From positions 1 to 52,173 of the forward strand of contig CAYQLH010000002.1 of assembly GCA_964418385.1 (NCBI GenBank): a DNA stretch of 52,173 bases. Reading direction: 5' to 3'. Below the pieces are notes generated by a model. It ran no database searches. It had not been told where the DNA came from and saw only the letters and a list, made by a program, of their open reading frames with translations. The first letter of the stretch is position 1. Each line of letters starts with the position of its first letter. Source of the stretch: an uncultured Pseudomonadales bacterium (lineage in GTDB: Bacteria; Patescibacteriota; Microgenomatia; UBA1400; PJMF01). This document shows positions 1 to 52,173 of this stretch, piece by piece. The translations under genes and the position numbers were made by a program.

Positions 1-2
1 AG

Positions 3-446
3 TGTGACTACAACCACTGTACCGGTACCAACACAACTGGTAGTTACGTCACAGGTACCACTTGTACTTGCAATTCTGGTTATTTCTCCAACACTTCCGG
101 TGCTACCACGGTTTCCGGTCTTACCGCGGCGTGTTCTTTCCGCCGCTGTGGCAGCCACACCACTGCCAGTTACGCCCAAACTTGCGCTTGCGCGTCTGGT
201 TGGTACACCAGTTCTGGCTCTACCAGTCCCGGGACAGGGGACTGTAACTATAAAAAATGCGGTGCTAACACCGCCGCTACTTATTCTACTGCTTGTACTT
301 GTGCCTCAGGTTATTACGCCAACAATTCTGGCGGCACCAGTCCAGGTACGGGAGACTGCAATTACCGTAAGTGTGGAGACAACGCGACTGAGAGTTACTC
401 CACTGCTTGCAGTTGCGCCAGCGGTTACACAGGTGACGGGTTTACG
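3..446 (+). repeat. In-frame tandem repeats (4 modules of ~111-114 nt) encoding the Cys-rich module
   Basis: Module starts fall at nt 3, 132, 243 and 357 (all frame 3). The DNA-level similarity is visible, e.g. tgtaactataaaaaatgcggtgctaacacc vs tgcaattaccgtaagtgtggagacaacgcg. Confidence 0.7.
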
Positions 447-824
447 TGCACGGTGGCACATACCAACAACTGTGGCTGTACCAATGGCACTAAAACAACG
501 ATTGGCGGCATCAAATGGGGTCCAATATGTAGTAATACTTGCAACTGGGCCGATGCCAAAGAATCATGTCTCGCTGCAGGTGGTACTTTACCAACCAAAG
601 ATAAATTCTTAGATTTATTACAAGCTTTTGGCTGTACTCGGGCGGTGCAGACCTCTTGCTCCGCTCTTACTCCCTCTACTTGGGGTGGTTCCCATGCGAG
701 CTATTGGTCTTCTACCCCGTACGATGATAACCAGGCGCACTACTTGTACATGTACCTCAGCTACTCCCGCGTGAACACCTACATTAAGACGAGTAGCGGC
801 CTCTATGCGCGCTGCGTGTACTAA
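3..824 (+). CDS. Secreted/surface Cys-rich repeat protein with C-terminal DUF1566 (Lcl C-terminal, C-type-lectin-like) domain; 5' end lies outside the window
   Basis: Frame 3 is open from nt 3 to TAA 822-824; the ORF track shows only the M-started tail 453..824. Translation gives tandem ~37-aa modules (C-x2-[KR][KR]-C-G-x9-C-x-C-x-SGYY-x-N-SG-x-TSPGTGD). The tail reads ...NWADAKESCLAAGGTLPTKDKFLDLL...YWSSTPYDD...GLYARCVY, the pattern I recognise from DUF1566 proteins. Confidence 0.6.
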   Translation, partial: CDYNHCTGTNTTGSYVTGTTCTCNSGYFSNTSGATTVSGLTAACSFRRCGSHTTASYAQTCACASGWYTSSGSTSPGTGDCNYKKCGANTAATYSTACTCASGYYANNSGGTSPGTGDCNYRKCGDNATESYSTACSCASGYTGDGFTCTVAHTNNCGCTNGTKTTIGGIKWGPICSNTCNWADAKESCLAAGGTLPTKDKFLDLLQAFGCTRAVQTSCSALTPSTWGGSHASYWSSTPYDDNQAHYLYMYLSYSRVNTYIKTSSGLYARCVY

Positions 825-931
825 AGGTTTCTCTTGAAAGGAAGAAAATGAACCCAAAAGTGATCCAGATGCAGGAAAAACTGAAAAACTGCCGCAATAA
901 TTAATTTACTTTTCTTTATTTATTACTGTGT

Positions 932-961
932 GGAGAAACTCCCTCGAAAGAGGGAGTTTCT
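932..961 (+). terminator. Perfect 13-bp hairpin with GAAA loop downstream of the lectin-like gene
   Basis: GAGAAACTCCCTC (932-944), GAAA, GAGGGAGTTTCTC (949-961). No U-tract follows, so this is an atypical terminator or another kind of structured element. Confidence 0.4.
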
Positions 962-1004
962 CGCAGTGAAGCCGTAAAACGCAGAACGGGATAATAGGAA
1001 AATG

Positions 1005-1037
1005 GTGAGAAAATATGAGTGGCACTCATAAAAAATC
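1005..1037. repeat. 33-bp direct repeat, copy 1 (identical to 2331-2363), containing palindrome ATGAGTGGCACTCAT
   Basis: TGAGAAAATATGAGTGGCACTCATAAAAAATCA is identical at both sites, and the flanking bases differ. The palindrome is at 1014-1028. Confidence 0.9.
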
Positions 1038-1045
1038 AGTGACTT

Positions 1046-2308
1046 TTAAATATACTCGAGGGGGACGAGATAGGTTTGCTCGTCGATGGCTTGCAAACGA
1101 TCAGCAAGGCAGAGGATAATGCCTGGCTGGCGGCGATAAGGAAATTGATCCACCAGGTCAAAATGCTTGGCTGCTTTTTGGTCCGGATGAGTACTCTTTT
1201 TGATTTCCACGGGGTACATCTGCCCGTTGCGGACAATAAGCAAATCAATTTCCCGCTTAAGGGTGTCACGATAATAATACAAGTGCAACCGTGGATCAAA
1301 GCCGTTATTAGTCAAAGATTTAATCACTTGAGTCACCACATAAGTTTCAAAAATCGCGCCAATGTAGTTACTCAAGCCTAAAGCCCGCGGGTCAGCGTAA
1401 CCTGTTAGATAGCAAGCCAAACCGGTATCCATAAAATAAATTTTGGGCCGTTTGATCGCTCGGGAGACGTCGTTATTGTAGTATGGCTGGAGCAAATAAA
1501 TCAAATAAGTGTTTTTGAGAATTGATGTCCAGGCTTCCACAGTGAGTCTGTCAACTTCCACATCGCGGGCGATATCGGTGGGATTGTATTCTTGACCAGT
1601 ACGGGCCGCCAGACTACAGACAAACTGGAAAAATTTAGTTTCGTTTTTGATATTGGCAATATCGCGGACGTCGCGTTCCATATAAGTCCTGATGTATTCA
1701 GCAAAAAACCGCTCGCGATCCACGTGAGTGTTGGTATGTAGTTCTGGGAAACCTCCTTGAAGAAAACGCTCAAAAAGCGGTAAACCCGTGAGCGCTTTGG
1801 TGGGGCGACGGCGGCGAAGACGATTGATTTCTGGCCAAAACGGTTCTTCCTTGCCTTCCGAGAGCTCGCGATTACTCAAGGGATAAAGATCGAGAATTTC
1901 TATTCGTCCGGCGAGTGACTCGGAAACGTTTTTCATGGTTTGAAATGTCTGTGAACCAGTCAAATAAAACTGGCAAACTGGCTTATCAATACCGGCTCGC
2001 AAGCGTTGCCAGCGAAGTTGATCAATCTCAATTTTAAGATACGGCAAGATTTCAGGCACATATTGAAATTCATCGATAATCAACGGTCGGAGAAAATTTG
2101 TTAAAAACAGCTTGGGATCTTGGATAGCCTGGGCGCGCATGAGCGGATCGTCAAAACTGACATAATCAAACTTGTGACCTTTACTAGTAAGAAAATGCTG
2201 CAAAAGGGTGGATTTCCCAGATTGACGCGGACCAGTGACCATAATCACTGGCTGACTGCTAGTCAGACGTGCTAGTGTTTGCTCGAGTGTACGTAAAATA
2301 TATGTCAT
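1046..2308 (-). CDS. AAA+ ATPase of the COG1373 type (AAA_14 N-domain plus DUF4143 C-domain)
   Basis: Walker A is VTGPRQSGKSTLL and Walker B-like is LIIDEFQ. The C-terminal part (...FETYVVTQVIK...LYYYRD...EIDLLIV...VEIK) is typical of DUF4143 ATPases. Start moved to ATG 2308 (MTYILRTLEQ) because TGgTATAAT lies 7 nt upstream. Confidence 0.8.
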   Translation of the reverse strand: MTYILRTLEQTLARLTSSQPVIMVTGPRQSGKSTLLQHFLTSKGHKFDYVSFDDPLMRAQAIQDPKLFLTNFLRPLIIDEFQYVPEILPYLKIEIDQLRWQRLRAGIDKPVCQFYLTGSQTFQTMKNVSESLAGRIEILDLYPLSNRELSEGKEEPFWPEINRLRRRRPTKALTGLPLFERFLQGGFPELHTNTHVDRERFFAEYIRTYMERDVRDIANIKNETKFFQFVCSLAARTGQEYNPTDIARDVEVDRLTVEAWTSILKNTYLIYLLQPYYNNDVSRAIKRPKIYFMDTGLACYLTGYADPRALGLSNYIGAIFETYVVTQVIKSLTNNGFDPRLHLYYYRDTLKREIDLLIVRNGQMYPVEIKKSTHPDQKAAKHFDLVDQFPYRRQPGIILCLADRLQAIDEQTYLVPLEYI

Positions 2309-2330
2309 AGCGTGTATTATACCACATTTT

Positions 2331-2363
2331 TGAGAAAATATGAGTGGCACTCATAAAAAATCA
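2331..2363. repeat. 33-bp direct repeat, copy 2; overlaps the -35 region of the ATPase promoter
   Basis: Identical to 1005-1037. The palindrome at 2340-2354 sits just upstream of the extended -10 (ATTATA on plus strand, 2316-2321). Confidence 0.9.
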
Positions 2364-2433
2364 ACAGATTAACAAGTCACCAGGCGGTTACATACCTGCC
2401 ACCTTACTTTAAAGTGGGAGTTGTATGGTGGCG

Positions 2434-2750
2434 AGTTTTCCACCAAAGCGGTGAAAAAGAAAGTTAAAAGGTGAGTGGAAAAGCGGTGGAAAGCAGTGAA
2501 GAAAGTAAAAGAATTGTGAAAAACGTAAATTACAAATGAGATTGGTCACATTTTGGTGGGTAAGTTTTCCACTATGGTTGACGGGAGTTTTCCACGGGCG
2601 CAAGTGTCCAATTTTTGGAAGTGCAAAACATAAATATTTCCAAAACACCAATTATTTTTACAGATTACAAATCGTGCAGTTGCGAGTTTTCCACTAAGTT
2701 TTTCTTTTCTACTAATTACTACTAAATTAAAATAATATTTAGAGAGGAGT
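2434..2750. other. oriC: Candidate oriC: DnaA-box cluster plus AT-rich unwinding stretch, upstream of dnaN
   Basis: AGTTTTCCAC occurs at 2434-2443, 2563-2572, 2586-2595 and 2685-2694. Inverted copies GTGGAAAA (2475-2482) and GTGGAAAG (2486-2493) are also present. These match the TTWTNCACA-type box (TTTTCCAC). An AT-rich tract follows at 2695-2745 (tttcttttctactaattactactaaattaaaataatattt). Confidence 0.6.
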
Positions 2751-2751
2751 G

Positions 2752-2760
2752 TGGTATAAT
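2752..2760 (+). promoter_or_regulatory. Extended -10 (TGgTATAAT) of dnaN, 7 nt before the ATG (leaderless type)
   Basis: gtgTGgTATAATcgatgatATG; TATAAT at 2755-2760, ATG at 2768. Confidence 0.6.
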
Positions 2761-2767
2761 CGATGAT

Positions 2768-3883
2768 ATGAAGTTCACAGTCAAACAAGCCGAGCTGGCA
2801 AAAGCAGTAAAAGCGATCAATCGTTGTCTTTCAAGACGGCCGCATTTGCCGGTTTTGGGTGGGATCAATCTTGTTGCTAAAGAAGGAAAAGTTAGCTTGA
2901 CAACCACAGATACGAGTGTAGGTTTGCGAGTGAGTGTGGCGGCAGAAATTGAGCAAGAAGGTCAAACGGTAATCGTAGGTAAAAATTTTGTGGAAACAGT
3001 GGGATTTTTGGAAGGTGCAAAGACAGAGGTCACAACCGGAGAAAAAGAGGCAATAGTGTGCAGCGGGCGTGATAAAGTGAAGTTACCAATTTTAACGGAT
3101 GAATTTCCAGGTTTTGACGATAGTTTTGACGCTGATGGCTTGGTGAAAAAGAATCTTGATTTTTGGGCGAAGATTGTGAGCGACGTTGCTTTTGTGGCAA
3201 GTACAGACCAGAGTCGACCAGCTTTAACAGGAATTCTTTTAAAAACGACAGGCGAAAAAACACAAATTGTGTGCACTGATGGCTTTCGCTTGGCAATTTG
3301 GGAAACTGAGGAGAAAATCAATGATGACGATAACCTTGAAGTAATTGCGAGTGCCAAGGCGCTGGCAGATTTGGTGGCGGTGGCGGGCGTACTTGGTGAA
3401 ACCAAGGTAGGAATTTATCACAATGTGGCGGCAGAGCAACTGGTTTTTGTGGGCGAGCAGTTTGTCTTTTTTAGCAAACTGATAAATGCGAGTTATCCGC
3501 CGTTTGAGAAAATTGTGCCCCTTGATTTTGCAGTCCAGGCGCAGTTGGAACGGAGTGAAATGTTGAAAAACCTGGCTAAAGCAAGTGTTTTTACCAAAGT
3601 GGATAGTAATACTGTGAAATTACACTTGAGTGCGGAACAGCTGGAATACAACGCGGTGAGCCTGGGTGATGGGAGTTTTCAAAGTAGCCAGGAATTGGTA
3701 AAAAAAGACGGTGATGAGATAGAAATTGCATTTAATATTAAGTATTTGCAAGATTTTTTGAATACCTGTGAAGGAGCGACGGTATGGCTGGGTTGTAATA
3801 CGCCCACGACGCCGGCGATGTTGCGTGATCCGGGGGTGGCGGAGCGAAAATACGTAGTGATGCCGTTTAAGCCGAAAAATTAG
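2768..3883 (+). CDS. dnaN: DNA polymerase III beta sliding clamp
   Basis: 371-aa ORF reading MKFTVKQAELAKAVKAINRCLSRRPHLPVLGGINLVAKEGKVSLTTTDTSVGL...ALTGILLK...DGFRLA...MPFKP, the typical DnaN architecture and length. Confidence 0.95.
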   Translation: MKFTVKQAELAKAVKAINRCLSRRPHLPVLGGINLVAKEGKVSLTTTDTSVGLRVSVAAEIEQEGQTVIVGKNFVETVGFLEGAKTEVTTGEKEAIVCSGRDKVKLPILTDEFPGFDDSFDADGLVKKNLDFWAKIVSDVAFVASTDQSRPALTGILLKTTGEKTQIVCTDGFRLAIWETEEKINDDDNLEVIASAKALADLVAVAGVLGETKVGIYHNVAAEQLVFVGEQFVFFSKLINASYPPFEKIVPLDFAVQAQLERSEMLKNLAKASVFTKVDSNTVKLHLSAEQLEYNAVSLGDGSFQSSQELVKKDGDEIEIAFNIKYLQDFLNTCEGATVWLGCNTPTTPAMLRDPGVAERKYVVMPFKPKN

Positions 3884-3926
3884 CAAAAGTGTGGTATAAT
3901 ATCTCATCTGGATAAGAAAGGATGCG

Positions 3927-4076
3927 ATGAAAAGAACGTGGCAACCAAAAAAGAAAAAACGAATGCGCAAACATGGGTTTTTGAAACGGATGATGACGGC
4001 CAAAGGACGCCAGGTCTTGAAACGTCGCCGAGCAAAAGGTCGAGCGCGGTTGACAGTGGTACGCAAAGGTGTTTGA
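3927..4076 (+). CDS. rpmH: 50S ribosomal protein L34
   Basis: Not in the ORF track because it is under 60 aa. ATG 3927 to TGA 4074-4076 gives [51 protein letters not shown]-like GAAAGGA lies 6 nt upstream and TGgTATAAT is at 3886-3894. Confidence 0.9.
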
Positions 4077-4370
4077 TTGGTGAAACAAGAAAAGACGGAA
4101 AATAGCGGGTCTGGTGTGAAATCAGGCTCGCTTTTGGCGATAAATGATTGTAAGCTGCTAAATAAAGCAGCGATTGCGCTGGCACGGAGTGTAGTCAAGG
4201 TGCATAAACGCTTGGCACCCTGGCGGCGAGCAATTTTGGTGAGTGTGTTTGGATTTTGTAGCGAGTGTAAACAGCGACCAACTTGTAGCGAATACTTATT
4301 GGAGCAAACGGAGAAAAGTGGCTGGCGAGGTCTAGCGCGAGGAATAAAGCGAATGCTTGCTTGTCATTAG
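4077..4370 (+). CDS. yidD: Membrane protein insertion efficiency factor YidD-like
   Basis: The C-terminal half, CKQRPTCSEYLLEQTEKSGWRGLARGIKRMLACH, matches the YidD motif C-R-x-x-P-[ST]-C-S-x-Y...R-x-x-R-C-H. Start is TTG immediately after the rpmH stop, so the exact start is uncertain. The N-terminal ~55 aa are unrelated to RnpA. Confidence 0.7.
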   Translation: MVKQEKTENSGSGVKSGSLLAINDCKLLNKAAIALARSVVKVHKRLAPWRRAILVSVFGFCSECKQRPTCSEYLLEQTEKSGWRGLARGIKRMLACH

Positions 4371-4390
4371 TTTTATTTTTTTTGATTATG

Positions 4391-4464
4391 TTTTTTATTT
4401 GTCAAAATTTGTTCATGTTTTCCAGATGTGCATGTAAAACATTTGTTAAACACGTGTTTAACAA
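4391..4464. repeat. Palindrome-containing intergenic element, copy 1 (related to 50729-50803 in inverse order)
   Basis: A perfect 22-bp palindrome TTGTTAAACACGTGTTTAACAA lies at 4443-4464. TGTCAAAATTTGTTC at 4400-4414 is the reverse complement of GAACAAATTTTGACA in copy 2. Located between convergent yidD and dnaA. Confidence 0.8.
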
Positions 4465-4482
4465 CAATTTATGTGAAGAGCT

Positions 4483-5979
4483 TTAATAAATGTTGCCAAA
4501 AATGGTGGCTTTGATAGCATTGATGTCCTCTTGGAGAGCGTTGTCGGTTTTGAGGTGATCGTTAATTTTGGCGACAGCATGCATGACGCTGGTATGATCC
4601 CGATTGGAAAAAAGCTGACCGATTTCAGCATAGCTGAGAGAAAGGAGTGACTTGAGTAAAAACATGGCAACATGGCGAGCGAGGGCGATTTCTTTTTGGC
4701 GGCGAGTGCCGATAAGGACGGCTTGCTTGAGGGAATAATGATTGGCAACAGCTTGAATGATTTCTTTGGGATGAAGTTGGCGATGAGAGTATTCTTGTTG
4801 TTGCGTCTCGGCGAGGATACTGGTGACAAGTGTTTGGTCAATGAGTTTGCCGGAAAGCTCGTGTTCGCTTTTGAGGCGCATGACGATGCCTTCGAGTTTG
4901 CGGGCAGAATCAATGCGGGCGGCGATCATTTGAGCAAGTTCGATGGGAAGCTCAAGACCAGAACTTTTAGCCTTGGCGAGAAGAATGGCAGAGCGGAGCT
5001 CGAAAGACGGTTGCTGAATGTCGATTTTGAGGCCGGCTTCAAAGCGAGAGCGAAGACGATCTTCGAGGAGAGCGATTTCGTGCGGAGGACGATCTGAGGT
5101 CATGACAATTTGGTGATTTTGCTTGACAAGCGCGTTGAAAGTGTGGAAAAACTCTTCCTGAACAGCGTTTTTACCAGCGATAAACTGGATATCGTCGATC
5201 AAAAGGACGTCGCAAGTACGATATTTGTCTTTAAAATTGAGCGCTTGCTTGTTTTGGATGGCGCGGATGATAGAATTGGTAAATTCTTCGCCGGTGCAGT
5301 AAATAATTGTGGTTTCTGGGCGGGAGCGAAGAATATAGTTGCCGATGGATTGCATGAGGTGGGTTTTACCGACGCCTACAGAGCCGTAAAGGAAAAGTGG
5401 ATTGTAGCTCACGCCTGGGTTTTTGGCGACGGATAAAGCGGCAACGTGCGCCATTTCGTTGGAGCTAGAGATAGCAAAAGTATCAAAAGTGAAATCTGGG
5501 CGTAAACCGATGTTTTTGGCAATGGTGGCGGCGCGAGAAACGAGAGTGTCGCGGACGGTGTGAGAAGAAAAAAGACCGTCGGCATACTCGACAGTGGGGG
5601 GTGGGGTGGTGGGGAGATTGGCAACGGTTTGAGTGGTGTCTGGAGTAGGCGTTGTTTTGGTAGTAACTACAGTGGGAGCAGGGGTGGGAAGATTAAAAAT
5701 AAATTTGAGCTCTACAGGGCGGCCGAGTTTAGCGGCAAGTGCATTTTTGGTGTGTGATCCAAGGTTTTTTTCAAATTGAAGAGCGTTAAAGGAAGACGGA
5801 CACAAAAAAACACAAAGCCATTGAGTACCGTTGGCGTAATCGTCTATTTGATGAAGACTGCAAGTTTTCCCCCATGCATCAACTAAAAGTGGCGAAACAG
5901 TGGTGGCAAGTTCGGTGCATGTTTCTTGCCAGAGGGTTTGAAGTGAACCAGCATCGAGTGCGAGCGATTGTGATGACAT
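4483..5979 (-). CDS. dnaA: Chromosomal replication initiator protein DnaA
   Basis: Walker A is LYGSVGVGKTHLMQSIGN, Walker B is LLIDDIQF, sensor region is MTSDRPP, and the C-terminal DNA-binding helix is RDHTSVMHA. Start set to ATG 5979 (MSSQSLALD...) on promoter geometry. A T/P-rich linker separates domains I and III. Confidence 0.95.
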   Translation of the reverse strand: MSSQSLALDAGSLQTLWQETCTELATTVSPLLVDAWGKTCSLHQIDDYANGTQWLCVFLCPSSFNALQFEKNLGSHTKNALAAKLGRPVELKFIFNLPTPAPTVVTTKTTPTPDTTQTVANLPTTPPPTVEYADGLFSSHTVRDTLVSRAATIAKNIGLRPDFTFDTFAISSSNEMAHVAALSVAKNPGVSYNPLFLYGSVGVGKTHLMQSIGNYILRSRPETTIIYCTGEEFTNSIIRAIQNKQALNFKDKYRTCDVLLIDDIQFIAGKNAVQEEFFHTFNALVKQNHQIVMTSDRPPHEIALLEDRLRSRFEAGLKIDIQQPSFELRSAILLAKAKSSGLELPIELAQMIAARIDSARKLEGIVMRLKSEHELSGKLIDQTLVTSILAETQQQEYSHRQLHPKEIIQAVANHYSLKQAVLIGTRRQKEIALARHVAMFLLKSLLSLSYAEIGQLFSNRDHTSVMHAVAKINDHLKTDNALQEDINAIKATIFGNIY

Positions 5980-5986
5980 GAATAAA

Positions 5987-6015
5987 GTTTTACACTGAGT
6001 TTTCCACAATGTCAA
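5987..6015 (-). promoter_or_regulatory. dnaA promoter with a DnaA box inside the spacer
   Basis: Minus strand reads TTGACA (6015-6010), a 17-nt spacer, TAAAAC (5992-5987), 7 nt, then ATG 5979. The spacer contains TGTGGAAAACT, seen as AGTTTTCCACA at 5998-6008 on the plus strand. This layout is classic for autoregulation. Confidence 0.55.
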
Positions 6016-6139
6016 GATGGAATTTTGAGGCACGATTTTGATAAATGTAGGCAAAAAATAATTGATATAGCGTTAAAATTTGATAACTAGAAAAGAAATG
6101 GCGCTATAATGTCGCGGCAAATGCGGGAATTAAATGACT

Positions 6140-8311
6140 TTAGGTGTTGCTTGGCGGGCGGTAAGCATCGATAGAATACTCGTCGTGGCCAGCGAAACTC
6201 GGGGGATTGTTGCCATCTGGACGGACGGTGGGTTGATCGGGAATTTTATCGGCGCTGACGTGCGAGCCAGTAGTGCCGGTAGTTGCTACCTGTTTGGCGG
6301 TATTAATACTATTTTTTGCCTGGAAATTGGTTTCAGGAGCGGCTTGATCGGTAGTTGTTACCTGTTGAGTGTCGGTGGTGAGGTTGTTGATCATCGAGTA
6401 AATATTTTGGAGTTCGGCGGCGTTTTGCGTGGCTTGCGGGGAGGGGGTGGGTTGGGGATTGGCGGCGGCGAGGAGTTGCTCTTGTTCGAGAGCAGCTTGC
6501 TGCTGGCGGCGCATGATTTCTTCTGGGTTGGTAGTGATCACGCGGTGTTCTTCTGGAGAAGCGACAACGCGCAGGGCGACGTGATTTTGACCAGCGAAAA
6601 AGATACCTTCGCCGACGTCGACAGCGAGTAGTAGCTGACGTTCACCTTGGGAGAGGTGGAAAGTTTCTACCAAAGGGGGAATAGAGACGCTGGATTGTTT
6701 CATTAAAAACTGGATGGAGGAGTTGGAGACGATAGCTTTGCCGTAGTCATTGTGCAAAAAGTCTTCTACGTCCTGAGAAATGGTGGTGACGCCGAGATAG
6801 TATTTGCGAGCGCGTTTGGCCATAGAATAAAGGAAACTGGCGGAGTCGGCGTTTTTCATAAAATACCAGGCTTCATCAACGATCAGAATTCGTTTGCGGA
6901 AATTGCGCTTGACGCGTGTCCAGACAAAATCGAGAATGACGTACATAGCGATAGGGCGAAGTTCTTCTTCGACTTCTTTGACGGAAAAGACAATGAGTGG
7001 GTTGGAGAGATCGATATTGGATTTTTGATCGAAAAGACCGCGGAAAGAACCAGTAATGAATTTTTCCAGACGGGCGGCAATGTCGAGGGCGGGGGGAATT
7101 TCCATGCCGATAAGCGCTTTGTAAAGATCTTCCATAAGCGGCGGTTCATTGGTTTGAGTACCGGGATCGGGGGTAATGCCTTTAGCTCTGTAGGCAGCAA
7201 CGATCGCTTTGTCGAGAAGTGATTCCTGTTCGGCAGAAAGTTCGCCAAGCATGAGCCGCAGAAGTCCTTGGAGCGAGAGGATTTTTTGACCAAGCTCGTT
7301 TTCACCTTCTTCATAAAGATTGGAAAGATCGAATGGATTTATCTTGGTGGGCGAGTTAAATGAAAAGTCAATGTAAGTACCATCCATTTTGATACTCAGA
7401 TCCTCATACTCATGCTCAGGGTCGAGAATGATGACGTCGACGCCGAACATGAGTTGGCGAATAACTTCCAACTTGGTGGTGTAAGATTTACCAGCACCAG
7501 ATTTGGCGAAAATCACCATGTTGGCGTTTTCCATTTTAAAGCGGTCAAAAATGACGAGCGAATCGTTGTGTTCGTTGATGCCGTACATAATACCGGTTTC
7601 CATGGAAAGTTCCGAAGAGGTGAAGGGGAAAGTGGTAGCGAGTGAAGTGGTATCCATATTGCGGTTAATTTTGAAACGATCAATGCCCATAGGAAGGGTG
7701 TTTTTGAAGCCGTCATTCATCTGCATGGTGGCTTGCTTGGCGATGATAAGCTGTGAGCCGAGAGAAGATTTTAAAGCAGCGCTGATGCGATCAAGATCTT
7801 CCATAGAAGGCGCATAAACAGTGAAATAAAGGCCAAATTGGAAAAACTTGTAAGTACCTTTGGCGAGTTCTTCACGTAAAGAGACGGCATCTTCAAGTTT
7901 GACTTCGGTATCGATATTGGTGATTTTGCCGGCGCGCAAATCTGATTGAAGTTCTGCTTCCATTTCGGTGATTTTGCGTTTGAGTTTTTCAAGAATGTCG
8001 GCAGAGTCGACGGGGTAAACAAACATAGAAATGTCGATAGTGGCGGGAAAATTGATGAGTGGTGAAAGCCAATTGGCGAGAACAGAGCGAGGATAGCCAG
8101 CGACGAAAAAACTGCGAGTGAAGTGAGAATTGATTTTTTGTTCGGAAAAATCAACTTCGATCGCTTCTGGTGAAATGACATCTTGAATAGTAACTAGACC
8201 TTGAGAAAACTGGTGAATTTTTTCAAAAACTTGTTTTTCTTTTTGGGCGTTGGTATCAAACAGATCGCTGTCTGATTTCTTGCCGAAAAGGTTGAACAAA
8301 CTAAATGACAT
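6140..8311 (-). CDS. virB4: VirB4/TrbE/CagE-family type IV secretion ATPase, with Q/T/P-rich C-terminal tail
   Basis: The N-domain pattern is ...FTRSFFVAGYPRSVLANWLSPLINFPATIDISMFVYP.... Walker A is IFAKSGAGKSYTTK, followed by IILDPEHEY, Walker B ILIVDEAWYF, and GVTTISQDVEDF. The last ~130 aa are low complexity. SD AAAAGGAAC precedes the ATG. Confidence 0.85.
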   Translation of the reverse strand: MSFSLFNLFGKKSDSDLFDTNAQKEKQVFEKIHQFSQGLVTIQDVISPEAIEVDFSEQKINSHFTRSFFVAGYPRSVLANWLSPLINFPATIDISMFVYPVDSADILEKLKRKITEMEAELQSDLRAGKITNIDTEVKLEDAVSLREELAKGTYKFFQFGLYFTVYAPSMEDLDRISAALKSSLGSQLIIAKQATMQMNDGFKNTLPMGIDRFKINRNMDTTSLATTFPFTSSELSMETGIMYGINEHNDSLVIFDRFKMENANMVIFAKSGAGKSYTTKLEVIRQLMFGVDVIILDPEHEYEDLSIKMDGTYIDFSFNSPTKINPFDLSNLYEEGENELGQKILSLQGLLRLMLGELSAEQESLLDKAIVAAYRAKGITPDPGTQTNEPPLMEDLYKALIGMEIPPALDIAARLEKFITGSFRGLFDQKSNIDLSNPLIVFSVKEVEEELRPIAMYVILDFVWTRVKRNFRKRILIVDEAWYFMKNADSASFLYSMAKRARKYYLGVTTISQDVEDFLHNDYGKAIVSNSSIQFLMKQSSVSIPPLVETFHLSQGERQLLLAVDVGEGIFFAGQNHVALRVVASPEEHRVITTNPEEIMRRQQQAALEQEQLLAAANPQPTPSPQATQNAAELQNIYSMINNLTTDTQQVTTTDQAAPETNFQAKNSINTAKQVATTGTTGSHVSADKIPDQPTVRPDGNNPPSFAGHDEYSIDAYRPPSNT

Positions 8312-8320
8312 ATGTTCCTT

Positions 8321-9013
8321 TTACTCCAGTTTGCTTTCGACAACATTGGCAGAGATGATAGGCGCGGCGAAATCTTGGCTTTCCATAATGCCGATACCTT
8401 CTGAGTCGCCAGGATTGTAGCTTTGATAGAAGAGTTTGATGATTTCTTGGGTGGTGATTTGATTGGCAAAAAGACCGATGCGACCAAATTGAGAAATAAG
8501 GTGGTCGCGCATAGGGTTGAGAATGCCAGCAGCGCGTTCGATAATAGGAGCAAGCTCATAACGGTCGAGGTTAACGCTAGCAGTAGTATTGAAAACGTTT
8601 TTGGCAGTACCAATGCCGAGATCAAGTGCGGAAGCAGTAATGACGACGTAAAAACTCTTATCTAAGATATTGCTTGTTTTAACCCAAGTGCGGACAAATT
8701 CACGATAACGCGCAATTTGAGCCTTATGATTGGGATTGGTGGTGTTATTCTCCGCTTCGACAAGACTATTGAGATAGTTGCTAATATCTTTAGCTTGAGA
8801 TTTAATGATAATCTGAATGGGAAAATTGAGAGAGTTGAGAATGCCGGCATAAGCGTAAATGGCAGCATCTTGTTCTTCTTCTGACAGAAGGCCAAAATTG
8901 ATAGTACCAACCTCAATAATTTGGGAAATAGAGCCGTCATTAAGAATCACCATGTTATTGGTAATATCAAAAATATCGGTGAATTTCTGTGTCGATGATG
9001 AGATTTCTGACAT
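8321..9013 (-). CDS. Hypothetical T4SS-associated protein resembling only the N-terminal (non-ATPase) domain of VirB4
   Basis: 230 aa with no P-loop. The segment ...ILNDGSISQIIEVGTINFGLLSEEEQDAAIYAYAGILNSLNFPIQIIIKSQAKDISNYL... follows the layout I associate with VirB4/TraC N-domains. It ends 9 nt before virB4, so translational coupling is likely. Confidence 0.45.
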   Translation of the reverse strand: MSEISSSTQKFTDIFDITNNMVILNDGSISQIIEVGTINFGLLSEEEQDAAIYAYAGILNSLNFPIQIIIKSQAKDISNYLNSLVEAENNTTNPNHKAQIARYREFVRTWVKTSNILDKSFYVVITASALDLGIGTAKNVFNTTASVNLDRYELAPIIERAAGILNPMRDHLISQFGRIGLFANQITTQEIIKLFYQSYNPGDSEGIGIMESQDFAAPIISANVVESKLE

Positions 9014-9035
9014 ATAATATTTCTAGTATAACAAA

Positions 9036-10313
9036 TTATTGGGATGTTATCAAGGGTGGAGTAGGAGCGGTGGCAACGGATGGGGTAGGGCTGAGAATGG
9101 GAGTACCAGGGAGTTCGAGATTGGGTAAAATGATGTCGTTAGCGTTTGCTGTAGTGGCAGCATTGGGCGTATCGGTTGGCGGAATAATTGTCGGTACGGT
9201 TGTAGGTGTAGTTTGATTAGCAAGTGGTACAGCAGCGACGTTATCAGCGCTGGCAGAATTAATAACTGAAGTAACGGGAGCGACAGCAGTAATACTGTCG
9301 GTGGCAGCGATGGGAGCGCCGGGAGTGAGGGGAGAAACCACAGTAGTAGACTCGTTGATAATTGGTTTTTCGGTGGGAACAGCTTCAGTAAAAGCTGACG
9401 CAACACTCGTGCTATTTGTATCTAAACTTGGCAAAACTACATCGGAGTTGAGAATGGGAGTCGATGTGGCGGTTTCTGGAGAGATAAGTGGTGGCTGAGG
9501 AAGATTGGTGGGAGTGGGAGCGGTAGAATAAACTGATGAATCAACGTTGGTTGTTTGCGTTTCCAAAGAAGCGACAGGATTATCGTTGGTGAGAGCTGCG
9601 AGGTTGGAATCGGCGGCGGCCAAGCGAGCGTCAACAGCGGTAATTTGCTCGGTGACTTGGATGGGCTGGAAAATACTGTTGGTTTCCAGGAAAGAATTAA
9701 GTGAAGCTTGAGTAGGAGTGATGATTTGGCGTTGGCGTGTGGAATGATCAGCAGTGACGTCACGCTTGATGGTGACTTTTTGCGGTGCAACAACAGCTTG
9801 TGGCTCTGGTGTGGGAGCAGTTTGAAAATCAGCGGTCGCTTGAGCAATTTTTTGGTCGTTAAAAATTTCTAAAGGATCGTCGCCAGTGTCAACGTTGACG
9901 CCGAGAGTGGAAAAGTAAGCGATCGCTTTGTGCTTTTTGGCTGGAGAATCGTTAAAAGTGGAGTTGGCATCGAGAAACTCACGATTGGTGGCTGGCAGCT
10001 CGTAGGTAAAATATGAAGGAATAACCGTTTGTTTGTGCCAGTAGAATTTTGTGGGAGCAAAAAGCGCTTTGAAAAAAACGGTAATCCATTTGCTAAGAGG
10101 ACGACCGCCCAAGGGCACGAAAGCGGCGAAGATGCCGATGCCAACGCTGATAAGCATCAGTGGCCATTTAATTAATTCTGGCCAATTCATACGATAAATA
10201 ATGACTGCGATAATAACACCGGCCATAATCTCACCGAATTGCTTAAGATCAAGCTCGCCGATAAGGTGAAATTTGTAGTTGCTGATATCCTGTGGGATTA
10301 AATGCTCTTGCAT
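9036..10313 (-). CDS. PrgI/TcpE-family (VirB3-like) two-TM T4SS membrane protein with ~300-aa T/P/S/A-rich extension
   Basis: Start set to ATG 10313 (MQEHLIPQDISNYKFHLIGELDLKQFGEIMAGVIIAVIIY...LMLISVGIGIFAAFVPLGGRPLSKWI), which matches the PrgI-family N-terminal pattern (vP.di..Y..k..g.lt.rQ plus 2 TM). The rest is low complexity. TGcTATAAT lies at 10338-10330 on the minus strand. Confidence 0.55.
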   Translation of the reverse strand: MQEHLIPQDISNYKFHLIGELDLKQFGEIMAGVIIAVIIYRMNWPELIKWPLMLISVGIGIFAAFVPLGGRPLSKWITVFFKALFAPTKFYWHKQTVIPSYFTYELPATNREFLDANSTFNDSPAKKHKAIAYFSTLGVNVDTGDDPLEIFNDQKIAQATADFQTAPTPEPQAVVAPQKVTIKRDVTADHSTRQRQIITPTQASLNSFLETNSIFQPIQVTEQITAVDARLAAADSNLAALTNDNPVASLETQTTNVDSSVYSTAPTPTNLPQPPLISPETATSTPILNSDVVLPSLDTNSTSVASAFTEAVPTEKPIINESTTVVSPLTPGAPIAATDSITAVAPVTSVINSASADNVAAVPLANQTTPTTVPTIIPPTDTPNAATTANANDIILPNLELPGTPILSPTPSVATAPTPPLITSQ

Positions 10314-10392
10314 AGTAATTCGCAGGTTCATTATAGCATAGAAAGCGTGGAGGAGCAAATTTGCTATCAACCGAATAACTGAAATCTAAATG

Positions 10393-12168
10393 CTAATTGG
10401 ATGGACCAACTAGGTATTTGGCAGACCAAGCTTGATATTTGGAAGGATAATCTTTTTGTGAGCGAATGCTGCCATCGGCGTTGTAAATTGTATGGGTAAA
10501 GTTAGTTTCAAGACCACCAACAGCCCAATCAATTTGTTTAACCTGTCCTGGTGCGAGAGAGGGATCCTCGATGTATTGTGCCGGTGGAGCACCGCTGGCA
10601 TTAAACTTTTGATAGTTAGTAATAGTAGTATAGCGGCCATCAGAAGTTCCCCAGATTTGGGCATACATATAAAGAGCATTGGAGTCTGTGCTGGTGGTAA
10701 TTAACACATAGTGATCAGTATCATTGATAAAACGAAGATCGACATTGCCGCTAAAAACAGTCGCATCAAAACCGGGGTCATTGGAGAGTTCATAATAAGA
10801 AACACGATAACTATGGGGACGACGGAGAGTAATTTTTAAGCCAGCGTCTAGGAGAGCACGAAAAACAGTAGTAGAAACTTGACAAACGCCGCCACCAGCG
10901 GAAAGAACAGAACGTCCAGATTGAATAATATAACCCTCTTGGTAACCGCCGGCGGCGGAAACATCGCCGACACTGCGGTTAAAAGAAAACTCTTCTCCGG
11001 GAGCGACGAGGGTGCCGTTAATTTGCGAAGCGGCAACAGCGACATTGTGGGCGCGACCAGCACTAGAGTGAGCATAGTAACTTTCGCCAAAACCAATAAC
11101 TTCGGAAATGCCGAGATCGTTGATTTCGGCGAGGGTGTGGGTGGGTGGGGCGGTGATCAGAGGTAATTCTATAGTAAGAGAACTTTCCGAAGAAGTAATA
11201 AGCGTGTCGATATTGGACAAAAGAAGAGTTATAAATTGAGCTTCATCAAGCGTTAAACCGTCAAGTGGCGGAGAAAACTGGGTAACTTTAGTGCGATCTT
11301 CATTAATGACAATTTCTGGTTCTTGTGGCGGTCTGGCAACTTGTTCGTTGACACCGGTGAAGAGCTCGTGAAGATAAGCAGTGTGTGTAGGACTTTTGGG
11401 TAAAAGAATAGGAATAAGGTCAACATCAGTGAAGGTGTGAGTGTAGTTGTTGATTTTGTCAGTATGCCAGATTAAAGATTTGCCGATGAGAGCGCGAGCG
11501 CGTTCTTCTAGAAGCGAGGTTTCTTCTGTGCTGAGCGGAACAAACTCTGGAGAAACAATCAAAGTGGCAGCAATTGTGGCTTGCTTGGGAAATTGATTTT
11601 GAATACTTGTGAATGTTTGCGACCAATCGAGGGCGATTTGCTGACTGCCTGGATCAACACTGGTGTTTTCTCCATTGATGGTAATACTGGGGTGGTGACC
11701 GACCTTTTCGGTTTGTTTGGCGAAAGTGGCGAGAAAGTCACTGAGGCGATTATAATCTGAGCTGAGAGTGACAGAGTCTAGATGAGTGCTTTGATTGGAA
11801 AGTAAATATTGCCAAAACTGGAATCTGGAAAGTTGCTTTTGGGCGTCGAAAAGACGCTGAAGTGTATCTGCAATTTCAAATTTAAAACCCAAAGCGGCGC
11901 TGGAGCTGGCAAGTTGATAATCTGGAGCGATGAGAGTGAGCGTGGATTCTGGTGGGAAGCACCAGATCAAGCTGGCGGCTGCGCTAGCTTCGTTAAAAGT
12001 AGTGTTGGATATGTCAAGAGTGCCAATACTGGTGCGTGGCAGAAAATGCGATTGATAAAAATGCTCGATACACCAAGAAACACCCCAAAGAGAGAGAATG
12101 GCAAAAAAAAGAGCAACAAAAAAATGCATCTGTGAGGAAAGTGGTGAAGGGCATGCTTTTTTTGCCAT
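10393..12168 (-). CDS. VanW-family protein (N-terminal TM, VanW domain, G5-like C-terminus)
   Basis: ...GTLVAPGEEFSFNRSVGDVSAAGGYQEGYIIQSGRSVLSAGGGVCQVSTTVFRALLDAGLKITLRRPHSYRVSYYE...GFDATVF...DLRFINDT is the conserved VanW core. Start ATG 12168 (MAKKACPSPL...) has TATAAT 6 nt upstream. Confidence 0.85.
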   Translation of the reverse strand: MAKKACPSPLSSQMHFFVALFFAILSLWGVSWCIEHFYQSHFLPRTSIGTLDISNTTFNEASAAASLIWCFPPESTLTLIAPDYQLASSSAALGFKFEIADTLQRLFDAQKQLSRFQFWQYLLSNQSTHLDSVTLSSDYNRLSDFLATFAKQTEKVGHHPSITINGENTSVDPGSQQIALDWSQTFTSIQNQFPKQATIAATLIVSPEFVPLSTEETSLLEERARALIGKSLIWHTDKINNYTHTFTDVDLIPILLPKSPTHTAYLHELFTGVNEQVARPPQEPEIVINEDRTKVTQFSPPLDGLTLDEAQFITLLLSNIDTLITSSESSLTIELPLITAPPTHTLAEINDLGISEVIGFGESYYAHSSAGRAHNVAVAASQINGTLVAPGEEFSFNRSVGDVSAAGGYQEGYIIQSGRSVLSAGGGVCQVSTTVFRALLDAGLKITLRRPHSYRVSYYELSNDPGFDATVFSGNVDLRFINDTDHYVLITTSTDSNALYMYAQIWGTSDGRYTTITNYQKFNASGAPPAQYIEDPSLAPGQVKQIDWAVGGLETNFTHTIYNADGSIRSQKDYPSKYQAWSAKYLVGPSN

Positions 12169-12174
12169 ATGTGT

Positions 12175-12245
12175 ATTATATATGATAAGCAGGAGAAAAT
12201 AAAGGTATAAGTGGTAGGCGAAAACACGATAAGGTGTGTTACAAT
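12175..12245. promoter_or_regulatory. Divergent leaderless-type promoters of the VanW/T4SS operon (-) and the GT39-like gene (+)
   Basis: The minus-strand TATAAT is ATTATA at 12175-12180, 6 nt from ATG 12168. The plus-strand TGtTACAAT is at 12237-12245, 7 nt from ATG 12253. Confidence 0.55.
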
Positions 12246-12252
12246 ATGGCGA

Positions 12253-14307
12253 ATGTACACAAATGAGAAACTTGGCTGGCAAAAATATATTTGGTGGTTG
12301 ATAAGTGCGGTTTTGGTGTTTGTTTATATTTGGATATGGTGGCCGCAACTAACCGAAAAGGTGAATTTGGAATATTTAGAAAACTTGTATGCGACATCGC
12401 AATGGATGATTCCACTTTCGAGCCGAATTATGTCGGATAGCGAACTGTATCAGTTGGCGGGGTATCGATTGGTCTGGGAAAAAGCAGGTTTGTATAGTAT
12501 TAATCCAGAAACACCACCGTTGGGTAAAATTCTTTTCGGCTTGGCAATTGGCTGGTGGTCACAGCCACAGATTGTCAGCGTGCTGGTGTGGTTGGCAGTG
12601 GTGGCGAGTGTTGTTTGGTTAGCATGGCGGTGGTTTGGAAAGTTCTACGAAATGTCGGCAGCAGCATGGTGGTTGATTGTAACACCGCTTTTTGCAATGC
12701 AATTAAATGCGGTAATGCTAGATAATTTACAACTTTTGTTTTTGGTGTGGCATTGGATAGCGATGTCCTATTATCGGCGTGGGTCGCGGTGGCGGTGGTT
12801 ACCATTGGTATGCGCCGGTGGTTGCTTAGGTTTTTTTGCAGGCGTGAAAGTGCCATTTTTCTTGCCTTTTGTGGGTATTGCTGATATGTGGTGGTTGTGG
12901 GAAAAACGCTTAAAAGATCGAAAACAAGAGTGGAAGTCTTTTGTGTGGATGATGATAATTTTGGTTGCAGGTATCGGTATAGGATGGTTAGCGACGTATG
13001 GACTTTTTTTTGCGCGTGGTTTGAGCATTGTGGAGTGGTTACGTGGTCAAAAGTGGACTTTGGATTTTTATTTGCATGCTTCGCACGGACAAACGTTTTT
13101 GGCACCGATGATGGTGTGGATTACGAGCTTAACAGGTTGGTATCAATCTGAGTCAGCGTGGGTACATAATACGGGGTGGAGTGTCGCGTGGACATGTTTT
13201 TGGGTTTTGGTTTGGTGGCGACGGCGAGATTGGCACAGGCGGTGGCGCACGAGCGAAGTAAAATGGCGGTATCTGGCAGTGACTTTAGGTTGTTTGATGA
13301 TAGCTAACATGCTCACGTCATTTTATCCGCGATACTTGTTGCTGGTGATACCGTTGATGATTATTTTGGGAGTAAAAATGATGCAAAAAACTCCTGGTAA
13401 ATGGCAATGGTTAGCTGTGATATTGGCGACAGTGCAAATTGTGTGGACAGTGTGGCCGTTGCCTAAGGCTAGTGTGCGCGAGGCAAGCGAAAAGTGGGCG
13501 AGCCGGCATTATCACGATCTTTATTGGCGTTTGGAACGCGGCAGTTTGGATGAAAGTTGGCGAGAATTTCACAATCGTTTGATCCAACAAGACGCAACTT
13601 GGCATGTGCGGGAAGTAGAAATCAAGATTCCGGAATTGATTTGGGCTTGGCCGTGGCAAAATGAAGTACAAGTACCGGTGGTAGTTGAACGGACGTTGGG
13701 AACTGGAGTGGTTTGGCGAGAAAAGATGCAAACAATGTGGAGACGTTGGGGGCAAGAGTGGAGGTTGGTTTGGAACAGCGATTTGGAAACTGCAGGACAT
13801 CAACTTGGTGACGGTTATGAACTCGAATGGTCATTGCCGTCTGAGCAGAAAGTTTATTATACTGATAAACTGTTGGGTGTAGTAGAAATGGGTCAAGAAC
13901 TGTGGGTAAACAAACAGCGCTTAATTGCGGACGGCGAAGCGACAATTACTGCTTTGATACGAGAAAAGGAATTAATGTCACAAGTGGAGTGGGAAAATCG
14001 ACTTTGGAGCGAAGGTGAAGGTTTGAATAACGTGCGAATATTTGATGTGCTTACACAACAAGACGAGAAGGTGGCGCAAACATTGATGGCAAGCAGTGAA
14101 GCGTTTGAGTTGCGTGACAGCTTGACGGAGAGGCGAGTGCGAGCTTTGGAAGCAACTGGCGCGGCGTGGGAAAAACAAGCTTTGGAACGTGCAGCGACAC
14201 CAGGTGTACGCTTGTGGCGCAGTCGAGACAATCAACGAACATTGGTGTGGGAATTGTTGATGCCGCCAGTAGAGCCAATTATAGTGGACTTAATTAATCA
14301 AAACTAG
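12253..14307 (+). CDS. Polytopic membrane glycosyltransferase, GT39/PMT_2 (ArnT-like) family, with W-rich ~300-aa C-terminal soluble domain
   Basis: Loop-1 acidic motif SDSELY and NPETPPLGKILFGL (the hPPLgK motif of GT39/GT83 enzymes), followed by about 10 TM segments. Start set to ATG 12253 (MYTNEKLGWQ). Confidence 0.6.
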   Translation: MYTNEKLGWQKYIWWLISAVLVFVYIWIWWPQLTEKVNLEYLENLYATSQWMIPLSSRIMSDSELYQLAGYRLVWEKAGLYSINPETPPLGKILFGLAIGWWSQPQIVSVLVWLAVVASVVWLAWRWFGKFYEMSAAAWWLIVTPLFAMQLNAVMLDNLQLLFLVWHWIAMSYYRRGSRWRWLPLVCAGGCLGFFAGVKVPFFLPFVGIADMWWLWEKRLKDRKQEWKSFVWMMIILVAGIGIGWLATYGLFFARGLSIVEWLRGQKWTLDFYLHASHGQTFLAPMMVWITSLTGWYQSESAWVHNTGWSVAWTCFWVLVWWRRRDWHRRWRTSEVKWRYLAVTLGCLMIANMLTSFYPRYLLLVIPLMIILGVKMMQKTPGKWQWLAVILATVQIVWTVWPLPKASVREASEKWASRHYHDLYWRLERGSLDESWREFHNRLIQQDATWHVREVEIKIPELIWAWPWQNEVQVPVVVERTLGTGVVWREKMQTMWRRWGQEWRLVWNSDLETAGHQLGDGYELEWSLPSEQKVYYTDKLLGVVEMGQELWVNKQRLIADGEATITALIREKELMSQVEWENRLWSEGEGLNNVRIFDVLTQQDEKVAQTLMASSEAFELRDSLTERRVRALEATGAAWEKQALERAATPGVRLWRSRDNQRTLVWELLMPPVEPIIVDLINQN

Positions 14308-14367
14308 ATTGTCGATAAACGTTTTGGTAGTTTACTTTGCTGAGGCAATATTGTATAATAGAGGTCT

Positions 14368-16236
14368 ATGGCAGAGGTGAATTCTCAGACAAACAATCAA
14401 GTTGTTTCCGGTCAGGCGGTATCAGTGACGCCGGTAACTTCGGCAGTTTCGACAGTTCCAGCAACTTCATCGACTCCAGCAACTCAAGTGTCACCAGTGG
14501 TGCCGAAAGTGGGTGCGGCGGTGCAACCACAAGCGCAAGTTCAATCGCAATCGCAGGCTCAGAGTACAGTACCGGCGGGTGTGCAACCACTGGCGGTGAA
14601 AATGCCGGTTTTTCAAGCTTCTGCAGCTGGGGGAATGGTGGCAACACTACGTCCTGGTCAGACGACTTTTGAAGGACAAATCCGAGCAGAAAGTGATCGT
14701 CGTAGTGGACACGCCGATGTGAACGTGAGTCAATTGGGTGAAAAACGAGAACAACCAGCGGAAGTGGCAGCGGTAAAGTTGCAGCAGTCAGCAGACGCTA
14801 GTTATTTGGGGGTGCAAAGTAAACCTAAAGTGGTGGCTAAGCCGCAGGAAGCGCCAAAGTCGGTGCGTAATTTTAAGGTCGGTGCAGAAAAAGAGGAAAG
14901 AAAACCGATTAACTGGGTGTTGATTTTGGTGGTAGCTGGATTGGCGGTAATTTTGGCTTTAGTGGCGTTTTTGTATTTGCGTCAGCGCAAAGAAGAAGCG
15001 CCTGCACCAGAGCCGAAAACTGAAGACAGCGTGATTTTGAATTATTGGGGGTTGTGGGAACCAACAGCGACGTTTACCAAGGTTTTGTCTGATTTTTCGC
15101 AAGAAAATCCTGGCGTAAGCGTGATTTATGAAAAACAAAACATTAATGGCTATCGTGAGCGTTTGGAAGAAGCGATCAAAACAGCAAATGGGCCGGATGT
15201 GTTCCGTTATCATGCTTCGTGGCGGGGAATGCTAGAACCGAATCTTTCGGTGATGCCATCTGATTTAATGTCGACTAGTGAGTATGCCAACACTTTTTAT
15301 CCGGTAGCGAACGAGCAATTGACCAATGAGTACGGGCGAATTCAAGGGATGCCGTTGATGTATGACAGCTTGGCAATTATCTATAATAAAGAGATTTTTG
15401 ATAGTGCTGGTTTGAAAGTGCCGGAGACATGGCTAGAATTTGGTCAGACGGCAACGGCGTTGACGATTAAAGAAGATGATTACATTGTGCAGTCGGGAGC
15501 GGCGTTTGGTTTGGGATCGAATGTGGATTTTGCCTCGGATATTGTAATGCTTTTGGCATTACAAAATGGCATGGATCCGAAAGCGTATAGCGAGGACCAG
15601 TTGCGGGCAGCATTGGAGTACTACACTGGCTTTTACACAGATGAAACAAGAAGAGTGTGGGATTTGACGTTTGATAATTCCACGTTGGAGTTTGCGCGAG
15701 GTAACGTGGCAATGATTATTGGGCCATCGTGGTTGATTCACGATATTACGAAGATTAATCCAACGCTACAGGTCGGCGTGGCGTCGATACCGCAATTGGA
15801 TCAGGAAAGACCGGTAGAATGGGCGTCATATTACGCCGAGGGCGTGAATGCGAATGCGTCAGAACAACAACAGTTGGCGGCATGGCGACTTTTGGAATAC
15901 TTGAGTCGACCGTCTGTATTGGAAGCGTTGTATTTGGAGCAAGCAGAATTGCGGCGCTTTGGTGAGATCTATCCACGACGCGACATGGCAGATTTGCTGG
16001 CGGCTGATGAAATGGCACAACCTTATCTGGCTGGTGCAGAAAATGCGACTAATTTGCCTCTTAACGATAAGACTTTTGACGAGGCGGTTAACGACGAGGC
16101 GCGAGCGAAGCTGCTGACGGAGATTTACGCTTTGACTGGCGAAAAGGAAGTTCGTGGCGGTGAGCTTGTGGGTCGCGCAATTCGAACAGCCTTGTATCAA
16201 TACGGTTACGCTGATAATCCGGAGAATGATGAATAA
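14368..16236 (+). CDS. ABC-transporter extracellular solute-binding protein (family 1, sugar type), TM-anchored, with Q/A/V/P-rich N-terminal region
   Basis: TM segment is INWVLILVVAGLAVILALVAFLYL. The SBP_bac_1-like body reads VILNYWGLWEP...GPDVFRYHASW...GFYTDE...NVAMIIGPSWL. TATAAT 14354-14359 lies 8 nt before the ATG. No permease or ATPase genes are nearby. Confidence 0.75.
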   Translation: MAEVNSQTNNQVVSGQAVSVTPVTSAVSTVPATSSTPATQVSPVVPKVGAAVQPQAQVQSQSQAQSTVPAGVQPLAVKMPVFQASAAGGMVATLRPGQTTFEGQIRAESDRRSGHADVNVSQLGEKREQPAEVAAVKLQQSADASYLGVQSKPKVVAKPQEAPKSVRNFKVGAEKEERKPINWVLILVVAGLAVILALVAFLYLRQRKEEAPAPEPKTEDSVILNYWGLWEPTATFTKVLSDFSQENPGVSVIYEKQNINGYRERLEEAIKTANGPDVFRYHASWRGMLEPNLSVMPSDLMSTSEYANTFYPVANEQLTNEYGRIQGMPLMYDSLAIIYNKEIFDSAGLKVPETWLEFGQTATALTIKEDDYIVQSGAAFGLGSNVDFASDIVMLLALQNGMDPKAYSEDQLRAALEYYTGFYTDETRRVWDLTFDNSTLEFARGNVAMIIGPSWLIHDITKINPTLQVGVASIPQLDQERPVEWASYYAEGVNANASEQQQLAAWRLLEYLSRPSVLEALYLEQAELRRFGEIYPRRDMADLLAADEMAQPYLAGAENATNLPLNDKTFDEAVNDEARAKLLTEIYALTGEKEVRGGELVGRAIRTALYQYGYADNPENDE

Positions 16237-16819
16237 GAGCTGGCAGGAGAAACTGACCTTGGCGAAAGCGGCGGGTGTGTTTTTGGCAGCTCGAGTTCCT
16301 GCGATCAGAGCAGTTGTTTTGACTGGTTCGGTGGCGTATGGTGATGTAAAAGAAGAGGACGATTTGGATTTTTTGATTATTGTCCAAGCTGGACATGTGT
16401 GGCGGGTACGAGCAGCGACGTATTTTTGGGCTTGGTTTTTGGGGAAGAAACGTCGCGTTAATGACGAGTGCGACAAGTGGTGTTTAAATATGTTTCTTGA
16501 CGAGGAACACCTGGTGATTCCAAAAGAAAAACGGACTGAATTTGCCAGGCTGCAACTTAGGCGTGCCCGGATAATAGTGGATCGTGATGGCGTGTGGGAG
16601 CGCATGAAACGAGAAAATGCTTTTTGGACCGGAGAAAATTTTGAAAAAGACTCGGCGTTGTTGCAACAGACTCACATCGGAAAACGACGATTAAATGCGT
16701 TGGACACTTGGCTTGAATGGTGGGCTTGGCGAATACAATATGCGTATATGTGGAGGAAAATGACACGTGAATATGTGTCGCGATATCAAATTTTTTTCCA
16801 TCCTTTAGCGCGAGAGTGA
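16226..16819 (+). CDS. Nucleotidyltransferase-fold (Pol-beta-like) domain protein
   Basis: LTGSVAYGDVKEEDDLDFLII matches G-S-x(n)-D-x-D of minimal NTases. Start set to ATGATG 16226, which overlaps the SBP stop (ATGATGAATAA), rather than the ORF-track start 16154. Confidence 0.5.
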   Translation: MMNKSWQEKLTLAKAAGVFLAARVPAIRAVVLTGSVAYGDVKEEDDLDFLIIVQAGHVWRVRAATYFWAWFLGKKRRVNDECDKWCLNMFLDEEHLVIPKEKRTEFARLQLRRARIIVDRDGVWERMKRENAFWTGENFEKDSALLQQTHIGKRRLNALDTWLEWWAWRIQYAYMWRKMTREYVSRYQIFFHPLARE

Positions 16820-16867
16820 GAGAAATTGAGATGGTTTTGAGTGGGTTTTTAGGGTATAATAGAGTGT

Positions 16868-17611
16868 ATGAGCGAGACGAAAGTGGCGAGCGCAAAAGCA
16901 AACGAATCTGGCAACATGGGTGTGCCAAAGGTTTTTGTGGACGCGTCTGAAACTTGGCAAACGGAAATGACTGAGATTGCTACCCGGGCGCAGGAGATAG
17001 CGACACAAGTAAAACAGGAAACGATGGCGGCGAAACAGCAAATTTTGGCGCGATTTCAGCCTCGCCAAGGTGAAAGTCAACAGCTGTTTTGGGCGCGAAT
17101 GCGAGCGGTGCAAGCTCATGACGGCAAGGAAACGGTGGGTTTGGTGACGGGTTGTTTTGATATTTTGCATCAGGGGCACATGAATCTTTTTTACCAGGCT
17201 CGAAAGCGTTGCGATCGTTTGATAGTGGCAATAGAAACAGATGAACGCGTCAGGCGAACAAAAGGCAAGAGGAGACCGATTTTTACACAGGAGGAGCGTC
17301 GGCAACGACTGGAGAAGACGTTAAACGATGAGTTGCAAGTGGAAGTTTTGCCGTTAGATTTTGGAGATGAACAGGTGAGGGTTCGGTGGTTGCGAGATCA
17401 CGGAGTGAATTTGTTGTTTACAAATAAACATGATCCTCATTTGGAAAATAAACAAATTTTGATGATGATGGTGGGAGGGCGCGTGGAATTTGTATCGCGT
17501 CAGGTGCAAACATCGACAACGCAACTTTTGGAAGGGCGACGTCAATCACATGACCTGGTGTTTCCTGAGGATGAGGTGGTGATACAAAAGTATCGAAAGC
17601 AGCGTGAGTAA
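16868..17611 (+). CDS. Cytidylyl/adenylyltransferase-family protein (HxGH nucleotidyltransferase, RfaE-domain-II/TagD-like)
   Basis: GLVTGCFDILHQGHMNLFYQARKRCDRLIVAIETDERV contains the (T/H)xGH signature. TATAAT 16855-16860 lies 7 nt before the ATG. Confidence 0.7.
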   Translation: MSETKVASAKANESGNMGVPKVFVDASETWQTEMTEIATRAQEIATQVKQETMAAKQQILARFQPRQGESQQLFWARMRAVQAHDGKETVGLVTGCFDILHQGHMNLFYQARKRCDRLIVAIETDERVRRTKGKRRPIFTQEERRQRLEKTLNDELQVEVLPLDFGDEQVRVRWLRDHGVNLLFTNKHDPHLENKQILMMMVGGRVEFVSRQVQTSTTQLLEGRRQSHDLVFPEDEVVIQKYRKQRE

Positions 17612-19160
17612 ACAAAATAAAGTGAAAACCGTTTTTGTGTGCCAAAATTGCAACCACGAGTATGCAAAGTGGCAAGGACGGTGTGATGAATGTGGTGAAT
17701 GGAATACTTTAGCTGAAGAAATCCCCAAAATAGTTAAAAATAGCACAACTTCGCGAGAAAATATTGATGTATCAAAATTAGTTTTACCGGTTTCTGATTC
17801 GGTAAAAACAGAACTTAAATTTGAACGCCTGGAAACGGGAATAGAAGAATTAGATCGTTGCTTGGGAACAGATGAAAAAGGACAAACAGGCATGGTGCGC
17901 GGGAGCGTGGTTTTGATCGGAGGGGAACCGGGAATCGGAAAATCAACGCTTTTAACACAAGTAGTGCTGAACGCGAGTCGGCAAATCGCAAATAGTTCAA
18001 AGTCTATCAATGCTAAAAAGTATACAAAATCTAATAATAGTATTGATAAATCAGAAAATATTGATTTGAATAATGATAAAACATTGACAGATCGGGTAAA
18101 AGACGTGGTAATGTACATGTGTGGCGAAGAAAGTCCACAGCAAATAAATTTGCGGATTTCACGCTTGCTCACAAAAAGTGAACGAATTGAAGATTTGAAT
18201 TTGCAGTACATAATGAGCACAGATGTGGACGAAGTGATCCAAATAATAGCCGAAGTGCGACCGAAAATGGTGATCGTTGACTCGATACAAATGCTTCGCA
18301 CGAACGATCTTTCGGGTACGGCAGGGAGTCTTGGTCAAGTAAAGGAATGTACCGAAAGATTGACGAAAATCGTGAAAAGTTTCGGGATTCCGACGTTTTT
18401 GGTGGGACATGTAGTTAAGGGGGGTGAAATTGCAGGCCCGAAAACATTAGAACACATGGTGGATGCGATTTTTGAGCTGACGGGCGAGCGTAGCGGCGAT
18501 CTGCGTTTTTTGCGCACGCTCAAAAATCGCTTCGGTGCAACTGACGAAGTGGGAGTTTTCCGGATGTGCGAACGTGGCATGGAAGAGGTGAAAAACCCGA
18601 GCGAGTACTTTTTGCAGACGGCACAAAGCGCGATTCCAGGCAGCGGTGTGGTATGCTTGCTTGAAGGTACGCGCCCGATTTTGACGGAAGTCCAGGCTTT
18701 AGTTTTGCCCAGTCAACTGGCGATGCCCAGGCGCGTGGGACGTGGCGTGGAGCTTTCGCGAGTACAAGTACTGGCGGCGGTTTTGCAGAAGCACTGCGGG
18801 CTACCGCTGGGGATCAGTGATATTTTTTTGAGCGTGGTGGGCGGTATGAGTGTGCGTGAGAGCGGTATTGATCTAGGCCTGGCGGTGGCGATCGCGTCCT
18901 CGATGGCGGAGGCAGCATTGCCAGCAAAATCGGTGTTTGTAGGCGAAGTGGGGCTGATGGGCGAGATCCGGCCGGTGAGTGCCTTTGAGCGGCGTTTAAA
19001 GGAAGTCAAAAGATTGGGTTATGACCAGATATACAGTTTCCAGACGCACAAAAATGTGAAAGATTTACTGAAAGATTTGGGTTTACGGGTCAAGCGCGGG
19101 GCATATCAGCGTGTGGCGCCGGCGGCAAGCGAGACTCAAGGTGAAGCAGCTTTGTTTTGA
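17604..19160 (+). CDS. radA: DNA repair protein RadA/Sms
   Basis: Zn-finger is CQNCNHEYAKWQGRCDECGEWNT, Walker A is GGEPGIGKSTLL, followed by KNRFG and a Lon-protease-like C-domain. GTG start overlaps the upstream gene by 8 nt. An N/K/S-rich insertion follows the P-loop. Confidence 0.95.
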   Translation: MSKQNKVKTVFVCQNCNHEYAKWQGRCDECGEWNTLAEEIPKIVKNSTTSRENIDVSKLVLPVSDSVKTELKFERLETGIEELDRCLGTDEKGQTGMVRGSVVLIGGEPGIGKSTLLTQVVLNASRQIANSSKSINAKKYTKSNNSIDKSENIDLNNDKTLTDRVKDVVMYMCGEESPQQINLRISRLLTKSERIEDLNLQYIMSTDVDEVIQIIAEVRPKMVIVDSIQMLRTNDLSGTAGSLGQVKECTERLTKIVKSFGIPTFLVGHVVKGGEIAGPKTLEHMVDAIFELTGERSGDLRFLRTLKNRFGATDEVGVFRMCERGMEEVKNPSEYFLQTAQSAIPGSGVVCLLEGTRPILTEVQALVLPSQLAMPRRVGRGVELSRVQVLAAVLQKHCGLPLGISDIFLSVVGGMSVRESGIDLGLAVAIASSMAEAALPAKSVFVGEVGLMGEIRPVSAFERRLKEVKRLGYDQIYSFQTHKNVKDLLKDLGLRVKRGAYQRVAPAASETQGEAALF

Positions 19161-19214
19161 GACTCGGGGGCATAAAAAGCGCCCCAGGCGAAGTGCCTGA
19201 GGCGAGTTGTGGTT

Positions 19215-19664
19215 TTAGTTTTCTTCTGGCTCGCCATCCCAAAAAAACTTGATGACGAAACTTTTCGTTTCACCGGGAACGAGCCAGTCGACGACGATGA
19301 CGGCTTGTGGCTCGAACCAGTTACAACCGGCATTGCCGATGGTTTCTTTTACCCAGTGCATCATCTTGGCGGCGTCTTTGCTCCAGTCGACATCACACAT
19401 TTTAAACGTAGTGCTTTTAATCAACTGGAGGTCGAGCTTGCGATTGGCGACGCAGAGCACGCCGGCATCATCCACAAAAACAGGAATTTCGTCGAGGAAA
19501 TCTTGCATAAAAACTTCTGTTGCTTCCTTGACGATTTTCCCCGCTAGGGTTACGACGGCTGGCGCGATTTCCCTGGGCACCTTAACTTCCTGGTGCGAAA
19601 TCGCGTGCTCACAAGCCCAGCGGAATATTAAAGCCCGCTTGAGCGCATCGTTGCTAACACACAT
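19215..19664 (-). CDS. Hypothetical protein (149 aa), no recognised family
   Basis: Clean ORF with normal composition, convergent with radA. No motif recognised. Confidence 0.45.
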   Translation of the reverse strand: MCVSNDALKRALIFRWACEHAISHQEVKVPREIAPAVVTLAGKIVKEATEVFMQDFLDEIPVFVDDAGVLCVANRKLDLQLIKSTTFKMCDVDWSKDAAKMMHWVKETIGNAGCNWFEPQAVIVVDWLVPGETKSFVIKFFWDGEPEEN

Positions 19665-19922
19665 CTTATTATCTCCTCCTTACGTATTAAAGAACCACAA
19701 CTGTGTATAATTATAACATATTATATCGGATTTGTCAAGCTTAGCCTTGAAAAATTATTATAGGCAAATCGTGCGGAAATAGTGAAAATTACCGCAAAAA
19801 AGCGCGGAAATAGTTTTCTAGGCGTAAATTATTGTTGCAGATTTTGCAATAATAGACCGATAAGAATTTATTATTTCTGCAAAAATTGCGGGGAAAACAT
19901 GAGAAACCATTTAAAAAATTAG

Positions 19923-20306
19923 CTAAAATGGAAGAAGGAATATGAGGGAGTAAAAACATGGTAAAGCCAAGATTAATACTTCGCTGATAATATAAAACTT
20001 TATGATTTGAGCGAAAGTGAAGCGCTTTTTCGTAAAATGAGAACGAATTGTAATGACTAGAGTAATGATGGCAACTATGACCCAGCCTATAATATGATAA
20101 TGAACTAGCAGATCTCGAATAATCGTTGAACCTAGACCATTTAGACTGTCGGGAGAAAATAATGTACATTGAATATATCTACAATCTGGTAATTTTGCGA
20201 GGGCAATAAGAACAGTGAGAATTTCGAGAAGGCCAATTATTAGCCAAGTGCGGTATGGATGGATGGCGGGTTTTTGGGAAGTCTGGATGCTTTTGTTTTT
20301 GGGCAT
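19923..20306 (-). CDS. Hypothetical small membrane protein (127 aa, ~3-4 TM), AT-rich
   Basis: Hydrophobic segments are TWLIIGLLEILTVLIALA, IIGWVIVAIITLVITI and IISEVLILALPCFYSLIFLL. Embedded in AT-rich non-coding DNA. Confidence 0.4.
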   Translation of the reverse strand: MPKNKSIQTSQKPAIHPYRTWLIIGLLEILTVLIALAKLPDCRYIQCTLFSPDSLNGLGSTIIRDLLVHYHIIGWVIVAIITLVITIRSHFTKKRFTFAQIIKFYIISEVLILALPCFYSLIFLLPF

Positions 20307-20507
20307 GTGTGTATTGTACGAAAGATGTTCTTTCTTGTTAAGATAATGTATATCAAAGTGTTTAAATAGTGCTACAATCTAGTACCTATTATATCACAAT
20401 ACAGGCTATTTGTCAAGATGGCTAGTAATAAATAGCATTTAAGGTGAATTTTGGTATCAAATGTGGTATAATGAAACATCTTTAAAATCTAGGTGGAGGT
20501 GATAGCG

Positions 20508-20882
20508 ATGAAGCCGTTGGTGAAGGTGTCGTCAGGCCCGTTTTCGCCGTTGAGCGTGGGTTTGCACAAGATCATTCATGGTCCCAGTGCAGAGGAAATC
20601 TCCAGGATTGTGCCGCCAGATCACCAAGTAGAGCTTGAATTTCGCATGGAAAAGCATGCGAGTGGTGGCCCGATGGCGTGGGGTCCAGAGAAATACTGGA
20701 TTTACACCATTGATGCTTGGATGGACGTGGACACACTTAAGTGGCAGGATGATGACTCGAGTGTGCGCCTGACTGGGAATATCATGTGCGAGCAAACGCT
20801 GATACCAGTGATCGTGATGTACAATACGGCCACGCGTTTGGGCGAGATGTGGACAGACGACGACTACGAGCGCGACTACTAG
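20508..20882 (+). CDS. Hypothetical protein (124 aa), acidic C-terminus
   Basis: ATG 20508 is preceded by the strong SD GGAGGTGA, and TGgTATAAT is at 20463-20471. No family recognised. Confidence 0.5.
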   Translation: MKPLVKVSSGPFSPLSVGLHKIIHGPSAEEISRIVPPDHQVELEFRMEKHASGGPMAWGPEKYWIYTIDAWMDVDTLKWQDDDSSVRLTGNIMCEQTLIPVIVMYNTATRLGEMWTDDDYERDY

Positions 20883-20891
20883 GTTTTTTTT

Positions 20892-20918
20892 GCCCCGGGC
20901 GGAAGTCTGGGGCTTTTT
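20892..20918 (+). terminator. Intrinsic terminator after the 124-aa gene; its U-tract overlaps the stop codon of the convergent VirD4-like gene
   Basis: GCCCC (20892-20896), a 12-nt loop, GGGGC (20909-20913), then TTTTT (20914-20918). Confidence 0.5.
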
Positions 20919-23124
20919 ATCCGACTTTTTTGGTGGCGTAGCGCTCGCGGGAAACGCGGATGACTTTTTCGCGGTTGTGATTGCTGCTGGCAGCTGGCGG
21001 CAAGGTGTAGGCAGGGAAGGGGTAGGAAATGATGTTGTCGATAGTGATGCGATTGATAATCTGGTGCTTGTTGAGACCCACAAGATCCTCGGCGGTGTAT
21101 TTGCCGCCATATTCCTTGGAGAAAACCTCGGCGTCTTCAGAGCCCATGACGAAGGAGACGACGGAGCCGCAGTTGCCAAAAATCGCTTTTTGTACTTCTT
21201 CGGGAATCTGGGCGACGTATTGATTGGCGAGGATAAGATTGAGGCGGTATTTACGGGCTTCTGATAGTATTTTATTGAAAGAGGTAGTGGCAAAATTTTG
21301 GAATTCGTCGACGTAGAGGTAAAAATCGCGACGTTCTTCCTCAGGCATGTTGACGCGCCCCATGGCAGCAAGTTGAATTTTGGTGATTAGCATAGCGCCC
21401 AAAAGGGTGGCGTTGTCTTCGCCGAGTTGGCCTTGAGAGAGATTGACAAGGAGGATTTTGCCTTCATCCATGATTTGCTCGATACTAAAACTGCTCCAGT
21501 CTGAGTTGACAACGTTGCGAACGAGCGGGCTCGAGACAAATTGACCGATTTTGTTTAAAATTGGCGCGACGGCCTCATTTTTCATCCGGTCTTGAAGAGG
21601 CTCGAATTCACCAAGCCAAAAATTGCGCAAGACCGGATCGTCGACTTGTTCGAGGACGCGTTTGCGGAATTCTTTATCGGTAAAAAGAGTGATAATATCG
21701 CCCAATTTGGCGTTTTCCATTTGCAGGAGAGTGAGGAGGGCGTTGCGCAAGAAATGCTCGAGTCTGGGGCCCCAGGAGTATTCGTAGAGCTTGTGGAAAA
21801 TGGAAATAATGCCAGAAGCAATGAGCTCGCGGTGCTCGACGTTGCGACCTTCAAAAAGGTTAATTTTGACGGTGCGGTCACCGTCGGCAGGGTTGAAAAA
21901 GACAACGTCGTTGATGCGGCTGGCGGGAATGTAGTCAAGGAGAGTATCGATGGCATCGCCGTGAGGATCAATGAAACAGAGGCCTTCATTGTTGCGCAGA
22001 TCATTGATGGCCATGTTACACAGCATCGTGGATTTACCGGTGCCGGTTTTTCCGATGACATACATATGACGGCGGCGATCGGCGCGGTGAATGCCGTATT
22101 TGCGGGTTTCGTTTTTAAAGACGGTTTCGGCAAAAACGTTGATTTCTTTTTTGATTTCTGGTGGATCTTGTTTGGAGACAGTGGGTAGATTGTCTGGCGG
22201 CTCGCCGAGGAGATTTTTACCCCAGGTGAGGTTGGGAATGGTGGAAAGGGTTTTATTGGGGAAATGATAAAGGCTGGCGAGCTCAAAAATGGAGAGGTGG
22301 AAACTGGAGTGAGCGACGAGGCGACGCTCGAGCATGGCATCGAGGCGGTGGGTGGGTGGGAGAAGCGAGGTGACGCGGCGGAGAGAATTGGAATCTTCTT
22401 TGCGGAAAGCATCGAAAGCGTCTACAATGCCGTCGAGGAAAAGTTTGGCGTTATCGCGGGAGTCAGAAATAACGGCGAGGTTGAGATTGACGCTGAGCGT
22501 TTTGGCGTGAATTTTGGACTCGATGAAAGATTTGGCACCTGGAGCGAGGCTGAGAGTGGAAACTTGACCATCACCGGAGATTTGAGGGGTGGGGCTGAGC
22601 AGGCGTTCACAACTGGATTTCCAGGCGTCGCTAGAGTGACCGATGATAAGCTGGATGACGGCGCGGTCTTGAGGACCGCCTTTGGAAAGGTGAGAAAGTA
22701 AGGGTGAGAGCGAGTCGGCATCACCAAATTCACGATAATCTTTAAGCGGGTAGCAATCGCCGTTTTGCAGGGTGAGGGCGGCACTATCGAGGACAAGCTG
22801 GTCTGATTTATAATTTGGTTGCGCCTGAGGGTGGAAGTAAAGTAGATAATCAGCAGTACGGACAGGTTTGATGACCGCTTCAGGAAATTGAGCACCGATA
22901 GCACTTTTGAGGTATTCGATCAAACGATCTGGTACGTAAAGATAAAAGCTGATGTTTTGGTGTTCAAGTGCGATTTCACAAGAGAGGGTTTCGTTTTTGT
23001 GGATCAGCTTGTTCCAGAAATCATCGTGAAAAGAGGGGATGGTGGAAAAGAATTCCATCATGGCATCGGCGTTTTTGAGACTGTCACGGCCAGTATTGAT
23101 CTCAAGCAAGGAATGGTTTTGCAT
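20917..23124 (-). CDS. virD4: VirD4/TraG/TraD-type type IV coupling-protein-like P-loop ATPase (FtsK/HerA superfamily) lacking N-terminal TM segments
   Basis: Walker A is MYVIGKTGTGKSTML, followed by CFIDPHGDAID, Walker B FYLYVDEFQNF, and ARKYRLNLILANQYVAQI. The N-terminal ~330 aa are soluble. ATG 23124 lies 10 nt after TATAAT (plus-strand ATTATA, 23135-23140); the alternative start is GTG 23130. Confidence 0.8.
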   Translation of the reverse strand: MQNHSLLEINTGRDSLKNADAMMEFFSTIPSFHDDFWNKLIHKNETLSCEIALEHQNISFYLYVPDRLIEYLKSAIGAQFPEAVIKPVRTADYLLYFHPQAQPNYKSDQLVLDSAALTLQNGDCYPLKDYREFGDADSLSPLLSHLSKGGPQDRAVIQLIIGHSSDAWKSSCERLLSPTPQISGDGQVSTLSLAPGAKSFIESKIHAKTLSVNLNLAVISDSRDNAKLFLDGIVDAFDAFRKEDSNSLRRVTSLLPPTHRLDAMLERRLVAHSSFHLSIFELASLYHFPNKTLSTIPNLTWGKNLLGEPPDNLPTVSKQDPPEIKKEINVFAETVFKNETRKYGIHRADRRRHMYVIGKTGTGKSTMLCNMAINDLRNNEGLCFIDPHGDAIDTLLDYIPASRINDVVFFNPADGDRTVKINLFEGRNVEHRELIASGIISIFHKLYEYSWGPRLEHFLRNALLTLLQMENAKLGDIITLFTDKEFRKRVLEQVDDPVLRNFWLGEFEPLQDRMKNEAVAPILNKIGQFVSSPLVRNVVNSDWSSFSIEQIMDEGKILLVNLSQGQLGEDNATLLGAMLITKIQLAAMGRVNMPEEERRDFYLYVDEFQNFATTSFNKILSEARKYRLNLILANQYVAQIPEEVQKAIFGNCGSVVSFVMGSEDAEVFSKEYGGKYTAEDLVGLNKHQIINRITIDNIISYPFPAYTLPPAASSNHNREKVIRVSRERYATKKVG

Positions 23125-23169
23125 AAACACTGGTATTATAACATAGTTTCAGGCAGAAACCGGTCGACA

Positions 23170-26100
23170 TTAGTTGAGCGGTTGCCAGGAGTATAAACCG
23201 GTGTTGAGGTCAGCTTGACAAGCGTAGAAGGCTTTGTCGTTGGAATCGTAGTAAATCTTGCCTTCTGTATCGACAGCACAAACGCCCGCTGTCGTTTCGT
23301 CGATGGGTGAAAGCTGGAGGGCACCATCCACCTTGACATTGCCAGCGACTTCCAAAGCTTCCGTCGGGTTGGCAGTGCCGATACCGATGTTGCCGTTGGG
23401 GAGAATCGTGAAGCGAGTGGTGGCGGTGTTGTCGGCGTTGAGAGTGCGGATGTTGAAGCTGGTCTGGCTAGCGAGATCAAGATTGTTCTTCTTGGTGAGG
23501 CTATCCATAAAGATGTTGCCACGAACCATAAGGGTGGGCGTACCGTTACCGGCGAGATTGAGGAAACCAATGCTGGCACTGGAAGTAGCTTCGCCGCCCA
23601 AGAGGATGTCGCTGTTGGTGGTGGGGAAGATGACACCGGCGACTTGTTTCCAGAGCGATTGGGTGCCGTTGCTAGTGACGCCAGAATCGGTGACATAATT
23701 GATGTTGATCTGACCAATCTTAACTTCTTGGCTTTGTTTGCTGGCAGTCTTGATACGAATGGTGAGTCGATCACCAGCTTTGAAACCGAGATTGGAGAGT
23801 TGCTCGCCAGTGATGGTGGCAGGAGTGGTACCGAGGGCAGCGCTCATCCAAGAAGCAGCGGTTTCGCTGACAAGATTGCTGGCGACAGCGCCAATTTCAG
23901 TGCCGCCGCGATAGACTTCAAGCTGGACGTTGTTGAGGCTGGGATCGGTGCTGGTGGTAGCGTAATCGAGAGTGATCCCATTGGAACTCCACGAGGTGAA
24001 ATTTGAAGGTAGAGTGAGATTGATGGTGGCGTCGAAATCATTGAGGACAGCTAGATCTGCTGAAGACCAGGAATAGTAGTTGAAGCGGTAATTTTCACCG
24101 ACGGTTTGTGTGCCAGCAGTGAAAGTGCCGTTGTTGTGCGAGCCGTCGCCGCTGATAACGGCACCAGCGTACTCGGCGTCGAGAACAAGGCGACAAACGT
24201 TACCAGTGCAGTTGCTGGAGTTGGCGAGGGAGACAGCGTTTTCACCAGTGATACCGGTGGGTACAAAATCCGTGCCGTTGTAAATATAGAGCACTTGACC
24301 GACAGAATCGTAAACAATATCGCCCATTTGCTGACCCGCTTTGGCGTAGGGTTTGCCCACGGAAGTAGGCACCTGCAAACCTTGATTGTCGCCATAAGAG
24401 GTGTTGATACGGCCTTGAGCGGTAATGTTGTCGCTGGCGACAATCGTACCGTTGTCGGCAAATTGTAGTGAGAGACGACCATTGGTGTAGATGCTACCAG
24501 CAGAAGGCATGCGGGTGTGCGTGACGAGATCGAAGTCGTTGTAAGTATCGTAGACGGTGGTGGTATTGTCCGTGAGTTCGCTTACCAGGTAGTAATCATC
24601 AGAGTTGGAGAGGGAGCGGTAGAGACGGCGGGCGGTAACGTCCGGAGAAGAGGCGAGAGGAATATTGGTGATCTTGATGACGCGACCATCACCGGTGACG
24701 GAGATAGAATCGCTGGCGCTGGAGGGCGCGGACTCGCCTTTGGAAGTGACGTAAGTAACACGGTAGCGATATTTGCCGGTGCTGGAAAGATTGGAAGGCG
24801 TAGTGGACAAGTCTTCATCTGGAGTGATGTCGTAAGTGGAGGTAGAGGTGTTGTCACGAATGGTTTTGACGAAATAATAGGTATCGCCACCATCGCGTGT
24901 GCGGTAGAGATTGCGAGCAGTGACAGCGGGGTGAGAAGAGGTAGCGAGATCGTTGATGACAACAACTTTACCGGAGGTGCTCAATTTCAGCTCAGTCGCG
25001 GGACTAAGTGACGTTTGGGAACCATCAGAGGTGACGAAAGTGTAGGCGTATTTGTAAGTGCCGGGTTGAATTTTGGCATCAGGTTGGTCTTGAGTGGAGA
25101 CCTTGAGAGTGGATTCCGGAGAATCGATGCGGCGAAGGGCGTTTTGATTGACGATGTCTTCGCTGAGTGTCATTTTGCTGATATCTGGACCAGAGGCGTA
25201 TTCAAAAGCAATACTACCGTTGTTGATAGTTAGTTTTTGCTTGGTTTTGTTGGTGCCAAGACCGAGATTGCCATTTTTGTCGACTACAAGCGAGTTCCAA
25301 ATGGTTTGCGCGGCGGAGGAGCGGAAAGTAAGGCCGTCGTCACTATAAGTAATAGTGGAGTTTTTGCCGTTGAGACGGAGGTTGCCGTTGAGATTGAGGT
25401 TGGCAGATTGGGTGGCGGAACCGACATAAAGTTCGCCGTTGCCTGGAAGGAGATAGATATCGCCATTTTGTGAGACAAGATTGAGACCACCAACGTTAAT
25501 AATAGAAGTGTTGTTGGTGCCAAATTTGAGATTACCGTTGCTGTCGACGACAGGAATAGTATTGGCCGTGGCCGAAGCGCTGGCAGAGTAACCTTGCAGA
25601 GTTTCGCTATTAAGAGCAAAAGGAACAGATTTGATCAACTGGCGAGGGAAGAGCACTTCGTCATCGACAGTAATTTGTAGCCAGATATTGGAGTTTTCGG
25701 CAAAAATAGTGCCCAAAGTCTGACCACAATTGTAATCATCGTGACCATCGCCTTTGCCAGCACCGAGGTTAACAGTGAAAATACCAGAGCTACTGGGTTT
25801 GACGGTACAAAAACCACTATCCCAGAGAACCTCGCCACCAATGGGAGGAGGCGTGGTACCACCGCTAGTATTGTAAAGAGTGAAACGCATTTGTTTGGGA
25901 GCGGTGATGGATTTTTGGTCATAGTCGCTCAAGCGACCCTGGAAAGTCAGAATACGTGGCGGGGCGACAGCGGCTTGAGGGTCAGGGTTCTCAGCTGCAA
26001 AGTCGAGATTGGCGTTTTTGATAAGTTGGTTAATGCCAAAAATACAAGCGCCAACGCTAAAAACGCTAACAGCAAAAACTGGTAAATTGCGGGTAAGATT

Positions 26101-26652
26101 GAAGGTTTTGTCTGCATCGGCTGAAGATTGGAAGGCGCTGGTGTCGATTTTTTCGCCGGTAGTGTTGGTCATGCGTTTGGCAAAAAGTCGTTCATGATCC
26201 AGATAGTCGCTGGTGTCGCGAATTACTTGGGCTTCCTGGGCATGGACGCTGCCTTGTAAAATGGCCTCAATGCTACCCAATTGTTTGACGCGGGCGGCGA
26301 GCTGACTGCTTGTGGGACGGTCACCGAGGATATTTTGGATGTCACCCAATTGTTTAACGCGTGGACGTTTGATGTGGCGTACGCCTGACGCGTCAACTTT
26401 GCTACTGTTTGTTGTTGCCAATTTATTTGTTGTGTTCATAACTTTTTTTTTAGATTTTGTTTTCTTGGCAGAAGGTTTGGCACTTGCTTTACCACTCGCA
26501 GCTTTAACTTTGCTTTTGCTCGTTTTACTCGCTGGTTTTGATTTGAGGTAGGAGTTGAGCAATTGTCTGCGTTTGGTCGACGACGACTTGGTCGTGGCTC
26601 GCACAACTCGTCTGCCTTTTGCCGGTGTTTTACATTTCTTTTTGTCAGCCAT
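23170..26652 (-). CDS. Giant (1160-aa) type-II membrane surface protein: Lys-rich cytoplasmic tail, one TM, ~950-aa beta-rich tail-fibre/adhesin-like ectodomain
   Basis: aa 1-100 are K/S/A/T-rich (KKKCKTPAKGRR...KTSKSKVKAASGKASAKPSAKKTKSKKK). The TM is ~aa 190-210 (LPVFAVSVFSVGACIFGINQLI). The ectodomain is T/S/N/G-rich with two ~85-aa repeats and ends ...IGIGTANPTEALEVAGNVKVDGALQL...YYDSNDKAFYACQ, a motif style I associate with tail-fibre-like proteins. Confidence 0.75.
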   Translation of the reverse strand: MADKKKCKTPAKGRRVVRATTKSSSTKRRQLLNSYLKSKPASKTSKSKVKAASGKASAKPSAKKTKSKKKVMNTTNKLATTNSSKVDASGVRHIKRPRVKQLGDIQNILGDRPTSSQLAARVKQLGSIEAILQGSVHAQEAQVIRDTSDYLDHERLFAKRMTNTTGEKIDTSAFQSSADADKTFNLTRNLPVFAVSVFSVGACIFGINQLIKNANLDFAAENPDPQAAVAPPRILTFQGRLSDYDQKSITAPKQMRFTLYNTSGGTTPPPIGGEVLWDSGFCTVKPSSSGIFTVNLGAGKGDGHDDYNCGQTLGTIFAENSNIWLQITVDDEVLFPRQLIKSVPFALNSETLQGYSASASATANTIPVVDSNGNLKFGTNNTSIINVGGLNLVSQNGDIYLLPGNGELYVGSATQSANLNLNGNLRLNGKNSTITYSDDGLTFRSSAAQTIWNSLVVDKNGNLGLGTNKTKQKLTINNGSIAFEYASGPDISKMTLSEDIVNQNALRRIDSPESTLKVSTQDQPDAKIQPGTYKYAYTFVTSDGSQTSLSPATELKLSTSGKVVVINDLATSSHPAVTARNLYRTRDGGDTYYFVKTIRDNTSTSTYDITPDEDLSTTPSNLSSTGKYRYRVTYVTSKGESAPSSASDSISVTGDGRVIKITNIPLASSPDVTARRLYRSLSNSDDYYLVSELTDNTTTVYDTYNDFDLVTHTRMPSAGSIYTNGRLSLQFADNGTIVASDNITAQGRINTSYGDNQGLQVPTSVGKPYAKAGQQMGDIVYDSVGQVLYIYNGTDFVPTGITGENAVSLANSSNCTGNVCRLVLDAEYAGAVISGDGSHNNGTFTAGTQTVGENYRFNYYSWSSADLAVLNDFDATINLTLPSNFTSWSSNGITLDYATTSTDPSLNNVQLEVYRGGTEIGAVASNLVSETAASWMSAALGTTPATITGEQLSNLGFKAGDRLTIRIKTASKQSQEVKIGQININYVTDSGVTSNGTQSLWKQVAGVIFPTTNSDILLGGEATSSASIGFLNLAGNGTPTLMVRGNIFMDSLTKKNNLDLASQTSFNIRTLNADNTATTRFTILPNGNIGIGTANPTEALEVAGNVKVDGALQLSPIDETTAGVCAVDTEGKIYYDSNDKAFYACQADLNTGLYSWQPLN
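24526..25062 (-). repeat. Two tandem ~85-aa protein repeats inside the giant protein
   Basis: aa 531-615 read GTYKYAYTFVTSDGSQTSLSP...VVVINDLATSSHPAVTARNLYRTRDGGDTYYFVKTIRDNTST..YDITPDEDL. aa 626-709 read GKYRYRVTYVTSKGESAPSSA...VIKITNIPLASSPDVTARRLYRSLSNSDDYYLVSELTDNTTTVYDTYNDFDL. Confidence 0.8.
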
Positions 26653-26684
26653 AGCATTAGCTGTCTTATTTTTTCTCGAACATA

Positions 26685-26713
26685 ATGTTACTATAAATTT
26701 TTGAAGTTGTCAA
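26685..26713 (-). promoter_or_regulatory. Candidate sigma70-type promoter of the giant-protein/VirD4-like operon
   Basis: Minus strand reads TTGACA (26713-26708), 17 nt, TAACAT (26690-26685), about 32 nt upstream of ATG 26652. Confidence 0.45.
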
Positions 26714-27150
26714 TTGTTTTTGTGGGGTAATTTTAACATTGTTTATTTTTGCTTGGGTTTGTTAAAAAAATATATGCCTGGTATCGCCTGGAAAAAATCT
26801 TTAAAAAGCGAAGAACAATCAGTTCTTTGTATTTTTAATTTTGCTTTATATATCAAGAAATAATTACTTTATTATTAATAATATATCCTATAATAATTAT
26901 TTCTTTTAAATTTTATTATCTTATAATATTTTTTTCCACACATTTACGTCTGGAAATATGCGAAATTGAGTATAACTTTAGTGCGTGAAAGTGGCGGTGG
27001 AAAATTTGGCAAAATTCACACCAAAAAATTGGTATAATTTGATCTATAAGTTATGATAAATTGCTACTTTACAATTGACGCGAGTATGATAATATACGGG
27101 TATCGTTGAGCCTCTACTCACTCATTTGAGAGCATGCTCTCGATCGCGAA

Positions 27151-27200
27151 AGAGCATTGTTATACGTGGACTGTCCAGCGATAATAATGCTTTTTCTTTT
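27151..27200 (+). terminator. Long hairpin plus U-tract (intrinsic terminator or attenuator) in the intergenic region upstream of the sortase promoter
   Basis: AGAGCATTGTTAT (27151-27163) pairs with ATAATAATGCTTT (27181-27193) over 13 bp, including 2 G.U pairs. It encloses a second small stem (CG..GGA/TCC..CG) and is followed by TTCTTTT. Confidence 0.55.
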
Positions 27201-27241
27201 GCCTTCAGCGTGTATCAGTGAGTACGATTTGGTATTAATCA

Positions 27242-27269
27242 TTGACAAATCAGAATAATGTGGTATAAT
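27242..27269 (+). promoter_or_regulatory. Near-consensus promoter of the sortase gene (leaderless type)
   Basis: TTGACA (27242-27247), 16 nt including TGg, TATAAT (27264-27269), 8 nt, then ATG 27278. Confidence 0.7.
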
Positions 27270-27277
27270 ATAGGCTT

Positions 27278-28150
27278 ATGGTTGCGATATTGGAAGAGTG
27301 TAAAATAGTTTGCAGTCCATCGCCTGATACGAGGGCGAGTGTGCTTTGTTTTGCGCGGGTGCGTAGCCAATTTTACAATTACGAGCGTTTCGCGTATGCG
27401 CCGCAAGTGGTAGAGGCGGCGTTGGCAAATTATCGGCTACCGCAAGTGCGACGTTTTACTTGGACGGACGCAGTGCTGAATTTCATGATTGTTTTGGCCG
27501 CGGGGACGATTTTATTGTATGTTTTACCGGGAATGTGGAATCGTTTGATACCAGGTCATTCTCTTAGTCGTGAGTCACAGGTAATTGAGGAAACAGTACA
27601 ATCGCTTGTCAGTGCGACAGCGGTGGGCGATGGCGAGAAACTGACTGAGGCGTGGAATTTACCGGAAGGTTGGCAGCGTGGCAGTCATGAAAGTAGCGAT
27701 GCTCATCGCGTGGCGCCGGAATACGATTTGTCGCTTCCTGAAGGTCGCTGGGTAGTTAATAAAGATATTGGTTTGCAAGCACCCATTTATACCAACGAAA
27801 GCGTGGAAAACGTGGCGGAAGCGGATGCACTTTTGGAAAGAGGCATTTACATGTATCCACAGTATGATAGCATTGGTTGGAGCGGTCGTGAAGTGATTTT
27901 GGCGGGGCATCATTACAACATGACGATTTCCGATCAAAAAGCGGCGCAATCGTTTCAAAATTTGAATAAATTGCAGGTGGGCGACAAGGTGCAGATTGTG
28001 GATGACTACAAGATTTGGACGTATGAAATTTACAAAATTGAAGAATCGACGGAAATTACGGAGGAAAATCCAGATTTGATGATGTACACTTGCATTTACT
28101 GGTGGGACGCGAAATTGCGACTTTTTGTGTACGCACGGATAGTGGAGTAA
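27278..28150 (+). CDS. Sortase-family transpeptidase (membrane anchored)
   Basis: TM is AVLNFMIVLAAGTILLYVLPGMW. Catalytic His context is VILAGHHYN, Cys context is DLMMYTCIYW (TLxTC-like), and Arg context is LRLFVYARIV. Confidence 0.8.
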   Translation: MVAILEECKIVCSPSPDTRASVLCFARVRSQFYNYERFAYAPQVVEAALANYRLPQVRRFTWTDAVLNFMIVLAAGTILLYVLPGMWNRLIPGHSLSRESQVIEETVQSLVSATAVGDGEKLTEAWNLPEGWQRGSHESSDAHRVAPEYDLSLPEGRWVVNKDIGLQAPIYTNESVENVAEADALLERGIYMYPQYDSIGWSGREVILAGHHYNMTISDQKAAQSFQNLNKLQVGDKVQIVDDYKIWTYEIYKIEESTEITEENPDLMMYTCIYWWDAKLRLFVYARIVE

Positions 28151-28277
28151 GCGCACAGAGTTTTGTATTGGTAAAAACAGCGTTTTTGGGCTATAAATCA
28201 TTTTGTTGGTTGATGCAAACTGTTTGCTTTTGCGGGCGAGATAAAGTATAATATTTTTGATTTAAGCGAAAGGAAAG

Positions 28278-28604
28278 ATGCAACAATACGATACACGGAT
28301 CCAAGTGCGACTGGAAGAGAATTTAAAAAGGCAAGCGGAAAAAGTTTTTGACGGTTTGGGTGTGGATTTGCCGACGGCAATCCGTGTGTTTTTGCGCCAA
28401 AGTGTGATTCAAAACGGTTGGCCGTTTGGGATGATGGGTTTGGACGCGTTGCAAGATACGTGCACCAATACGGTGACACGTGAGCTTTTGGTGAGTGACG
28501 GGAGAGCTTACGAAGTGATGCGGACGCAGAAAACCTGTCAGTTGGCATCGGCGCGAACACGGGCCTTTTTGACGAGCGAGCAAGCAGAAAAACAGCAAAA
28601 GTGA
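28278..28604 (+). CDS. RelB/DinJ-family antitoxin-like protein (RHH), no adjacent toxin
   Basis: The N-terminus TRIQVRLEENLKRQAEKVFDGLGVDLPTAIRVFLRQSVIQNGWPF matches the DinJ pattern (i.vRld..lK..a..v...lGl..s.ai..fl.q......lPF). The C-terminal 55 aa are unassigned. Confidence 0.65.
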   Translation: MQQYDTRIQVRLEENLKRQAEKVFDGLGVDLPTAIRVFLRQSVIQNGWPFGMMGLDALQDTCTNTVTRELLVSDGRAYEVMRTQKTCQLASARTRAFLTSEQAEKQQK

Positions 28605-28666
28605 TCAGTTTTTTCTTGCGCATAAATACTGGTGTATAGTGTGAATATTGTTAATTTGTATAAATT

Positions 28667-29110
28667 ATGTCTACATTAGCGAATAAAAAGTTGGTGGTGC
28701 TGGCAAGAGCGCGACACAATGGTGAGCGGCGGTCTTTGGCTTTGGGGCAAGTGCAAGCGGGGTTTGCGACGTGGGCAGAGGATGAGATTGAGAAAGATTT
28801 AAGCATTGATGATTATTTAGTGGAGCATCCAGTGGGGACTTTTTTGGTGAAGGTGGCCGGAGAATCAATGATTGAAGCGGGAATTTTGCCTGGTGATGTG
28901 CTGGTGGTAGACCGGACGTTGACGGGTAAAAACGGGCAAATCGTGATTGCAGTGGTGGATGGCGATTTGACGGTGAAGCGTTTGGCGCAAGAAGATGGAC
29001 GAGTGGTGTTGCGAGCGGAAAACCGGAAATTTCCCAAAGTGATCATTCCAGAGGGGGCAGAGGTGGAAATCTGGGGTGTGGTGGTGGGCGTGGTGCGCAA
29101 AATGGCGTGA
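28667..29110 (+). CDS. umuD: UmuD-like S24 self-cleaving peptidase (error-prone polymerase V accessory subunit)
   Basis: Ala-Gly cleavage site context is QVQAGFATWAED, Ser nucleophile is AGESM, and Lys is TVKRL. It is colinear with E. coli UmuD (...[29 protein letters not shown]...IVIAAVDGEFTVKKL...). Confidence 0.8.
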   Translation: MSTLANKKLVVLARARHNGERRSLALGQVQAGFATWAEDEIEKDLSIDDYLVEHPVGTFLVKVAGESMIEAGILPGDVLVVDRTLTGKNGQIVIAVVDGDLTVKRLAQEDGRVVLRAENRKFPKVIIPEGAEVEIWGVVVGVVRKMA

Positions 29111-29112
29111 AA

Positions 29113-29145
29113 CAATTACAAATTCTAAATTGTAAATTATAAATT
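29113..29145 (+). repeat. AAATTNN heptad tract (5 phased copies) immediately after the umuD stop
   Basis: (C/A)AATT occurs at 29113, 29120, 29127, 29134 and 29141, exact period 7 (caattac aaattct aaattgt aaattat aaattaa). Similar phased tracts are at 31604-31615 and 41117-41154. Confidence 0.8.
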
Positions 29146-29154
29146 AAGTGGCTG

Positions 29155-29279
29155 ATTGCGTCATCACTCTACCGAAAAAAGTGCGAAAGTGTGAAAAATG
29201 GTGTGCGAGAATTGCGGCTGTATAAAGCCTAAATTTGACTTTGTACTCCCTATGGAGCACAAGTAAAAGGCGAAAATTG
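29155..29279 (+). repeat. 125-bp intergenic direct repeat, copy A
   Basis: attgcgtcatcactctaccgaaaaaagtgcgaaagtgtgaaaaatggtgtgcg...aagcctaaatttgactttgtactccctatggagcacaagtaaaaggcgaaaattg. I count 13 mismatches in 125 against 31631-31755, with no gaps. Confidence 0.9.
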
Positions 29280-29328
29280 GCAGTTAGAGCTTGACGCGGT
29301 TTGGCTTGAATTATAAGACGCTGGCTGC

Positions 29329-29357
29329 TTGACAATCGGAGAGAGTAAAAGTACAAT
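29329..29357 (+). promoter_or_regulatory. Consensus-like promoter of the 716-aa membrane protein gene
   Basis: TTGACA (29329-29334), 17 nt, TACAAT (29352-29357), 9 nt, then GTG 29367. Confidence 0.65.
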
Positions 29358-29366
29358 TAAGCTGTT

Positions 29367-31517
29367 GTGGAAAACAATTTATTATTGCAAATTATTGCGG
29401 CTGTTTTTGATATGATTTGGCTTGTGGGAATGATTGTGGCTTTGGTGTGGGGTAGCGGTAAGAATCGCGAGTGTCAGCGTTTGCGTCGTGAAATTGCTAA
29501 GCTGCAAGATGATCTGGCAGCAGTTCAACAGGCGGTTGCGTCTACACATGATGACGAACAGAGTCGCCCGGTAATATCAGTACCGGACGTGCCAGCTGCG
29601 GCCTTAGCTGAAAAGACGAATCCGGTGCCAGCGGTCGCTAAGCCAACACCAAAAATTTTGGTGCCAGGGATGGATTTTGCTCCTGAAGGTCCGCGTGGGA
29701 TGCTGGCCTTGTTTTACTTGGGGGCGTTTTTTGTGATTGCGGCGGCGTGGGCGTTTATTGCGAGCGACTATGGAGCATTGATGCCTGGAGTGAAGACGCT
29801 GGCTTTGGTGGCGGTGACGATGATATTTGCTCTGGGTGGGTATTACTTGGCGCGCCAATCGCGTTGGCGCGTGGCGGGCATTGTGTACGTGGGGATTGCT
29901 TTGATTTTTATTCCTACTGATGGGGTGGCTTATTTCCTTTTTCACGAAGGCGCAGCCAGTGGGACTGGGGTGTGGCTAGTGACGTCGTTGGCTTTTGTGA
30001 CGATGGCGTGGCTGTTTTACCGAAGTGTGCTCAAAAATCAACTCATGCTACAGTTTATCTTGACTGGACTTTTGTCAACGCTGTGGGCGGTGGTGCGCAT
30101 GATGGGAGCGGCGACGCTGACTCCATACTGCGTTGTGGCTTGCGGTTATGGCTATGGGCTTTATTATTTATCGGCGAAATTGGCTGCCAACCAAAAGGCT
30201 TTCGCTGGGTGCGGGACATTATTTGCTCTGGGCGGTGCCGCTTTGGGCGTGGCGGTGAGCTTGTTGACCTGCGTGGGTTACATGCTGACTAATAGTTTGA
30301 GCCAACGCTTCCAGTTGGGACTGGAAACTAAATCCCTACTGGCGGAGCAGTGGTCGGCGATTGCTTTTGCGCTGGCGGGGTTGCTGATGTGCGCTTGGCG
30401 TTTTGCACGGGAGCAGCGCGATGGCGATTGGCACGGAGTGATAATCGCTTTTTTGGTGACGGTGTGGTCACTGATGGTGGTGGCAGGCGTGGATTATGAT
30501 TGGTGGTACCTGGTGATTATGGTTTTGGCGTATGGCGTCAGCGCGATTCTCAATTTAACTCCATGGGCGGACGGCTTGTCACCAGTGCAAAAACGAATTA
30601 CTGCGGGGTGGGCAGCGGCTTTGGCGATCTGGGGAGGTTTTGGTGGGATGGTGATCAATATGCCTTGGGAGCACAGTGTCGCTAATGATTGGTCAGCGCT
30701 GGCTTACACGGTGGCGGCGATGGTGTATTTTGGCGGCAATTATGTGTTGACGCACCGCTTGATTGAGTTGACTGCAAGCGTGCTGTGGGGGACGCAAAGT
30801 GTGGCTGTCGTATTGATCCTTACGCACGCGCCATTGGCTGCTTGGGTGGGCGCAGGGTTTATTTTGAGTTTGGCCGCGGCAAGTGGGTGTTTGCTGCTGC
30901 CGGAGGGGGCGTACAAGCGAGTTTTGTACTGTTATACACTGGTGGTGTCAATGATAGCCTGGGTGCTGAGTATGGCGATTACTGGCGATGGGGCGTGGTT
31001 GATTGCAATCGTGATGGTGGTCAACGTCCTGGCTTTGTATTTACTGGTGGCAAAATACGCGCGCCGGCGCAATAAATACGAATTGGTAAGTTTTTTGTGG
31101 GTAGTGTGGTGGTGGTTTGTGGCTGACAGGCTGGGTTTGGACAGCACACAGTGGTATTCACAAGCGGCAGCGTTGTACTTGCTAGTGGTGGCTTACGGGC
31201 GGTGGTTGCATGAGGAAACGCGAGGAAGCGCTTTGCGAGTGGCGCTGGCAGCGGCGATTTGGAGCGCGCTTTGCTGGTTTGGTGAGCCAAAAGTGGGGCC
31301 GATGATGACGGCTGGTGTGGGTGTGTTGACAGTTTTGTGGGGTCAGTGGTGGCGACAACAGAAGTTGCGACGCGTGGGCGTGGTGATTGTCGTGGTGGGC
31401 ATTTTGGCACAGACCTCATCAATCCTTTTCCACTTGCCGGTGTGGCTGTGGTATGCCTTGATGGCGGTGGGCATTTTGGGCGGAGCGATGTATTATTTGC
31501 GTCGCGAGCAAAAATAA
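29367..31517 (+). CDS. Large polytopic membrane protein (716 aa, ~18-20 TM, W/A/L/G-rich), unknown function
   Basis: Long ORF with almost continuous hydrophobic segments after an N-terminal coiled segment (CQRLRREIAKLQDDLAAVQQAV). Visibly more GC-rich than its neighbours. No family recognised. Confidence 0.65.
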   Translation: MENNLLLQIIAAVFDMIWLVGMIVALVWGSGKNRECQRLRREIAKLQDDLAAVQQAVASTHDDEQSRPVISVPDVPAAALAEKTNPVPAVAKPTPKILVPGMDFAPEGPRGMLALFYLGAFFVIAAAWAFIASDYGALMPGVKTLALVAVTMIFALGGYYLARQSRWRVAGIVYVGIALIFIPTDGVAYFLFHEGAASGTGVWLVTSLAFVTMAWLFYRSVLKNQLMLQFILTGLLSTLWAVVRMMGAATLTPYCVVACGYGYGLYYLSAKLAANQKAFAGCGTLFALGGAALGVAVSLLTCVGYMLTNSLSQRFQLGLETKSLLAEQWSAIAFALAGLLMCAWRFAREQRDGDWHGVIIAFLVTVWSLMVVAGVDYDWWYLVIMVLAYGVSAILNLTPWADGLSPVQKRITAGWAAALAIWGGFGGMVINMPWEHSVANDWSALAYTVAAMVYFGGNYVLTHRLIELTASVLWGTQSVAVVLILTHAPLAAWVGAGFILSLAAASGCLLLPEGAYKRVLYCYTLVVSMIAWVLSMAITGDGAWLIAIVMVVNVLALYLLVAKYARRRNKYELVSFLWVVWWWFVADRLGLDSTQWYSQAAALYLLVVAYGRWLHEETRGSALRVALAAAIWSALCWFGEPKVGPMMTAGVGVLTVLWGQWWRQQKLRRVGVVIVVVGILAQTSSILFHLPVWLWYALMAVGILGGAMYYLRREQK

Positions 31518-31630
31518 AAGTTAAACTTCGATATCAGGTTTGTTTTAAGCGTGGGAAGGCAAATACGGCCTCAGGTTGTTTGGGGGATTAGAAATCCTTC
31601 TAAAAATTAGAAATTATAAAAAAGGCGGGA

Positions 31631-31755
31631 ATTGCGTCATCACTTTACCGAAAAAAGTACGAAAGTATGAAAAATGGTGTGCGCAAATTAGAGCTATTTT
31701 AAGCCTAAATTTGACTTTGTACGCCCTGTGGAGCACAAGTAAAAGGCGAAAATTG
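31631..31755 (+). repeat. 125-bp intergenic direct repeat, copy B
   Basis: Same element as 29155-29279, ~90% identical. It lies between the membrane protein gene and umuC. Confidence 0.9.
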
Positions 31756-31799
31756 AGAATTTGCCTTTGGGTTTTGGTCGGTGTGATACAATAACCGGT

Positions 31800-33119
31800 A
31801 TGAGCAATTTGTGGGCTTTGATTGACGCCAATAACTTTTTTGTGTCGTGCGAGCGCGTTTTTCGTCCAGATTTAAGCGAGAAACCAGTTTTGGTTTTGTC
31901 TTGTAATGACGGTTGTGTGGTGTCGCGATCAGCAGAGGTGAAAGCTTTGGGTATACCCATGGGGGCGCCTCGTTTCCAGATAGAGGCAGAGATTAAAAGA
32001 AATGGTATTGAGTGTTTTTCTAGCAATTTTCGCTTGTATGCAGATTTGTCTTCGCGGATGATGCGCTTGATTGGCGAGGTCGTGGGAAGTGAAAACCAGG
32101 AAATTTATTCAATTGACGAATGCTTTGTGCGGTTGCCGCTGGATCGAGAATGCGATTGGCAAGCCTGGGGTGAGCGTTTGCGAGGGCAGATTTTACAGTC
32201 CTTGGGAATTCCGGTGACGGTGGGTGTGGCGACGAGCAAAACGTTGGCAAAGTTGGCGACGGAAATTGCCAAAAAGGATGTTTTTGGCAAGGGAGCGATG
32301 GCGTGGATGCCTGGAAATATAGAGTGGCAAGAGCGTTATTTGCGACCGGCGCCGATTATGACGGTGTGGGGTTTGGGTCAGGCGACAGTGCATAAACTGC
32401 TGGCAAAACGGGTGGCAACAGTAGGGGATTTTTTGGCGTGGGAGAGCAAGCGAGTGCGGCAATATTTGGGTTTAAACGGTGAGAAAACTTGGCGAGAATT
32501 GCAGGGTGAAAGCTGTATTGAGCTGAAAGAAGCCAAGCCGGCACATCGTCAGATCGGACGGAGCCGTTCTTTTGGGGAAGCGGTGTACACACGGGAGGAA
32601 TTGGCGTACGCGGTGAGCGAATATTTGAGCGCGGCGGCGGGGGCGCTGCGACGACACGGCTGGCGAGCGTCCATGGTGACAGTGAGGATTCGCTCAGGCA
32701 GATATGTGCCGCGAGAACAGTTTTATGCGGCAGCGTGGAGCGTGGGTTTGGAGGAGTCAACTAGCTTTTTGCCAGATCTGGCGTCGGCGGCGATGAAGGC
32801 GCTGGCGCAAATTTACCGACCAGGAGTGGCGTACAAAAAAGCAGGGGTGATTTTAAGCGAAATTGAAAGCGAGGCCGCGTGGCAGCCACAGCTTTTGGAG
32901 CCAGACAAACCAGGACCAGAGGAGGAACAAAAGCAAAAAGTGAGCGCGGCGGTGGAGCAGATTAACCAGCAGTGGGGAGGGTGGGGAGTGACTTTGGGGT
33001 GGGCAGGTGGCGGCAAGAATGCGGGCGGCAAGGCAGTGTGGCAAAAATGGCGTTCGCGGGCGACACGGCGTTCGCCGCAGTATACCTCGCGCTGGGAAGA
33101 ACTACGCCGGGTGCAATAA
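31800..33119 (+). CDS. umuC: Y-family translesion DNA polymerase, UmuC-like
   Basis: MSNLWALIDANNFFVSCERVFRPDLSEKPVLVLSCNDGCVVSRSAEVKALGIPMGAP...YSIDECF is colinear with E. coli UmuC (MFALCDVNAFYASCETVFRPDL...VVVLSNNDGCVIARNAEAKALG...YSIDEAF). TGaTACAAT 31784-31792 lies 7 nt before ATG 31800. Confidence 0.9.
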   Translation: MSNLWALIDANNFFVSCERVFRPDLSEKPVLVLSCNDGCVVSRSAEVKALGIPMGAPRFQIEAEIKRNGIECFSSNFRLYADLSSRMMRLIGEVVGSENQEIYSIDECFVRLPLDRECDWQAWGERLRGQILQSLGIPVTVGVATSKTLAKLATEIAKKDVFGKGAMAWMPGNIEWQERYLRPAPIMTVWGLGQATVHKLLAKRVATVGDFLAWESKRVRQYLGLNGEKTWRELQGESCIELKEAKPAHRQIGRSRSFGEAVYTREELAYAVSEYLSAAAGALRRHGWRASMVTVRIRSGRYVPREQFYAAAWSVGLEESTSFLPDLASAAMKALAQIYRPGVAYKKAGVILSEIESEAAWQPQLLEPDKPGPEEEQKQKVSAAVEQINQQWGGWGVTLGWAGGGKNAGGKAVWQKWRSRATRRSPQYTSRWEELRRVQ

Positions 33120-33316
33120 ATGGAGTAATTTTTGTGTACGAAATATTAAAATAATGCTTAAAAATAGGTAAAAATTTGTGTAAAAATGTGATATAAATTG
33201 GGTCGTGCGAGCGTAGGCGCTTTTTTGAGATCATTGGCGGTGGGGAATTAACGCTTTAATAAGCGCAAACAAGTGGCGCAAAATCTGACTGATGAAGAAA
33301 TTGTTAAACACAATCC

Positions 33317-36009
33317 TTGTCTACTCTCTCTAACGAGGCAAATGAGGTCTATAAAAAGGTTTTAGAGCAATTAAACCCAGAGGGCAAAGAATTAAGCCAA
33401 GAGCAAAAAGTACAAAACGAGACTAACGCGGTACTGCTTACCCGTATGGCGGAAACGCAAGCGCAAGCGTTAAACCGAAATCCAGAACTGGCAAAAAAGA
33501 TCTATGGGAAAGAAAAAGTCACGGCAGAAGATGTTAAAAACCAGGTATTCAAGATTGAGTATGGAGAGAAAGCGGTAAAGCAAGACGCACAAAACCAGGT
33601 GCTAGATCAGGGATACGATTATGGAAAACACATGAGTAACAATGCAGTGTCTGCATATGATGACGGTAAAATGCCACTGTCTAAATGGACAAAAAACGCA
33701 ATATTAGATCAAATCGATGATTTAGATGACTCCAAACTAGAATTAGCTCAGTTGCTTACACTCAAAGAATTAAAAAATGAATTACTGCAATGGACGGAGT
33801 GGCACCACACTGGAATTTTTTACGATAATACGGATTTTTACGGTATAAACAAAGCCGCGCTCGAAAGATTGGATAAAAAACGAGTAGCCGAAATTAAAGG
33901 CTGGACTGTAGATAAAGTAGACCAAAAAATAAAACAAAAGGTAGAAAGAGAAAAGGAAGCCCAAAGAAAGAAAGAGGAAGAGAAAAAGCAAAGAGAAATA
34001 AAAGAAAAAGACGAAGAAAAAAAATTAAAACAATTCAAAAAAGAAGGAAAAGCAATTGAGACAATCCCAAGAAACTGGGGCATTGATGAGATTTCTCGTG
34101 GTGAAAAAACTCTTTCTAATTATCGCCAGATTACTTACGATGGTGAAAAATACTATGTACCACTTGATACTTTTACAAATATAGGCAAGCTGCAAGATCA
34201 AAGGTCTTTTTTGGAAAACGCAAGAGAAAAGGGCAGGATCTTGGAAGCAATACCGTCACAATGGGATAGAGATGCGATACCGGAAATTACCGCTGCCCGT
34301 ACAGATGGAGACGATGTTTATGTTGGCGTCAAAGAGCCAGGTCATAAAAATGGAAAAGCATATTGGATAAACTCGGAAAATGAAGCAATCCAAGAACTAT
34401 TGCGAAAATCTAGACCTTACCGGAAATTACCGCTGCCCGTACAGATGGAGACGATGTTTATGTTGGCGTCAAAGAGCCAGGTCATAAAAATGGAAAAGCA
34501 TATTGGATAAACTCGGAAAATGAAGCAATCCAAGAACTATTGCGAAAATCTAGACCTTATGAAATGGATGACGCCCAAAAGATTTTAAAGAGTGTTTATG
34601 GTAATTCTTCCAGCAACGACGAAGCAAACAACTTGGTATTTGATCAGAAAAACGGCGTCACTGTAAAGGGTGATGAGTTTGGTGAGTATAAAGACCTTAG
34701 AGACTTGAGACAGAAGGCAGCGCAATATTATAGAGAAAACTTGCAAGGAACTAGCGTCTACAATCCTATCCTCGGCAAGATTGATATTGACGAGAATGGC
34801 ATTGTAAACTTTACTTCTTCTGGTAGAAAGGAAATGAAAAATACAAGCGCAAAGGAGAATAAGCTTTTACTTGTCAAGTACTTACCAAAACTTATTAAAA
34901 ACGCAACCGATATTGCATCTAGTGAGTCTATAAAAGAAAAGCACGACGGTGATTACTTTTACTATTTACACACTAACTCTATGATTGGGAATGAAATCAT
35001 ACCTGTAGATATTACGCTAATTAAAAGACCTAATGGTGATATCCAATATTACAATCATATACTTCCATCTGAAGAAAAACAAAAGGATACGCCAGTATCT
35101 TCAAGATCAGTATCTCCTAATGGAGCCCTCGACACCAAGACTTTTAACGTATCCTCAATTGGTGATAGTATACCACAAAACGACCGCAATGTCAAGGTTT
35201 TTGACCAAGCCATCGCTAATCAGATCAAAGGTCAAGCCATCATTAAGCAAAACGAAGCCGTGATTAAACTCCTCGATAAAGCCGATGCCTCTACCCTTAT
35301 GCACGAGGCGGCTCACGTGTATTTGCAACAACTCTATACTCTCGCCTCTTTTGAGGGTGTAGATGAGCAGACCAAGAAAGACTTTAACACTTTGGCTCGC
35401 TGGCTAGACTATGACCCTAAACAAGGTAAACTGACCACTAAACAGCAAGAAAAGTTTGCCAGAGGTTTTGAAGCTTATTTACGTACTGGTCAGACTCAAG
35501 TTAAAAACCTCAAGGGTGTATTTAACCGCTTTAAACAGTGGTTATCCGACATTTACAAGACGTTTAAAGAGTTAGGCGGTAAACCATCGAAAGAAGTTAG
35601 AGACGTCATGGAGCGGATGGTTGCGACAGACTCTGAGATTAAGCAAGCACAAGGTGAAGCCGCCGTGGCTAAAGCTAACGAACGTAAAACCACACAGTAT
35701 TGGGAGAAAGCCGTCAAAAAGGCATATCCTAAGTTCTCTAAAGAGTTCAGAGACTCTATGGCAGATATACTTGTATGGATGCAGTCTGGAATGGGTCAAG
35801 GTGTTTCAAGTGCTCTGGTCTATGACCAAGAAGGTCAGGGTTACAACGTGATCGCACGGCTTACATCGAGCAATAATGACCCGTGGTATCAGGAATGGTA
35901 TGCGCAAAACCACAAAAAGCCAAATATTGGAGAGCAGATTTGGTTTTTGTTTGAAACATTTAATGCAAAAACTGCGAGTATTATGGAATGTATTATTAAT
36001 AATAATTAA
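33317..36009 (+). pseudogene. Polyvalent-type mobile-element protein (LPD-like modules plus HExxH metallopeptidase motif), disrupted by a 140-bp tandem duplication and probably 5'-degraded
   Basis: ORFs 33317..34510 and 34540..36009 are in frames that differ by 140 mod 3. Deleting one duplicate copy fuses them (...ENEAIQELLRKSRPYEMDDAQKIL...) into one 850-aa ORF. HEAAH is at 35302-35316. There is a K/E-rich coiled segment. The start is TTG with no SD or -10, and an in-frame stop lies 12 nt upstream. Confidence 0.7.
34278..34559 (+). repeat. Perfect 140-bp tandem duplication (2 copies) with TA(C) junction microhomology
   Basis: 34280-34419 is identical to 34420-34559 at 140/140 positions (ccggaaattaccgctgcccgtacagatggag...gcgaaaatctagacctta). 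140 is not divisible by 3. Confidence 0.95.
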
Positions 36010-36505
36010 TAATAGTGAGCGCAATAAGTTTTGTTAATTATTTTAATATTTATTTTTTGTTTGTCGTTAAAGATTATTTTTTTAAACAATGTTAAGTTGC
36101 AAAATGCATTGGTTTTGTTTTAAATTTTGTTGATATATAGTGAAAAATATGTATTAAAATTTTTTTGAAAAAAGTTGTTTAATTAACGATTTATATTATT
36201 TTATTTGTCAAATATGTAAAGCACACAAATGTAATTATTATTTTAAATTTTTTATTTTAAAACAATTTTAAAAATGATTTTGATTTTTTATAGAATGTAT
36301 GATGCGTCGTTAATGTTTAATTGTAAAGTATTGTTTTGTAATTTTGAAAAACGTTTGTTAACTTTGAAAGTTAAAAACAAAATGAAACTATTCAGTTGTT
36401 AAATCTATTTATTACTAATGCTGTTTGTATGCAGTATTGGTTTTAAAACACTGTGTGATTTTATAGAGGCTTTTTGGCGTGCAAAAATGTCTCGCGCAAA
36501 AAGTC

Positions 36506-36534
36506 TTGACAAAAGCAGTGGGGCGTGTTACAAT
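36506..36534 (+). promoter_or_regulatory. Consensus promoter of rho, giving a ~117-nt leader
   Basis: TTGACA (36506-36511), 17 nt, TACAAT (36529-36534). The rho ATG is at 36658. Confidence 0.7.
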
Positions 36535-36657
36535 AACTTCATTCTTATGATGATGAAGTAATACGAATTAGTTTTCCCGCAGGGTGGTTGTTTTTTAGGA
36601 TAGTGAAAGACACTTGTCGTTGGTAACGACTCATGCGGAAAACGGAAAGAATTTTCT

Positions 36658-38448
36658 ATGATGCAAGATGAACAAAAAATACCTGCTGCGGTGGCGTCGG
36701 TGAATCCAAAAACTACAGATATGAACACAGCAAAACGGACACGCAGAAAAAAAGAAGCAGCAGAAGTGGCAGGAGTGAGTCCGGTGTTACCAGCGAGCAG
36801 TGTGATTTCTCGCGCAAGTGCAGATTTAGGTTTGGAGAAAAAACCGATTAAAATGTCAGTGCCAGTGGTGCCGCTGATGGCGGAAGCACCGCCAGCAGTG
36901 TCAATTGCCAGCGCGGCAGTCCCTCCAAAGCCAACGAGCAAACGCTTGAAGGCACTTTTGAGTGTAGGAATTGCGAACGAAAAGAAAAGTACAAGCAGAG
37001 CGACGGTGACCGCACCCAAGACAGGCCCTGCAGGTCAGCTGGATGCGGTTGACTCCACCAAGTCAGCAGCTGCGTCTTCGTCGGTGTCACCGGCGTTGGC
37101 GCCAATAGCAGCGGAGCAAACAAAACCATTGATTGGTAGTGCGAGCACGGCGTCGATACCAAAACCCGCGGCAGGTCAAACGCCAACAGCGATGAATTAC
37201 GCCGGTTTGGTGTCAGCAGCGAGTTTGGGTAAAAGAAATAAGGTTTTTGCCAAGCGGGTGGGTTTTGGGAAACCAACGACGGTGAGTCAAAATACATCGG
37301 CGAGTGTGAGTAGCAGCAAATTAACACGACAGGTGAGTGGTTTTTTGGATACTTTCCGGGAAAACTTGCCAGTAGTGCGCTTGCGCTATGGAGAAAGTGA
37401 AGAAGACGCTTTTGTGCCGCCAAATATGATGCGTAAGTACAAATTGCAGCCTGGAGACGTCATTGAGGGCACAGCGCGCGAACCCAAGGAAACAGATCGC
37501 TATTGGGGTTTGGTGTCGATTGAAAAGGTCAACGGCATGAGTTTGGAGGAATATTTGAGCAAACCGCGGGTGAAATTCCATCAATTAACGCCGGTTTATC
37601 CAGATGAACAGATTAAATTGGAAACAGGTGCGGAACCGATTTCAACGCGGATGGTGGATTTGATTGCTCCTATTGGTAAAGGGCAGCGGTCTTTGATCGT
37701 GTCGCCGCCAAAAGCTGGAAAGACGAGTTTGCTGAAAGAAATTGCGACCGGCGTGGCGACAAATTATCCAGATATTTTCTTGATGGCAGTTTTGATTGGT
37801 GAACGTCCCGAAGAAGTGACGGATTTACGACGTCACATTGAAAAGATCACCCAAGGTAAAGGCGAAGTGGCGGCAAGTAATTTTGACGAAGCGGCAGAAA
37901 ACCAATGCCGGGTGGCGGAATTGGCGTTGGAGCGAGCCAAACGCTTGGTGGAAAAAGGCATGGATGTGGTGATTCTTTTGGATTCGATTACGCGGTTGGC
38001 GCGGGCATACAATTTATCAATTCCGACTTCTGGAAGAACGTTGTCTGGTGGTTTTGATCCGGCGGCACTTTTCCCGCCCAAACGCTTTTTTGGAGCGGCG
38101 CGAAATTTTGAGGTGCCAGGCAGCCTGACTATTATTGGGACGGCTTTAGTGGACACTGGTTCACGAATGGATGATTTGGTGTACGAGGAATTTAAAGGCA
38201 CTGGCAATCAAGAGCTGCATTTGGATCGACGTTTGGCAGAAAGACGGATTTTCCCAGCAATTGAAGTACAAAAATCTGGGACACGGCGTGATGATTTGTT
38301 GATGGATCCGGTGACGTATCAATCAGTTTTAACTTTGCAACGGATGTTGGATACATTGGATAACGGCGAACGCACCGTGACGCTGATGCAACAAATGCGA
38401 CGTACCAAAAGCAATCGGGAATTTTTGCAATCACTGCGCAACGGTTAA
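36658..38448 (+). CDS. rho: Transcription termination factor Rho with ~225-aa low-complexity N-terminal extension
   Basis: OB/RNA-binding part is YGESEEDAFVPPNMMRKYKLQPGDVIEG. Walker A is GKGQRSLIVSPPKAGKTSLL, Walker B is VVILLDSITRLARAYN, followed by RFFGAARN and GTGNQELHLDRRLAERRIFPAIEV. Confidence 0.95.
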   Translation: MMQDEQKIPAAVASVNPKTTDMNTAKRTRRKKEAAEVAGVSPVLPASSVISRASADLGLEKKPIKMSVPVVPLMAEAPPAVSIASAAVPPKPTSKRLKALLSVGIANEKKSTSRATVTAPKTGPAGQLDAVDSTKSAAASSSVSPALAPIAAEQTKPLIGSASTASIPKPAAGQTPTAMNYAGLVSAASLGKRNKVFAKRVGFGKPTTVSQNTSASVSSSKLTRQVSGFLDTFRENLPVVRLRYGESEEDAFVPPNMMRKYKLQPGDVIEGTAREPKETDRYWGLVSIEKVNGMSLEEYLSKPRVKFHQLTPVYPDEQIKLETGAEPISTRMVDLIAPIGKGQRSLIVSPPKAGKTSLLKEIATGVATNYPDIFLMAVLIGERPEEVTDLRRHIEKITQGKGEVAASNFDEAAENQCRVAELALERAKRLVEKGMDVVILLDSITRLARAYNLSIPTSGRTLSGGFDPAALFPPKRFFGAARNFEVPGSLTIIGTALVDTGSRMDDLVYEEFKGTGNQELHLDRRLAERRIFPAIEVQKSGTRRDDLLMDPVTYQSVLTLQRMLDTLDNGERTVTLMQQMRRTKSNREFLQSLRNG

Positions 38449-38463
38449 CAGTTTTTGATAAAT

Positions 38464-39591
38464 ATGAATAATAAAAAATCTGGAAAAACCAAGCAAAAAT
38501 GGCAAGATATCCAACTTTTTACTGATTTGAGTGAGTATCTGGATTTTTGGCATCGGTATTTGCGGATGCGGGTGTACACACCGTTTTCATATTTTGAAAA
38601 AGGTAAAGATGTGGTGGTGGGCGGCCTATACAATGATCGTGGCAAAAAATCACGACCGATTATGCATATTGGCGTGGTGGCCACGGCGTTTGTGGTGGTA
38701 ACTTTGGGTCCGAGAGTTTTTGAAGAAACGGCGCGACATGATGCTGGCATGAGTAGTGATGTTTTGGCGGCAGACGCAGATGAAGTCAGTTTTTACACCA
38801 TGCAAGCGGAGGAAGTGCGGGCGCTGCGTGGTGGTGAAGTCACGTATCACACCGTTAAAGACGGGGAAACTTTGGAATCAATTGCGGGACAGTATGGCTT
38901 GAAAAAAGAAACGTTGATGTGGGAAAATAATTTGAAAGAAAAAGCCACGTTGAATGAAGGTGATAAATTGCGAATTTTACCAGTGGATGGTATCCGGCAC
39001 AAAGTGGCCAAAGGTGAGACGATTGAGAGTATTGGTAAAAAATACGGTTTGGAGGGCGCTGCTGTCCAGGCGATTGTCGATTTTCCGTTTAACGATTTTG
39101 TCAACGATGAGACTTTCGAGTTGGCAGTGGGGCAGTATTTGATGGTGCCTGGTGGAGAAAAGAAAACCGTGGCAGCGCCGACAGCAACTTACGCCCGCGT
39201 GTTGACGCCAGATGCAGGTACGGTGAGTGCCACCGGAGACTTTATATGGCCGGCAGCAGGGATGATTACTCAGGGTTACTCGTTTTACCACAAAGCAATT
39301 GATATTGCCAATGGTGGCGGTGGCCCGATTTTGGCAGCGGATAGTGGCATTGTCACCGCTTCTGGTTGGGATAGCTCTGGTTATGGTAATCGTGTGATTG
39401 TGGATCATGGTAATGGTTCGCGAACGCTTTATGCGCACTTGCGTGTTTTGAACGTGACTGAAGGTCAAAGCGTGAATCGCGGTGACATGCTGGGAGAAAT
39501 GGGTTCCACTGGTCGGTCTACAGGTACACATTTACATTTTGAAATTCGACAAGATTCGGTGCTTTTAAATCCGATGAATTATTTAAGGTAA
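38464..39591 (+). CDS. LysM-domain M23 family metallopeptidase (peptidoglycan hydrolase)
   Basis: Two LysM modules (YHTVKDGETLESIAGQYGL..., HKVAKGETIESIGKKYGL...). The M23 core reads YHKAIDIA...GNRVIVDHGNGSRTLYAHL...GSTGRSTGTHLHFEI. The alternative TTG start is at 38455. Confidence 0.9.
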   Translation: MNNKKSGKTKQKWQDIQLFTDLSEYLDFWHRYLRMRVYTPFSYFEKGKDVVVGGLYNDRGKKSRPIMHIGVVATAFVVVTLGPRVFEETARHDAGMSSDVLAADADEVSFYTMQAEEVRALRGGEVTYHTVKDGETLESIAGQYGLKKETLMWENNLKEKATLNEGDKLRILPVDGIRHKVAKGETIESIGKKYGLEGAAVQAIVDFPFNDFVNDETFELAVGQYLMVPGGEKKTVAAPTATYARVLTPDAGTVSATGDFIWPAAGMITQGYSFYHKAIDIANGGGGPILAADSGIVTASGWDSSGYGNRVIVDHGNGSRTLYAHLRVLNVTEGQSVNRGDMLGEMGSTGRSTGTHLHFEIRQDSVLLNPMNYLR

Positions 39592-39593
39592 GC

Positions 39594-40847
39594 ATGTTAG
39601 ATTTGGTGCGATTGTATTTAAAAGCGGGTGATGGCGGTAATGGACGAGTAGCGTTTTATCGTAACCGGCATGTACTTAAAGGTGGTCCTGTGGGTGGTGA
39701 TGGTGGTGACGGTGGTGATATTATCATCCGCGTGGATCCAAATTTAAATACCTTGCAGCATTTTTCGGGAAAGAAAAAGTTTATTGCGGCTGATGGTGAA
39801 CGGGGCGGTAAAGCCCGACAAATGGGGAAAAGGGGCGAATCAATAGAATTACTAGTACCTTCGGGAACATTGGTGTGGCTTTATCAAGAAAATCATATTT
39901 CTGCTTGGCGGCGGAGTCAACATGGAGTGCAAACTTTGGTGCGACGTGACGAATGCGAATGGGAAAAGTATTGGGTAGAAAAAGAAACTCATCCTGCGCC
40001 TGTGCGCGAGCGTGACGATATTGATGCTGATGAGCGACCTCGTTTTGCGGATTTTTTGCATGCACGGCGAGAAGACGATGAAGCGGAATACGCGCCGTTA
40101 GAAAATGGTCAGTTAACTAAATTGGTACTTTTGGATGAGAAACGGCCGGAAGTGGTAATTTGCCAAGGTGGTTTTGGTGGTCGCGGCAATGACACTTTTA
40201 AATCTGCGAGTAATACCACGCCCATGGAAGCGGAATATGGCACGTGGGGTGAACAAAAAATAATTTTTTTGGAATTGAAACTTTTGGCCAATATTGGTTT
40301 GGTTGGTTTACCCAATGCGGGTAAAAGTACTTTGATTTCAGTGTTGACAAAAGCGAAACCAAAGATCGCCGATTATCCGTTTACAACACTGCAACCACAT
40401 TTGGGAGTTTTGGATTATGGTGATGGACGCAGTCTTGTTTTAGCTGATATACCAGGATTAATTGACGGAGCAAGTGAAGGGCGCGGTTTGGGATTTGAGT
40501 TTTTGCGGCACTTGGATAATTGCAAAGCATTAGTGGTGATGTTGAGTTTGGAGAACGAAAAAGTTTTTGATAAAACTTTAAGTACAATGCAAAAAGCGAA
40601 ATTGTTGCGAGTGCAATTGCAGACTTTGATGAATGAGTTGGGCGATTATAGTGAGCAACTTGCAAGTAAAAAAATATTATTGGCAATTAATAAAATTGAT
40701 TTGTATGCGTCGGAATTAATAGCAGCGATTAAAAATGAATTTGAGAGCGAAAGTGAAAATTTGGTATTAATTTCTGCAGCGACGGGCGTGGGAATAGCTG
40801 AGCTTAAAGAAAAATTTTGGCGCGCGTTTGCTGATGACGGTGTGTGA
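39594..40847 (+). CDS. obg: GTPase ObgE/CgtA with an insertion in the Obg-fold domain
   Basis: AGDGGNGRVAFYRNRHVLKGGPVGGDGGDGGDIII..., GGFGGRGN, G1 motif GLVGLPNAGKST, DIPGLI, and NKID. Confidence 0.95.
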   Translation: MLDLVRLYLKAGDGGNGRVAFYRNRHVLKGGPVGGDGGDGGDIIIRVDPNLNTLQHFSGKKKFIAADGERGGKARQMGKRGESIELLVPSGTLVWLYQENHISAWRRSQHGVQTLVRRDECEWEKYWVEKETHPAPVRERDDIDADERPRFADFLHARREDDEAEYAPLENGQLTKLVLLDEKRPEVVICQGGFGGRGNDTFKSASNTTPMEAEYGTWGEQKIIFLELKLLANIGLVGLPNAGKSTLISVLTKAKPKIADYPFTTLQPHLGVLDYGDGRSLVLADIPGLIDGASEGRGLGFEFLRHLDNCKALVVMLSLENEKVFDKTLSTMQKAKLLRVQLQTLMNELGDYSEQLASKKILLAINKIDLYASELIAAIKNEFESESENLVLISAATGVGIAELKEKFWRAFADDGV

Positions 40848-41116
40848 TTTTAAGTGGTGAGAGTAAAAACATTTTGTAATGTACAAATAAGCGGTGCAAA
40901 AGTATAGCTGCACATATTTTATCGTAGTGGAAGTCAAAAATGGCGTTTTGGGGTGTTTAAATTGATGGCAAAAAAGACGCTGTGGAAGCGCAAAATGGGC
41001 GAAGCGACTCTGTTTTACAATAATTATATAGTTATAGGATTAAATTGTAAAGTGACAATAATTTATATTATAGGAAGAAAAGAATTAGAGCAGCTAAGGG
41101 TTGTAAATCCATCTAT

Positions 41117-41154
41117 AAATTAGAAATTAAAAATTCAACTCGAAATTATAAATT
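41117..41154 (+). repeat. AAATT heptad tract, third locus
   Basis: AAATT occurs at 41117, 41124 and 41131, and again at 41143 and 41150. The preceding taaatccatcta resembles gaaatccttcta at 31591-31602. Confidence 0.6.
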
Positions 41155-41547
41155 ATAAAAGGGGCGCTGTGAGGGTAAAAAGGGGTTATTGCGCGTTGTT
41201 TGGGCTTTGCGAGGGGCTTTTGGACGTCGTTTGTGAGTCGTTTGTACTCCAGAGGGCGGACAACGGCGTGGTTGGAGTGCATGGCAATTGTGATAAACGA
41301 GTATGATCAAACGGTCAGAAACGATAAAAATGGGCAAATTCTGGCATTGACGGCTTGATAAGTGCCGTTGGCTTTGCAAAACATAATTTGTATTGGAGAA
41401 AGTGGCGGCAGCGATTTTGAGGCCAAATATTGAAAATTATGACCTCAGGTTTTGCAACCGATAGTAATTCTTGGTGAGTGCCAGATGGCCAGTAAGTGAA
41501 CGAGTAATTTTTATCTACAAATAATGGAAAAAAATCCTATTTATACC

Positions 41548-41577
41548 AAAAATGCACCTTTGAAAAGGTGCATTTTT
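41548..41577 (-). terminator. Strong bidirectional intrinsic terminator after the TPR membrane protein gene
   Basis: AAAAATGCACCTT, TGAA, AAGGTGCATTTTT form a perfect 13-bp stem with A/T runs on both sides. It lies 17 nt downstream of the stop at 41594. Confidence 0.8.
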
Positions 41578-41593
41578 GGAGTTGGTCTCTTAT

Positions 41594-43453
41594 TTATTCA
41601 CCCAAGGAATCAAGAATCATTTGGACTTGCGCGTAGTCATCGCTGTCGGCCTCGAGAAGTTGGAGGGTATTGGTGTAAGCGGAGCGCGCTTGATCGAGAT
41701 TACCTTGCTCTTGATAAAAGGCGGCAAGTTGATAGTTGCTTTGGGCATAATTGGGGTTAATTTTGAGAGCAGTTTGGTAAAATTTCAAGGCGTCATCAAA
41801 ACGGCCAACGCTTTGGTAGAAACCACCGAGGCTGAGAAGAATATCGGGATTAGTGGATTGGTAGAGACTGGCAGTGGTGTAGGCAGAAATGATTTTAGCG
41901 GCTTGGGCTTCGATATCTTTTTCATCTACGAAGTAGGCATAACCTTGACGCAAGATTTCTGCGTAAGCGTAGTAATTGTTGGCGTGGAGCGGTTCAAGAG
42001 CAATAGCTTTTTCGGCTAAGGCAAGCGCTTGATTGAAGTGCGCAATAGCGGCGTCTTGATTATCGTCAACGCTGTCGAGCATGAGCTCCGTTTGAAGGCC
42101 GGCATTGTAGAGGTTGATGAAGTCAATACGACCAGCCATAGCGAGCGCTGTTTGAGCGTGACTGAGGGTGCCTTGACTGTCTTGGTGGTCATAAGCTTCA
42201 ATGGAAAGTTTGTAGTGGAGAAAGCCTTGGTAATTTTGTGACAGGCAGAAAGCCACAAAAGCGAGCACGCAGGCCATGATGCTACTTGCTGTCAGCGAGA
42301 TAATCCGAACATAATCGTGTTTCTCGGCGTCTTGCTCACTGCGATCGGTGGAAATAGTGGTGGAGTTAAAGTTGATCAGAAGCTGCTTGTTTTTATTGGT
42401 CGCAAATGCAATAATTATTGCTTGAATGATCAAGATTAATGGATAAATTGGGGTAAATAATTGAACACAGAAAGTAGTCAAGAGAATAAAGTAGAGATCG
42501 CGATAGGGATTGTTTTGATCAAAACAAAGCCAAATGGTTTGCGCGACGAGAACCAGCCAGACGATTAAAGCAAGGCCGCCATACATGGTGAAAATGGTTA
42601 ACGGCGCGGAATAAGCTTGGTGAAATTGTCCCAAGTGAGTAATATCGCCATCTTGGCCGAAGTGGTCATAAACATCAGCGTAGTCTTGAGCTTGGCTGCC
42701 GAAAAGCAAGGTTTTGTAATTTAGGCGAGAATTTTCTGTGAGCTGGCGAGCAGCGGTTGTGAGAGAAGCGCCAAAGCTGGGGGTGATGGGGGTAGCTTGG
42801 AAGTCCAAGTAAAGTGTGAGGATTAAACCAATGATAAAAACCGGAAGAGCGAACAATTGTGGACCTTTAAACTTGTTTTTTTTGAAAAAACCAGCAGTGC
42901 AGATGGCGATACCGATCAGTGTGAGGGAAAGGTTGAGCCCTGGTTCATAAATGGCACTTACAAAGGAGGGCGGGAAAACAGAGCCGAAACTTTGAATGAG
43001 GGCGATGACAGCAGCGAAAGTGGAGAAAATGGAAATACCAAGAATGGTGTTGGTGGCAATGCGGTTGTCAATGATTTTGATCAGAGTGGTGGAGAAGAAA
43101 GCCAAAGTGCAGGCGGCGATAATGATGCCCCCCAAAGATAAAAAAGATTTTGCGGCGTGGAAAGGCGATTGCACTAGAAGTGAAAGGCAAACAAAACCCG
43201 CAAGGAGAACTAAACTTAGAGAAAGAGGGGAGAGATTAAAATAAAGCTTTTTGCGGCGAAAAACGGTGACCAAAAAATAGGCAAAAATGAGCAGCGCTGT
43301 GGCAAAAAAGGTAAGAGTTTTGAGACTGGCAGGGTAAAAGTCGAAATAGTTGGGTAAAAGCAGGACTGCTAGTAAACCACCGGCGATTGTCAGCACAGTG
43401 GCCATACTTGATAGGGAATTTGTTTTGCTTGTATTTGTCATAATGTGCTCCAT
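41594..43453 (-). CDS. Polytopic membrane protein, O-antigen-ligase-like (Wzy_C-type) N-part fused to C-terminal TPR repeats
   Basis: About 11 TM segments, with QFHQAYSAPLTIFTMYGGLALIVW resembling the Wzy_C H-x-x-Y/L region. The C-terminal ~230 aa show TPR periodicity (...GRFDDALKFYQTALKINPNYAQSNYQLAAFYQEQGNLDQARSAYTNTL...). Start is ATG 43453 or, from -10 geometry, ATG 43441. Confidence 0.55.
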   Translation of the reverse strand: MEHIMTNTSKTNSLSSMATVLTIAGGLLAVLLLPNYFDFYPASLKTLTFFATALLIFAYFLVTVFRRKKLYFNLSPLSLSLVLLAGFVCLSLLVQSPFHAAKSFLSLGGIIIAACTLAFFSTTLIKIIDNRIATNTILGISIFSTFAAVIALIQSFGSVFPPSFVSAIYEPGLNLSLTLIGIAICTAGFFKKNKFKGPQLFALPVFIIGLILTLYLDFQATPITPSFGASLTTAARQLTENSRLNYKTLLFGSQAQDYADVYDHFGQDGDITHLGQFHQAYSAPLTIFTMYGGLALIVWLVLVAQTIWLCFDQNNPYRDLYFILLTTFCVQLFTPIYPLILIIQAIIIAFATNKNKQLLINFNSTTISTDRSEQDAEKHDYVRIISLTASSIMACVLAFVAFCLSQNYQGFLHYKLSIEAYDHQDSQGTLSHAQTALAMAGRIDFINLYNAGLQTELMLDSVDDNQDAAIAHFNQALALAEKAIALEPLHANNYYAYAEILRQGYAYFVDEKDIEAQAAKIISAYTTASLYQSTNPDILLSLGGFYQSVGRFDDALKFYQTALKINPNYAQSNYQLAAFYQEQGNLDQARSAYTNTLQLLEADSDDYAQVQMILDSLGE

Positions 43454-44577
43454 TATATGAGAACGGCGACATTTTGCAAGAGGAAGGCATGTTTGCAGAG
43501 GCAGATAGAGAAAATTTGCCTGGTAGTAAATAATTTTCAAACGTTGGCAGTGAGGCAGTAAAGTTTCGGTGATGAAATTGACAGGTTTTGGTGAGCTGAC
43601 AATGCATGCGGGAATAAATTATTCTATGTAAAATATGCAATAATAATTTTTTTGCAAAAATTGCGACAATAGACCAGATTATGCAAGAATAATGCGTAAA
43701 TAATTTGCTAAGTAAAGAATGGAAAAAATGAGATTGCAAAAATAGTGCAGTAATTAAATGAGCAAATTTGTAGAAAAACCAATGACAAAAATAGCATTTG
43801 TGCGAAATAAATCTGTCTAACACACTTGCGCGAACAGGAGGGAGCCTGGGGTACGACATGAGGTACATTATTAGTAGAAGAATTGACGTCAAGAAAACTA
43901 GCCAGGATAAGCGAATCAAGAGCGTAAGAGGCATAATTTCGGTTGAGAGTAGGGTGAAACTGGCAAATTGACGAGTGCACAGTTGCGGGATTGTTTAGTT
44001 GCTTTTTAAAAGGGCAAAAGCGAAAAGTCTAACACACACTGGCCGTCAAGAAAGAGCGAAAAATGCTATGCCTGAAGCTAGCAGGGTATTGTGATAACTG
44101 CTAAAAATCAAACTTTATTGTTTTTGTTGATAATACAGCAACATTTTCAATGTTGATTTTGCGCTGATGAAATCTAGCTGTGGATACTGTCTTTGAGCGA
44201 TGTTTGGGGTTGGCGGCGGTGTCTTTTTCGGTATTATTGAGTGAATATCTAGGGTGTAAGTAGCAAACAAGCTGCAGGCAAAAGTTGAGTCAATAAAGAA
44301 GATTTGGAGTTTTGCAATCAAAAAAGCGGCTTTAGGTGAAATTTTCGCTTTGCGGATGGCAATTTGATGCAAAATATAGAAAAGTAAATTTAATGCCTTT
44401 AATATTATACTTTAAACTTTTGCGTTAATTCGTTACCAGATGTTGCGGAAATAAAGCGTTAAATATGCGGTAATAATTAGAGGATGTATATTTTATCCAA
44501 TTATGTCAAAAAAAGTTCTCTTCGGTTAATTTTTGTGAAATAATTTGAAATGTTTGGGCGTATAATTTGAAAATGAT

Positions 44578-45246
44578 ATGAAAGAAATAACACGCTTGAT
44601 TTTAGCCAAAAAGTTTTATATTTATTTTGTGTCTACTTTGGTATTAATTCTGGCTTTAGTAACACTCGGTTATCAGCTTTGGAATTATATACAAAGTGCT
44701 GACGCCCCAAAACTGGCGAATCATGAAATAGAGACGGAATTACCGGAGTTGTCGAATACGAAAGAAGCAACAACTGTCTCTGTAGAACAGGAAGTTACTT
44801 TCATTATGGTGGATATTGGCGGCGCCGTGCAACGACCTGGTGTGTATGCTTTGCCTGAAAATTCATATTTGGCTGATTTGGTCCAAAAAGCCGGCGGATT
44901 TAGAACAGATGTTCTGGACTCGCACTTAGTACAGAAACAGCTAAATTTGGCCCAAATACTCAAAAATGGCGAGAAGTATTATATTCCTTATCGTGGTGAA
45001 ACCTGGTCATCCACAGGAACCAATGCGAGCAATGTGACTACTTCAAGCAATACTAGTGCGAGCACAGGTTTGATTTCAGTAAACAATGCCGATTCAGCAA
45101 CGTTACAAACGTTAAAAGGCATTGGTGAATCAAGGGCACAAGCAATTATTGATAACAGACCTTATACAGTGATTAGTGACCTAGTTGCAAAAGGTGCGAT
45201 TACCCAGTCCGTTTTTAATAATATTCAGGATTTGATTTCAATTTAA
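44578..45246 (+). CDS. comEA: Competence protein ComEA (TM, SLBB domain, helix-hairpin-helix DNA-binding domain)
   Basis: SLBB part is VDIGGAVQRPGVYALPENSYLADLVQKAGG. HhH part is ISVNNADSATLQTLKGIGESRAQAIIDNRPY. TATAAT 44561-44566 lies 11 nt before the ATG. Confidence 0.85.
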   Translation: MKEITRLILAKKFYIYFVSTLVLILALVTLGYQLWNYIQSADAPKLANHEIETELPELSNTKEATTVSVEQEVTFIMVDIGGAVQRPGVYALPENSYLADLVQKAGGFRTDVLDSHLVQKQLNLAQILKNGEKYYIPYRGETWSSTGTNASNVTTSSNTSASTGLISVNNADSATLQTLKGIGESRAQAIIDNRPYTVISDLVAKGAITQSVFNNIQDLISI

Positions 45247-45274
45247 TTTTCGGTTAAATGAACACTTAGAATTT

Positions 45275-46633
45275 ATGAAAAAACATGATAGATATAAATA
45301 TACATTGATGTTTATTGTAGCGTTAATTTTGGCTGTAGTTTTTCGAGTCTATTTTTACACCCGAAACCTTAATTTGACCGAACGTTCGGTAGTGTCGTTT
45401 GAATACTTTCTTGCTGCGCATGATGATAAATGTAATTTCCAGACAAATAACGGTTACGAGTTTAAATGGCCTCATTGCGAGAATTATACTATAGGTGAAT
45501 ATTATACGATACTTGGCAGTGCTACTGCAATGTCTGATAATAGTAATTATGGCTATATATCTGTGGATGTATCGGAAATATCCTTACTTTCTGTAAAGAA
45601 ATTTTCGCTAAAAGGTACTTTGCGGTTAATATTTGGATATCTGATTTTGCCTATAAGAAATGTGGCTTATCGGATGAAATCTATTTTAGCTCGATATTTG
45701 GCAGGTGATAGTTTATCTTTAGTTTTGGGGCTTGTTTTGGGGTCGCGTTTTGCCGATTTTAGCCAGGAAATGAGGTCTTTAATTAAAGATTTAGGACTTT
45801 CACATATGGTGGCTGTATCTGGATTTCACCTTTCTGTGGTGTATTTGATACTTGCAAATTATTTTGCTAAATGGCAGCGTCCTAAACTTTCTTTTGTGAT
45901 CGTTGTTTTATTTTTAGCCTGGTACACCGTCCTTGTTAGCAATCCTGCATCTTTACTGCGAGCTCTTTTTATGCTCGTTTTTAGCCTTATAGGTCGCATT
46001 TTTTTCAAAAAACGTCCCATATCTCTTTTTATTTTTGTTCAAGTTTTTGCTTTATTGGTATTAATATCGGCTTCTTTTCTCTTCAACGTTGGTTTTCTGC
46101 TGAGTTTCGCCTCGACGCTTGGTGTTTTGTTGGTCGGACGTTTAGACTTCTTTTCTTCAAGTCAACCTGGTGTTTCCAGTCTGGCGGACTCTAGATTTAA
46201 GTTGTTGTTTTCGTCTGTTGACTTCATTAAAGGGTCTATTTTGACGTCTTTGGCAGCGCAACTAACATCTTTACCTGTTTTACTTAATTGTTTTGGTGAG
46301 ATTTCACCATTCGGTTTTCTTTCTTGTTTACTTTTTTCTGGTTGGATTGGGTTAATTGTATCATGGAGTGTGCCCTTGATGTTTATAGCCTGGTTTTTCG
46401 GTCTATTTTTCCATTTTATTATTACTTTTTTGGGGCCATACTTTTTGTTTTTAGGTGATGTTGTAAATCTTTTGATCTATGTTTTAGAGTTTTCATCACG
46501 GTATATCGGTGTACTTCTAGTATTTGAACATAAATTTTCATCAATTGAAGTTTTTGTGTATTTTTCGTTTCTCTTTGCGTTGGTATGGTTAAGCCGACGG
46601 CGTTCACAAGTTGTGGTCAATTATGTCTTTTAA
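45275..46633 (+). CDS. comEC: ComEC/Rec2 membrane channel part (DUF4131-like N-domain plus competence domain), lacking the MBL domain
   Basis: ...LSLVLGLVLGSRFADFSQEMRSLIKDLGLSHMVAVSGFHLSVVYLI... is the conserved ComEC competence-domain signature. The protein is multi-TM throughout and ends at TAA 46631-46633. Confidence 0.8.
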   Translation: MKKHDRYKYTLMFIVALILAVVFRVYFYTRNLNLTERSVVSFEYFLAAHDDKCNFQTNNGYEFKWPHCENYTIGEYYTILGSATAMSDNSNYGYISVDVSEISLLSVKKFSLKGTLRLIFGYLILPIRNVAYRMKSILARYLAGDSLSLVLGLVLGSRFADFSQEMRSLIKDLGLSHMVAVSGFHLSVVYLILANYFAKWQRPKLSFVIVVLFLAWYTVLVSNPASLLRALFMLVFSLIGRIFFKKRPISLFIFVQVFALLVLISASFLFNVGFLLSFASTLGVLLVGRLDFFSSSQPGVSSLADSRFKLLFSSVDFIKGSILTSLAAQLTSLPVLLNCFGEISPFGFLSCLLFSGWIGLIVSWSVPLMFIAWFFGLFFHFIITFLGPYFLFLGDVVNLLIYVLEFSSRYIGVLLVFEHKFSSIEVFVYFSFLFALVWLSRRRSQVVVNYVF

Positions 46634-47597
46634 GTTCAAATTTTGTCTACTGGTGTTGATATGGTTGACATGGTGGGTTAAAGATTGGTGGCAGACGCAA
46701 ACACTACTGAATGAGACAAAGATAGTTTTTTGTGATGTGGGACAAGGAGATGCTATTTTTGTTGCACACAAAAATATGCAACTATTGATCGATGGTGGCC
46801 CTAATTCTAGCGTCCTTGCATGCTTGCAACGTGAAATGCCGCATAGTGACCACACAATTGAGACTGTGATCCTCACTCACGCTGATGCCGATCATTTTTC
46901 GGGTTTGATTGGTGTTTTTAGCAATTATGAAGTCGGTGAGCTGATAATTAATAATGCGCCTAAGGCGTCACCAGAGTACTATGATTTCTATAAAGCAGTA
47001 TGGCAGCAGCTTAAACGTGGGTCTTTGAATGTTCACACTCCACAGTTTGGTGAGCAGTGGTGTCTGAGTGCGCAAATTTGCGTGCAAATTTTAAGTAATT
47101 CGGAGAATATTTTACCTGTTGATATTTACCAAAACTTCGTCGATTTTGCCTCTTTTAGCGCTTTGTTGGCTAAATTTGTTCGTCCTTCTTATAGTTATAA
47201 TGATGGATCTATCGTTGTAAAATTGCAAATTGATCAATTTTCTATATTATTGACTGGTGATGCCGAACATTTGCAGGAATTAGCACTCATAGATGGTGGT
47301 CTGCTAACAGATGTTGATATATTAAAAATGGGGCACCACGGGTCAAAATCCTCTTCTTCGGTTGAATTTTTGGGTCTGGTAAAACCCGAAATATGCATAG
47401 TTTCGTGTGGTCGTAATAATTCTTATGGTCATCCGCATCGTGATGCTTTGATACGCGCGGGTGAGTACTGTACGAATTTATACCGCACTGACGAAATGGG
47501 TTGGTTGAAATTGGTTTCCAAAAATGATGGCATTTGGTATTGGGAAACTGAACGTGTAGCACCAACGGAGACGGAATATTGGTTAGGTCAGACTTAA
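46623..47597 (+). CDS. comEC: ComEC C-terminal metallo-beta-lactamase-fold domain encoded as a separate, overlapping ORF (one N-terminal TM)
   Basis: VFCDVGQGDAIFV...LIDGG...ILTHADADHFSGL...LLTGDAEH...MGHHGSKSSSS...SCGRNNSYGHPH matches the HxHxDH-type MBL motifs of ComEC. ATG 46623 (or TTG 46611) overlaps the upstream ORF by 11 (or 23) nt in a different frame. Confidence 0.8.
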   Translation: MSFKFKFCLLVLIWLTWWVKDWWQTQTLLNETKIVFCDVGQGDAIFVAHKNMQLLIDGGPNSSVLACLQREMPHSDHTIETVILTHADADHFSGLIGVFSNYEVGELIINNAPKASPEYYDFYKAVWQQLKRGSLNVHTPQFGEQWCLSAQICVQILSNSENILPVDIYQNFVDFASFSALLAKFVRPSYSYNDGSIVVKLQIDQFSILLTGDAEHLQELALIDGGLLTDVDILKMGHHGSKSSSSVEFLGLVKPEICIVSCGRNNSYGHPHRDALIRAGEYCTNLYRTDEMGWLKLVSKNDGIWYWETERVAPTETEYWLGQT

Positions 47598-47620
47598 GTT
47601 TGTGTAGTATAATATAGTCT

Positions 47621-49393
47621 ATGGTTGCGTCAGATGATGTTGAAGATTTTTTGAGTTCTTGCTTTGTGAGCGCTGTCAAGAGCTTGTCTGGATTCTCTCT
47701 GGAGAGGGTTGATTTTGATGTTCCACATGCGACTGAATATGGTGATTTAACGACCAATGTAGCAATGGCGACTTTTGCGCAGTTGGACCAACAGCTGAAA
47801 GCACAGTACACTTCGCCGCGAGCTTGGGCGAGTGCAATAACTGATAAAATTTATGAATTGAATACAAATTTTGAACATAAGTTAGTTGTGGCTGGACCTG
47901 GATTTATCAATATTTTTTTAAAATTTGATGTAAAATTGTCTAGACTTATTGATTTGCTAACACCCATTGCTTGTGATGTGGGTGGTCAAACGTATATCGT
48001 GGAATACTCCTCTCCCAATGTGGCCAAGCCTTTTACAGTTGGGCATTTGCGATCGACCGTGATTGGCGACGCCATCGCTAATTTGCTTAAGGCTGTGGGA
48101 TACAAGGTGAGGCGTGATAATCACTTGGGAGATTGGGGGACACAGTTCGCCAAACAAATTGTGGCAATAGAGAAATGGTCTAGTTGGGAAGCAATTGCGC
48201 GTACACAGAATCCGATTAAGGAGATGGTGGCTTTGTACGTGCGTTTTCACCAAGAGGCAGAGCGAGATCCATCTTTGGAGACTGAAGCTCGCGCAATTTT
48301 TGTGAATATGGAGGCTGGTGATGAGCATTATTTACAACTCTGGCAGGAAATTGTGCAATTGTCGTTAACAGAATTTGAACGAATATATAATATTCTTGGC
48401 GTTCGATTCGATGAGAATGATGGTCGCGGTTATGGAGAAAGTTTTGCTCGAGATAAGACTGATGCCGTCGTGGCGGAGCTTCGTCAAAAAGAACTTTTGC
48501 ATGAAAGTGAAGGAGCGCAGGTGGTTCTCTTTCCGGAAGGAGAGAAGCTACCACCGTTTTTAATCTTGAAAAAGGATGGTTCCACGCTGTACCAGACTCG
48601 CGATTTGGCGATGGATCGGTGGCGACGGGAAACATACGGTCCAGACGTAGTCGTGATTAACGAAGTTGGACGCGAACAAACGCTAAATTTCCGCCAGTTG
48701 TATCGAGTAGAGGAAATGTTGGACTGGTTTAAGCCTGGACAGCGGATACATGTCGCTCACGGATTGTATCGTTTTGCTGACAGAAAAATGTCGACTCGCA
48801 AGGGTGAAGTGGTGTGGTTGGACGATATTATTGAACAGGCGCGGGCGCGAGTGCGTGAAATTGCTAGCGAAGAGTTGACACCTCAAGACGTGGATGCGAT
48901 TGCAGTGGGAGCGATCAAGTGGAATGATTTGATGCGGGAGCCTATATTGGATATTACGTTTGATTTTACAGCGGCAATTAATTTAAATGGTAATTGCGGG
49001 CCATATATGCAGTACACTGCTTGTCGAGCAGTGTCTGTTTTGAAAAAGGCGAATTTGACCGTTTTAAATCAAAATGACAGAAAATCAGCGGTTTATAGGG
49101 AAAATTTGCAAAGCCTCTTGCAAAATGTGACGGCAGAGACTTGGAGACAGGAAGAATGGCGAGTGGCGGATAAAATTGCTGTTTACAAACGCGCCAAAGC
49201 AAGAGCAGCAGCAAATCTGGCACCAAACATTTTGGCGGTCTATTTGTATGAATTGGCACAATCTTTTAACAATTATTATGTGCAGCAAAAAATTGGTAAT
49301 GATCAAGCCCGGTTGACGTTGACGGCATTGGTTGTCTGGGTGCTTGAGGAAGGACTGGGGATTTTGGGGATCAGAATTCCTGAAAAGATGTAA
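47621..49393 (+). CDS. argS: Arginine--tRNA ligase
   Basis: SSPNVAKPFTVGHLRSTVIGDAI is the class-I HIGH region of ArgRS. It is followed by DWGTQF, MSTRKG (KMSKS-like) and a DALR-type anticodon-binding C-terminus. TATAAT 47608-47613 lies 7 nt before the ATG. Confidence 0.95.
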   Translation: MVASDDVEDFLSSCFVSAVKSLSGFSLERVDFDVPHATEYGDLTTNVAMATFAQLDQQLKAQYTSPRAWASAITDKIYELNTNFEHKLVVAGPGFINIFLKFDVKLSRLIDLLTPIACDVGGQTYIVEYSSPNVAKPFTVGHLRSTVIGDAIANLLKAVGYKVRRDNHLGDWGTQFAKQIVAIEKWSSWEAIARTQNPIKEMVALYVRFHQEAERDPSLETEARAIFVNMEAGDEHYLQLWQEIVQLSLTEFERIYNILGVRFDENDGRGYGESFARDKTDAVVAELRQKELLHESEGAQVVLFPEGEKLPPFLILKKDGSTLYQTRDLAMDRWRRETYGPDVVVINEVGREQTLNFRQLYRVEEMLDWFKPGQRIHVAHGLYRFADRKMSTRKGEVVWLDDIIEQARARVREIASEELTPQDVDAIAVGAIKWNDLMREPILDITFDFTAAINLNGNCGPYMQYTACRAVSVLKKANLTVLNQNDRKSAVYRENLQSLLQNVTAETWRQEEWRVADKIAVYKRAKARAAANLAPNILAVYLYELAQSFNNYYVQQKIGNDQARLTLTALVVWVLEEGLGILGIRIPEKM

Positions 49394-49401
49394 GGAGGAG
49401 T

Positions 49402-50706
49402 ATGCCGAAAGTAAGTACATTAAAAAACGGAATGAAGCTTTTGCGAGTGCCGATGAGCGGGGTGGAGTCAATTGCGACAGTGGTGATGGTTAAGGCTGGT
49501 TCTCGATATGAGGATGAAGCAGATTATGGAGTGGCTCATTTTTTGGAGCATATGGTTTTTAAGGGGACAAAAAAATACCCAACTAACAAGATTTTGACGC
49601 AAAAAGTGGACGGCGTGGGGGCAGCGTTTAATGCTTTCACCAGTGAAGAAGGAACAGCGTTTTATCTGCGGAGTGCGGCTAAGGATCTTGACTTGACCTT
49701 GGATGTGCTTTCTCAGCTGACGACGCAAATGCTTTTGGAACCAGAGGAAATCGAGCGGGAGCGTGGCGTGATTTTGGAAGAAAAGCACATGTATGAAGAT
49801 CAGCCGAGTGCGTTTAACTCACAAGAGTTTATCAAGATGTTTTGTGCAGGGACGGGTTTGGGACATGACGTCGTGGGTACGGATAAATCCATCAAAAACA
49901 TCAAACAAGAAACTTTTCGAAAGTTTATTGCGCGCTGGTATCGGCCGGAACACATGTTGCTGGTGGTAGCTGGAAAGAAACAAGCGGTGCAAGCTCCAGA
50001 TTTGGAAGAAAAAGCGGAGCGGTATTTTAAGTTTGGGAAATTAACAGGAAAAGCCGCCCGTCAAGAGGATTTTTGGGAAAAAGAATTTCACTATGGTGAG
50101 CGGTTAAATTTTATTGATCGCAAGACCGAGCAGACACATTTTATTCTTGGCTGGCCGAGTTTGAATCGGTTTGATAAGCGCGACAACACCCTTGATGTTT
50201 TGCAGACAATTTTGGGCGGCAACATGAGTTCCAGGCTTTTTAGCGAAGTGCGTGAGCGACGGGGTTTGTGTTACTATGTGTATGCACAGGCAAGCTCTTT
50301 TTGTGACAGTGGCTATTTTGGCGCTTCTTCTGGCGTCAATCCGGAGAAACTAATCGAGGCGATCAAGGTAACCGTGGACGAGTTTTCCCAGTTGGCCTCT
50401 GGTGAGAAAAAAGTGGAGGCAGCAGAGTTGGCCCGGGCCAAGGATTATCTGTGTGGTCAGATGACACTGAGCGCGGAAAGCGTGTACGCTTTGGCACTAA
50501 ATTACGGTACACAGCTACTTTTTGAAAACCGTATCCGGACGGTGTCGCAAGAAATGAAACGGGTGCAAGCAGTGACTCTTGATGACGTGCAAGCTTTGGC
50601 GCGAGAATTGATCCGCCCTGAAGAATTGCGTCTTTCGGCCATTGGCAAGATTTCTGATAAACAAAAGCGTGAAATAGAGGCAATTGTGGGAGCACGGGCG
50701 CGATAG
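49402..50706 (+). CDS. M16-family (pitrilysin/insulinase-like) zinc peptidase
   Basis: HFLEHMVFKGT is the inverted HxxEH zinc motif, and ILEE supplies the distal Glu. The strong SD AAGGAGGAG lies 5 nt upstream. Confidence 0.9.
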   Translation: MPKVSTLKNGMKLLRVPMSGVESIATVVMVKAGSRYEDEADYGVAHFLEHMVFKGTKKYPTNKILTQKVDGVGAAFNAFTSEEGTAFYLRSAAKDLDLTLDVLSQLTTQMLLEPEEIERERGVILEEKHMYEDQPSAFNSQEFIKMFCAGTGLGHDVVGTDKSIKNIKQETFRKFIARWYRPEHMLLVVAGKKQAVQAPDLEEKAERYFKFGKLTGKAARQEDFWEKEFHYGERLNFIDRKTEQTHFILGWPSLNRFDKRDNTLDVLQTILGGNMSSRLFSEVRERRGLCYYVYAQASSFCDSGYFGASSGVNPEKLIEAIKVTVDEFSQLASGEKKVEAAELARAKDYLCGQMTLSAESVYALALNYGTQLLFENRIRTVSQEMKRVQAVTLDDVQALARELIRPEELRLSAIGKISDKQKREIEAIVGARAR

Positions 50707-50728
50707 CTTGGAAAATAAATGTCAAGTT

Positions 50729-50803
50729 TTGTTAAACAAGTGTTTAACAAATGTTAAACAAAAACCAGATGTAAATTTGAACAAATTTTGACAGACAAAA
50801 AAC
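50729..50803. repeat. Palindrome-containing intergenic element, copy 2
   Basis: TTGTTAAACAAGTGTTTAACAA (50729-50750) is followed by ATGTTAAACA, so TGTTAAACA / TGTTTAACA / TGTTAAACA alternate in orientation. GAACAAATTTTGACA is at 50779-50793. Located between the convergent M16 peptidase gene and tRNA-Arg. Confidence 0.8.
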
Positions 50804-50860
50804 AGACTGCCAAAACAAACGCCTAATTTTGCTCGGCTTTCAAGTCATAATAAATACAAC

Positions 50861-50880
50861 ACCACCCCAGAAGGGGTGGT
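50861..50880 (-). terminator. Hairpin downstream of tRNA-Arg(CCG)
   Basis: ACCACCCC, AGAA, GGGGTGGT form a perfect 8-bp stem. On the minus strand it is followed by GTTGTATTTATT. Confidence 0.5.
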
Positions 50881-50886
50881 TGTGCG

Positions 50887-50958
50887 TGCTTTCGGCGGGA
50901 ATCGAACCCGCATTTTAAGTTCCGGAAACTCACGTGCTATCCGTTGCACTACGAAAGC
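50887..50958 (-). tRNA. tRNA-Arg (anticodon CCG), 72 nt, CCA not encoded
   Basis: Minus strand folds as GCTTTCG TA GTGC AACGGATA GCAC G TGAGT TTCCGGA ACTTA AAAT GCGGG TTCGATT CCCGC CGAAAGC A. All four stems pair, and the T-loop is TTCGATT. Confidence 0.85.
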
Positions 50959-50970
50959 GCGTTGGAGGTT

Positions 50971-51453
50971 TTATTTGGAGGATTCTTTGACTTCGTATTG
51001 AGCGTAGATGACACTGTCGATGACGCTGTGATATGAGAAAAGCTCGTTGCTATTGAAGACAATGGCAATTTCGCGTTTGGCATCTTCGACCTTGGCGGAA
51101 GCGTGGATAAGGTTGTATTGCTGGCTCATGCCAAAGTCACCACGGATGGAACCGCCTTCAGCTTCACGACCAAGCGTGGTGCCGACGAGTTTGCGGACAA
51201 CCATGACGGCGTCGATGCCTTCCCAGACCATGGCGATAATCGGTAACTCAGCCATGAATTCCTTGAGATCGTTGAAAAAACTCTTGTCTTTGTGCTCGGC
51301 GTACCAATCAGAAAGCATTTCGTCGCTCATCTGGACCATTTTCATACCCACCAGTTTGAGACCTTTGCGCTCAAAACGGGAGATGATTTCGCCGATGAGA
51401 CCACGTTGCAAACCATCTGGTTTTACCAAGACCGCTGTCCGCTCCATTTTCAT
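50971..51453 (-). CDS. ndk: Nucleoside diphosphate kinase
   Basis: MERTAVLVKPDGLQRGLIGEIISRFERKGLKLVGMK...NLIHAS (catalytic His). TGaTATAAT and SD AAAGGAA lie upstream. Confidence 0.95.
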   Translation of the reverse strand: MKMERTAVLVKPDGLQRGLIGEIISRFERKGLKLVGMKMVQMSDEMLSDWYAEHKDKSFFNDLKEFMAELPIIAMVWEGIDAVMVVRKLVGTTLGREAEGGSIRGDFGMSQQYNLIHASAKVEDAKREIAIVFNSNELFSYHSVIDSVIYAQYEVKESSK

Positions 51454-51535
51454 GGCATTCCTTTCTTGTTAATTGCGGGTATTATATCACGTTTTGGTAA
51501 TTTTATGAAGGGGAAGCGGGTGTATAATACGGGAT

Positions 51536-52045
51536 ATGCAACCAGGTGTGGATTACATTGGCGTGGGAACGTGTGCGGTGTGCCACGACGGGCAAAAACG
51601 AGTTTTCTTAAACAAACGGTCACGGCGCTGTCGGGATGAATGGGGTCGCTGGGATAACAGCGGCGGTATGATGGAGTTTGGCGAAACTCCCGATGAATGC
51701 ATGATCCGCGAATTGCGTGAAGAATACGGTTGTAGTCCCATAAAATGGCAAAAAGGCGGCTTTGTGAACGCAATTCGAAATATTAACGGTCACACAACAC
51801 ATTGGTTGATTTTGACCTATTTGGTGCAAATTGATCCCCAACAAGCGAGAAACGGTGAGCCGGAAAAATTTGAGACGGTCGGTTGGTTTCCAATCGATGC
51901 TTTGCCAGATGACTTGCACTCGTATTTTAAGAGCGATTTTGCGACGTTGCACGAGGCGTGGAAAGAATTTTACGGCGAATTTCCGCCTGATGCGGCGCAG
52001 TTGCAAGGCCTTTGTAGTTCAACGGAGAGAACAGCTGCCTCCTAA
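51536..52045 (+). CDS. NUDIX hydrolase
   Basis: NUDIX box is GGMMEFGETPDECMIRELREEYG (Gx5Ex7REUxEExGU). TATAAT 51523-51528 lies 7 nt before the ATG. The 3' end runs 38 nt into tRNA-Arg(CCT). Confidence 0.85.
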   Translation: MQPGVDYIGVGTCAVCHDGQKRVFLNKRSRRCRDEWGRWDNSGGMMEFGETPDECMIRELREEYGCSPIKWQKGGFVNAIRNINGHTTHWLILTYLVQIDPQQARNGEPEKFETVGWFPIDALPDDLHSYFKSDFATLHEAWKEFYGEFPPDAAQLQGLCSSTERTAAS

Positions 52046-52079
52046 GCGGCAAATCCGAGTTCGATTCTCGGCGAAGGCA
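52008..52079 (+). tRNA. tRNA-Arg (anticodon CCT), 72 nt, CCA not encoded
   Basis: Folds as GCCTTTG TA GTTC AACGGAGA GAAC A GCTGC CTCCTAA GCGGC AAAT CCGAG TTCGATT CTCGG CGAAGGC A. The cloverleaf pairs throughout, with one G.U pair in each of the acceptor and anticodon stems. Confidence 0.85.
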
Positions 52080-52118
52080 CAATATCTTGGCAAAAAATTC
52101 TTGAAAAAATGGTGCGGA

Positions 52119-52173
52119 TGGTCGGAGTGACAGGATTTGAACCTGCGACCTCACGCTCCCAAAGCGCGCGCGC
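52119..52173 (-). tRNA. tRNA-Pro (anticodon TGG), 3' part only (5' end beyond the window), CCA encoded
   Basis: Minus strand reads ...CGCGC TTTGGGA GCGTG AGGTC GCAGG TTCAAAT CCTGT CACTCCG A CCA. The anticodon loop is TTTGGGA. Confidence 0.7.

Follow-up and report, generated by a model that had tools for sequence, protein, structure and literature searches.

The genes at positions 6140-10338 of the window, that is, of the whole 52-kb (52,173-nucleotide) stretch of DNA analysed here, quite probably represent the conserved energising core of an MPF_FATA-derived Patescibacteria T4SS that was reduced in an animal-gut clade, while the VanW gene alongside it would be a neighbour left there by a deletion. 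Judged by their sequences, these genes are the Patescibacteria-clade T4SS core, composed of VirB4, TrsD and PrgI, located on the chromosome by dnaA and lacking a relaxase. Patescibacteria T4SSs with TrsD, PrgI/VirB3 and VirB4 components, a distant T4CP/VirD4, proximity to dnaA/dnaN and no relaxase have been reported before (Wang 2023, PMC10633639; Quinonero-Coronel 2025, PMC12102498), the latter study offering a phylum-wide description. A chromosomal, relaxase-less T4SS beside dnaA is therefore already published and nothing new. Little is new here, namely that the accessory genes of this locus and the C-terminal domain of PrgI have been lost in the window and in its closest relative.

Gene layout and linkage to dnaA

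The first-pass annotation had described four co-directional minus-strand genes ending close to dnaA, and the ORF coordinates agree with this description. In the order VanW, PrgI, TrsD and VirB4, the genes are separated by gaps of 79, 22 and 9 nt; a further 160 nt lie between the VirB4 stop codon and the dnaA ATG (position 5979), both genes being read in the same direction. None of the four genes contains a frameshift or an internal stop. The features are as follows, with positions referring to the window:

4483-5979, minus strand: dnaA (Pfam Bac_DnaA, 227 bits, and Bac_DnaA_C)
6140-8311, minus strand: VirB4 ATPase of the MPF_FATA/CD1110 type, 723 aa (NCBIfam)
8321-9013, minus strand: TrsD/TraD-family protein, 230 aa, no P-loop
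9036-10313, minus strand: PrgI/VirB3-like membrane protein, 425 aa from the ATG at 10313
10330-10338, minus strand: extended -10 promoter-like element TGCTATAAT, 16 nt ahead of the PrgI start codon
10393-12168, minus strand: VanW-type L,D-transpeptidase-like protein, 591 aa (Pfam VanW and PG_binding_4)
12175-12180, minus strand: TATAAT hexamer, 6 nt before the VanW ATG at 12168 (pattern only)
20917-23130, minus strand: VirD4-like (T4CP-type) ATPase (Pfam TrwB_AAD_bind and TraG-D_C)

Synteny was compared across 80 species-level genomes or loci, each count being taken from the subset that is informative for it, and the cluster proved not to be absent from relatives of the window, the closest of which are Patescibacteria/Microgenomates-group MAGs. 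Of the 80, 72 show PrgI>TrsD>VirB4 in colinear order, PrgI thus adjoining TrsD-VirB4 in as many loci. A co-directional dnaA comes after VirB4 in 72/73 informative loci, the median gap being 120 nt, and dnaN follows in 63/66. Computed against the relative L002, dN amounts to 0.038 for the VirB4 core, 0.067 for TrsD and 0.135 for the N-domain of PrgI, compared with 0.135 for DnaA, 0.358 for DnaN and 0.393 for VanW. TrsD and the VirB4 core are hence slower-evolving than DnaA, and purifying selection on them is strong. With the dnaA-linked position recurring in about 70 species and dN this low, the proposal of a domesticated, relaxase-less chromosomal machine within core DNA, rather than a mobile element, stands. 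Very low dN also lends indirect support to the view that the triad is needed for epibiotic growth in the gut clade; the T4SS of Southlakia is essential and required for epibiotic growth according to Tn-seq (PMC10633639).

A VirB4 divided between two polypeptides

The 723-aa protein scores 372.6 bits against NCBIfam conju_CD1110 (NF045971; curated cut-off 325) and carries Walker A (AKSGAGKS, residue 269) and Walker B (ILIVDE, residue 475) motifs, which together place it in the VirB4 family. Pfam P-loop_TraG (91 bits) and the VirB4 C-terminal domain of PDB 4AG5 (E 1.9e-43) are matched as well. It had been taken for a full VirB4 with a Q/T/P-rich tail of about 130 aa. The ATPase motifs and the tail (133 aa, rich in T/A/Q/P) are indeed present, but the protein is N-terminally short: residues 31-579 align to positions 176-733 of the 752 in the CD1110 profile, and the alignments to VirB4_plasma and TIGR00929 begin at positions 288/894 and 236/792, respectively. 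Residue 263, at the start of the ATPase domain, pairs with residue 445 of TrwK, and neither the NCBIfam profiles nor the TrwK alignment revealed a complete N-terminal domain within this polypeptide.

The missing portion corresponds to the 230-aa protein, in which a motif search found no Walker A. Its best NCBIfam match is to VirB4_plasma (positions 103-239 of 894, E 1.4e-9), followed by the TrsD/TraD profile NF041427 (positions 21-144 of 201, 27.3 bits, E 2.8e-6, cut-off 200), CD1110 (17-135 of 752) and TIGR00929 (19-132 of 792), all of these matches to external VirB4 and TrsD profiles lying below the curated cut-offs. An AF2 model (pLDDT 70) was searched against the PDB with Foldseek, and the top eight hits were all TrwK/VirB4 chains with probabilities of 0.75-0.98, the scores being marginal (E about 1e-2, TM 0.31-0.39). 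The earlier impression of a VirB4 N-domain devoid of a P-loop is thus corroborated by four NCBIfam profiles and by the structural comparison. Compared by sequence profiles with the N-terminus of VirB4 from the same clade, TrsD gave no significant match, which fits complementarity of the two proteins, so that homology rests on the external VirB4 profiles and the marginal Foldseek scores. An HMM built from the clade's TrsD proteins recognises annotated plasmid TrsD proteins (L. plantarum, 25 bits; pSX01, 21 bits), the unnamed hyp227 ORF between PrgI and a short VirB4 of Bt407 (48 bits) and hyp274 of Pontibacillus (113 bits), and the precomputed Pfam family PF26593 marks all homologs. Size and position are likewise those of the family: about 200-230 aa, P-loop-less, between a VirB3-like gene and a short VirB4. 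On this sequence evidence, we assign the 230-aa protein to the TrsD/TraD family, as a stand-alone N-terminal subdomain of VirB4.

TrsD and the 723-aa VirB4 are complementary and together span the full VirB4 profile; VirB4 is effectively split, because the smaller protein covers the N-terminal profile positions and the larger one only the remainder. The first-pass annotation had regarded TrsD as a duplicated VirB4 N-module foreign to described T4SS architectures. A duplication is ruled out by profile ranges that complement each other and do not overlap, and the supposed novelty is the TrsD/TraD of pGO1/pIP501-type systems, encoded in the same gene order.

The third member of the triad falls 1.6 bits short of the Pfam PrgI cut-off (PF12666; 25.4 bits, cut-off 27), which its ortholog in L024 exceeds with 28.3 bits, and the clade PrgI HMM matches PrgI of Bt407 weakly (8.6 bits). 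Two TM helices are predicted, followed by a 305-aa tail (T 15%, A 13%, P 12%, S 9%), in keeping with the earlier description of a PrgI-family 2-TM protein with a T/P/S/A-rich extension of about 300 aa. A C-terminal CarboxypepD_reg-like domain occurs in 71/74 orthologs and is absent from the window protein. The solved inner-membrane complexes of other T4SSs suggest by analogy that PrgI, as a VirB3-like two-helix anchor, and TrsD would tether and complete a VirB4 hexamer at the membrane. This hexamer may power both the building of a monoderm T4SS and transport through it, and this T4SS would serve the epibiotic lifestyle rather than conjugation.

VanW, promoter-like elements and the reduced locus

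The first gene of the string encodes a VanW-domain protein, as had been recognised: it scores 147.2 bits against Pfam VanW (PF04294, cut-off 27) and 33 bits against PG_binding_4, has a predicted N-terminal TM helix and carries the cysteine motif GGGVCQVST at residue 425, and it is predicted to be an enzyme. Its supposed rank as the first gene of a T4SS operon did not survive the comparison of loci. Among the 57 that have at least 5 kb of sequence upstream of PrgI, only three, all belonging to this gut clade, have VanW in the 10 kb preceding PrgI, so that no conserved co-location of VanW with virB4 across lineages was found. In distant genomes, the partner of VanW is the same solute-binding-protein (SBP) gene as here; VanW lies about 10-20 kb from the T4SS genes there, away from or convergent to them, and conservation extends to the SBP(-)|VanW(+) arrangement with Sortase-VirD4-RadA upstream. 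VanW moreover has a dN about ten times that of the VirB4 core and on a par with that of the neighbouring SBP gene. Going by gene order and divergence, VanW is most likely a backbone neighbour brought alongside by deletion, not a conserved T4SS part.

Promoter-like elements point in the same direction. A single promoter for all four genes had been proposed on account of the TATAAT located at 12180-12175, which does have leaderless-type spacing to the VanW ATG; for lack of a matching -35 element, it is missing from the output of the consensus promoter scan. Against a single promoter stands TGCTATAAT, a perfect extended -10 inside the 79-nt gap between VanW and PrgI. It is also found in the clade relatives L002, L003 and L008, with the variant TGTTATACT in L006 and L007, and the pattern TGnTAnnnT occurs upstream of PrgI in 41/72 loci compared with 2.9% of background windows. 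A weak hairpin is located at the VanW stop codon. PrgI-TrsD-VirB4, which are oriented toward dnaA and lie beside the replication origin, would most likely be transcribed from this extended -10 of their own. VanW may nevertheless share a transcript with T4SS genes in the gut clade, since in L006 and L007 accessory genes start 34 and 21 nt after VanW.

These tight gaps, along with that of 79 nt in the window, also speak for a rather unlikely alternative, in which VanW is a genuine clade-specific accessory, co-transcribed with the triad, whose activity would reshape or re-crosslink the peptidoglycan surrounding the T4SS, or would fix a T4SS component to that peptidoglycan, functionally replacing lost M23/NlpC-P60 (VirB1-like) hydrolases. 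In each of the four clade genomes that are informative (window, L002, L006 and L007), the co-directional string begins with VanW; the protein has a TM anchor, a PG_binding_4 domain and an intact cysteine motif, and monoderm T4SSs need wall-remodelling enzymes (PMC12102498). However, VanW domains are LD-transpeptidases, which form cross-links and do not cut them (PMC11348318), and the alternative has to contend with the lack of VanW upstream of PrgI in the other 54 of the 57 loci, the pairing of distant orthologs with SBP, the conserved extended -10 between VanW and PrgI, the weak hairpin at the VanW stop codon, and a rate of evolution like that of the SBP gene.

L006, L007 and L004 contain two to six genes upstream of PrgI, including M23 and NlpC/P60 enzymes; in L006 and L007 these accessory genes sit between VanW and PrgI, and the contig of L004 breaks off before reaching a VanW. 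The cassette of the relatives encodes a giant TM protein, a TM protein of about 330 aa and M23/NlpC-P60 wall hydrolases, and no homolog of the upstream genes of L006, L007 or L004 was found anywhere in the window. A search with the ~330-aa protein gave five matches, none from the closest MAGs, such a search being insensitive for fast-evolving proteins. In the animal-gut clade, the accessory cassette would have been deleted and PrgI would have lost its C-terminal beta-sandwich domain, and this deletion would have put the backbone VanW gene, normally SBP-paired, directly upstream of PrgI.

The remainder of a conjugative T4SS had been declared absent from the window, and the Pfam and NCBIfam scans uphold this: in the 52 kb they detected no relaxase or integrase, no VirB6-like polytopic protein, pilin or VirB8-11, and no CHAP or lytic-transglycosylase domain. 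VirB6-like and VirB2-like pilin genes near virB4 are common, not universal, in Patescibacteria T4SSs, and the window has neither. The only other related genes are an unlinked M23/LysM peptidase and the VirD4-like ATPase, which lies 8.7 kb from the triad within the conserved backbone block Sortase-VirD4-RadA-...-SBP|VanW. The ATPase possesses Walker A and B motifs, has no predicted TM helix and scores 44.6 bits against NCBIfam CD1115, below the cut-off; whether it works with the triad is uncertain, and the T4CP of Southlakia is reportedly non-essential (PMC12102498). As the 52 kb hold no VirB6-like channel, pilin or triad-linked wall hydrolase, a working channel requires genes elsewhere in the genome.

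We regard it as improbable that the gut clade pared its T4SS down to PrgI-TrsD-VirB4, with no VirB6, pilins or hydrolases genome-wide, and recruited VanW as the sole wall-active partner; if so, the split VirB4 module would have an essential activity independent of a canonical channel, which might be linked to the neighbouring origin and dnaA. Quite improbable, too, is a triad that, lacking those same channel components genome-wide, acts as an ATPase module anchored in the membrane, with an essential role outside secretion that might be connected to the origin and dnaA. Such a role would suit the absence of the accessory cassette from the locus and of anything similar elsewhere in the window, a core more conserved than DnaA, and the nearly invariant, co-directional dnaA-dnaN linkage with its median gap of 120 nt. 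Yet the view is limited to 52 kb of the genome, T4SS genes can be scattered (PMC12102498), the essential set in Southlakia also includes pilins and VirB6-like genes (PMC10633639), and gene dosage is a simpler published explanation of origin proximity (PMC12102498). An ordinary or decaying ICE, with its other genes beyond the window or lost, is hardly credible: the VirB4, TrsD and PrgI families do derive from conjugative MPF_FATA systems and a VirD4-like gene is in the window, but this reading is largely refuted by the fixed dnaA-adjacent position in about 70 species, the extreme purifying selection on intact genes, the lack of a relaxase, oriT or integrase in the window and the published VirB4 phylogeny, which indicates vertical, class-specific inheritance (PMC12102498).

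Comparison with known systems

The closest described counterpart, Southlakia epibionticum (SEML1_0006-0019), has the same order of PrgI, TrsD-like and VirB4 genes (SEML1_0010, 0009 and 0008), and in both cases the locus is chromosomal near dnaA, has no relaxase, has its T4CP elsewhere and encodes a VirB4 of the MPF_FATA type. In Southlakia, dnaA is a few genes away from the T4SS, whereas in the window it comes directly after VirB4. The Southlakia triad is flanked by VirB6-like giants, a VirB2-like pilin array and lysozyme/peptidase genes, none of which accompany the triad in the window, where PrgI lacks the C-terminal domain and the VanW gene abuts PrgI.

The TrsC-TrsD-TrsE genes of pGO1/pSK41/pIP501-type systems (pSX01, an L. 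plantarum plasmid and the PrgI-hyp227-DUF87 genes of Bt407 BTB_78p) follow an identical triad order, with a TrsD of about 220-230 aa and then a short VirB4 (630-672 aa) that is aligned from near its own N-terminus. In contrast to the window, these systems are plasmid-borne and conjugative, and have a relaxase, T4CP, CHAP/lysozyme and VirB6-like genes; similarity to the window is low (TrsD 21-48 bits, VirB4 about 24-26% identity). Unsplit VirB4 proteins (R388 TrwK, PDB 7O41/8RTB; F-type TraC; those of mycoplasma/spiroplasma ICEs) share the P-loop motor domain, while their first 130-240 profile positions form a separate polypeptide in the window.

Ldt4 and Ldt5 of Clostridioides difficile (Bollinger et al. 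2024) have the TM anchor, PG_binding_4 and VanW domain with the cysteine motif in common with the window protein, which is known from its sequence and whose T4SS link is positional and limited to a single clade. In the plasmid collection, VirB4 finds its best match (36.8% identity) on the 898-kb replicon of Pontibacillus sp. ALD_SL1, where a cluster reads pilin-like ... hyp116, hyp274, VirB4, M23 endopeptidase, hyp274 being the TrsD-like protein and the M23 hydrolase gene lying downstream of VirB4. As in the window, a VirB3-like protein is encoded upstream and no relaxase is annotated within 9 kb. Unlike the window, Pontibacillus is a Firmicute whose cluster stands beside flagellar genes instead of dnaA and keeps pilin-like and large membrane proteins.

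Gene content, synteny and constraint of the T4SS locus

Beside dnaA, four co-directional genes occupy 6140-12168 with gaps of 79, 22 and 9 nt, just as the first-pass annotation had described, and two further details of it also held: a TATAAT box (12180-12175) lies 6 nt before the ATG at 12168, and the VirB4 stop codon is 160 nt from the dnaA ATG at 5979. The first gene does code for a VanW-domain protein, the PrgI match scores below the Pfam cut-off, and the CagE_TrbE_VirB and TraC_F_IV matches of the 723-aa protein were weak.

Genes of the locus and the VirD4-like ATPase
10393-12168, minus strand: VanW gene, 591 aa; Pfam VanW (147 bits) and PG_binding_4
9036-10313, minus strand: PrgI gene, 425 aa from ATG or 444 aa from an upstream TTG; Pfam PrgI 25.4 bits (cut-off 27)
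8321-9013, minus strand: TrsD gene, 230 aa; NCBIfam VirB4/TrsD profiles, N-terminal positions
6140-8311, minus strand: VirB4 gene, 723 aa; Pfam P-loop_TraG, AAA_10 and DUF87; NCBIfam CD1110
20917-23130, minus strand: VirD4-like ATPase, Walker A and B motifs, no predicted TM helix

The other genes of the window are core chromosomal (dnaN, a yidD-like ORF, RadA, Rho, Obg, ArgRS, NDK, comEA/comEC), and a sortase and an M23/LysM peptidase are also encoded. Pfam and NCBIfam searches detected no relaxase, integrase, VirB6, VirB8-11, pilin or CHAP domain in the 52-kb window, in agreement with the earlier statement that the remaining conjugative T4SS genes are missing from it. A 698-aa divergent membrane protein, a 716-aa polytopic protein and a 1160-aa protein were rejected as VirB6 candidates: they gave zero T4SS-related matches and no ORF match in the 80 loci of relatives, and the 698-aa gene is missing between the solute-binding-protein (SBP) and VanW genes in L002, a goat-jejunum MAG that is the closest relative with full context.

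A distance of 39 nt separates the end of the gene of the 1160-aa protein (23170-26652, minus strand) from the VirD4-like ATPase gene downstream. The 1160-aa protein combines a lysine-rich N-terminus and a single TM helix with a long extracellular part that is fibre-like, and weakly matches the Bdellovibrio mosaic adhesive trimer domain; it and the ATPase may form an adhesin-ATPase pair. Elsewhere, a low-GC island with high AT skew (~33100-36500, GC 0.37-0.40), which may be acquired DNA, encodes an LPD3-domain protein and a 397-aa protein that matches no family, near RelB-like (28278-28604), UmuD-like (28667-29110) and UmuC/IMS (31761-33119) genes. Besides, a DNA-uptake cluster of comEA, comEC and a metallo-beta-lactamase-fold gene (44578-47597, plus strand) shares the window with the T4SS core.

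The synteny test across Patescibacteria genomes proposed in the first-pass annotation was positive. Among 80 species-level genomes recovered by the TrsD profile, PrgI, TrsD and VirB4 are colinear in 72 loci; a co-directional dnaA follows VirB4 in 72/73 (median gap 120 nt), and a co-directional dnaN follows dnaA in 63/66.

Nonsynonymous divergence (dN) between the window and L002; dS is saturated (>1.4)
VirB4 core: 0.038
TrsD: 0.067
PrgI N-domain: 0.135
DnaA: 0.135
DnaN: 0.358
SBP: 0.369
VanW: 0.393
Low-complexity tails: 0.40-0.47

The VirB3-like anchor PrgI, TrsD and VirB4 are among the slowest-evolving proteins of the region. Against the closest relatives, the VirB4 core has a dN of 0.038-0.041, and amino acid identity is 91-92% for TrsD (L001 and L002), 83% for DnaA and 54-57% for DnaN. 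Such very strong constraint on the T4SS core speaks against its being in decay or the remnant of a mobile element.

TrsD and the short VirB4

The 723-aa protein had been taken for a full VirB4 ATPase, but residue 445 of TrwK aligns with its residue 263, and therefore ~180 N-terminal residues are missing, about the size of the TrsD core. The NCBIfam profiles place the two proteins at complementary positions.

Profile positions matched by the 230-aa and 723-aa proteins
VirB4_plasma (894 positions): 230-aa protein 103-239 (E 1.4e-9); 723-aa protein 288-885
TrsD profile (201 positions): 230-aa protein 21-144 (E 2.8e-6); 723-aa protein not applicable
CD1110 (752 positions): 230-aa protein 17-135; 723-aa protein 176-733 (372.6 bits, above the cut-off of 325 bits)
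TIGR00929 (792 positions): 230-aa protein 19-132; 723-aa protein 236-731

The proposed structural comparison of the 230-aa protein points the same way: the eight best PDB matches of its AF2 model (pLDDT 70) are all TrwK/VirB4 chains, with marginal scores (E ~1e-2, probability 0.75-0.98, TM 0.31-0.39). Profile and single-sequence searches of PDB sequences with TrsD returned nothing meaningful. A clade TrsD HMM matched ORFs located between a VirB3-like gene and a short VirB4, namely TrsD of pSX01 (21 bits) and L. plantarum (25 bits), Bt407 hyp227 (48 bits) and Pontibacillus hyp274 (113 bits). The clade VirB4 HMM begins to align at residues 17-50 of the short VirB4s in these elements, compared with residue 286 of the unsplit 854-aa VirB4 of Spiroplasma.

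Two other origins of the pair were considered. A recent nonsense split was suggested by the reading frame that TrsD and VirB4 share, but the split is present in 80/80 loci and the frame relation is lost in L002. The earlier suggestion of a duplicated VirB4 N-module was right in that the 230-aa protein covers N-terminal VirB4 positions, but the duplication was dropped: when TrsD was aligned profile to profile (hhalign) with the VirB4 N-terminus of its own clade, the match was not significant (E 0.52 and 0.13), as expected if the parts are complementary, and complementarity is therefore preferred. Judged from the profiles, TrsD and the short VirB4 are one split VirB4, a well-defined subject for structure prediction and biochemical work. 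We did not find the triad explicitly named as a split VirB4 in the literature. Together with the plasmid TrsD matches, this complementarity identifies the triad as the known pGO1/pIP501-type VirB3-TrsD-short VirB4 architecture, so that the arrangement does not lie outside described ones, as had been supposed.

Pfam gave zero matches to TrsD even at E 1. The Pfam-A copy used lacks PF26593, and the window TrsD therefore looks family-less in hmmscan; the TrsD-like homologs P0001-P0120 all carry the PF26593 label in precomputed Pfam annotation.

VanW, transcription and rearrangement near the origin

VanW had been proposed as the first gene of the T4SS operon, which the relatives do not bear out: of the 57 loci whose sequence upstream of PrgI extends for 5 kb or more, only three have VanW there, all of the window's clade. 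The VanW-PrgI distance grows from 143 nt in L002 to 5.6 kb in L006 and to 7.8 kb in L007, and the interval in the latter two holds three and six genes, respectively, including a giant TM protein, a ~320-aa TM protein and M23 and M23+NlpC/P60 hydrolases; L004 carries a pair resembling these genes. In distant Patescibacteria, VanW orthologs (37-42% identity) lie on T4SS-gene contigs and belong to a conserved block, Sortase-VirD4-like-RadA-CTP_transf-...-SBP(-)|VanW(+); LeuRS, L25, yidC and rnpA stand between it and the T4SS genes, which are ~10-20 kb away. This block is also present in the window. In the simplest history, the backbone SBP|VanW pair would have been brought beside the T4SS cluster in the clade, and VanW would have come to abut PrgI when the window/L002 lineage then lost the accessory cassette by deletion. 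According to Bollinger et al. (2024, PMC11348318), VanW domains are L,D-transpeptidases; the protein of the window combines PG_binding_4 and the motif GGGVCQVST with a TM anchor.

The single promoter postulated for all four genes was not confirmed: besides the TATAAT before VanW, a perfect extended -10, TGCTATAAT (10338-10330), lies inside the VanW-PrgI gap. It is kept in the clade although synonymous divergence is saturated, and 41/72 loci have TGnTAnnnT in the 45 nt before PrgI, compared with 2.9% of random windows. The triad is therefore probably transcribed from its own promoter, and the extended -10 likely defines the transcription unit; co-transcription with VanW may occur but is not needed. 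A consensus promoter/terminator scan gave no excess over shuffled expectation (14 vs 11.6 and 10 vs 7.2).

The accessory cassette is missing from the window locus, and no homologs of the L006, L007 and L004 accessory genes were found anywhere in the window. The window TrsD has no tail, and the CarboxypepD_reg-like beta-sandwich that ends 71/74 PrgI orthologs is missing in the window (9036-9400), in L002 and in L004. We regard the window's T4SS locus as naturally minimised, the VirB3-like anchor, TrsD and VirB4 having been kept origin-proximally and the rest there lost. That the triad works without a channel, with VanW as sole wall-active partner, we consider very improbable.

In 34-37 loci (e.g., L004 2238-3242, L007 3369-4337, L008 1251-2222), a TM protein of ~320-350 aa, from a family that Pfam does not match, is encoded directly upstream of PrgI; this conserved, unnamed T4SS accessory, which is missing from the window, could be a VirB8 analogue. 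A word-index search for the ~330-aa protein in the closest MAGs gave five hits, none of them there, which is uninformative because such searches are weak for fast-evolving proteins.

The region of dnaN (2768-4370) with the yidD-like ORF (4077-4370) is on the plus strand, inverted relative to dnaA (4483-5979, minus strand), unlike in 63/66 other species; the origin region was rearranged in the clade. From 2.2 kb to the window end, plus-strand GC skew is unusually strong (+0.2 to +0.38), whichever strand is coding, and it is ~0 or -0.1 in the first kilobase, with the switch near 800-2400; in typical relatives the cumulative-skew minimum lies near dnaA/dnaN. Judged from the skew, the origin probably lies at the left end of the window, with the AT-rich spacer upstream of dnaN (2351-2767, GC 0.37) as a candidate, and the triad and dnaA would be transcribed toward it, head-on to replication. 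Canonical DnaA boxes form no cluster in the VirB4-dnaA spacer, which has one 1-mismatch box (6000-6008).

Proposed role and comparison with known systems

Assembly, function and transcription are read by analogy with R388 structures and Southlakia genetics onto the observed gene identities, topology, synteny, constraint and promoter motif. PrgI (VirB3-like) and TrsD, as the VirB4 N-subdomain, would recruit and complete a VirB4 hexamer at the membrane, which may energise a monoderm T4SS for an epibiotic lifestyle.

The first-pass annotation was largely correct in observation and only partly supported in interpretation; its central idea of a domesticated chromosomal machine beside dnaA is right but already known. 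In Southlakia, a T4SS without relaxase (SEML1_0006-0019), separated from dnaA by a few genes, is essential; PrgI (0010) is followed there by an unnamed 293-aa protein (0009) and by VirB4 (0008) (Wang et al., 2023, PMC10633639). A survey of 3,035 genomes reported PrgI/VirB3, VirB6 and VirB2 arrays, almost no relaxases, T4CP (VirD4-type ATPase) genes mostly distant from virB4, and dnaA/dnaN often nearby, read as a gene-dosage effect (Quinonero-Coronel et al., 2025, PMC12102498). The window triad is this published Patescibacteria T4SS, no new kind of system. Among T4SSs, that of Patescibacteria was the first for which a need in the cell that carries it was demonstrated. Of the 230-aa protein's 309 homologs, the ones with ~50% identity come from Microgenomates-group MAGs (e.g., Woesebacteria, Pacebacteria) and the closest from animal-gut MAGs; many MAG records with triad loci are titled 'uncultured Pseudomonadales bacterium' and have patescibacterial content.

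The VirB3-TrsD-short VirB4 order is common to the window triad and pGO1/pIP501-type systems. Within the plasmid collection, VirB4 is matched best (36.8% identity) by a protein of an 898-kb replicon of Pontibacillus sp. ALD_SL1 (NZ_CP062975.1, 351-361 kb), with chemotaxis and flagellar genes alongside and no relaxase nearby. The order there is pilin-like ... hyp116 (VirB3-like), hyp274 (the TrsD-like ORF), VirB4 and a 1050-aa M23 endopeptidase, and the cluster may be what corresponds in a Firmicute to the Patescibacteria system.

Follow-up and report, generated by a model that had tools for sequence, protein, structure and literature searches.

Two genes on the minus strand

Two neighbouring genes on the minus strand of the window (the whole stretch of 52,173 nucleotides that was analysed) were studied: a large open reading frame and, downstream of it, the gene of an ATPase. 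As the earlier note had stated, the two are co-oriented and 45 nt apart, counted from the stop codon of the large gene to the ATG of the ATPase gene. The ATPase reading frame can be extended to a GTG (20917-23130, minus strand), at 39 nt from the same stop codon; the database cluster starts at the ATG at 23124. The features are, in the direction of reading:

26685-26713, minus strand: promoter-like site 5' of the large gene (TTGACA, 17 nt, TAACAT); 10/12 matches in a consensus scan, a pattern match only
23170-26652, minus strand: large gene, open reading frame of 1160 aa; type-II (N-in, C-out) membrane protein, tail-fibre-like
26086-26652, minus strand: cytoplasmic tail, aa 1-189; predicted to be disordered (pLDDT <35), Lys-rich in this genome
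26020-26085, minus strand: single trans-membrane (TM) helix, aa 190-211 (LPVFAVSVFSVGACIFGINQLI); hydropathy peak 1.93, helix at aa 190-213 in the model
25633-25959, minus strand: cell-proximal beta-sandwich domain, aa 232-340; pLDDT ~70-85, alignment A4
24517-25071, minus strand: two tandem beta-rich repeats of ~85-90 aa each, aa 528-712; from self-alignment, pLDDT 80-93
23683-24135, minus strand: domain with a jelly-roll fold similar to carbohydrate-binding modules, aa 840-990; pLDDT 80-92, Foldseek
23173-23388, minus strand: C-terminal tip region, aa 1089-1160; IGIGT...VDG motif and Cys1125/Cys1145, conserved
23143-23135, minus strand: extended -10 element TGTTATAAT of the ATPase gene, preceding its GTG by 4 nt and its ATG by 10 nt; read from the sequence
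20917-23124, minus strand: ATPase gene, 735 aa from the ATG; DUF8128 N-domain and VirD4/TrwB-type P-loop motor
22135-23124, minus strand: DUF8128 (PF26449) N-domain, aa 1-330, with an alpha/beta fold; precomputed Pfam annotation of homologues, pLDDT 80-95 (AF2)
22030-22053, minus strand: Walker A motif GKTGTGKS, aa 358-365; intact, invariant in alignment A1
21292-21318, minus strand: Walker B region LYVDEFQNF, aa 603-611; intact, almost every position of it invariant in alignment A1

The ATPase is a known coupling-protein homologue

The assignment of the ATPase as VirD4/TraG-like holds: Pfam matches to TrwB_AAD_bind (37.6 bits) and TraG-D_C (32.3 bits) are above the cutoffs of 20.5 and 22 bits, respectively, and the structural model matched TrwB, DotL and VirB4 in Foldseek searches. 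The absence of a membrane anchor was also correctly described, as no TM-like segment was found in the ATPase (maximum hydrophobicity 1.24). The protein has more than 3055 homologues and was confirmed at the loci of at least 594 GTDB species across CPR classes. VirD4-type homologues have been reported previously, 5713 of them in 2918 Patescibacteria genomes and only 148 near virB4 (PMC12102498). The ATPase is one of these Patescibacteria-wide "orphan" VirD4-type coupling-protein homologues, which are already known and usually unlinked to virB4 (PMC12102498); the proposal that the gene pair encodes an undescribed, physically coupled apparatus is not supported.

The conserved partner of the ATPase is its own DUF8128 N-domain and not the fibre. 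In Berkelbacteria, CPR3, Peribacteria and Peregrinibacteria, DUF8128 has an N-terminal TM helix and is fused to the ATPase; Parcubacteria-type loci encode it separately, 3-9 nt upstream of the ATPase gene, as a TM-helix-bearing protein of ~430 aa; in Microgenomates-type loci it is fused to the ATPase and has no TM helix. The ATPase studied here is the Microgenomates form of this Patescibacteria-wide DUF8128 and VirD4-type protein, probably a hexameric motor of the coupling-protein branch of the FtsK/HerA superfamily; the N-terminal helix of DUF8128, which would tether the ATPase to the membrane in other CPR classes, has probably been lost in this lineage. A full-length relative of 913 aa, likewise TM-less, is found on a B. 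subtilis plasmid (22.6% identity over aa 37-727 of the query) and is encoded directly upstream of a relaxase-family gene and of TcpD/TcpE/ATPase transfer genes, which is the position of a coupling protein.

The large protein resembles an anchored surface fibre

The type-II topology and the fibre-like features that had been ascribed to the large protein were both recovered, with a single TM helix and with Foldseek matches to tail fibres and carbohydrate-binding modules (CBMs). In a Kyte-Doolittle scan with 19-aa windows, aa 190-211 is the sole hydrophobic segment and nothing else in the protein exceeds 1.5; all full-length homologues have a TM helix at the equivalent position. There are ~20 homologues of 867-1248 aa (most have 1100-1250 aa), which are 41-67% identical and alignable over most or all of the protein.

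The claim of a Lys-rich cytoplasmic tail stands for this genome only: 27.5% of the first 80 aa are Lys, and in the 189 N-terminal aa 14 D/E are opposed by 29 K and 14 R (net charge +29), but the basic character is not kept in relatives, whose tails are for example acidic (L090) or Pro-rich (L091), with a K+R fraction of 0.09-0.23 across homologues. What is kept in this otherwise variable tail are short motifs, namely LLNSYL (aa 31-36) and KQLG[DS]IxxIL (aa 100-109 and 123-132) in alignment A2, which across the clade read LLNxYL and xLG[DS][LI]xxxL, the latter in 2-4 copies. They are possible binding sites for a partner in the cytoplasm.

The ectodomain, in which T, S, G and N are abundant, has three Cys pairs (282/309, 815/820 and 1125/1145) that are invariant across the homologues, consistent with an extracytoplasmic location. 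The two repeats, already noticed as ~85-aa units, align with a score of 166 versus 34 +/- 6.6 for shuffled sequences; they are all that a 579-aa relative in L091 has retained of the ectodomain. Searches of the BFVD database with Foldseek matched the model to phage tail-fibre proteins with E-values down to 2e-13, while the mean pLDDT of the model is 56 and the TM-scores of these matches are low. Domain-sized matches in the PDB are CBM61 (TM-score on target 0.63), CBM6, CBM30 and accessory domains of phage tailspikes; the CBM-like matches probably belong to aa 840-990, Foldseek not reporting the matched query residues. A IGIGTANPTEALEVAGNVKVDG motif is present at aa 1089-1110, and the C-terminal tip region alone is matched in other large proteins. 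A faint match to the NCBIfam model Bdello_MAT_N at aa 332-359 is below threshold.

Though large, the protein is one of the small members of an extensive mosaic family of giant proteins, in which the anchor module, formed by the TM helix and the cell-proximal beta-sandwich, is common and distal modules are swapped: it has modules in common with 4733 representative clusters, the proteins have up to 7448 aa, and for most of the 150 top representatives the match is confined to ~aa 190-480, the most widely matched region. Peptidase_S74 is present in relatives. In the three inspected loci of distant relatives, the ATPase is not nearby.

Distant relatives with the same TM helix and proximal module can have folded domains N-terminal to the membrane: P0143 has a Phage_int_SAM domain at aa 118-200 (TM helix at ~257), P0144 has two SAM-like domains (TM helix at ~243) and P0233 has a MerR-type HTH. 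These DNA-binding-type folds, together with the charge of +29, would fit a contact sensor of ToxR-like topology, whose ectodomain binds the host surface and whose tail signals via nucleic acid or a regulator, with the ATPase being irrelevant. We regard such a sensor as very improbable: the cytoplasmic part of the window protein has no Pfam match and a pLDDT <35, and thus no folded domain, and close homologues do not conserve the basic charge.

The large protein is rather, we infer, an N-terminally anchored surface fibre (N-in, C-out) that could be inserted by the general Sec/YidC route. From the cell outwards, it would consist of the disordered tail, the TM helix, the proximal beta-sandwich, a poorly modelled beta-rich shaft that is probably homotrimeric, the two repeats, the jelly-roll and a disulfide-stabilised tip, and it may serve in the attachment to a host or to a substrate glycan.

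The fibre gene lies within a conserved gene order

Microgenomates-type loci have a conserved gene order of sortase, gap, ATPase, radA, CTP_transf and SBP, with a small-RNA-like element between sortase and ATPase, and it is here that the fibre gene is inserted. All ATPases with a fibre gene belong to one monophyletic clade, and homologues occupy the slot in its sister group as well. In the remaining Microgenomates-type loci (ATPase at most 58% identical), the slot is a non-coding gap or holds an unrelated gene. The neighbourhood of the two genes is found throughout one clade but neither in the other Microgenomates-type loci inspected nor at the three loci of distant fibre relatives. The GC skew of the two genes (0.23 and 0.27) matches that of the surroundings, showing long residence.

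These data also bear on whether the 1160-aa frame is genuine. That it consists of fused fragments or is an assembly chimera has a negligible probability: the ~20 homologues of similar length come from independent assemblies and keep Cys pairs and domain order, more than 15 contigs carry the gene in this slot, and its GC skew matches the flanks. An assembly chimera as source of the frame is ruled out by this conservation.

The ATPase gene indeed has a -10 element of its own, as proposed. At most orthologous Microgenomates loci, TGnTATAmT can be read 6-17 nt ahead of the ATPase start codon, whether the large gene is present (L002, L004, L086) or absent (e.g. L005, L006, L008, L009, L011, L014, L015, L017); in L001, no separate extended -10 of the ATPase is evident. 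Wherever flanking sequence is sufficient, the fibre homologues are directly upstream of the ATPase, often with a spacing of 2-45 nt. No terminator was found between the large gene and the ATPase gene, and with the short spacing this makes co-transcription likely.

A functional coupling of the two proteins would mean that, at the attachment site, the fibre tail takes care of the membrane recruitment of the TM-less DUF8128-VirD4-like ATPase, replacing the TM helix of other CPR classes and joining a surface fibre to a motor for DNA or protein translocation. Several observations speak for it: at all loci of the clade the two genes are strictly adjacent and closely spaced, a terminator is missing, motifs are kept in the tail, and the ATPase lacks the TM helix that orthologues of other classes have. 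With a TM-less ATPase and a TM-anchored fibre family in the same class, recruitment in trans would be possible. However, the other Microgenomates-type orthologues inspected are TM-less too and lack an upstream fibre gene (a non-coding gap of 550-990 nt is there in most of them), and the Bacillus plasmid relative has no fibre neighbour either. The ATPase promoter is readable in most orthologous loci whether the fibre gene is present or not, the tail charge varies from basic here to acidic, the wider fibre family does not neighbour the ATPase at the three loci inspected, and adjacency in one clade with conserved gene order amounts to a single evolutionary event. We therefore consider functional coupling distinctly unlikely; physical coupling of fibre and ATPase is unsupported.

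Probably, the locus comprises two units that are separable and owe their neighbourhood to descent via a single insertion, and not a demonstrated machine. One insertion event, at the base of a single gut-associated clade of ultra-small bacteria, would have placed the fibre gene between the sortase and small-RNA-like element and the ATPase, which would have retained its own promoter. The data suggest that both components are broadly familiar and do not indicate a new coupled machine. The strict adjacency within the clade, the likely co-transcription and the unexplained conservation of the tail motifs run counter to two separate units.

Relation to the window's type IV secretion system

The window also encodes a sortase (at 27278), ComEA/ComEC (44578-47597) and, at 6.1-12.3 kb, a monoderm-type chromosomal type IV secretion system (T4SS) with VirB4, TrsD-like, PrgI-like and VanW proteins. 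Its VirB4 is of the CD1110 family (372 bits versus a cutoff of 325), and 8.6 kb lie between the end of the cluster, at 12348, and the stop codon of the ATPase gene. The ATPase could be the coupling protein of this system and the fibre its contact adhesin, by analogy to the surface adhesins that accompany conjugation systems of Gram-positive bacteria in their gene sets. The VirD4 type of the ATPase, the position of its relative on the Bacillus plasmid and the frequent location of coupling-protein genes away from virB4 (PMC12102498) agree with this assignment. We nevertheless judge it unlikely for the pair: the fibre is present in one clade only whereas T4SS and ATPase are phylum-wide, the fibre gene sits in a housekeeping gene order and not in the T4SS cluster, and none of the scanned large ORFs of the window showed a relaxase domain. 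Moreover, the T4SS genes of Southlakia epibionticum are essential but its t4cp homologue is dispensable (PMC12102498). If fibre and ATPase are separable units, as we favour, the ATPase may still act at the membrane in coupling or translocation, most plausibly with this T4SS, or in a derived role.

The large fibre protein

The locus probably encodes two separate units side by side, a fibrous surface adhesin and a coupling-type ATPase. Its main features are:

23170-26652, minus strand: open reading frame of the fibre protein (1160 aa)
26713-26685, minus strand: promoter-like site upstream of the fibre gene
23143-23135, minus strand: extended -10 element, TGTTATAAT, before the ATPase start
23124, minus strand: ATG, the probable start codon of the ATPase, 45 nucleotides past the stop codon of the fibre gene

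Hydropathy analysis identifies a single hydrophobic helix in the fibre protein (aa 190-211). Its tail, at the N-terminus, is strongly basic (net charge +29, with 27.5% lysine within the first 80 residues), and the ectodomain is rich in threonine, serine, glycine and asparagine. Three cysteine pairs of the ectodomain are invariant in the alignment of homologues and these pairs, together with the basic N-terminus, fit a topology with the N-terminus inside and the C-terminus outside. The ectodomain also has two repeats of about 85-90 amino acids (aa 528-712; self-alignment score 166, compared with 34 +/- 6.6 for shuffled sequences) and an IGIGT...VDG motif at aa 1089-1110, and the protein ends with ...LYSWQPLN (...CQADLNTGLYSWQPLN).

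The AF2 monomer model has a mean pLDDT of 56 and is confident in three regions: a proximal beta-sandwich (aa 232-336), the two repeats (aa 490-715) and a jelly-roll (aa 840-990). The tail and three shaft-like stretches (aa 337-486, 718-830 and 991-1117, pLDDT below 50) are not reliably modelled. In Foldseek searches of the PDB the model matched the carbohydrate-binding modules CBM61 (target TM-score 0.63), CBM6, CBM30 and CBM22, as well as Cry-toxin domains and tailspike accessory domains; in BFVD it matched tail-fibre, collar/J-fibre, collagen-repeat, C1q and S74 proteins with E-values down to 2e-13 and TM-scores of about 0.1. Pfam and PHROG searches with the protein sequence gave no match, be it to S74, Collar or another phage family. 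A folded cytoplasmic DNA-binding domain of the ToxR type is absent from the fibre, as the tail is disordered in the AF2 model and has no domain match in Pfam.

About 20 close homologues (867-1248 aa, 41-67% identity) were found by a word-indexed search and align well. They come from independent assemblies and align over most or all of the fibre, which rules out an assembly chimera, a reading of the large open reading frame that the earlier note had considered as damaging to its proposal. The family is far larger than this: an exhaustive HMMER search matched 4733 representative clusters, 684 of them at E-values of 1e-10 or lower and 66 at 1e-30 or lower. Most of the top 150 representatives match the fibre only at aa ~190-480, a stretch that runs from the transmembrane helix through the proximal domain into the first part of the shaft. 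In these wider-family proteins, which are up to 7448 aa long, the match lies at a distance of 80-450 residues from the N-terminus; other proteins match the repeats or the C-terminal tip separately. Since the modules are matched separately across the wider family, its architecture can be described as a common anchor with swappable distal parts. The named members found with the anchor module are mostly Shapiro-, Roizman- and other Microgenomates-group bacteria. In relatives of the fibre, the transmembrane helix is often preceded by cytoplasmic Phage_int_SAM or MerR-type HTH domains, and some distant relatives have a Peptidase_S74 domain further along, which is absent from the window fibre. The integrase SAM-like or HTH domains explain why many giants of the family are annotated as "site-specific integrase, partial" (the family members covered here are the proteins P0143, P0144, P0145, P0147 and P0233, the loci L081, L088 and L089 and the representatives P0247-P0387).

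The fibre is a variant of a familiar kind, a mosaic tail-fibre-like adhesin. The architecture of its family parallels that of the MAT fibres of Bdellovibrio, which likewise combine an invariable N-terminal module close to the cell with a shaft and exchangeable tips, and which also exist as S74 and non-S74 subtypes (Caulton et al. 2024, PMC10769870). MAT fibres bind an unidentified outer-surface element of the diderm predator (Caulton et al. 2024, PMC10769870), while the window fibre is anchored by its own transmembrane helix, with some 190 residues forming a cytoplasmic tail. The sole direct link between the two is a faint match of the NCBIfam model Bdello_MAT_N to aa 332-359 (20 bits, cutoff 60). 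With phage tail fibres and tailspikes that carry Peptidase_S74 as an intramolecular chaperone, the family shares the BFVD fold matches, the CBM-like accessory domains and the S74 domain of distant relatives; unlike these, the window fibre gene is chromosomal and its product has a transmembrane anchor and a cytoplasmic tail. With zero PHROG matches, a phage origin of the fibre was rejected. The fibre further resembles the sortase-anchored LPXTG adhesins of monoderms in being a large, beta-rich surface protein with a sortase gene adjacent, but it lacks the C-terminal LPXTG motif, hydrophobic segment and basic tail of these proteins and is anchored at the opposite end. It was therefore rejected as a sortase substrate, and the sortase-ATPase neighbourhood is also found without a fibre gene. 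The searchable literature contained nothing specific on the fibre family or on tail-fibre-like surface proteins of Patescibacteria.

Pfam profiles place the ATPase in the coupling-protein branch

The 735-aa ATPase (20917-23124, minus strand) has no transmembrane-like segment. Its strongest Pfam matches are to the type IV coupling protein (T4CP) profiles TrwB_AAD_bind (37.6 bits, cutoff 20.5) and TraG-D_C (32.3 bits, cutoff 22); DUF87 is borderline (24.6 bits, cutoff 23.2) and weaker than both, and FtsK_SpoIIIE stays under the threshold. All NCBIfam T4CP models are far under their cutoffs, with the VirD4-like CD1115 family as the best. Among 14 orthologues, the Walker A motif GKTGTGKS (aa 358-365) is invariant and the Walker B motif LYVDEFQNF (aa 603-611) varies hardly at all. 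Of the sequences in the PDB, TrwB alone is matched, around Walker A. The AF2 model (pLDDT 71) consists of an alpha/beta N-domain (pLDDT 80-95) and a P-loop core, with an all-helical insertion in the nucleotide-binding domain (aa 429-539, pLDDT ~65-89) that may correspond to the all-alpha domain of T4CPs.

On these sequence matches, the ATPase is placed in the coupling-protein branch. The earlier note had named a firm HerA or FtsK identity, outside type IV secretion, as one of the outcomes that would refute its reading; this identity is judged unlikely, because T4CP profiles and TrwB folds match the ATPase better. In Foldseek searches of the PDB, TrwB, DotL and HerA match the motor alone, HerA ranking under TrwB, and no NurA-like or defence-system gene is present among the neighbours of the ATPase gene. 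The ATPase thus resembles the VirD4/TrwB/TraG proteins in having a P-loop motor, above-threshold T4CP Pfam matches and TrwB/DotL fold matches; unlike canonical T4CPs, it has no N-terminal transmembrane domain and starts instead with a 330-aa alpha/beta domain, DUF8128. Like most orphan T4CPs of Patescibacteria (Quinonero-Coronel et al. 2025, PMC12102498), its gene is located away from virB4: 8.6 kb separate it from the VirB4 cluster, a stretch that holds radA, transferase genes and an SBP gene. The large open reading frames that were scanned in the window yielded no relaxase domain.

A relation to VirB4 also has to be weighed. The top Foldseek PDB matches, ranking before TrwB, DotL and HerA, are full-length VirB4/TrwK structures, with E-values no higher than 2e-9, alignments of 750-880 columns and TM-scores of only 0.33-0.46, and by its model the ATPase appears to fit the two-domain layout of VirB4/TrwK of plasmid R388 (PDB 7o42, 8rtd), with an N-terminal alpha/beta domain and a C-terminal motor. 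Unlike VirB4, its motor is placed in the T4CP branch by Pfam: the profiles CagE_TrbE_VirB, TraC and P-loop_TraG have no match on the ATPase and do match the VirB4 of the window (6140-8311). In hhalign comparisons DUF8128 showed no similarity to the window VirB4 and TrsD, and its profile returned nothing relevant from PDB sequences. An identity of DUF8128 with the VirB4 N-terminal domain, suggested by the Foldseek resemblance of the model without sequence-profile support, is unproven.

DUF8128 is a conserved partner of the motor with a modular membrane anchor

Precomputed assignments place the N-domain of the window ATPase (P0001) and of most orthologues in the Pfam family PF26449 (DUF8128), on which the literature searches brought up nothing specific. 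The ATPase has more than 3055 homologues, and identities of 55-60% are found across different Microgenomates and Parcubacteria groups; a scan with one genome per species confirmed at least 594 loci in many classes of Patescibacteria. These numbers agree with a recent survey that found 5713 VirD4-type T4CP homologues in 2918 Patescibacteria genomes, 148 of them near virB4 (Quinonero-Coronel et al. 2025, PMC12102498). In S. epibionticum the t4cp homologue is non-essential although the T4SS is essential, and the homologue may have been exapted (PMC12102498).

Three architectures can be distinguished. In Berkelbacteria, CPR3, Peribacteria and Peregrinibacteria, a transmembrane helix, DUF8128 and the motor are fused into one protein of 850-970 aa. 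The unit is split in Moraniibacteriota, in Uhr-, Sung-, Kerfeld- and Andersenbacteria and in others: here the transmembrane helix and DUF8128 make up a protein of about 430 aa, whose gene lies 3-9 nucleotides upstream of a separate motor gene; BLAST confirms that the N-domain of the window ATPase is homologous to these split proteins. In the Microgenomates-type form, which includes the window, DUF8128 and motor are fused and there is no transmembrane helix: the protein begins exactly where the post-transmembrane region begins in other classes. The missing helix is therefore a lineage-wide loss rather than a peculiarity of this locus, and DUF8128 is a real conserved partner of the motor. No small transmembrane partner could be identified for the TM-less ATPase: the gap of 550-990 nucleotides in front of the orthologous genes contains no conserved open reading frame, only a conserved non-coding element.

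Examples of the split architecture are the loci L029, L045 and L064, of the TM-fused architecture L030, L031, L052, L067 and L072, and of the TM-less fused architecture L006-L019. Some split-form motors have C-terminal extensions, including a treble-clef zinc finger (L029), and Berkelbacteria have two tandem DUF8128-ATPase paralogues (L030, L057). At locus L020 (9992-11799) the orthologue seems to have no more than remnants of DUF8128, with a 121-aa open reading frame corresponding to aa 6-67 of the window protein and a 481-aa one corresponding to aa 267-735; a deletion or a pseudogene could account for this. In Moraniibacteriota-type loci (L032, L033, L037, L045, L048, L060, L069, L073) the ATPase gene is followed by a gene for a protein of ~130-165 aa with a transmembrane helix and an apparent coiled coil, which by eye resembles the cell-division proteins FtsB/DivIC.

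Outside the Patescibacteria, the B. subtilis plasmid NRS6116_2 (NZ_OX419581.1) encodes a TM-less 913-aa "DUF87 domain-containing protein" that is collinear with the N-domain and motor of the ATPase (22.6% identity over aa 37-727 of the window protein, E = 1.5e-34). Its gene lies directly upstream of a replication-relaxation (relaxase-family) gene and of TcpD/TcpE/ATPase transfer genes, unlike the window ATPase (~21-23% identity), which is found in a chromosomal housekeeping context beside radA. Other relatives covering most of the ATPase are present on haloarchaeal plasmids and in SPO1-like Bacillus phages, and the core of the ATPase is matched by the PHROG 5156 profile at E = 1e-57. Patescibacteria T4SSs have a reported monoderm (MPF-FATA) ancestry; the relatives outside the Patescibacteria fit this ancestry and support a coupling-type function of the ATPase family. 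The large Bacillus myophages Shanette, JL, CP-51, vB_BsuM-Goe26, SBSphiC and 0305phi8-36 (hits H1-H12) have distant homologues, annotated as hypothetical, that cover part of the N-domain and the motor at 21-23% identity.

The adjacency of fibre and ATPase genes traces to one clade

All fibre homologues with enough flanking sequence (the window and the loci L001-L004, L084-L087 and L092) are encoded directly upstream of the ATPase, and we infer the same adjacency for 11 metagenome contigs, on which the two genes were paired by contigs of identical length. In a neighbour-joining tree, all ATPases with a fibre gene upstream form one clade. The slot is also filled in the sister group: L090 has a 1189-aa protein with 40% identity over the transmembrane helix and ectodomain and an acidic tail, and L091 has a 579-aa version with a proline-rich tail, a transmembrane helix and, of the ectodomain, only the two repeats. 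At other Microgenomates-type loci outside the clade (ATPase identity 58% or lower), the fibre gene is absent and the flanking gene order is kept: sortase (divergent), a non-coding gap of 550-990 nucleotides, ATPase, radA (convergent), CTP_transf-like, NTP_transf and SBP. A few loci have an unrelated gene in the slot, for example one encoding a PMT_2-like membrane protein or FtsH. There was no ATPase gene near distant fibre relatives in the three loci inspected; the recurring neighbour of distant relatives is a small Big_1-domain gene.

These observations are most simply read as a fibre gene having entered a conserved gene order once and having then been inherited vertically while its modules changed. 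As a single evolutionary event within one clade, the adjacency is weak evidence for function. The lysine-rich tail, which the earlier note had proposed as the element that physically couples fibre and motor, is not conserved in composition, being acidic in L090 and proline-rich in L091. What is kept instead is an LLNxYL motif and two to four copies of xLG[DS][LI]xxxL, and the conservation of these short motifs keeps the hypothesis of a binding partner for the tail alive. With the adjacency restricted to one clade, a tail of variable composition and no ATPase gene at the three inspected loci of distant fibre relatives, the proposal of a coupled fibre-motor apparatus is not supported.

No terminator-like site was found between the fibre and ATPase genes, and the two genes may be partially co-transcribed. 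A TGnTATAmT element is present 6-17 nucleotides before the ATPase start in most related loci, with or without a fibre gene. In the window, the consensus -10 ends 4-10 nucleotides before the start codons of the sortase (27242-27278, plus strand) and the ATPase (23124-23143, minus strand); this short spacing suggests leaderless or near-leaderless mRNAs in the lineage.

Possible functions and significance

As two units, fibre and ATPase probably work as follows. The fibre would be inserted as a signal-anchor protein and form a fibre that is probably trimeric. A glycan of the host surface would be bound by its CBM-like domain and its tip, while the proximal domain would lie next to the membrane or wall; gain and loss of modules would diversify the fibre. 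The ATPase would be a hexameric coupling-type motor docked at the membrane or at a channel by DUF8128, most plausibly serving the chromosomal monoderm-type T4SS (6140-12348) or having a derived role.

Alternatively, the fibres with transmembrane helix and proximal domain in Microgenomates-type Patescibacteria could be transmembrane couplers that relay host contact at the tip to the cytoplasmic DNA-handling machinery through their variable cytoplasmic N-termini (integrase SAM-like, HTH or, in the clade of the window, disordered with motifs). In this clade the tail motifs would dock the TM-less ATPase where the cell attaches, so that DNA or protein could pass between epibiont and host along a route guided by the fibre. 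The conserved tail motifs are compatible with this reading, which we regard as very unlikely. If true, such coupling would be a new way to link a surface adhesin with a translocation motor, which is unlikely on present evidence.

If the preferred reading of an adhesin next to a coupling-type ATPase is true, the locus is mainly useful as annotation. At the level of HMM detection the ATPase is already known; what is new is its DUF8128 architecture and the modularity of its anchor. The orphan coupling-protein homologue that is so common in Patescibacteria would be defined as DUF8128 plus a VirD4-type ATPase, with a membrane anchor that is fused, split off or lost and with TM-less relatives on Bacillus plasmids, and DUF8128 would be given a context, together with a role as adaptor to a membrane or channel that can be tested. 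The locus also assigns a clade-specific fibre to a mosaic family of giant, TM-anchored proteins that is very large and whose members are candidate host-recognition determinants of ultra-small epibiotic bacteria.

A small-RNA-like element and other features of the window

Further features of the window are:

27100-27197, plus strand: small-RNA-like gene between the fibre or ATPase gene and the sortase gene, with its core hairpin at 27148-27196
2768-3883: dnaN
4483-6054: dnaA
19923-20306, minus strand: lineage-specific 127-aa hydrophobic open reading frame downstream of the ATPase gene
19215-19664, minus strand: lineage-specific 149-aa open reading frame downstream of the ATPase gene

The small-RNA-like element is also present in L001, L004, L008, L009, L012, L013, L015, L017-L020, L084-L087, L090 and L091, and its orientation relative to the ATPase gene varies between loci. 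It consists of a promoter (TTTACA, ~17 nucleotides, TAnnAT), a variable first hairpin, a 21-bp hairpin and a U-tract. The 21-bp hairpin is near-invariant, with 88-96% identity between genomes whose ATPases are just 55% identical; RNAalifold predicts 21 pairs, of which three show compensatory changes. Rfam gave no hit for the element.

The window, with its dnaN and dnaA genes, is chromosomal and near the replication origin. The GC skew of the plus strand is very strong (~0.2-0.36) across the window irrespective of gene orientation, with the exception of three segments: 1046-2350 (0.09), the LPD3 gene at 34540-36009 (0.05) and comEC at 45275-46633 (0.13). These low-skew segments may have been recently acquired or inverted, and 1046-2350 may mark the origin-proximal switch. 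In comparison with the relatives L084, L086 and L090, the region 28278-36009 is an insertion of ~8.5 kb between the sortase gene and rho. It encodes a RelB-like antitoxin, an S24 (UmuD/LexA-like) peptidase, a DUF2157 membrane protein, ImpB/UmuC, a 397-aa protein of no assigned family and the LPD3-domain protein of atypically low GC skew, and it looks like the remnant of a mobile element.

The 127-aa and 149-aa open reading frames have no homologues in related loci. Both have a promoter with TG in front of them that fits the consensus perfectly, at 12/12 positions (region 19215-20416, minus strand), and the 127-aa protein has a faint, sub-threshold likeness to the conjugation membrane proteins pLS20_p028 and MMCAP2_0566.

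What the first reader, a model, noticed from the sequence alone, without database searches (positions are those of the whole stretch)
34278..34559. Perfect 140-bp tandem duplication that frameshifts an 850-aa ORF
34280-34419 and 34420-34559 are identical at 140 of 140 positions, and a TA(C) microhomology sits at the junction.

Because 140 is not a multiple of 3, the upstream ORF runs out of frame and stops at 34510. The downstream ORF (34540..36009) continues the original frame. Removing one copy restores ...NSENEAIQELLRKSRPYEMDDAQKIL... as one protein.

Zero divergence between the copies means one of three things. It could be a very recent event, a reversible on/off switch through duplication and collapse by recombination, or an assembly or population-heterogeneity artefact.
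Basis: seen in the sequence. Interest (0 to 1): 0.65.

Follow-up and report, generated by a model that had tools for sequence, protein, structure and literature searches.

The report
Fresh tandem duplication breaking a foreign gene
A perfect 140-base tandem duplication really exists in this ruminant-gut bacterium's DNA and frameshifts a gene, but the gene is a cut-down leftover of a phage-type "polyvalent" protein, so this looks like an ordinary recent mutation in decaying foreign DNA and not a genetic switch.

Summary
34280-34419 and 34420-34559 are identical at 140 of 140 positions. The extra 140 nt shift the frame, giving a 397-aa ORF and a 481/489-aa ORF. Deleting one copy restores an 850-aa ORF.

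It is not an assembly artefact. The copy-to-copy junction is present in de Bruijn contigs built from the reads of three public gut-metagenome runs. The repeat core there has about twice the flanking depth. An independent ENA scaffold at 99.9% identity also carries the junction.

The host is most likely a Patescibacteria (CPR) bacterium from ruminant gut. The gene lies in a roughly 3.3-kb AT-rich insertion between umuC and the rho promoter. Relatives lack this insertion.

The restored protein has an unannotated WTEWHH domain, LPD3, and an HExxH region that matches proteins annotated LPD23. It corresponds only to the middle of a 1704-aa relative and lacks that protein's first 668 and last 270 residues. 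No phage or integrase genes sit nearby. No promoter-like site or ribosome-binding motif was found upstream.

Best reading: a recent microhomology (TA) duplication, fixed or nearly fixed, in a truncated foreign gene remnant. A reversible duplication/collapse switch is mechanically possible but has no support here. No single-copy allele was seen, although contig data could not have shown one directly. Interest is low.

The parts
34280..34419 (+). Copy 1 of the 140-bp tandem duplication. The register could equally be 34278-34417. It encodes aa 322-368 of the restored protein.
   Evidence: 140/140 identical to copy 2.
34420..34559 (+). Copy 2 of the duplication. The upstream ORF reads it out of frame (29 foreign residues, 34421-34507; stop at 34508-34510).
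34390..34447 (+). The copy-to-copy junction as a 58-nt k=31 contig. This sequence exists only in the duplicated allele.
   Evidence: run X3 has a separate contig covering exactly 34390-34447 at depth 4.0 (flanks 4.5 and 5.9; 142-nt core 8.3). Runs X1 and X2 have a 170-nt (140+30) loop contig, 34278-34447, at 9.88 and 12.8 against flanks of 4.6-5.6 and 5.3-7.
33317..34510 (+). Upstream ORF of 397 aa: 368 native residues plus a 29-residue frameshifted tail. It holds the unannotated WTEWHH domain (about 33611-33976), a Lys/Glu-rich linker and two diverged 'IPxxW' units.
34540..36009 (+). Downstream ORF (489 aa from TTG 34540; 481 aa from ATG 34564) in the original frame. It holds LPD3 (about 34690-35049) and an HExxH region (about 35152-35655) that matches proteins annotated LPD23.
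   Evidence: LPD3, E=2e-18; PHROG 9880.
33130..36500 (.). AT-rich (36% GC) foreign insertion of about 3.3 kb between the umuC stop and the rho promoter. The limits are approximate. The last ~490 nt (36010-36500) are non-coding.
   Evidence: (GC 0.365 against 0.451 for the window). In relative L003 the umuC stop lies about 60 nt from the conserved rho promoter, and none of the 80 related loci encodes the protein.
31761..33119 (+). umuC-like Y-family polymerase gene, the left flank of the insertion.
   Evidence: IMS, IMS_C, DUF4113.
36506..36534 (+). rho promoter (TTGACA-17-TACAAT). Together with its leader it is conserved in relative L003. It marks where native sequence resumes.
36658..38448 (+). 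rho, the right flank.

Best explanation
This is a genuine, recent, spontaneous tandem duplication. It most likely arose by replication slippage or unequal sister-strand exchange at a 2-nt TA microhomology.

It lies inside a horizontally acquired, already truncated fragment of a phage-type polyvalent-protein gene. That fragment sits in a ~3.3-kb AT-rich insertion between umuC and rho in a ruminant-gut Patescibacteria (CPR) chromosome.

The extra 140 nt (3x46+2) shift the frame. Translation from 33317 would end at 34510. The LPD3/HExxH part is left as a separate ORF.

The two-copy state is the predominant, probably the only, allele in the sampled populations.

Shown: the duplication, its presence in read-derived contigs, its roughly 2x depth, the foreign and fragmentary nature of the gene, and the absence of the insertion in relatives.

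Inferred: the slippage mechanism, the lack of function (pseudogene decay), and the lack of regulated switching.
For: - Exact 140/140 repeat and frame arithmetic.
- The junction is read-supported. Run X3 has separate contigs for the left flank (ends at 34307), the junction (34390-34447, depth 4.0), the 142-nt core (depth 8.3) and the right flank (starts at 34530). That is exactly the de Bruijn graph of a tandem duplication, with no other branches.
- In X1 and X2 the 170-nt loop contig has 1.9-2.1x the flank depth. My arithmetic gives a two-copy fraction of about 0.6-0.8 (X3), 1.1 (X1) and 1.3 (X2), or roughly 1 overall.
- An independent ENA scaffold (L001) at 99.9% identity, with 14 SNPs and a 3-bp indel outside the island and none inside it, carries part of a copy, 100 N, the end of a copy, then a full copy. 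It therefore has the same junction.
- The host is CPR. In relative L003 umuC abuts the rho promoter, and other relatives have sortase next to rho. tblastn of the restored protein against 80 related loci gave 0 hits.
- The gene is a fragment. P0010 (1704 aa) aligns at residues 669-959 and 1146-1433 only. PHROG 9880 matches profile positions 631-1097 of 2231. The ORF opens 3 codons after a stop, with no SD-like motif or close -10 box of the kind seen at other genes in the window, and no promoter-like site upstream.
- No integrase, phage structural, transposase or reverse-transcriptase genes are in the window.
Against: - Only assembled contigs at 3-8x depth were available, not raw reads. A single-copy allele produces no unique k-mers, so a minority of it would be invisible.
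- In X3 the junction and core depths are somewhat below the pure two-copy expectation (0.77x and 1.6x). This is within noise.
- Polyvalent proteins are modular and solo forms exist (PMC5512222), so 'fragment' does not prove 'non-functional'. The downstream 481-aa ORF is intact and could be expressed on its own.
- There are no expression data (one search found no RNA runs).
Confidence: 0.75

Rival explanations
1. Reversible ON/OFF switch. The 140-bp duplication (OFF) collapses by recombination between the two identical copies back to the single-copy in-frame allele (ON), and it re-forms. This would give phase variation of the polyvalent-type protein, as in pneumococcal cap3A.
For: Perfect 140-bp direct repeats are intrinsically unstable (general knowledge of deletion between tandem repeats). 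The architecture is identical to the cap3A OFF state (PMC11163986 citing Waite et al. 2001). In X3 the junction depth is slightly below the flanks. The region had an older in-frame duplication of the same module.
Against: - No single-copy allele was observed in any dataset, and depth ratios average about 100% two-copy.
- The same junction occurs in all runs and in a slightly diverged scaffold. There is no spectrum of independent duplications.
- The target is a truncated internal gene fragment with no evident start signals.
- With only a 2-nt microhomology, re-formation of exactly this duplication would be very rare, so the OFF direction would not be frequent.
Confidence: 0.06
2. Assembly or heterogeneity artefact. 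The genome really has one copy (or another copy number), and the two-copy contig is an assembler's traversal of a graph loop created by a minority variant or by chimeric reads.
For: Short-read graphs cannot count tandem copies directly. The ENA scaffolder broke inside the repeat and inserted 100 N. The exact copy number rests on depth at only 4-13x.
Against: - Junction k-mers occur in three runs at depth comparable to the flanks (4.0 against 4.5/5.9 in X3).
- Core depth is 1.6-2.1x the flanks in all three runs.
- In X4 a contig ends exactly at 34419, as expected at the branch point.
- No alternative branches or loose ends occur at the repeat borders.
Confidence: 0.07
3. Selected split or inactivation. 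The frameshift was favoured because it silences or separates a harmful foreign effector module. Alternatively, the two ORFs still work as separate polypeptides, in keeping with the modular nature of polyvalent proteins.
For: The duplication is at or near fixation in several samples and in a slightly diverged strain. The downstream ORF keeps LPD3 and the HExxH domain intact, with an ATG 54 nt after the upstream stop. Polyvalent proteins are normally processed into separate units, and solo domains exist (PMC5512222).
Against: No recognisable toxin or enzymatic effector domain is present in the fragment. No start signals were seen for either ORF. Fixation in four samples of one study can be simple clonal descent.
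Confidence: 0.1

Closest known systems
Polyvalent proteins of phages and conjugative elements (Iyer, Burroughs, Anand, de Souza & Aravind 2017, PMC5512222)
   Same: The protein contains LPD3 (Pfam PF18798, E=2e-18) and an HExxH region whose plasmid homologues are annotated as LPD23 domain-containing proteins. It is multi-domain and mosaic, with relatives that carry other modules (ART-PolyVal, MuF_C, a weak PBECR2 match) in the same positions. The paper describes extensive duplication and rearrangement of such modules, including LPD3.
   Different: Here it is only an internal piece (equivalent to residues 669-1433 of a 1704-aa relative). It lies in a chromosomal island with no phage or conjugative genes beside it, and it is broken by a frameshift.
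Duplication-mediated phase variation of pneumococcal capsule genes (cap3A; Waite et al. 2001, as summarised in PMC11163986)
   Same: A perfect tandem duplication inside an ORF switches the gene off by frameshift. Precise loss of one copy would restore it.
   Different: In cap3A both states co-exist, reversion is measured, and the gene is intact and functional. Here only the two-copy state and a single junction are seen, and the gene is a truncated remnant.
Ordinary spontaneous tandem duplications by slippage or illegitimate recombination at microhomologies (general bacterial mutagenesis; own knowledge)
   Same: A head-to-tail perfect copy, a 2-nt junction microhomology, a length unrelated to codon phase, and a location in non-essential DNA.
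   Different: Nothing substantive. This is the category it fits.

Membership tests
Polyvalent protein (phage/conjugative element) | Contains domains specific to polyvalent proteins (LPD families) | tested here: met
   LPD3 PF18798, E=2e-18, 67 bits against a cutoff of 27. Residues 566-733 match plasmid proteins annotated as LPD23 domain-containing and PHROG 9880.
Polyvalent protein (phage/conjugative element) | Several unrelated domains in one polypeptide | tested here: met
   In the restored ORF: the WTEWHH domain (aa 99-220; 390 representatives at E<=1e-10), two IPxxW units, LPD3 and the HExxH domain. In the sequence as it stands the domains are split over two ORFs.
Polyvalent protein (phage/conjugative element) | Encoded within a phage, prophage, plasmid or conjugative element | tested here: not met
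   The immediate neighbours are umuC, rho, an M23 peptidase and obg. No integrase, capsid, terminase or relaxase was found in the window. VirB4- and VirD4-like genes lie 10-27 kb away and are not linked to the island. There is no DNA match to phage records.
Polyvalent protein (phage/conjugative element) | Complete gene with its own start and the terminal modules seen in relatives | tested here: not met
   It aligns only to residues 669-959 and 1146-1433 of the 1704-aa P0010. The ORF opens 3 codons after a stop, without an SD-like motif or a -10 box.
Duplication/collapse phase-variation switch (cap3A type) | Perfect tandem duplication within an ORF causing a frameshift | tested here: met
Duplication/collapse phase-variation switch (cap3A type) | One-copy and two-copy alleles co-exist, and reversion is observed | tested here: inconclusive
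   Only contigs were available. Depth ratios are consistent with about 100% two-copy, with wide error. A single-copy allele has no unique k-mer.
Duplication/collapse phase-variation switch (cap3A type) | Recurrent, independent duplications of different extent in the same gene | tested here: not met
   The junction is identical in X1, X2, X3 and scaffold L001. No other junctions or loose ends were seen.
Diversity-generating retroelement template/variable repeat pair | Nearby reverse transcriptase, and repeats that differ at adenines | tested here: not met
   The copies are 100% identical and directly abutting. No RT domain was found in any window ORF scanned.
Assembly artefact | Junction sequence absent from the underlying reads | tested here: not met
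   Junction contigs are present in three runs at flank-like depth.

The most novel reading that the evidence does not exclude
The truncated polyvalent-protein fragment has been domesticated by this CPR bacterium. Its expression would be toggled by reversible gain and loss of the 140-bp copy, a duplication/collapse phase switch in an ultra-small episymbiotic bacterium, in a region that already shows an older module duplication.
Probability: 0.04. Interest if true: 0.5.

Novelty: new member of a known kind. Interest (0 to 1): 0.15.

Why it matters
It matters little beyond annotation. The locus should be annotated as a frameshifted pseudogene fragment of a phage-type polyvalent protein, not as two hypothetical proteins.

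It is a clean example of how to tell a real tandem duplication from an assembly artefact using graph topology and depth.

It also documents uptake and decay of phage-derived DNA in a CPR chromosome, next to a variable region upstream of rho.

If the switch reading were true, it would be a first example of duplication-based phase variation in CPR bacteria. Nothing found here points that way.

Tried and rejected
- Single-copy allele or further strains. I looked in other public runs (X5-X8), exact-protein look-ups, JGI metagenomes and IMG/VR by protein patterns and by an exact 29-mer, and phage DNA. None gave another copy of this locus. X5 and X6 hold only mosaic relatives that lack the duplicated segment.
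- RNA evidence. No RNA runs hold the locus.
- Structured RNA. No Rfam match in 32500-37200 at E<=1.
- DGR template/variable repeat. Rejected: the copies are identical and abutting, and there is no RT.
- Mobile-element borders. No flanking direct repeats were found. One perfect 15-nt AT-only inverted repeat (33141-33155 / 36037-36051) is about what chance gives in such AT-rich DNA by my rough estimate.
- Internal protein repeat by BLASTP self-comparison. Nothing significant. The two-unit idea rests only on both units aligning to one unit of P0010 and is weak.
- PDB, NCBIfam and PHROG searches for the N-terminal domain found nothing.
- Structure prediction was not run, because it would not bear on the finding.

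Full report
**1. The observation**

The sequence at 34278-34559 is a perfect two-copy tandem repeat with a 140-nt period.
- Tandem Repeats Finder reports 100% matches and a score of 564.
- A direct comparison gives 34280-34419 = 34420-34559 at 140/140.
- The identity runs 2 nt further left (TA) and 0 nt further right. The junction microhomology is therefore TA, and the register is ambiguous by 2 nt.

Because 140 = 3x46+2, the ORF starting at 33317 (TTG) leaves its frame after codon 368. It reads 29 foreign residues and stops at 34510 (397 aa). The original frame continues as 34540..36009, which is 489 aa from the TTG or 481 aa from the ATG at 34564. Deleting one copy gives one 850-aa ORF. It is the only such repeat in the window. 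All factual parts of the finding are confirmed.

**2. Is it real DNA or an assembly product?**

Four public gut-metagenome runs of one study (X1-X4) hold this locus. The same four hold the neighbouring rho-obg region. Only their k=31 Logan contigs are available, but the graph topology is diagnostic.

Run X3 has four separate contigs:
- the left flank, ending at 34307, depth 4.5;
- a 58-nt contig, 34390-34447, that is the copy-to-copy junction, depth 4.0;
- the 142-nt repeat core, depth 8.3;
- the right flank, starting at 34530, depth 5.9.

No other branches or loose ends are present. Runs X1 and X2 have a 170-nt contig (140 + k-1), 34278-34447, that contains the junction. Its depth is 9.88 against flanks of 5.6/4.6 in X1, and 12.8 against 7.0/5.3 in X2.

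With a simple model (junction = f, core = 1+f times the flank depth), my arithmetic gives a two-copy fraction f of 0.6-0.8 in X3, 1.1 in X1 and 1.3 in X2. That averages to about 1, with large sampling error.

In the low-coverage run X4 a contig ends exactly at 34419, as expected at the branch point.

An independent ENA scaffold from SAMN15829918 (L001) is 99.9% identical over 19.8 kb. It reads: flank, the first 53 nt of a copy, 100 N, the last 55 nt of a copy, a full copy, flank. It therefore has the same junction, and its assembler broke inside the repeat. The window and L001 differ at 14 positions plus a 3-bp indel outside the island, and at none inside it.

The duplication is therefore real and predominant. 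A minority single-copy allele cannot be excluded, because it has no unique k-mer.

**3. What the gene is**

The restored protein matches several things:
- Pfam LPD3, a large polyvalent-protein-associated domain, at aa 412-531 with E=2e-18.
- PHROG 9880, at profile positions 631-1097 of 2231.
- At residues ~566-733, which carry a HEAAH motif, hypothetical proteins of Xanthomonas CP2-like and Pseudomonas phages, and plasmid proteins annotated as LPD23 domain-containing.

An exhaustive HMMER search with the first 367 residues found 1045 relatives. Nearly all of those listed match residues ~99-220, a WTEWHH-motif domain that occurs both as small solo proteins and inside giant proteins. This domain has no Pfam, PHROG, NCBIfam or PDB match.

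The informative relative is P0010 (1704 aa, contig L082):
- Its residues 669-959 align to window 33311-34243.
- Its residues 1146-1433 align to 35047-35961, with long identical stretches.
- Its first 668 and last 270 residues have no counterpart in the window.
- Where the window has LPD3, P0010 has a different module with a weak PBECR2 match.

Other relatives combine LPD3 with ART-PolyVal and MuF_C. Contigs in runs X5 and X6 join the conserved ends around different middles. This is the modular mosaicism described for polyvalent proteins (PMC5512222).

Both window segments, aa ~236-300 and ~299-368, align to a single 'IPxxW...YWV' unit of P0010. This suggests an older in-frame duplication of that module. 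The new 140-bp copy lies in the second unit. This point is weak, because self-BLAST finds nothing.

**4. Where it sits**

Relatives of rho identify the host as a Patescibacteria (CPR) bacterium. The closest genomes come from goat jejunum (RGIG2556, RGIG2560), and no same-species genome was found.

The window is core chromosome near the replication origin. It carries dnaA/dnaN, a very strong GC skew, comEA/comEC, argS and tRNAs.

In relative L003 the umuC stop lies about 60 nt from a rho promoter and leader that are conserved with window 36506-36657. Other relatives have sortase directly upstream of rho. None of the 80 related loci encodes the polyvalent-type protein.

The window therefore carries a ~3.3-kb, 36%-GC insertion (about 33130-36500; window GC is 45%). 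The insertion consists of the gene fragment and 490 nt of non-coding AT-rich DNA.

No integrase, transposase, RT or phage structural gene was found in the window, and there are no flanking direct repeats.

The ORF opens three codons after a stop. Many other genes in the window have a -10 box close to the start codon, and one has a GGAGG motif. This ORF has neither, and the consensus scan finds no promoter-like site upstream of it.

**5. Mechanism**

The best explanation has three steps.
- An internal piece of a phage-type polyvalent gene was captured in a variable region upstream of rho. The route is unknown. Natural competence genes are present in the window, but that link is speculation.
- Later, a slippage or unequal sister-strand event at a TA dinucleotide duplicated 140 bp and broke the remaining ORF.
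- The two-copy allele is now fixed, or nearly so, in the sampled populations.

The anatomy, the read support and the foreign, fragmentary nature of the gene are shown. The mechanism of formation, the neutrality and the lack of function are inferred.

**6. Rivals**

- *Reversible switch of the pneumococcal cap3A type* (PMC11163986). It is mechanically possible, since 140-bp perfect repeats do collapse. Against it are the absence of any single-copy signal, the single shared junction, the truncated target, and the 2-nt microhomology, which would make re-formation rare.
- *Assembly artefact.* Contradicted by the junction contigs and the depth.
- *Selected inactivation, or function as two polypeptides.* This cannot be excluded but has no positive support.

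**7. Verdict**

This is a real but ordinary feature: a young frameshifting tandem duplication in a decaying foreign gene fragment. The novelty category is a new member of a known kind, and the interest is low.

Noticed in passing
window 2768, 14368, 23130(-), 27278, 44578, 47621 (start codons): Several genes have a TATAAT box, often preceded by TGn as in an extended -10, ending only a few bases upstream of the start codon, and no Shine-Dalgarno motif. This suggests that leaderless mRNAs are common in this CPR genome.
   Followed up: no
window 1-6100 and the whole window: dnaN (2768..3883, +) and dnaA (4483..6054, -) are divergently oriented. GC skew turns positive near 1-2 kb and stays unusually high (+0.2 to +0.39) over most of the window, on both gene orientations. 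The contig probably starts next to oriC.
   Followed up: partly
window 28150-36500; loci L002, L003, L007-L009: The stretch between sortase and rho is variable among relatives. Sortase abuts rho in several of them. In L003 umuC abuts rho, and in L002 umuC is inverted. The window has in addition an S24 (UmuD/LexA-like) peptidase, a 716-aa DUF2157-like membrane protein and the foreign island. This may be an insertion hotspot.
   Followed up: partly
window 35417-35466: In runs X1 and X2 a second haplotype with 6 SNPs in 50 nt adds about 3-4x depth on top of the main path. By my codon count, 5 of the 6 fall at third codon positions. X5 and X7 share some of these variants. A related polyvalent gene, possibly the donor lineage, seems to be present in the same communities.
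   Followed up: partly
window 33611-33976 (aa 99-220 of the restored protein): This is a widespread domain with the motif SMSNNA...PLSKWTK...W(T/S)EWHHT. It has 390 representative proteins at E<=1e-10, many of them 150-250-aa solo proteins and some of them giant proteins. It has no Pfam, PHROG, NCBIfam or PDB match. It is an unannotated family associated with polyvalent proteins.
   Followed up: partly
protein P0011: A 3084-aa protein made of 24 nearly identical tandem repeats of about 128 aa. It shares a short 'ITxxGxKYYVPL' motif with window aa 261-291. The similarity is probably incidental, but the repeat array is extreme.
   Followed up: no
window 38121-38163 (rho): Seven of the 14 differences between the window and scaffold L001 cluster within 43 nt of rho. 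This looks like a short recombination tract or a strain-mixture consensus effect.
   Followed up: no
window 33141-33155 and 36037-36051: A perfect 15-nt inverted repeat (AAATATTAAAATAAT / ATTATTTTAATATTT) brackets the polyvalent ORFs. It consists only of A and T and is about what chance gives by my estimate. I note it in case it marks the ends of the insertion.
   Followed up: partly
window 6140-8311(-) and 20917-23130(-): VirB4/TraG-P-loop-like and VirD4/TrwB-like ATPases are encoded 10-27 kb from the island, next to a 1160-aa ORF with no Pfam match. They are possibly a type IV secretion or DNA-uptake apparatus of the CPR host. No link to the island was established.
   Followed up: no
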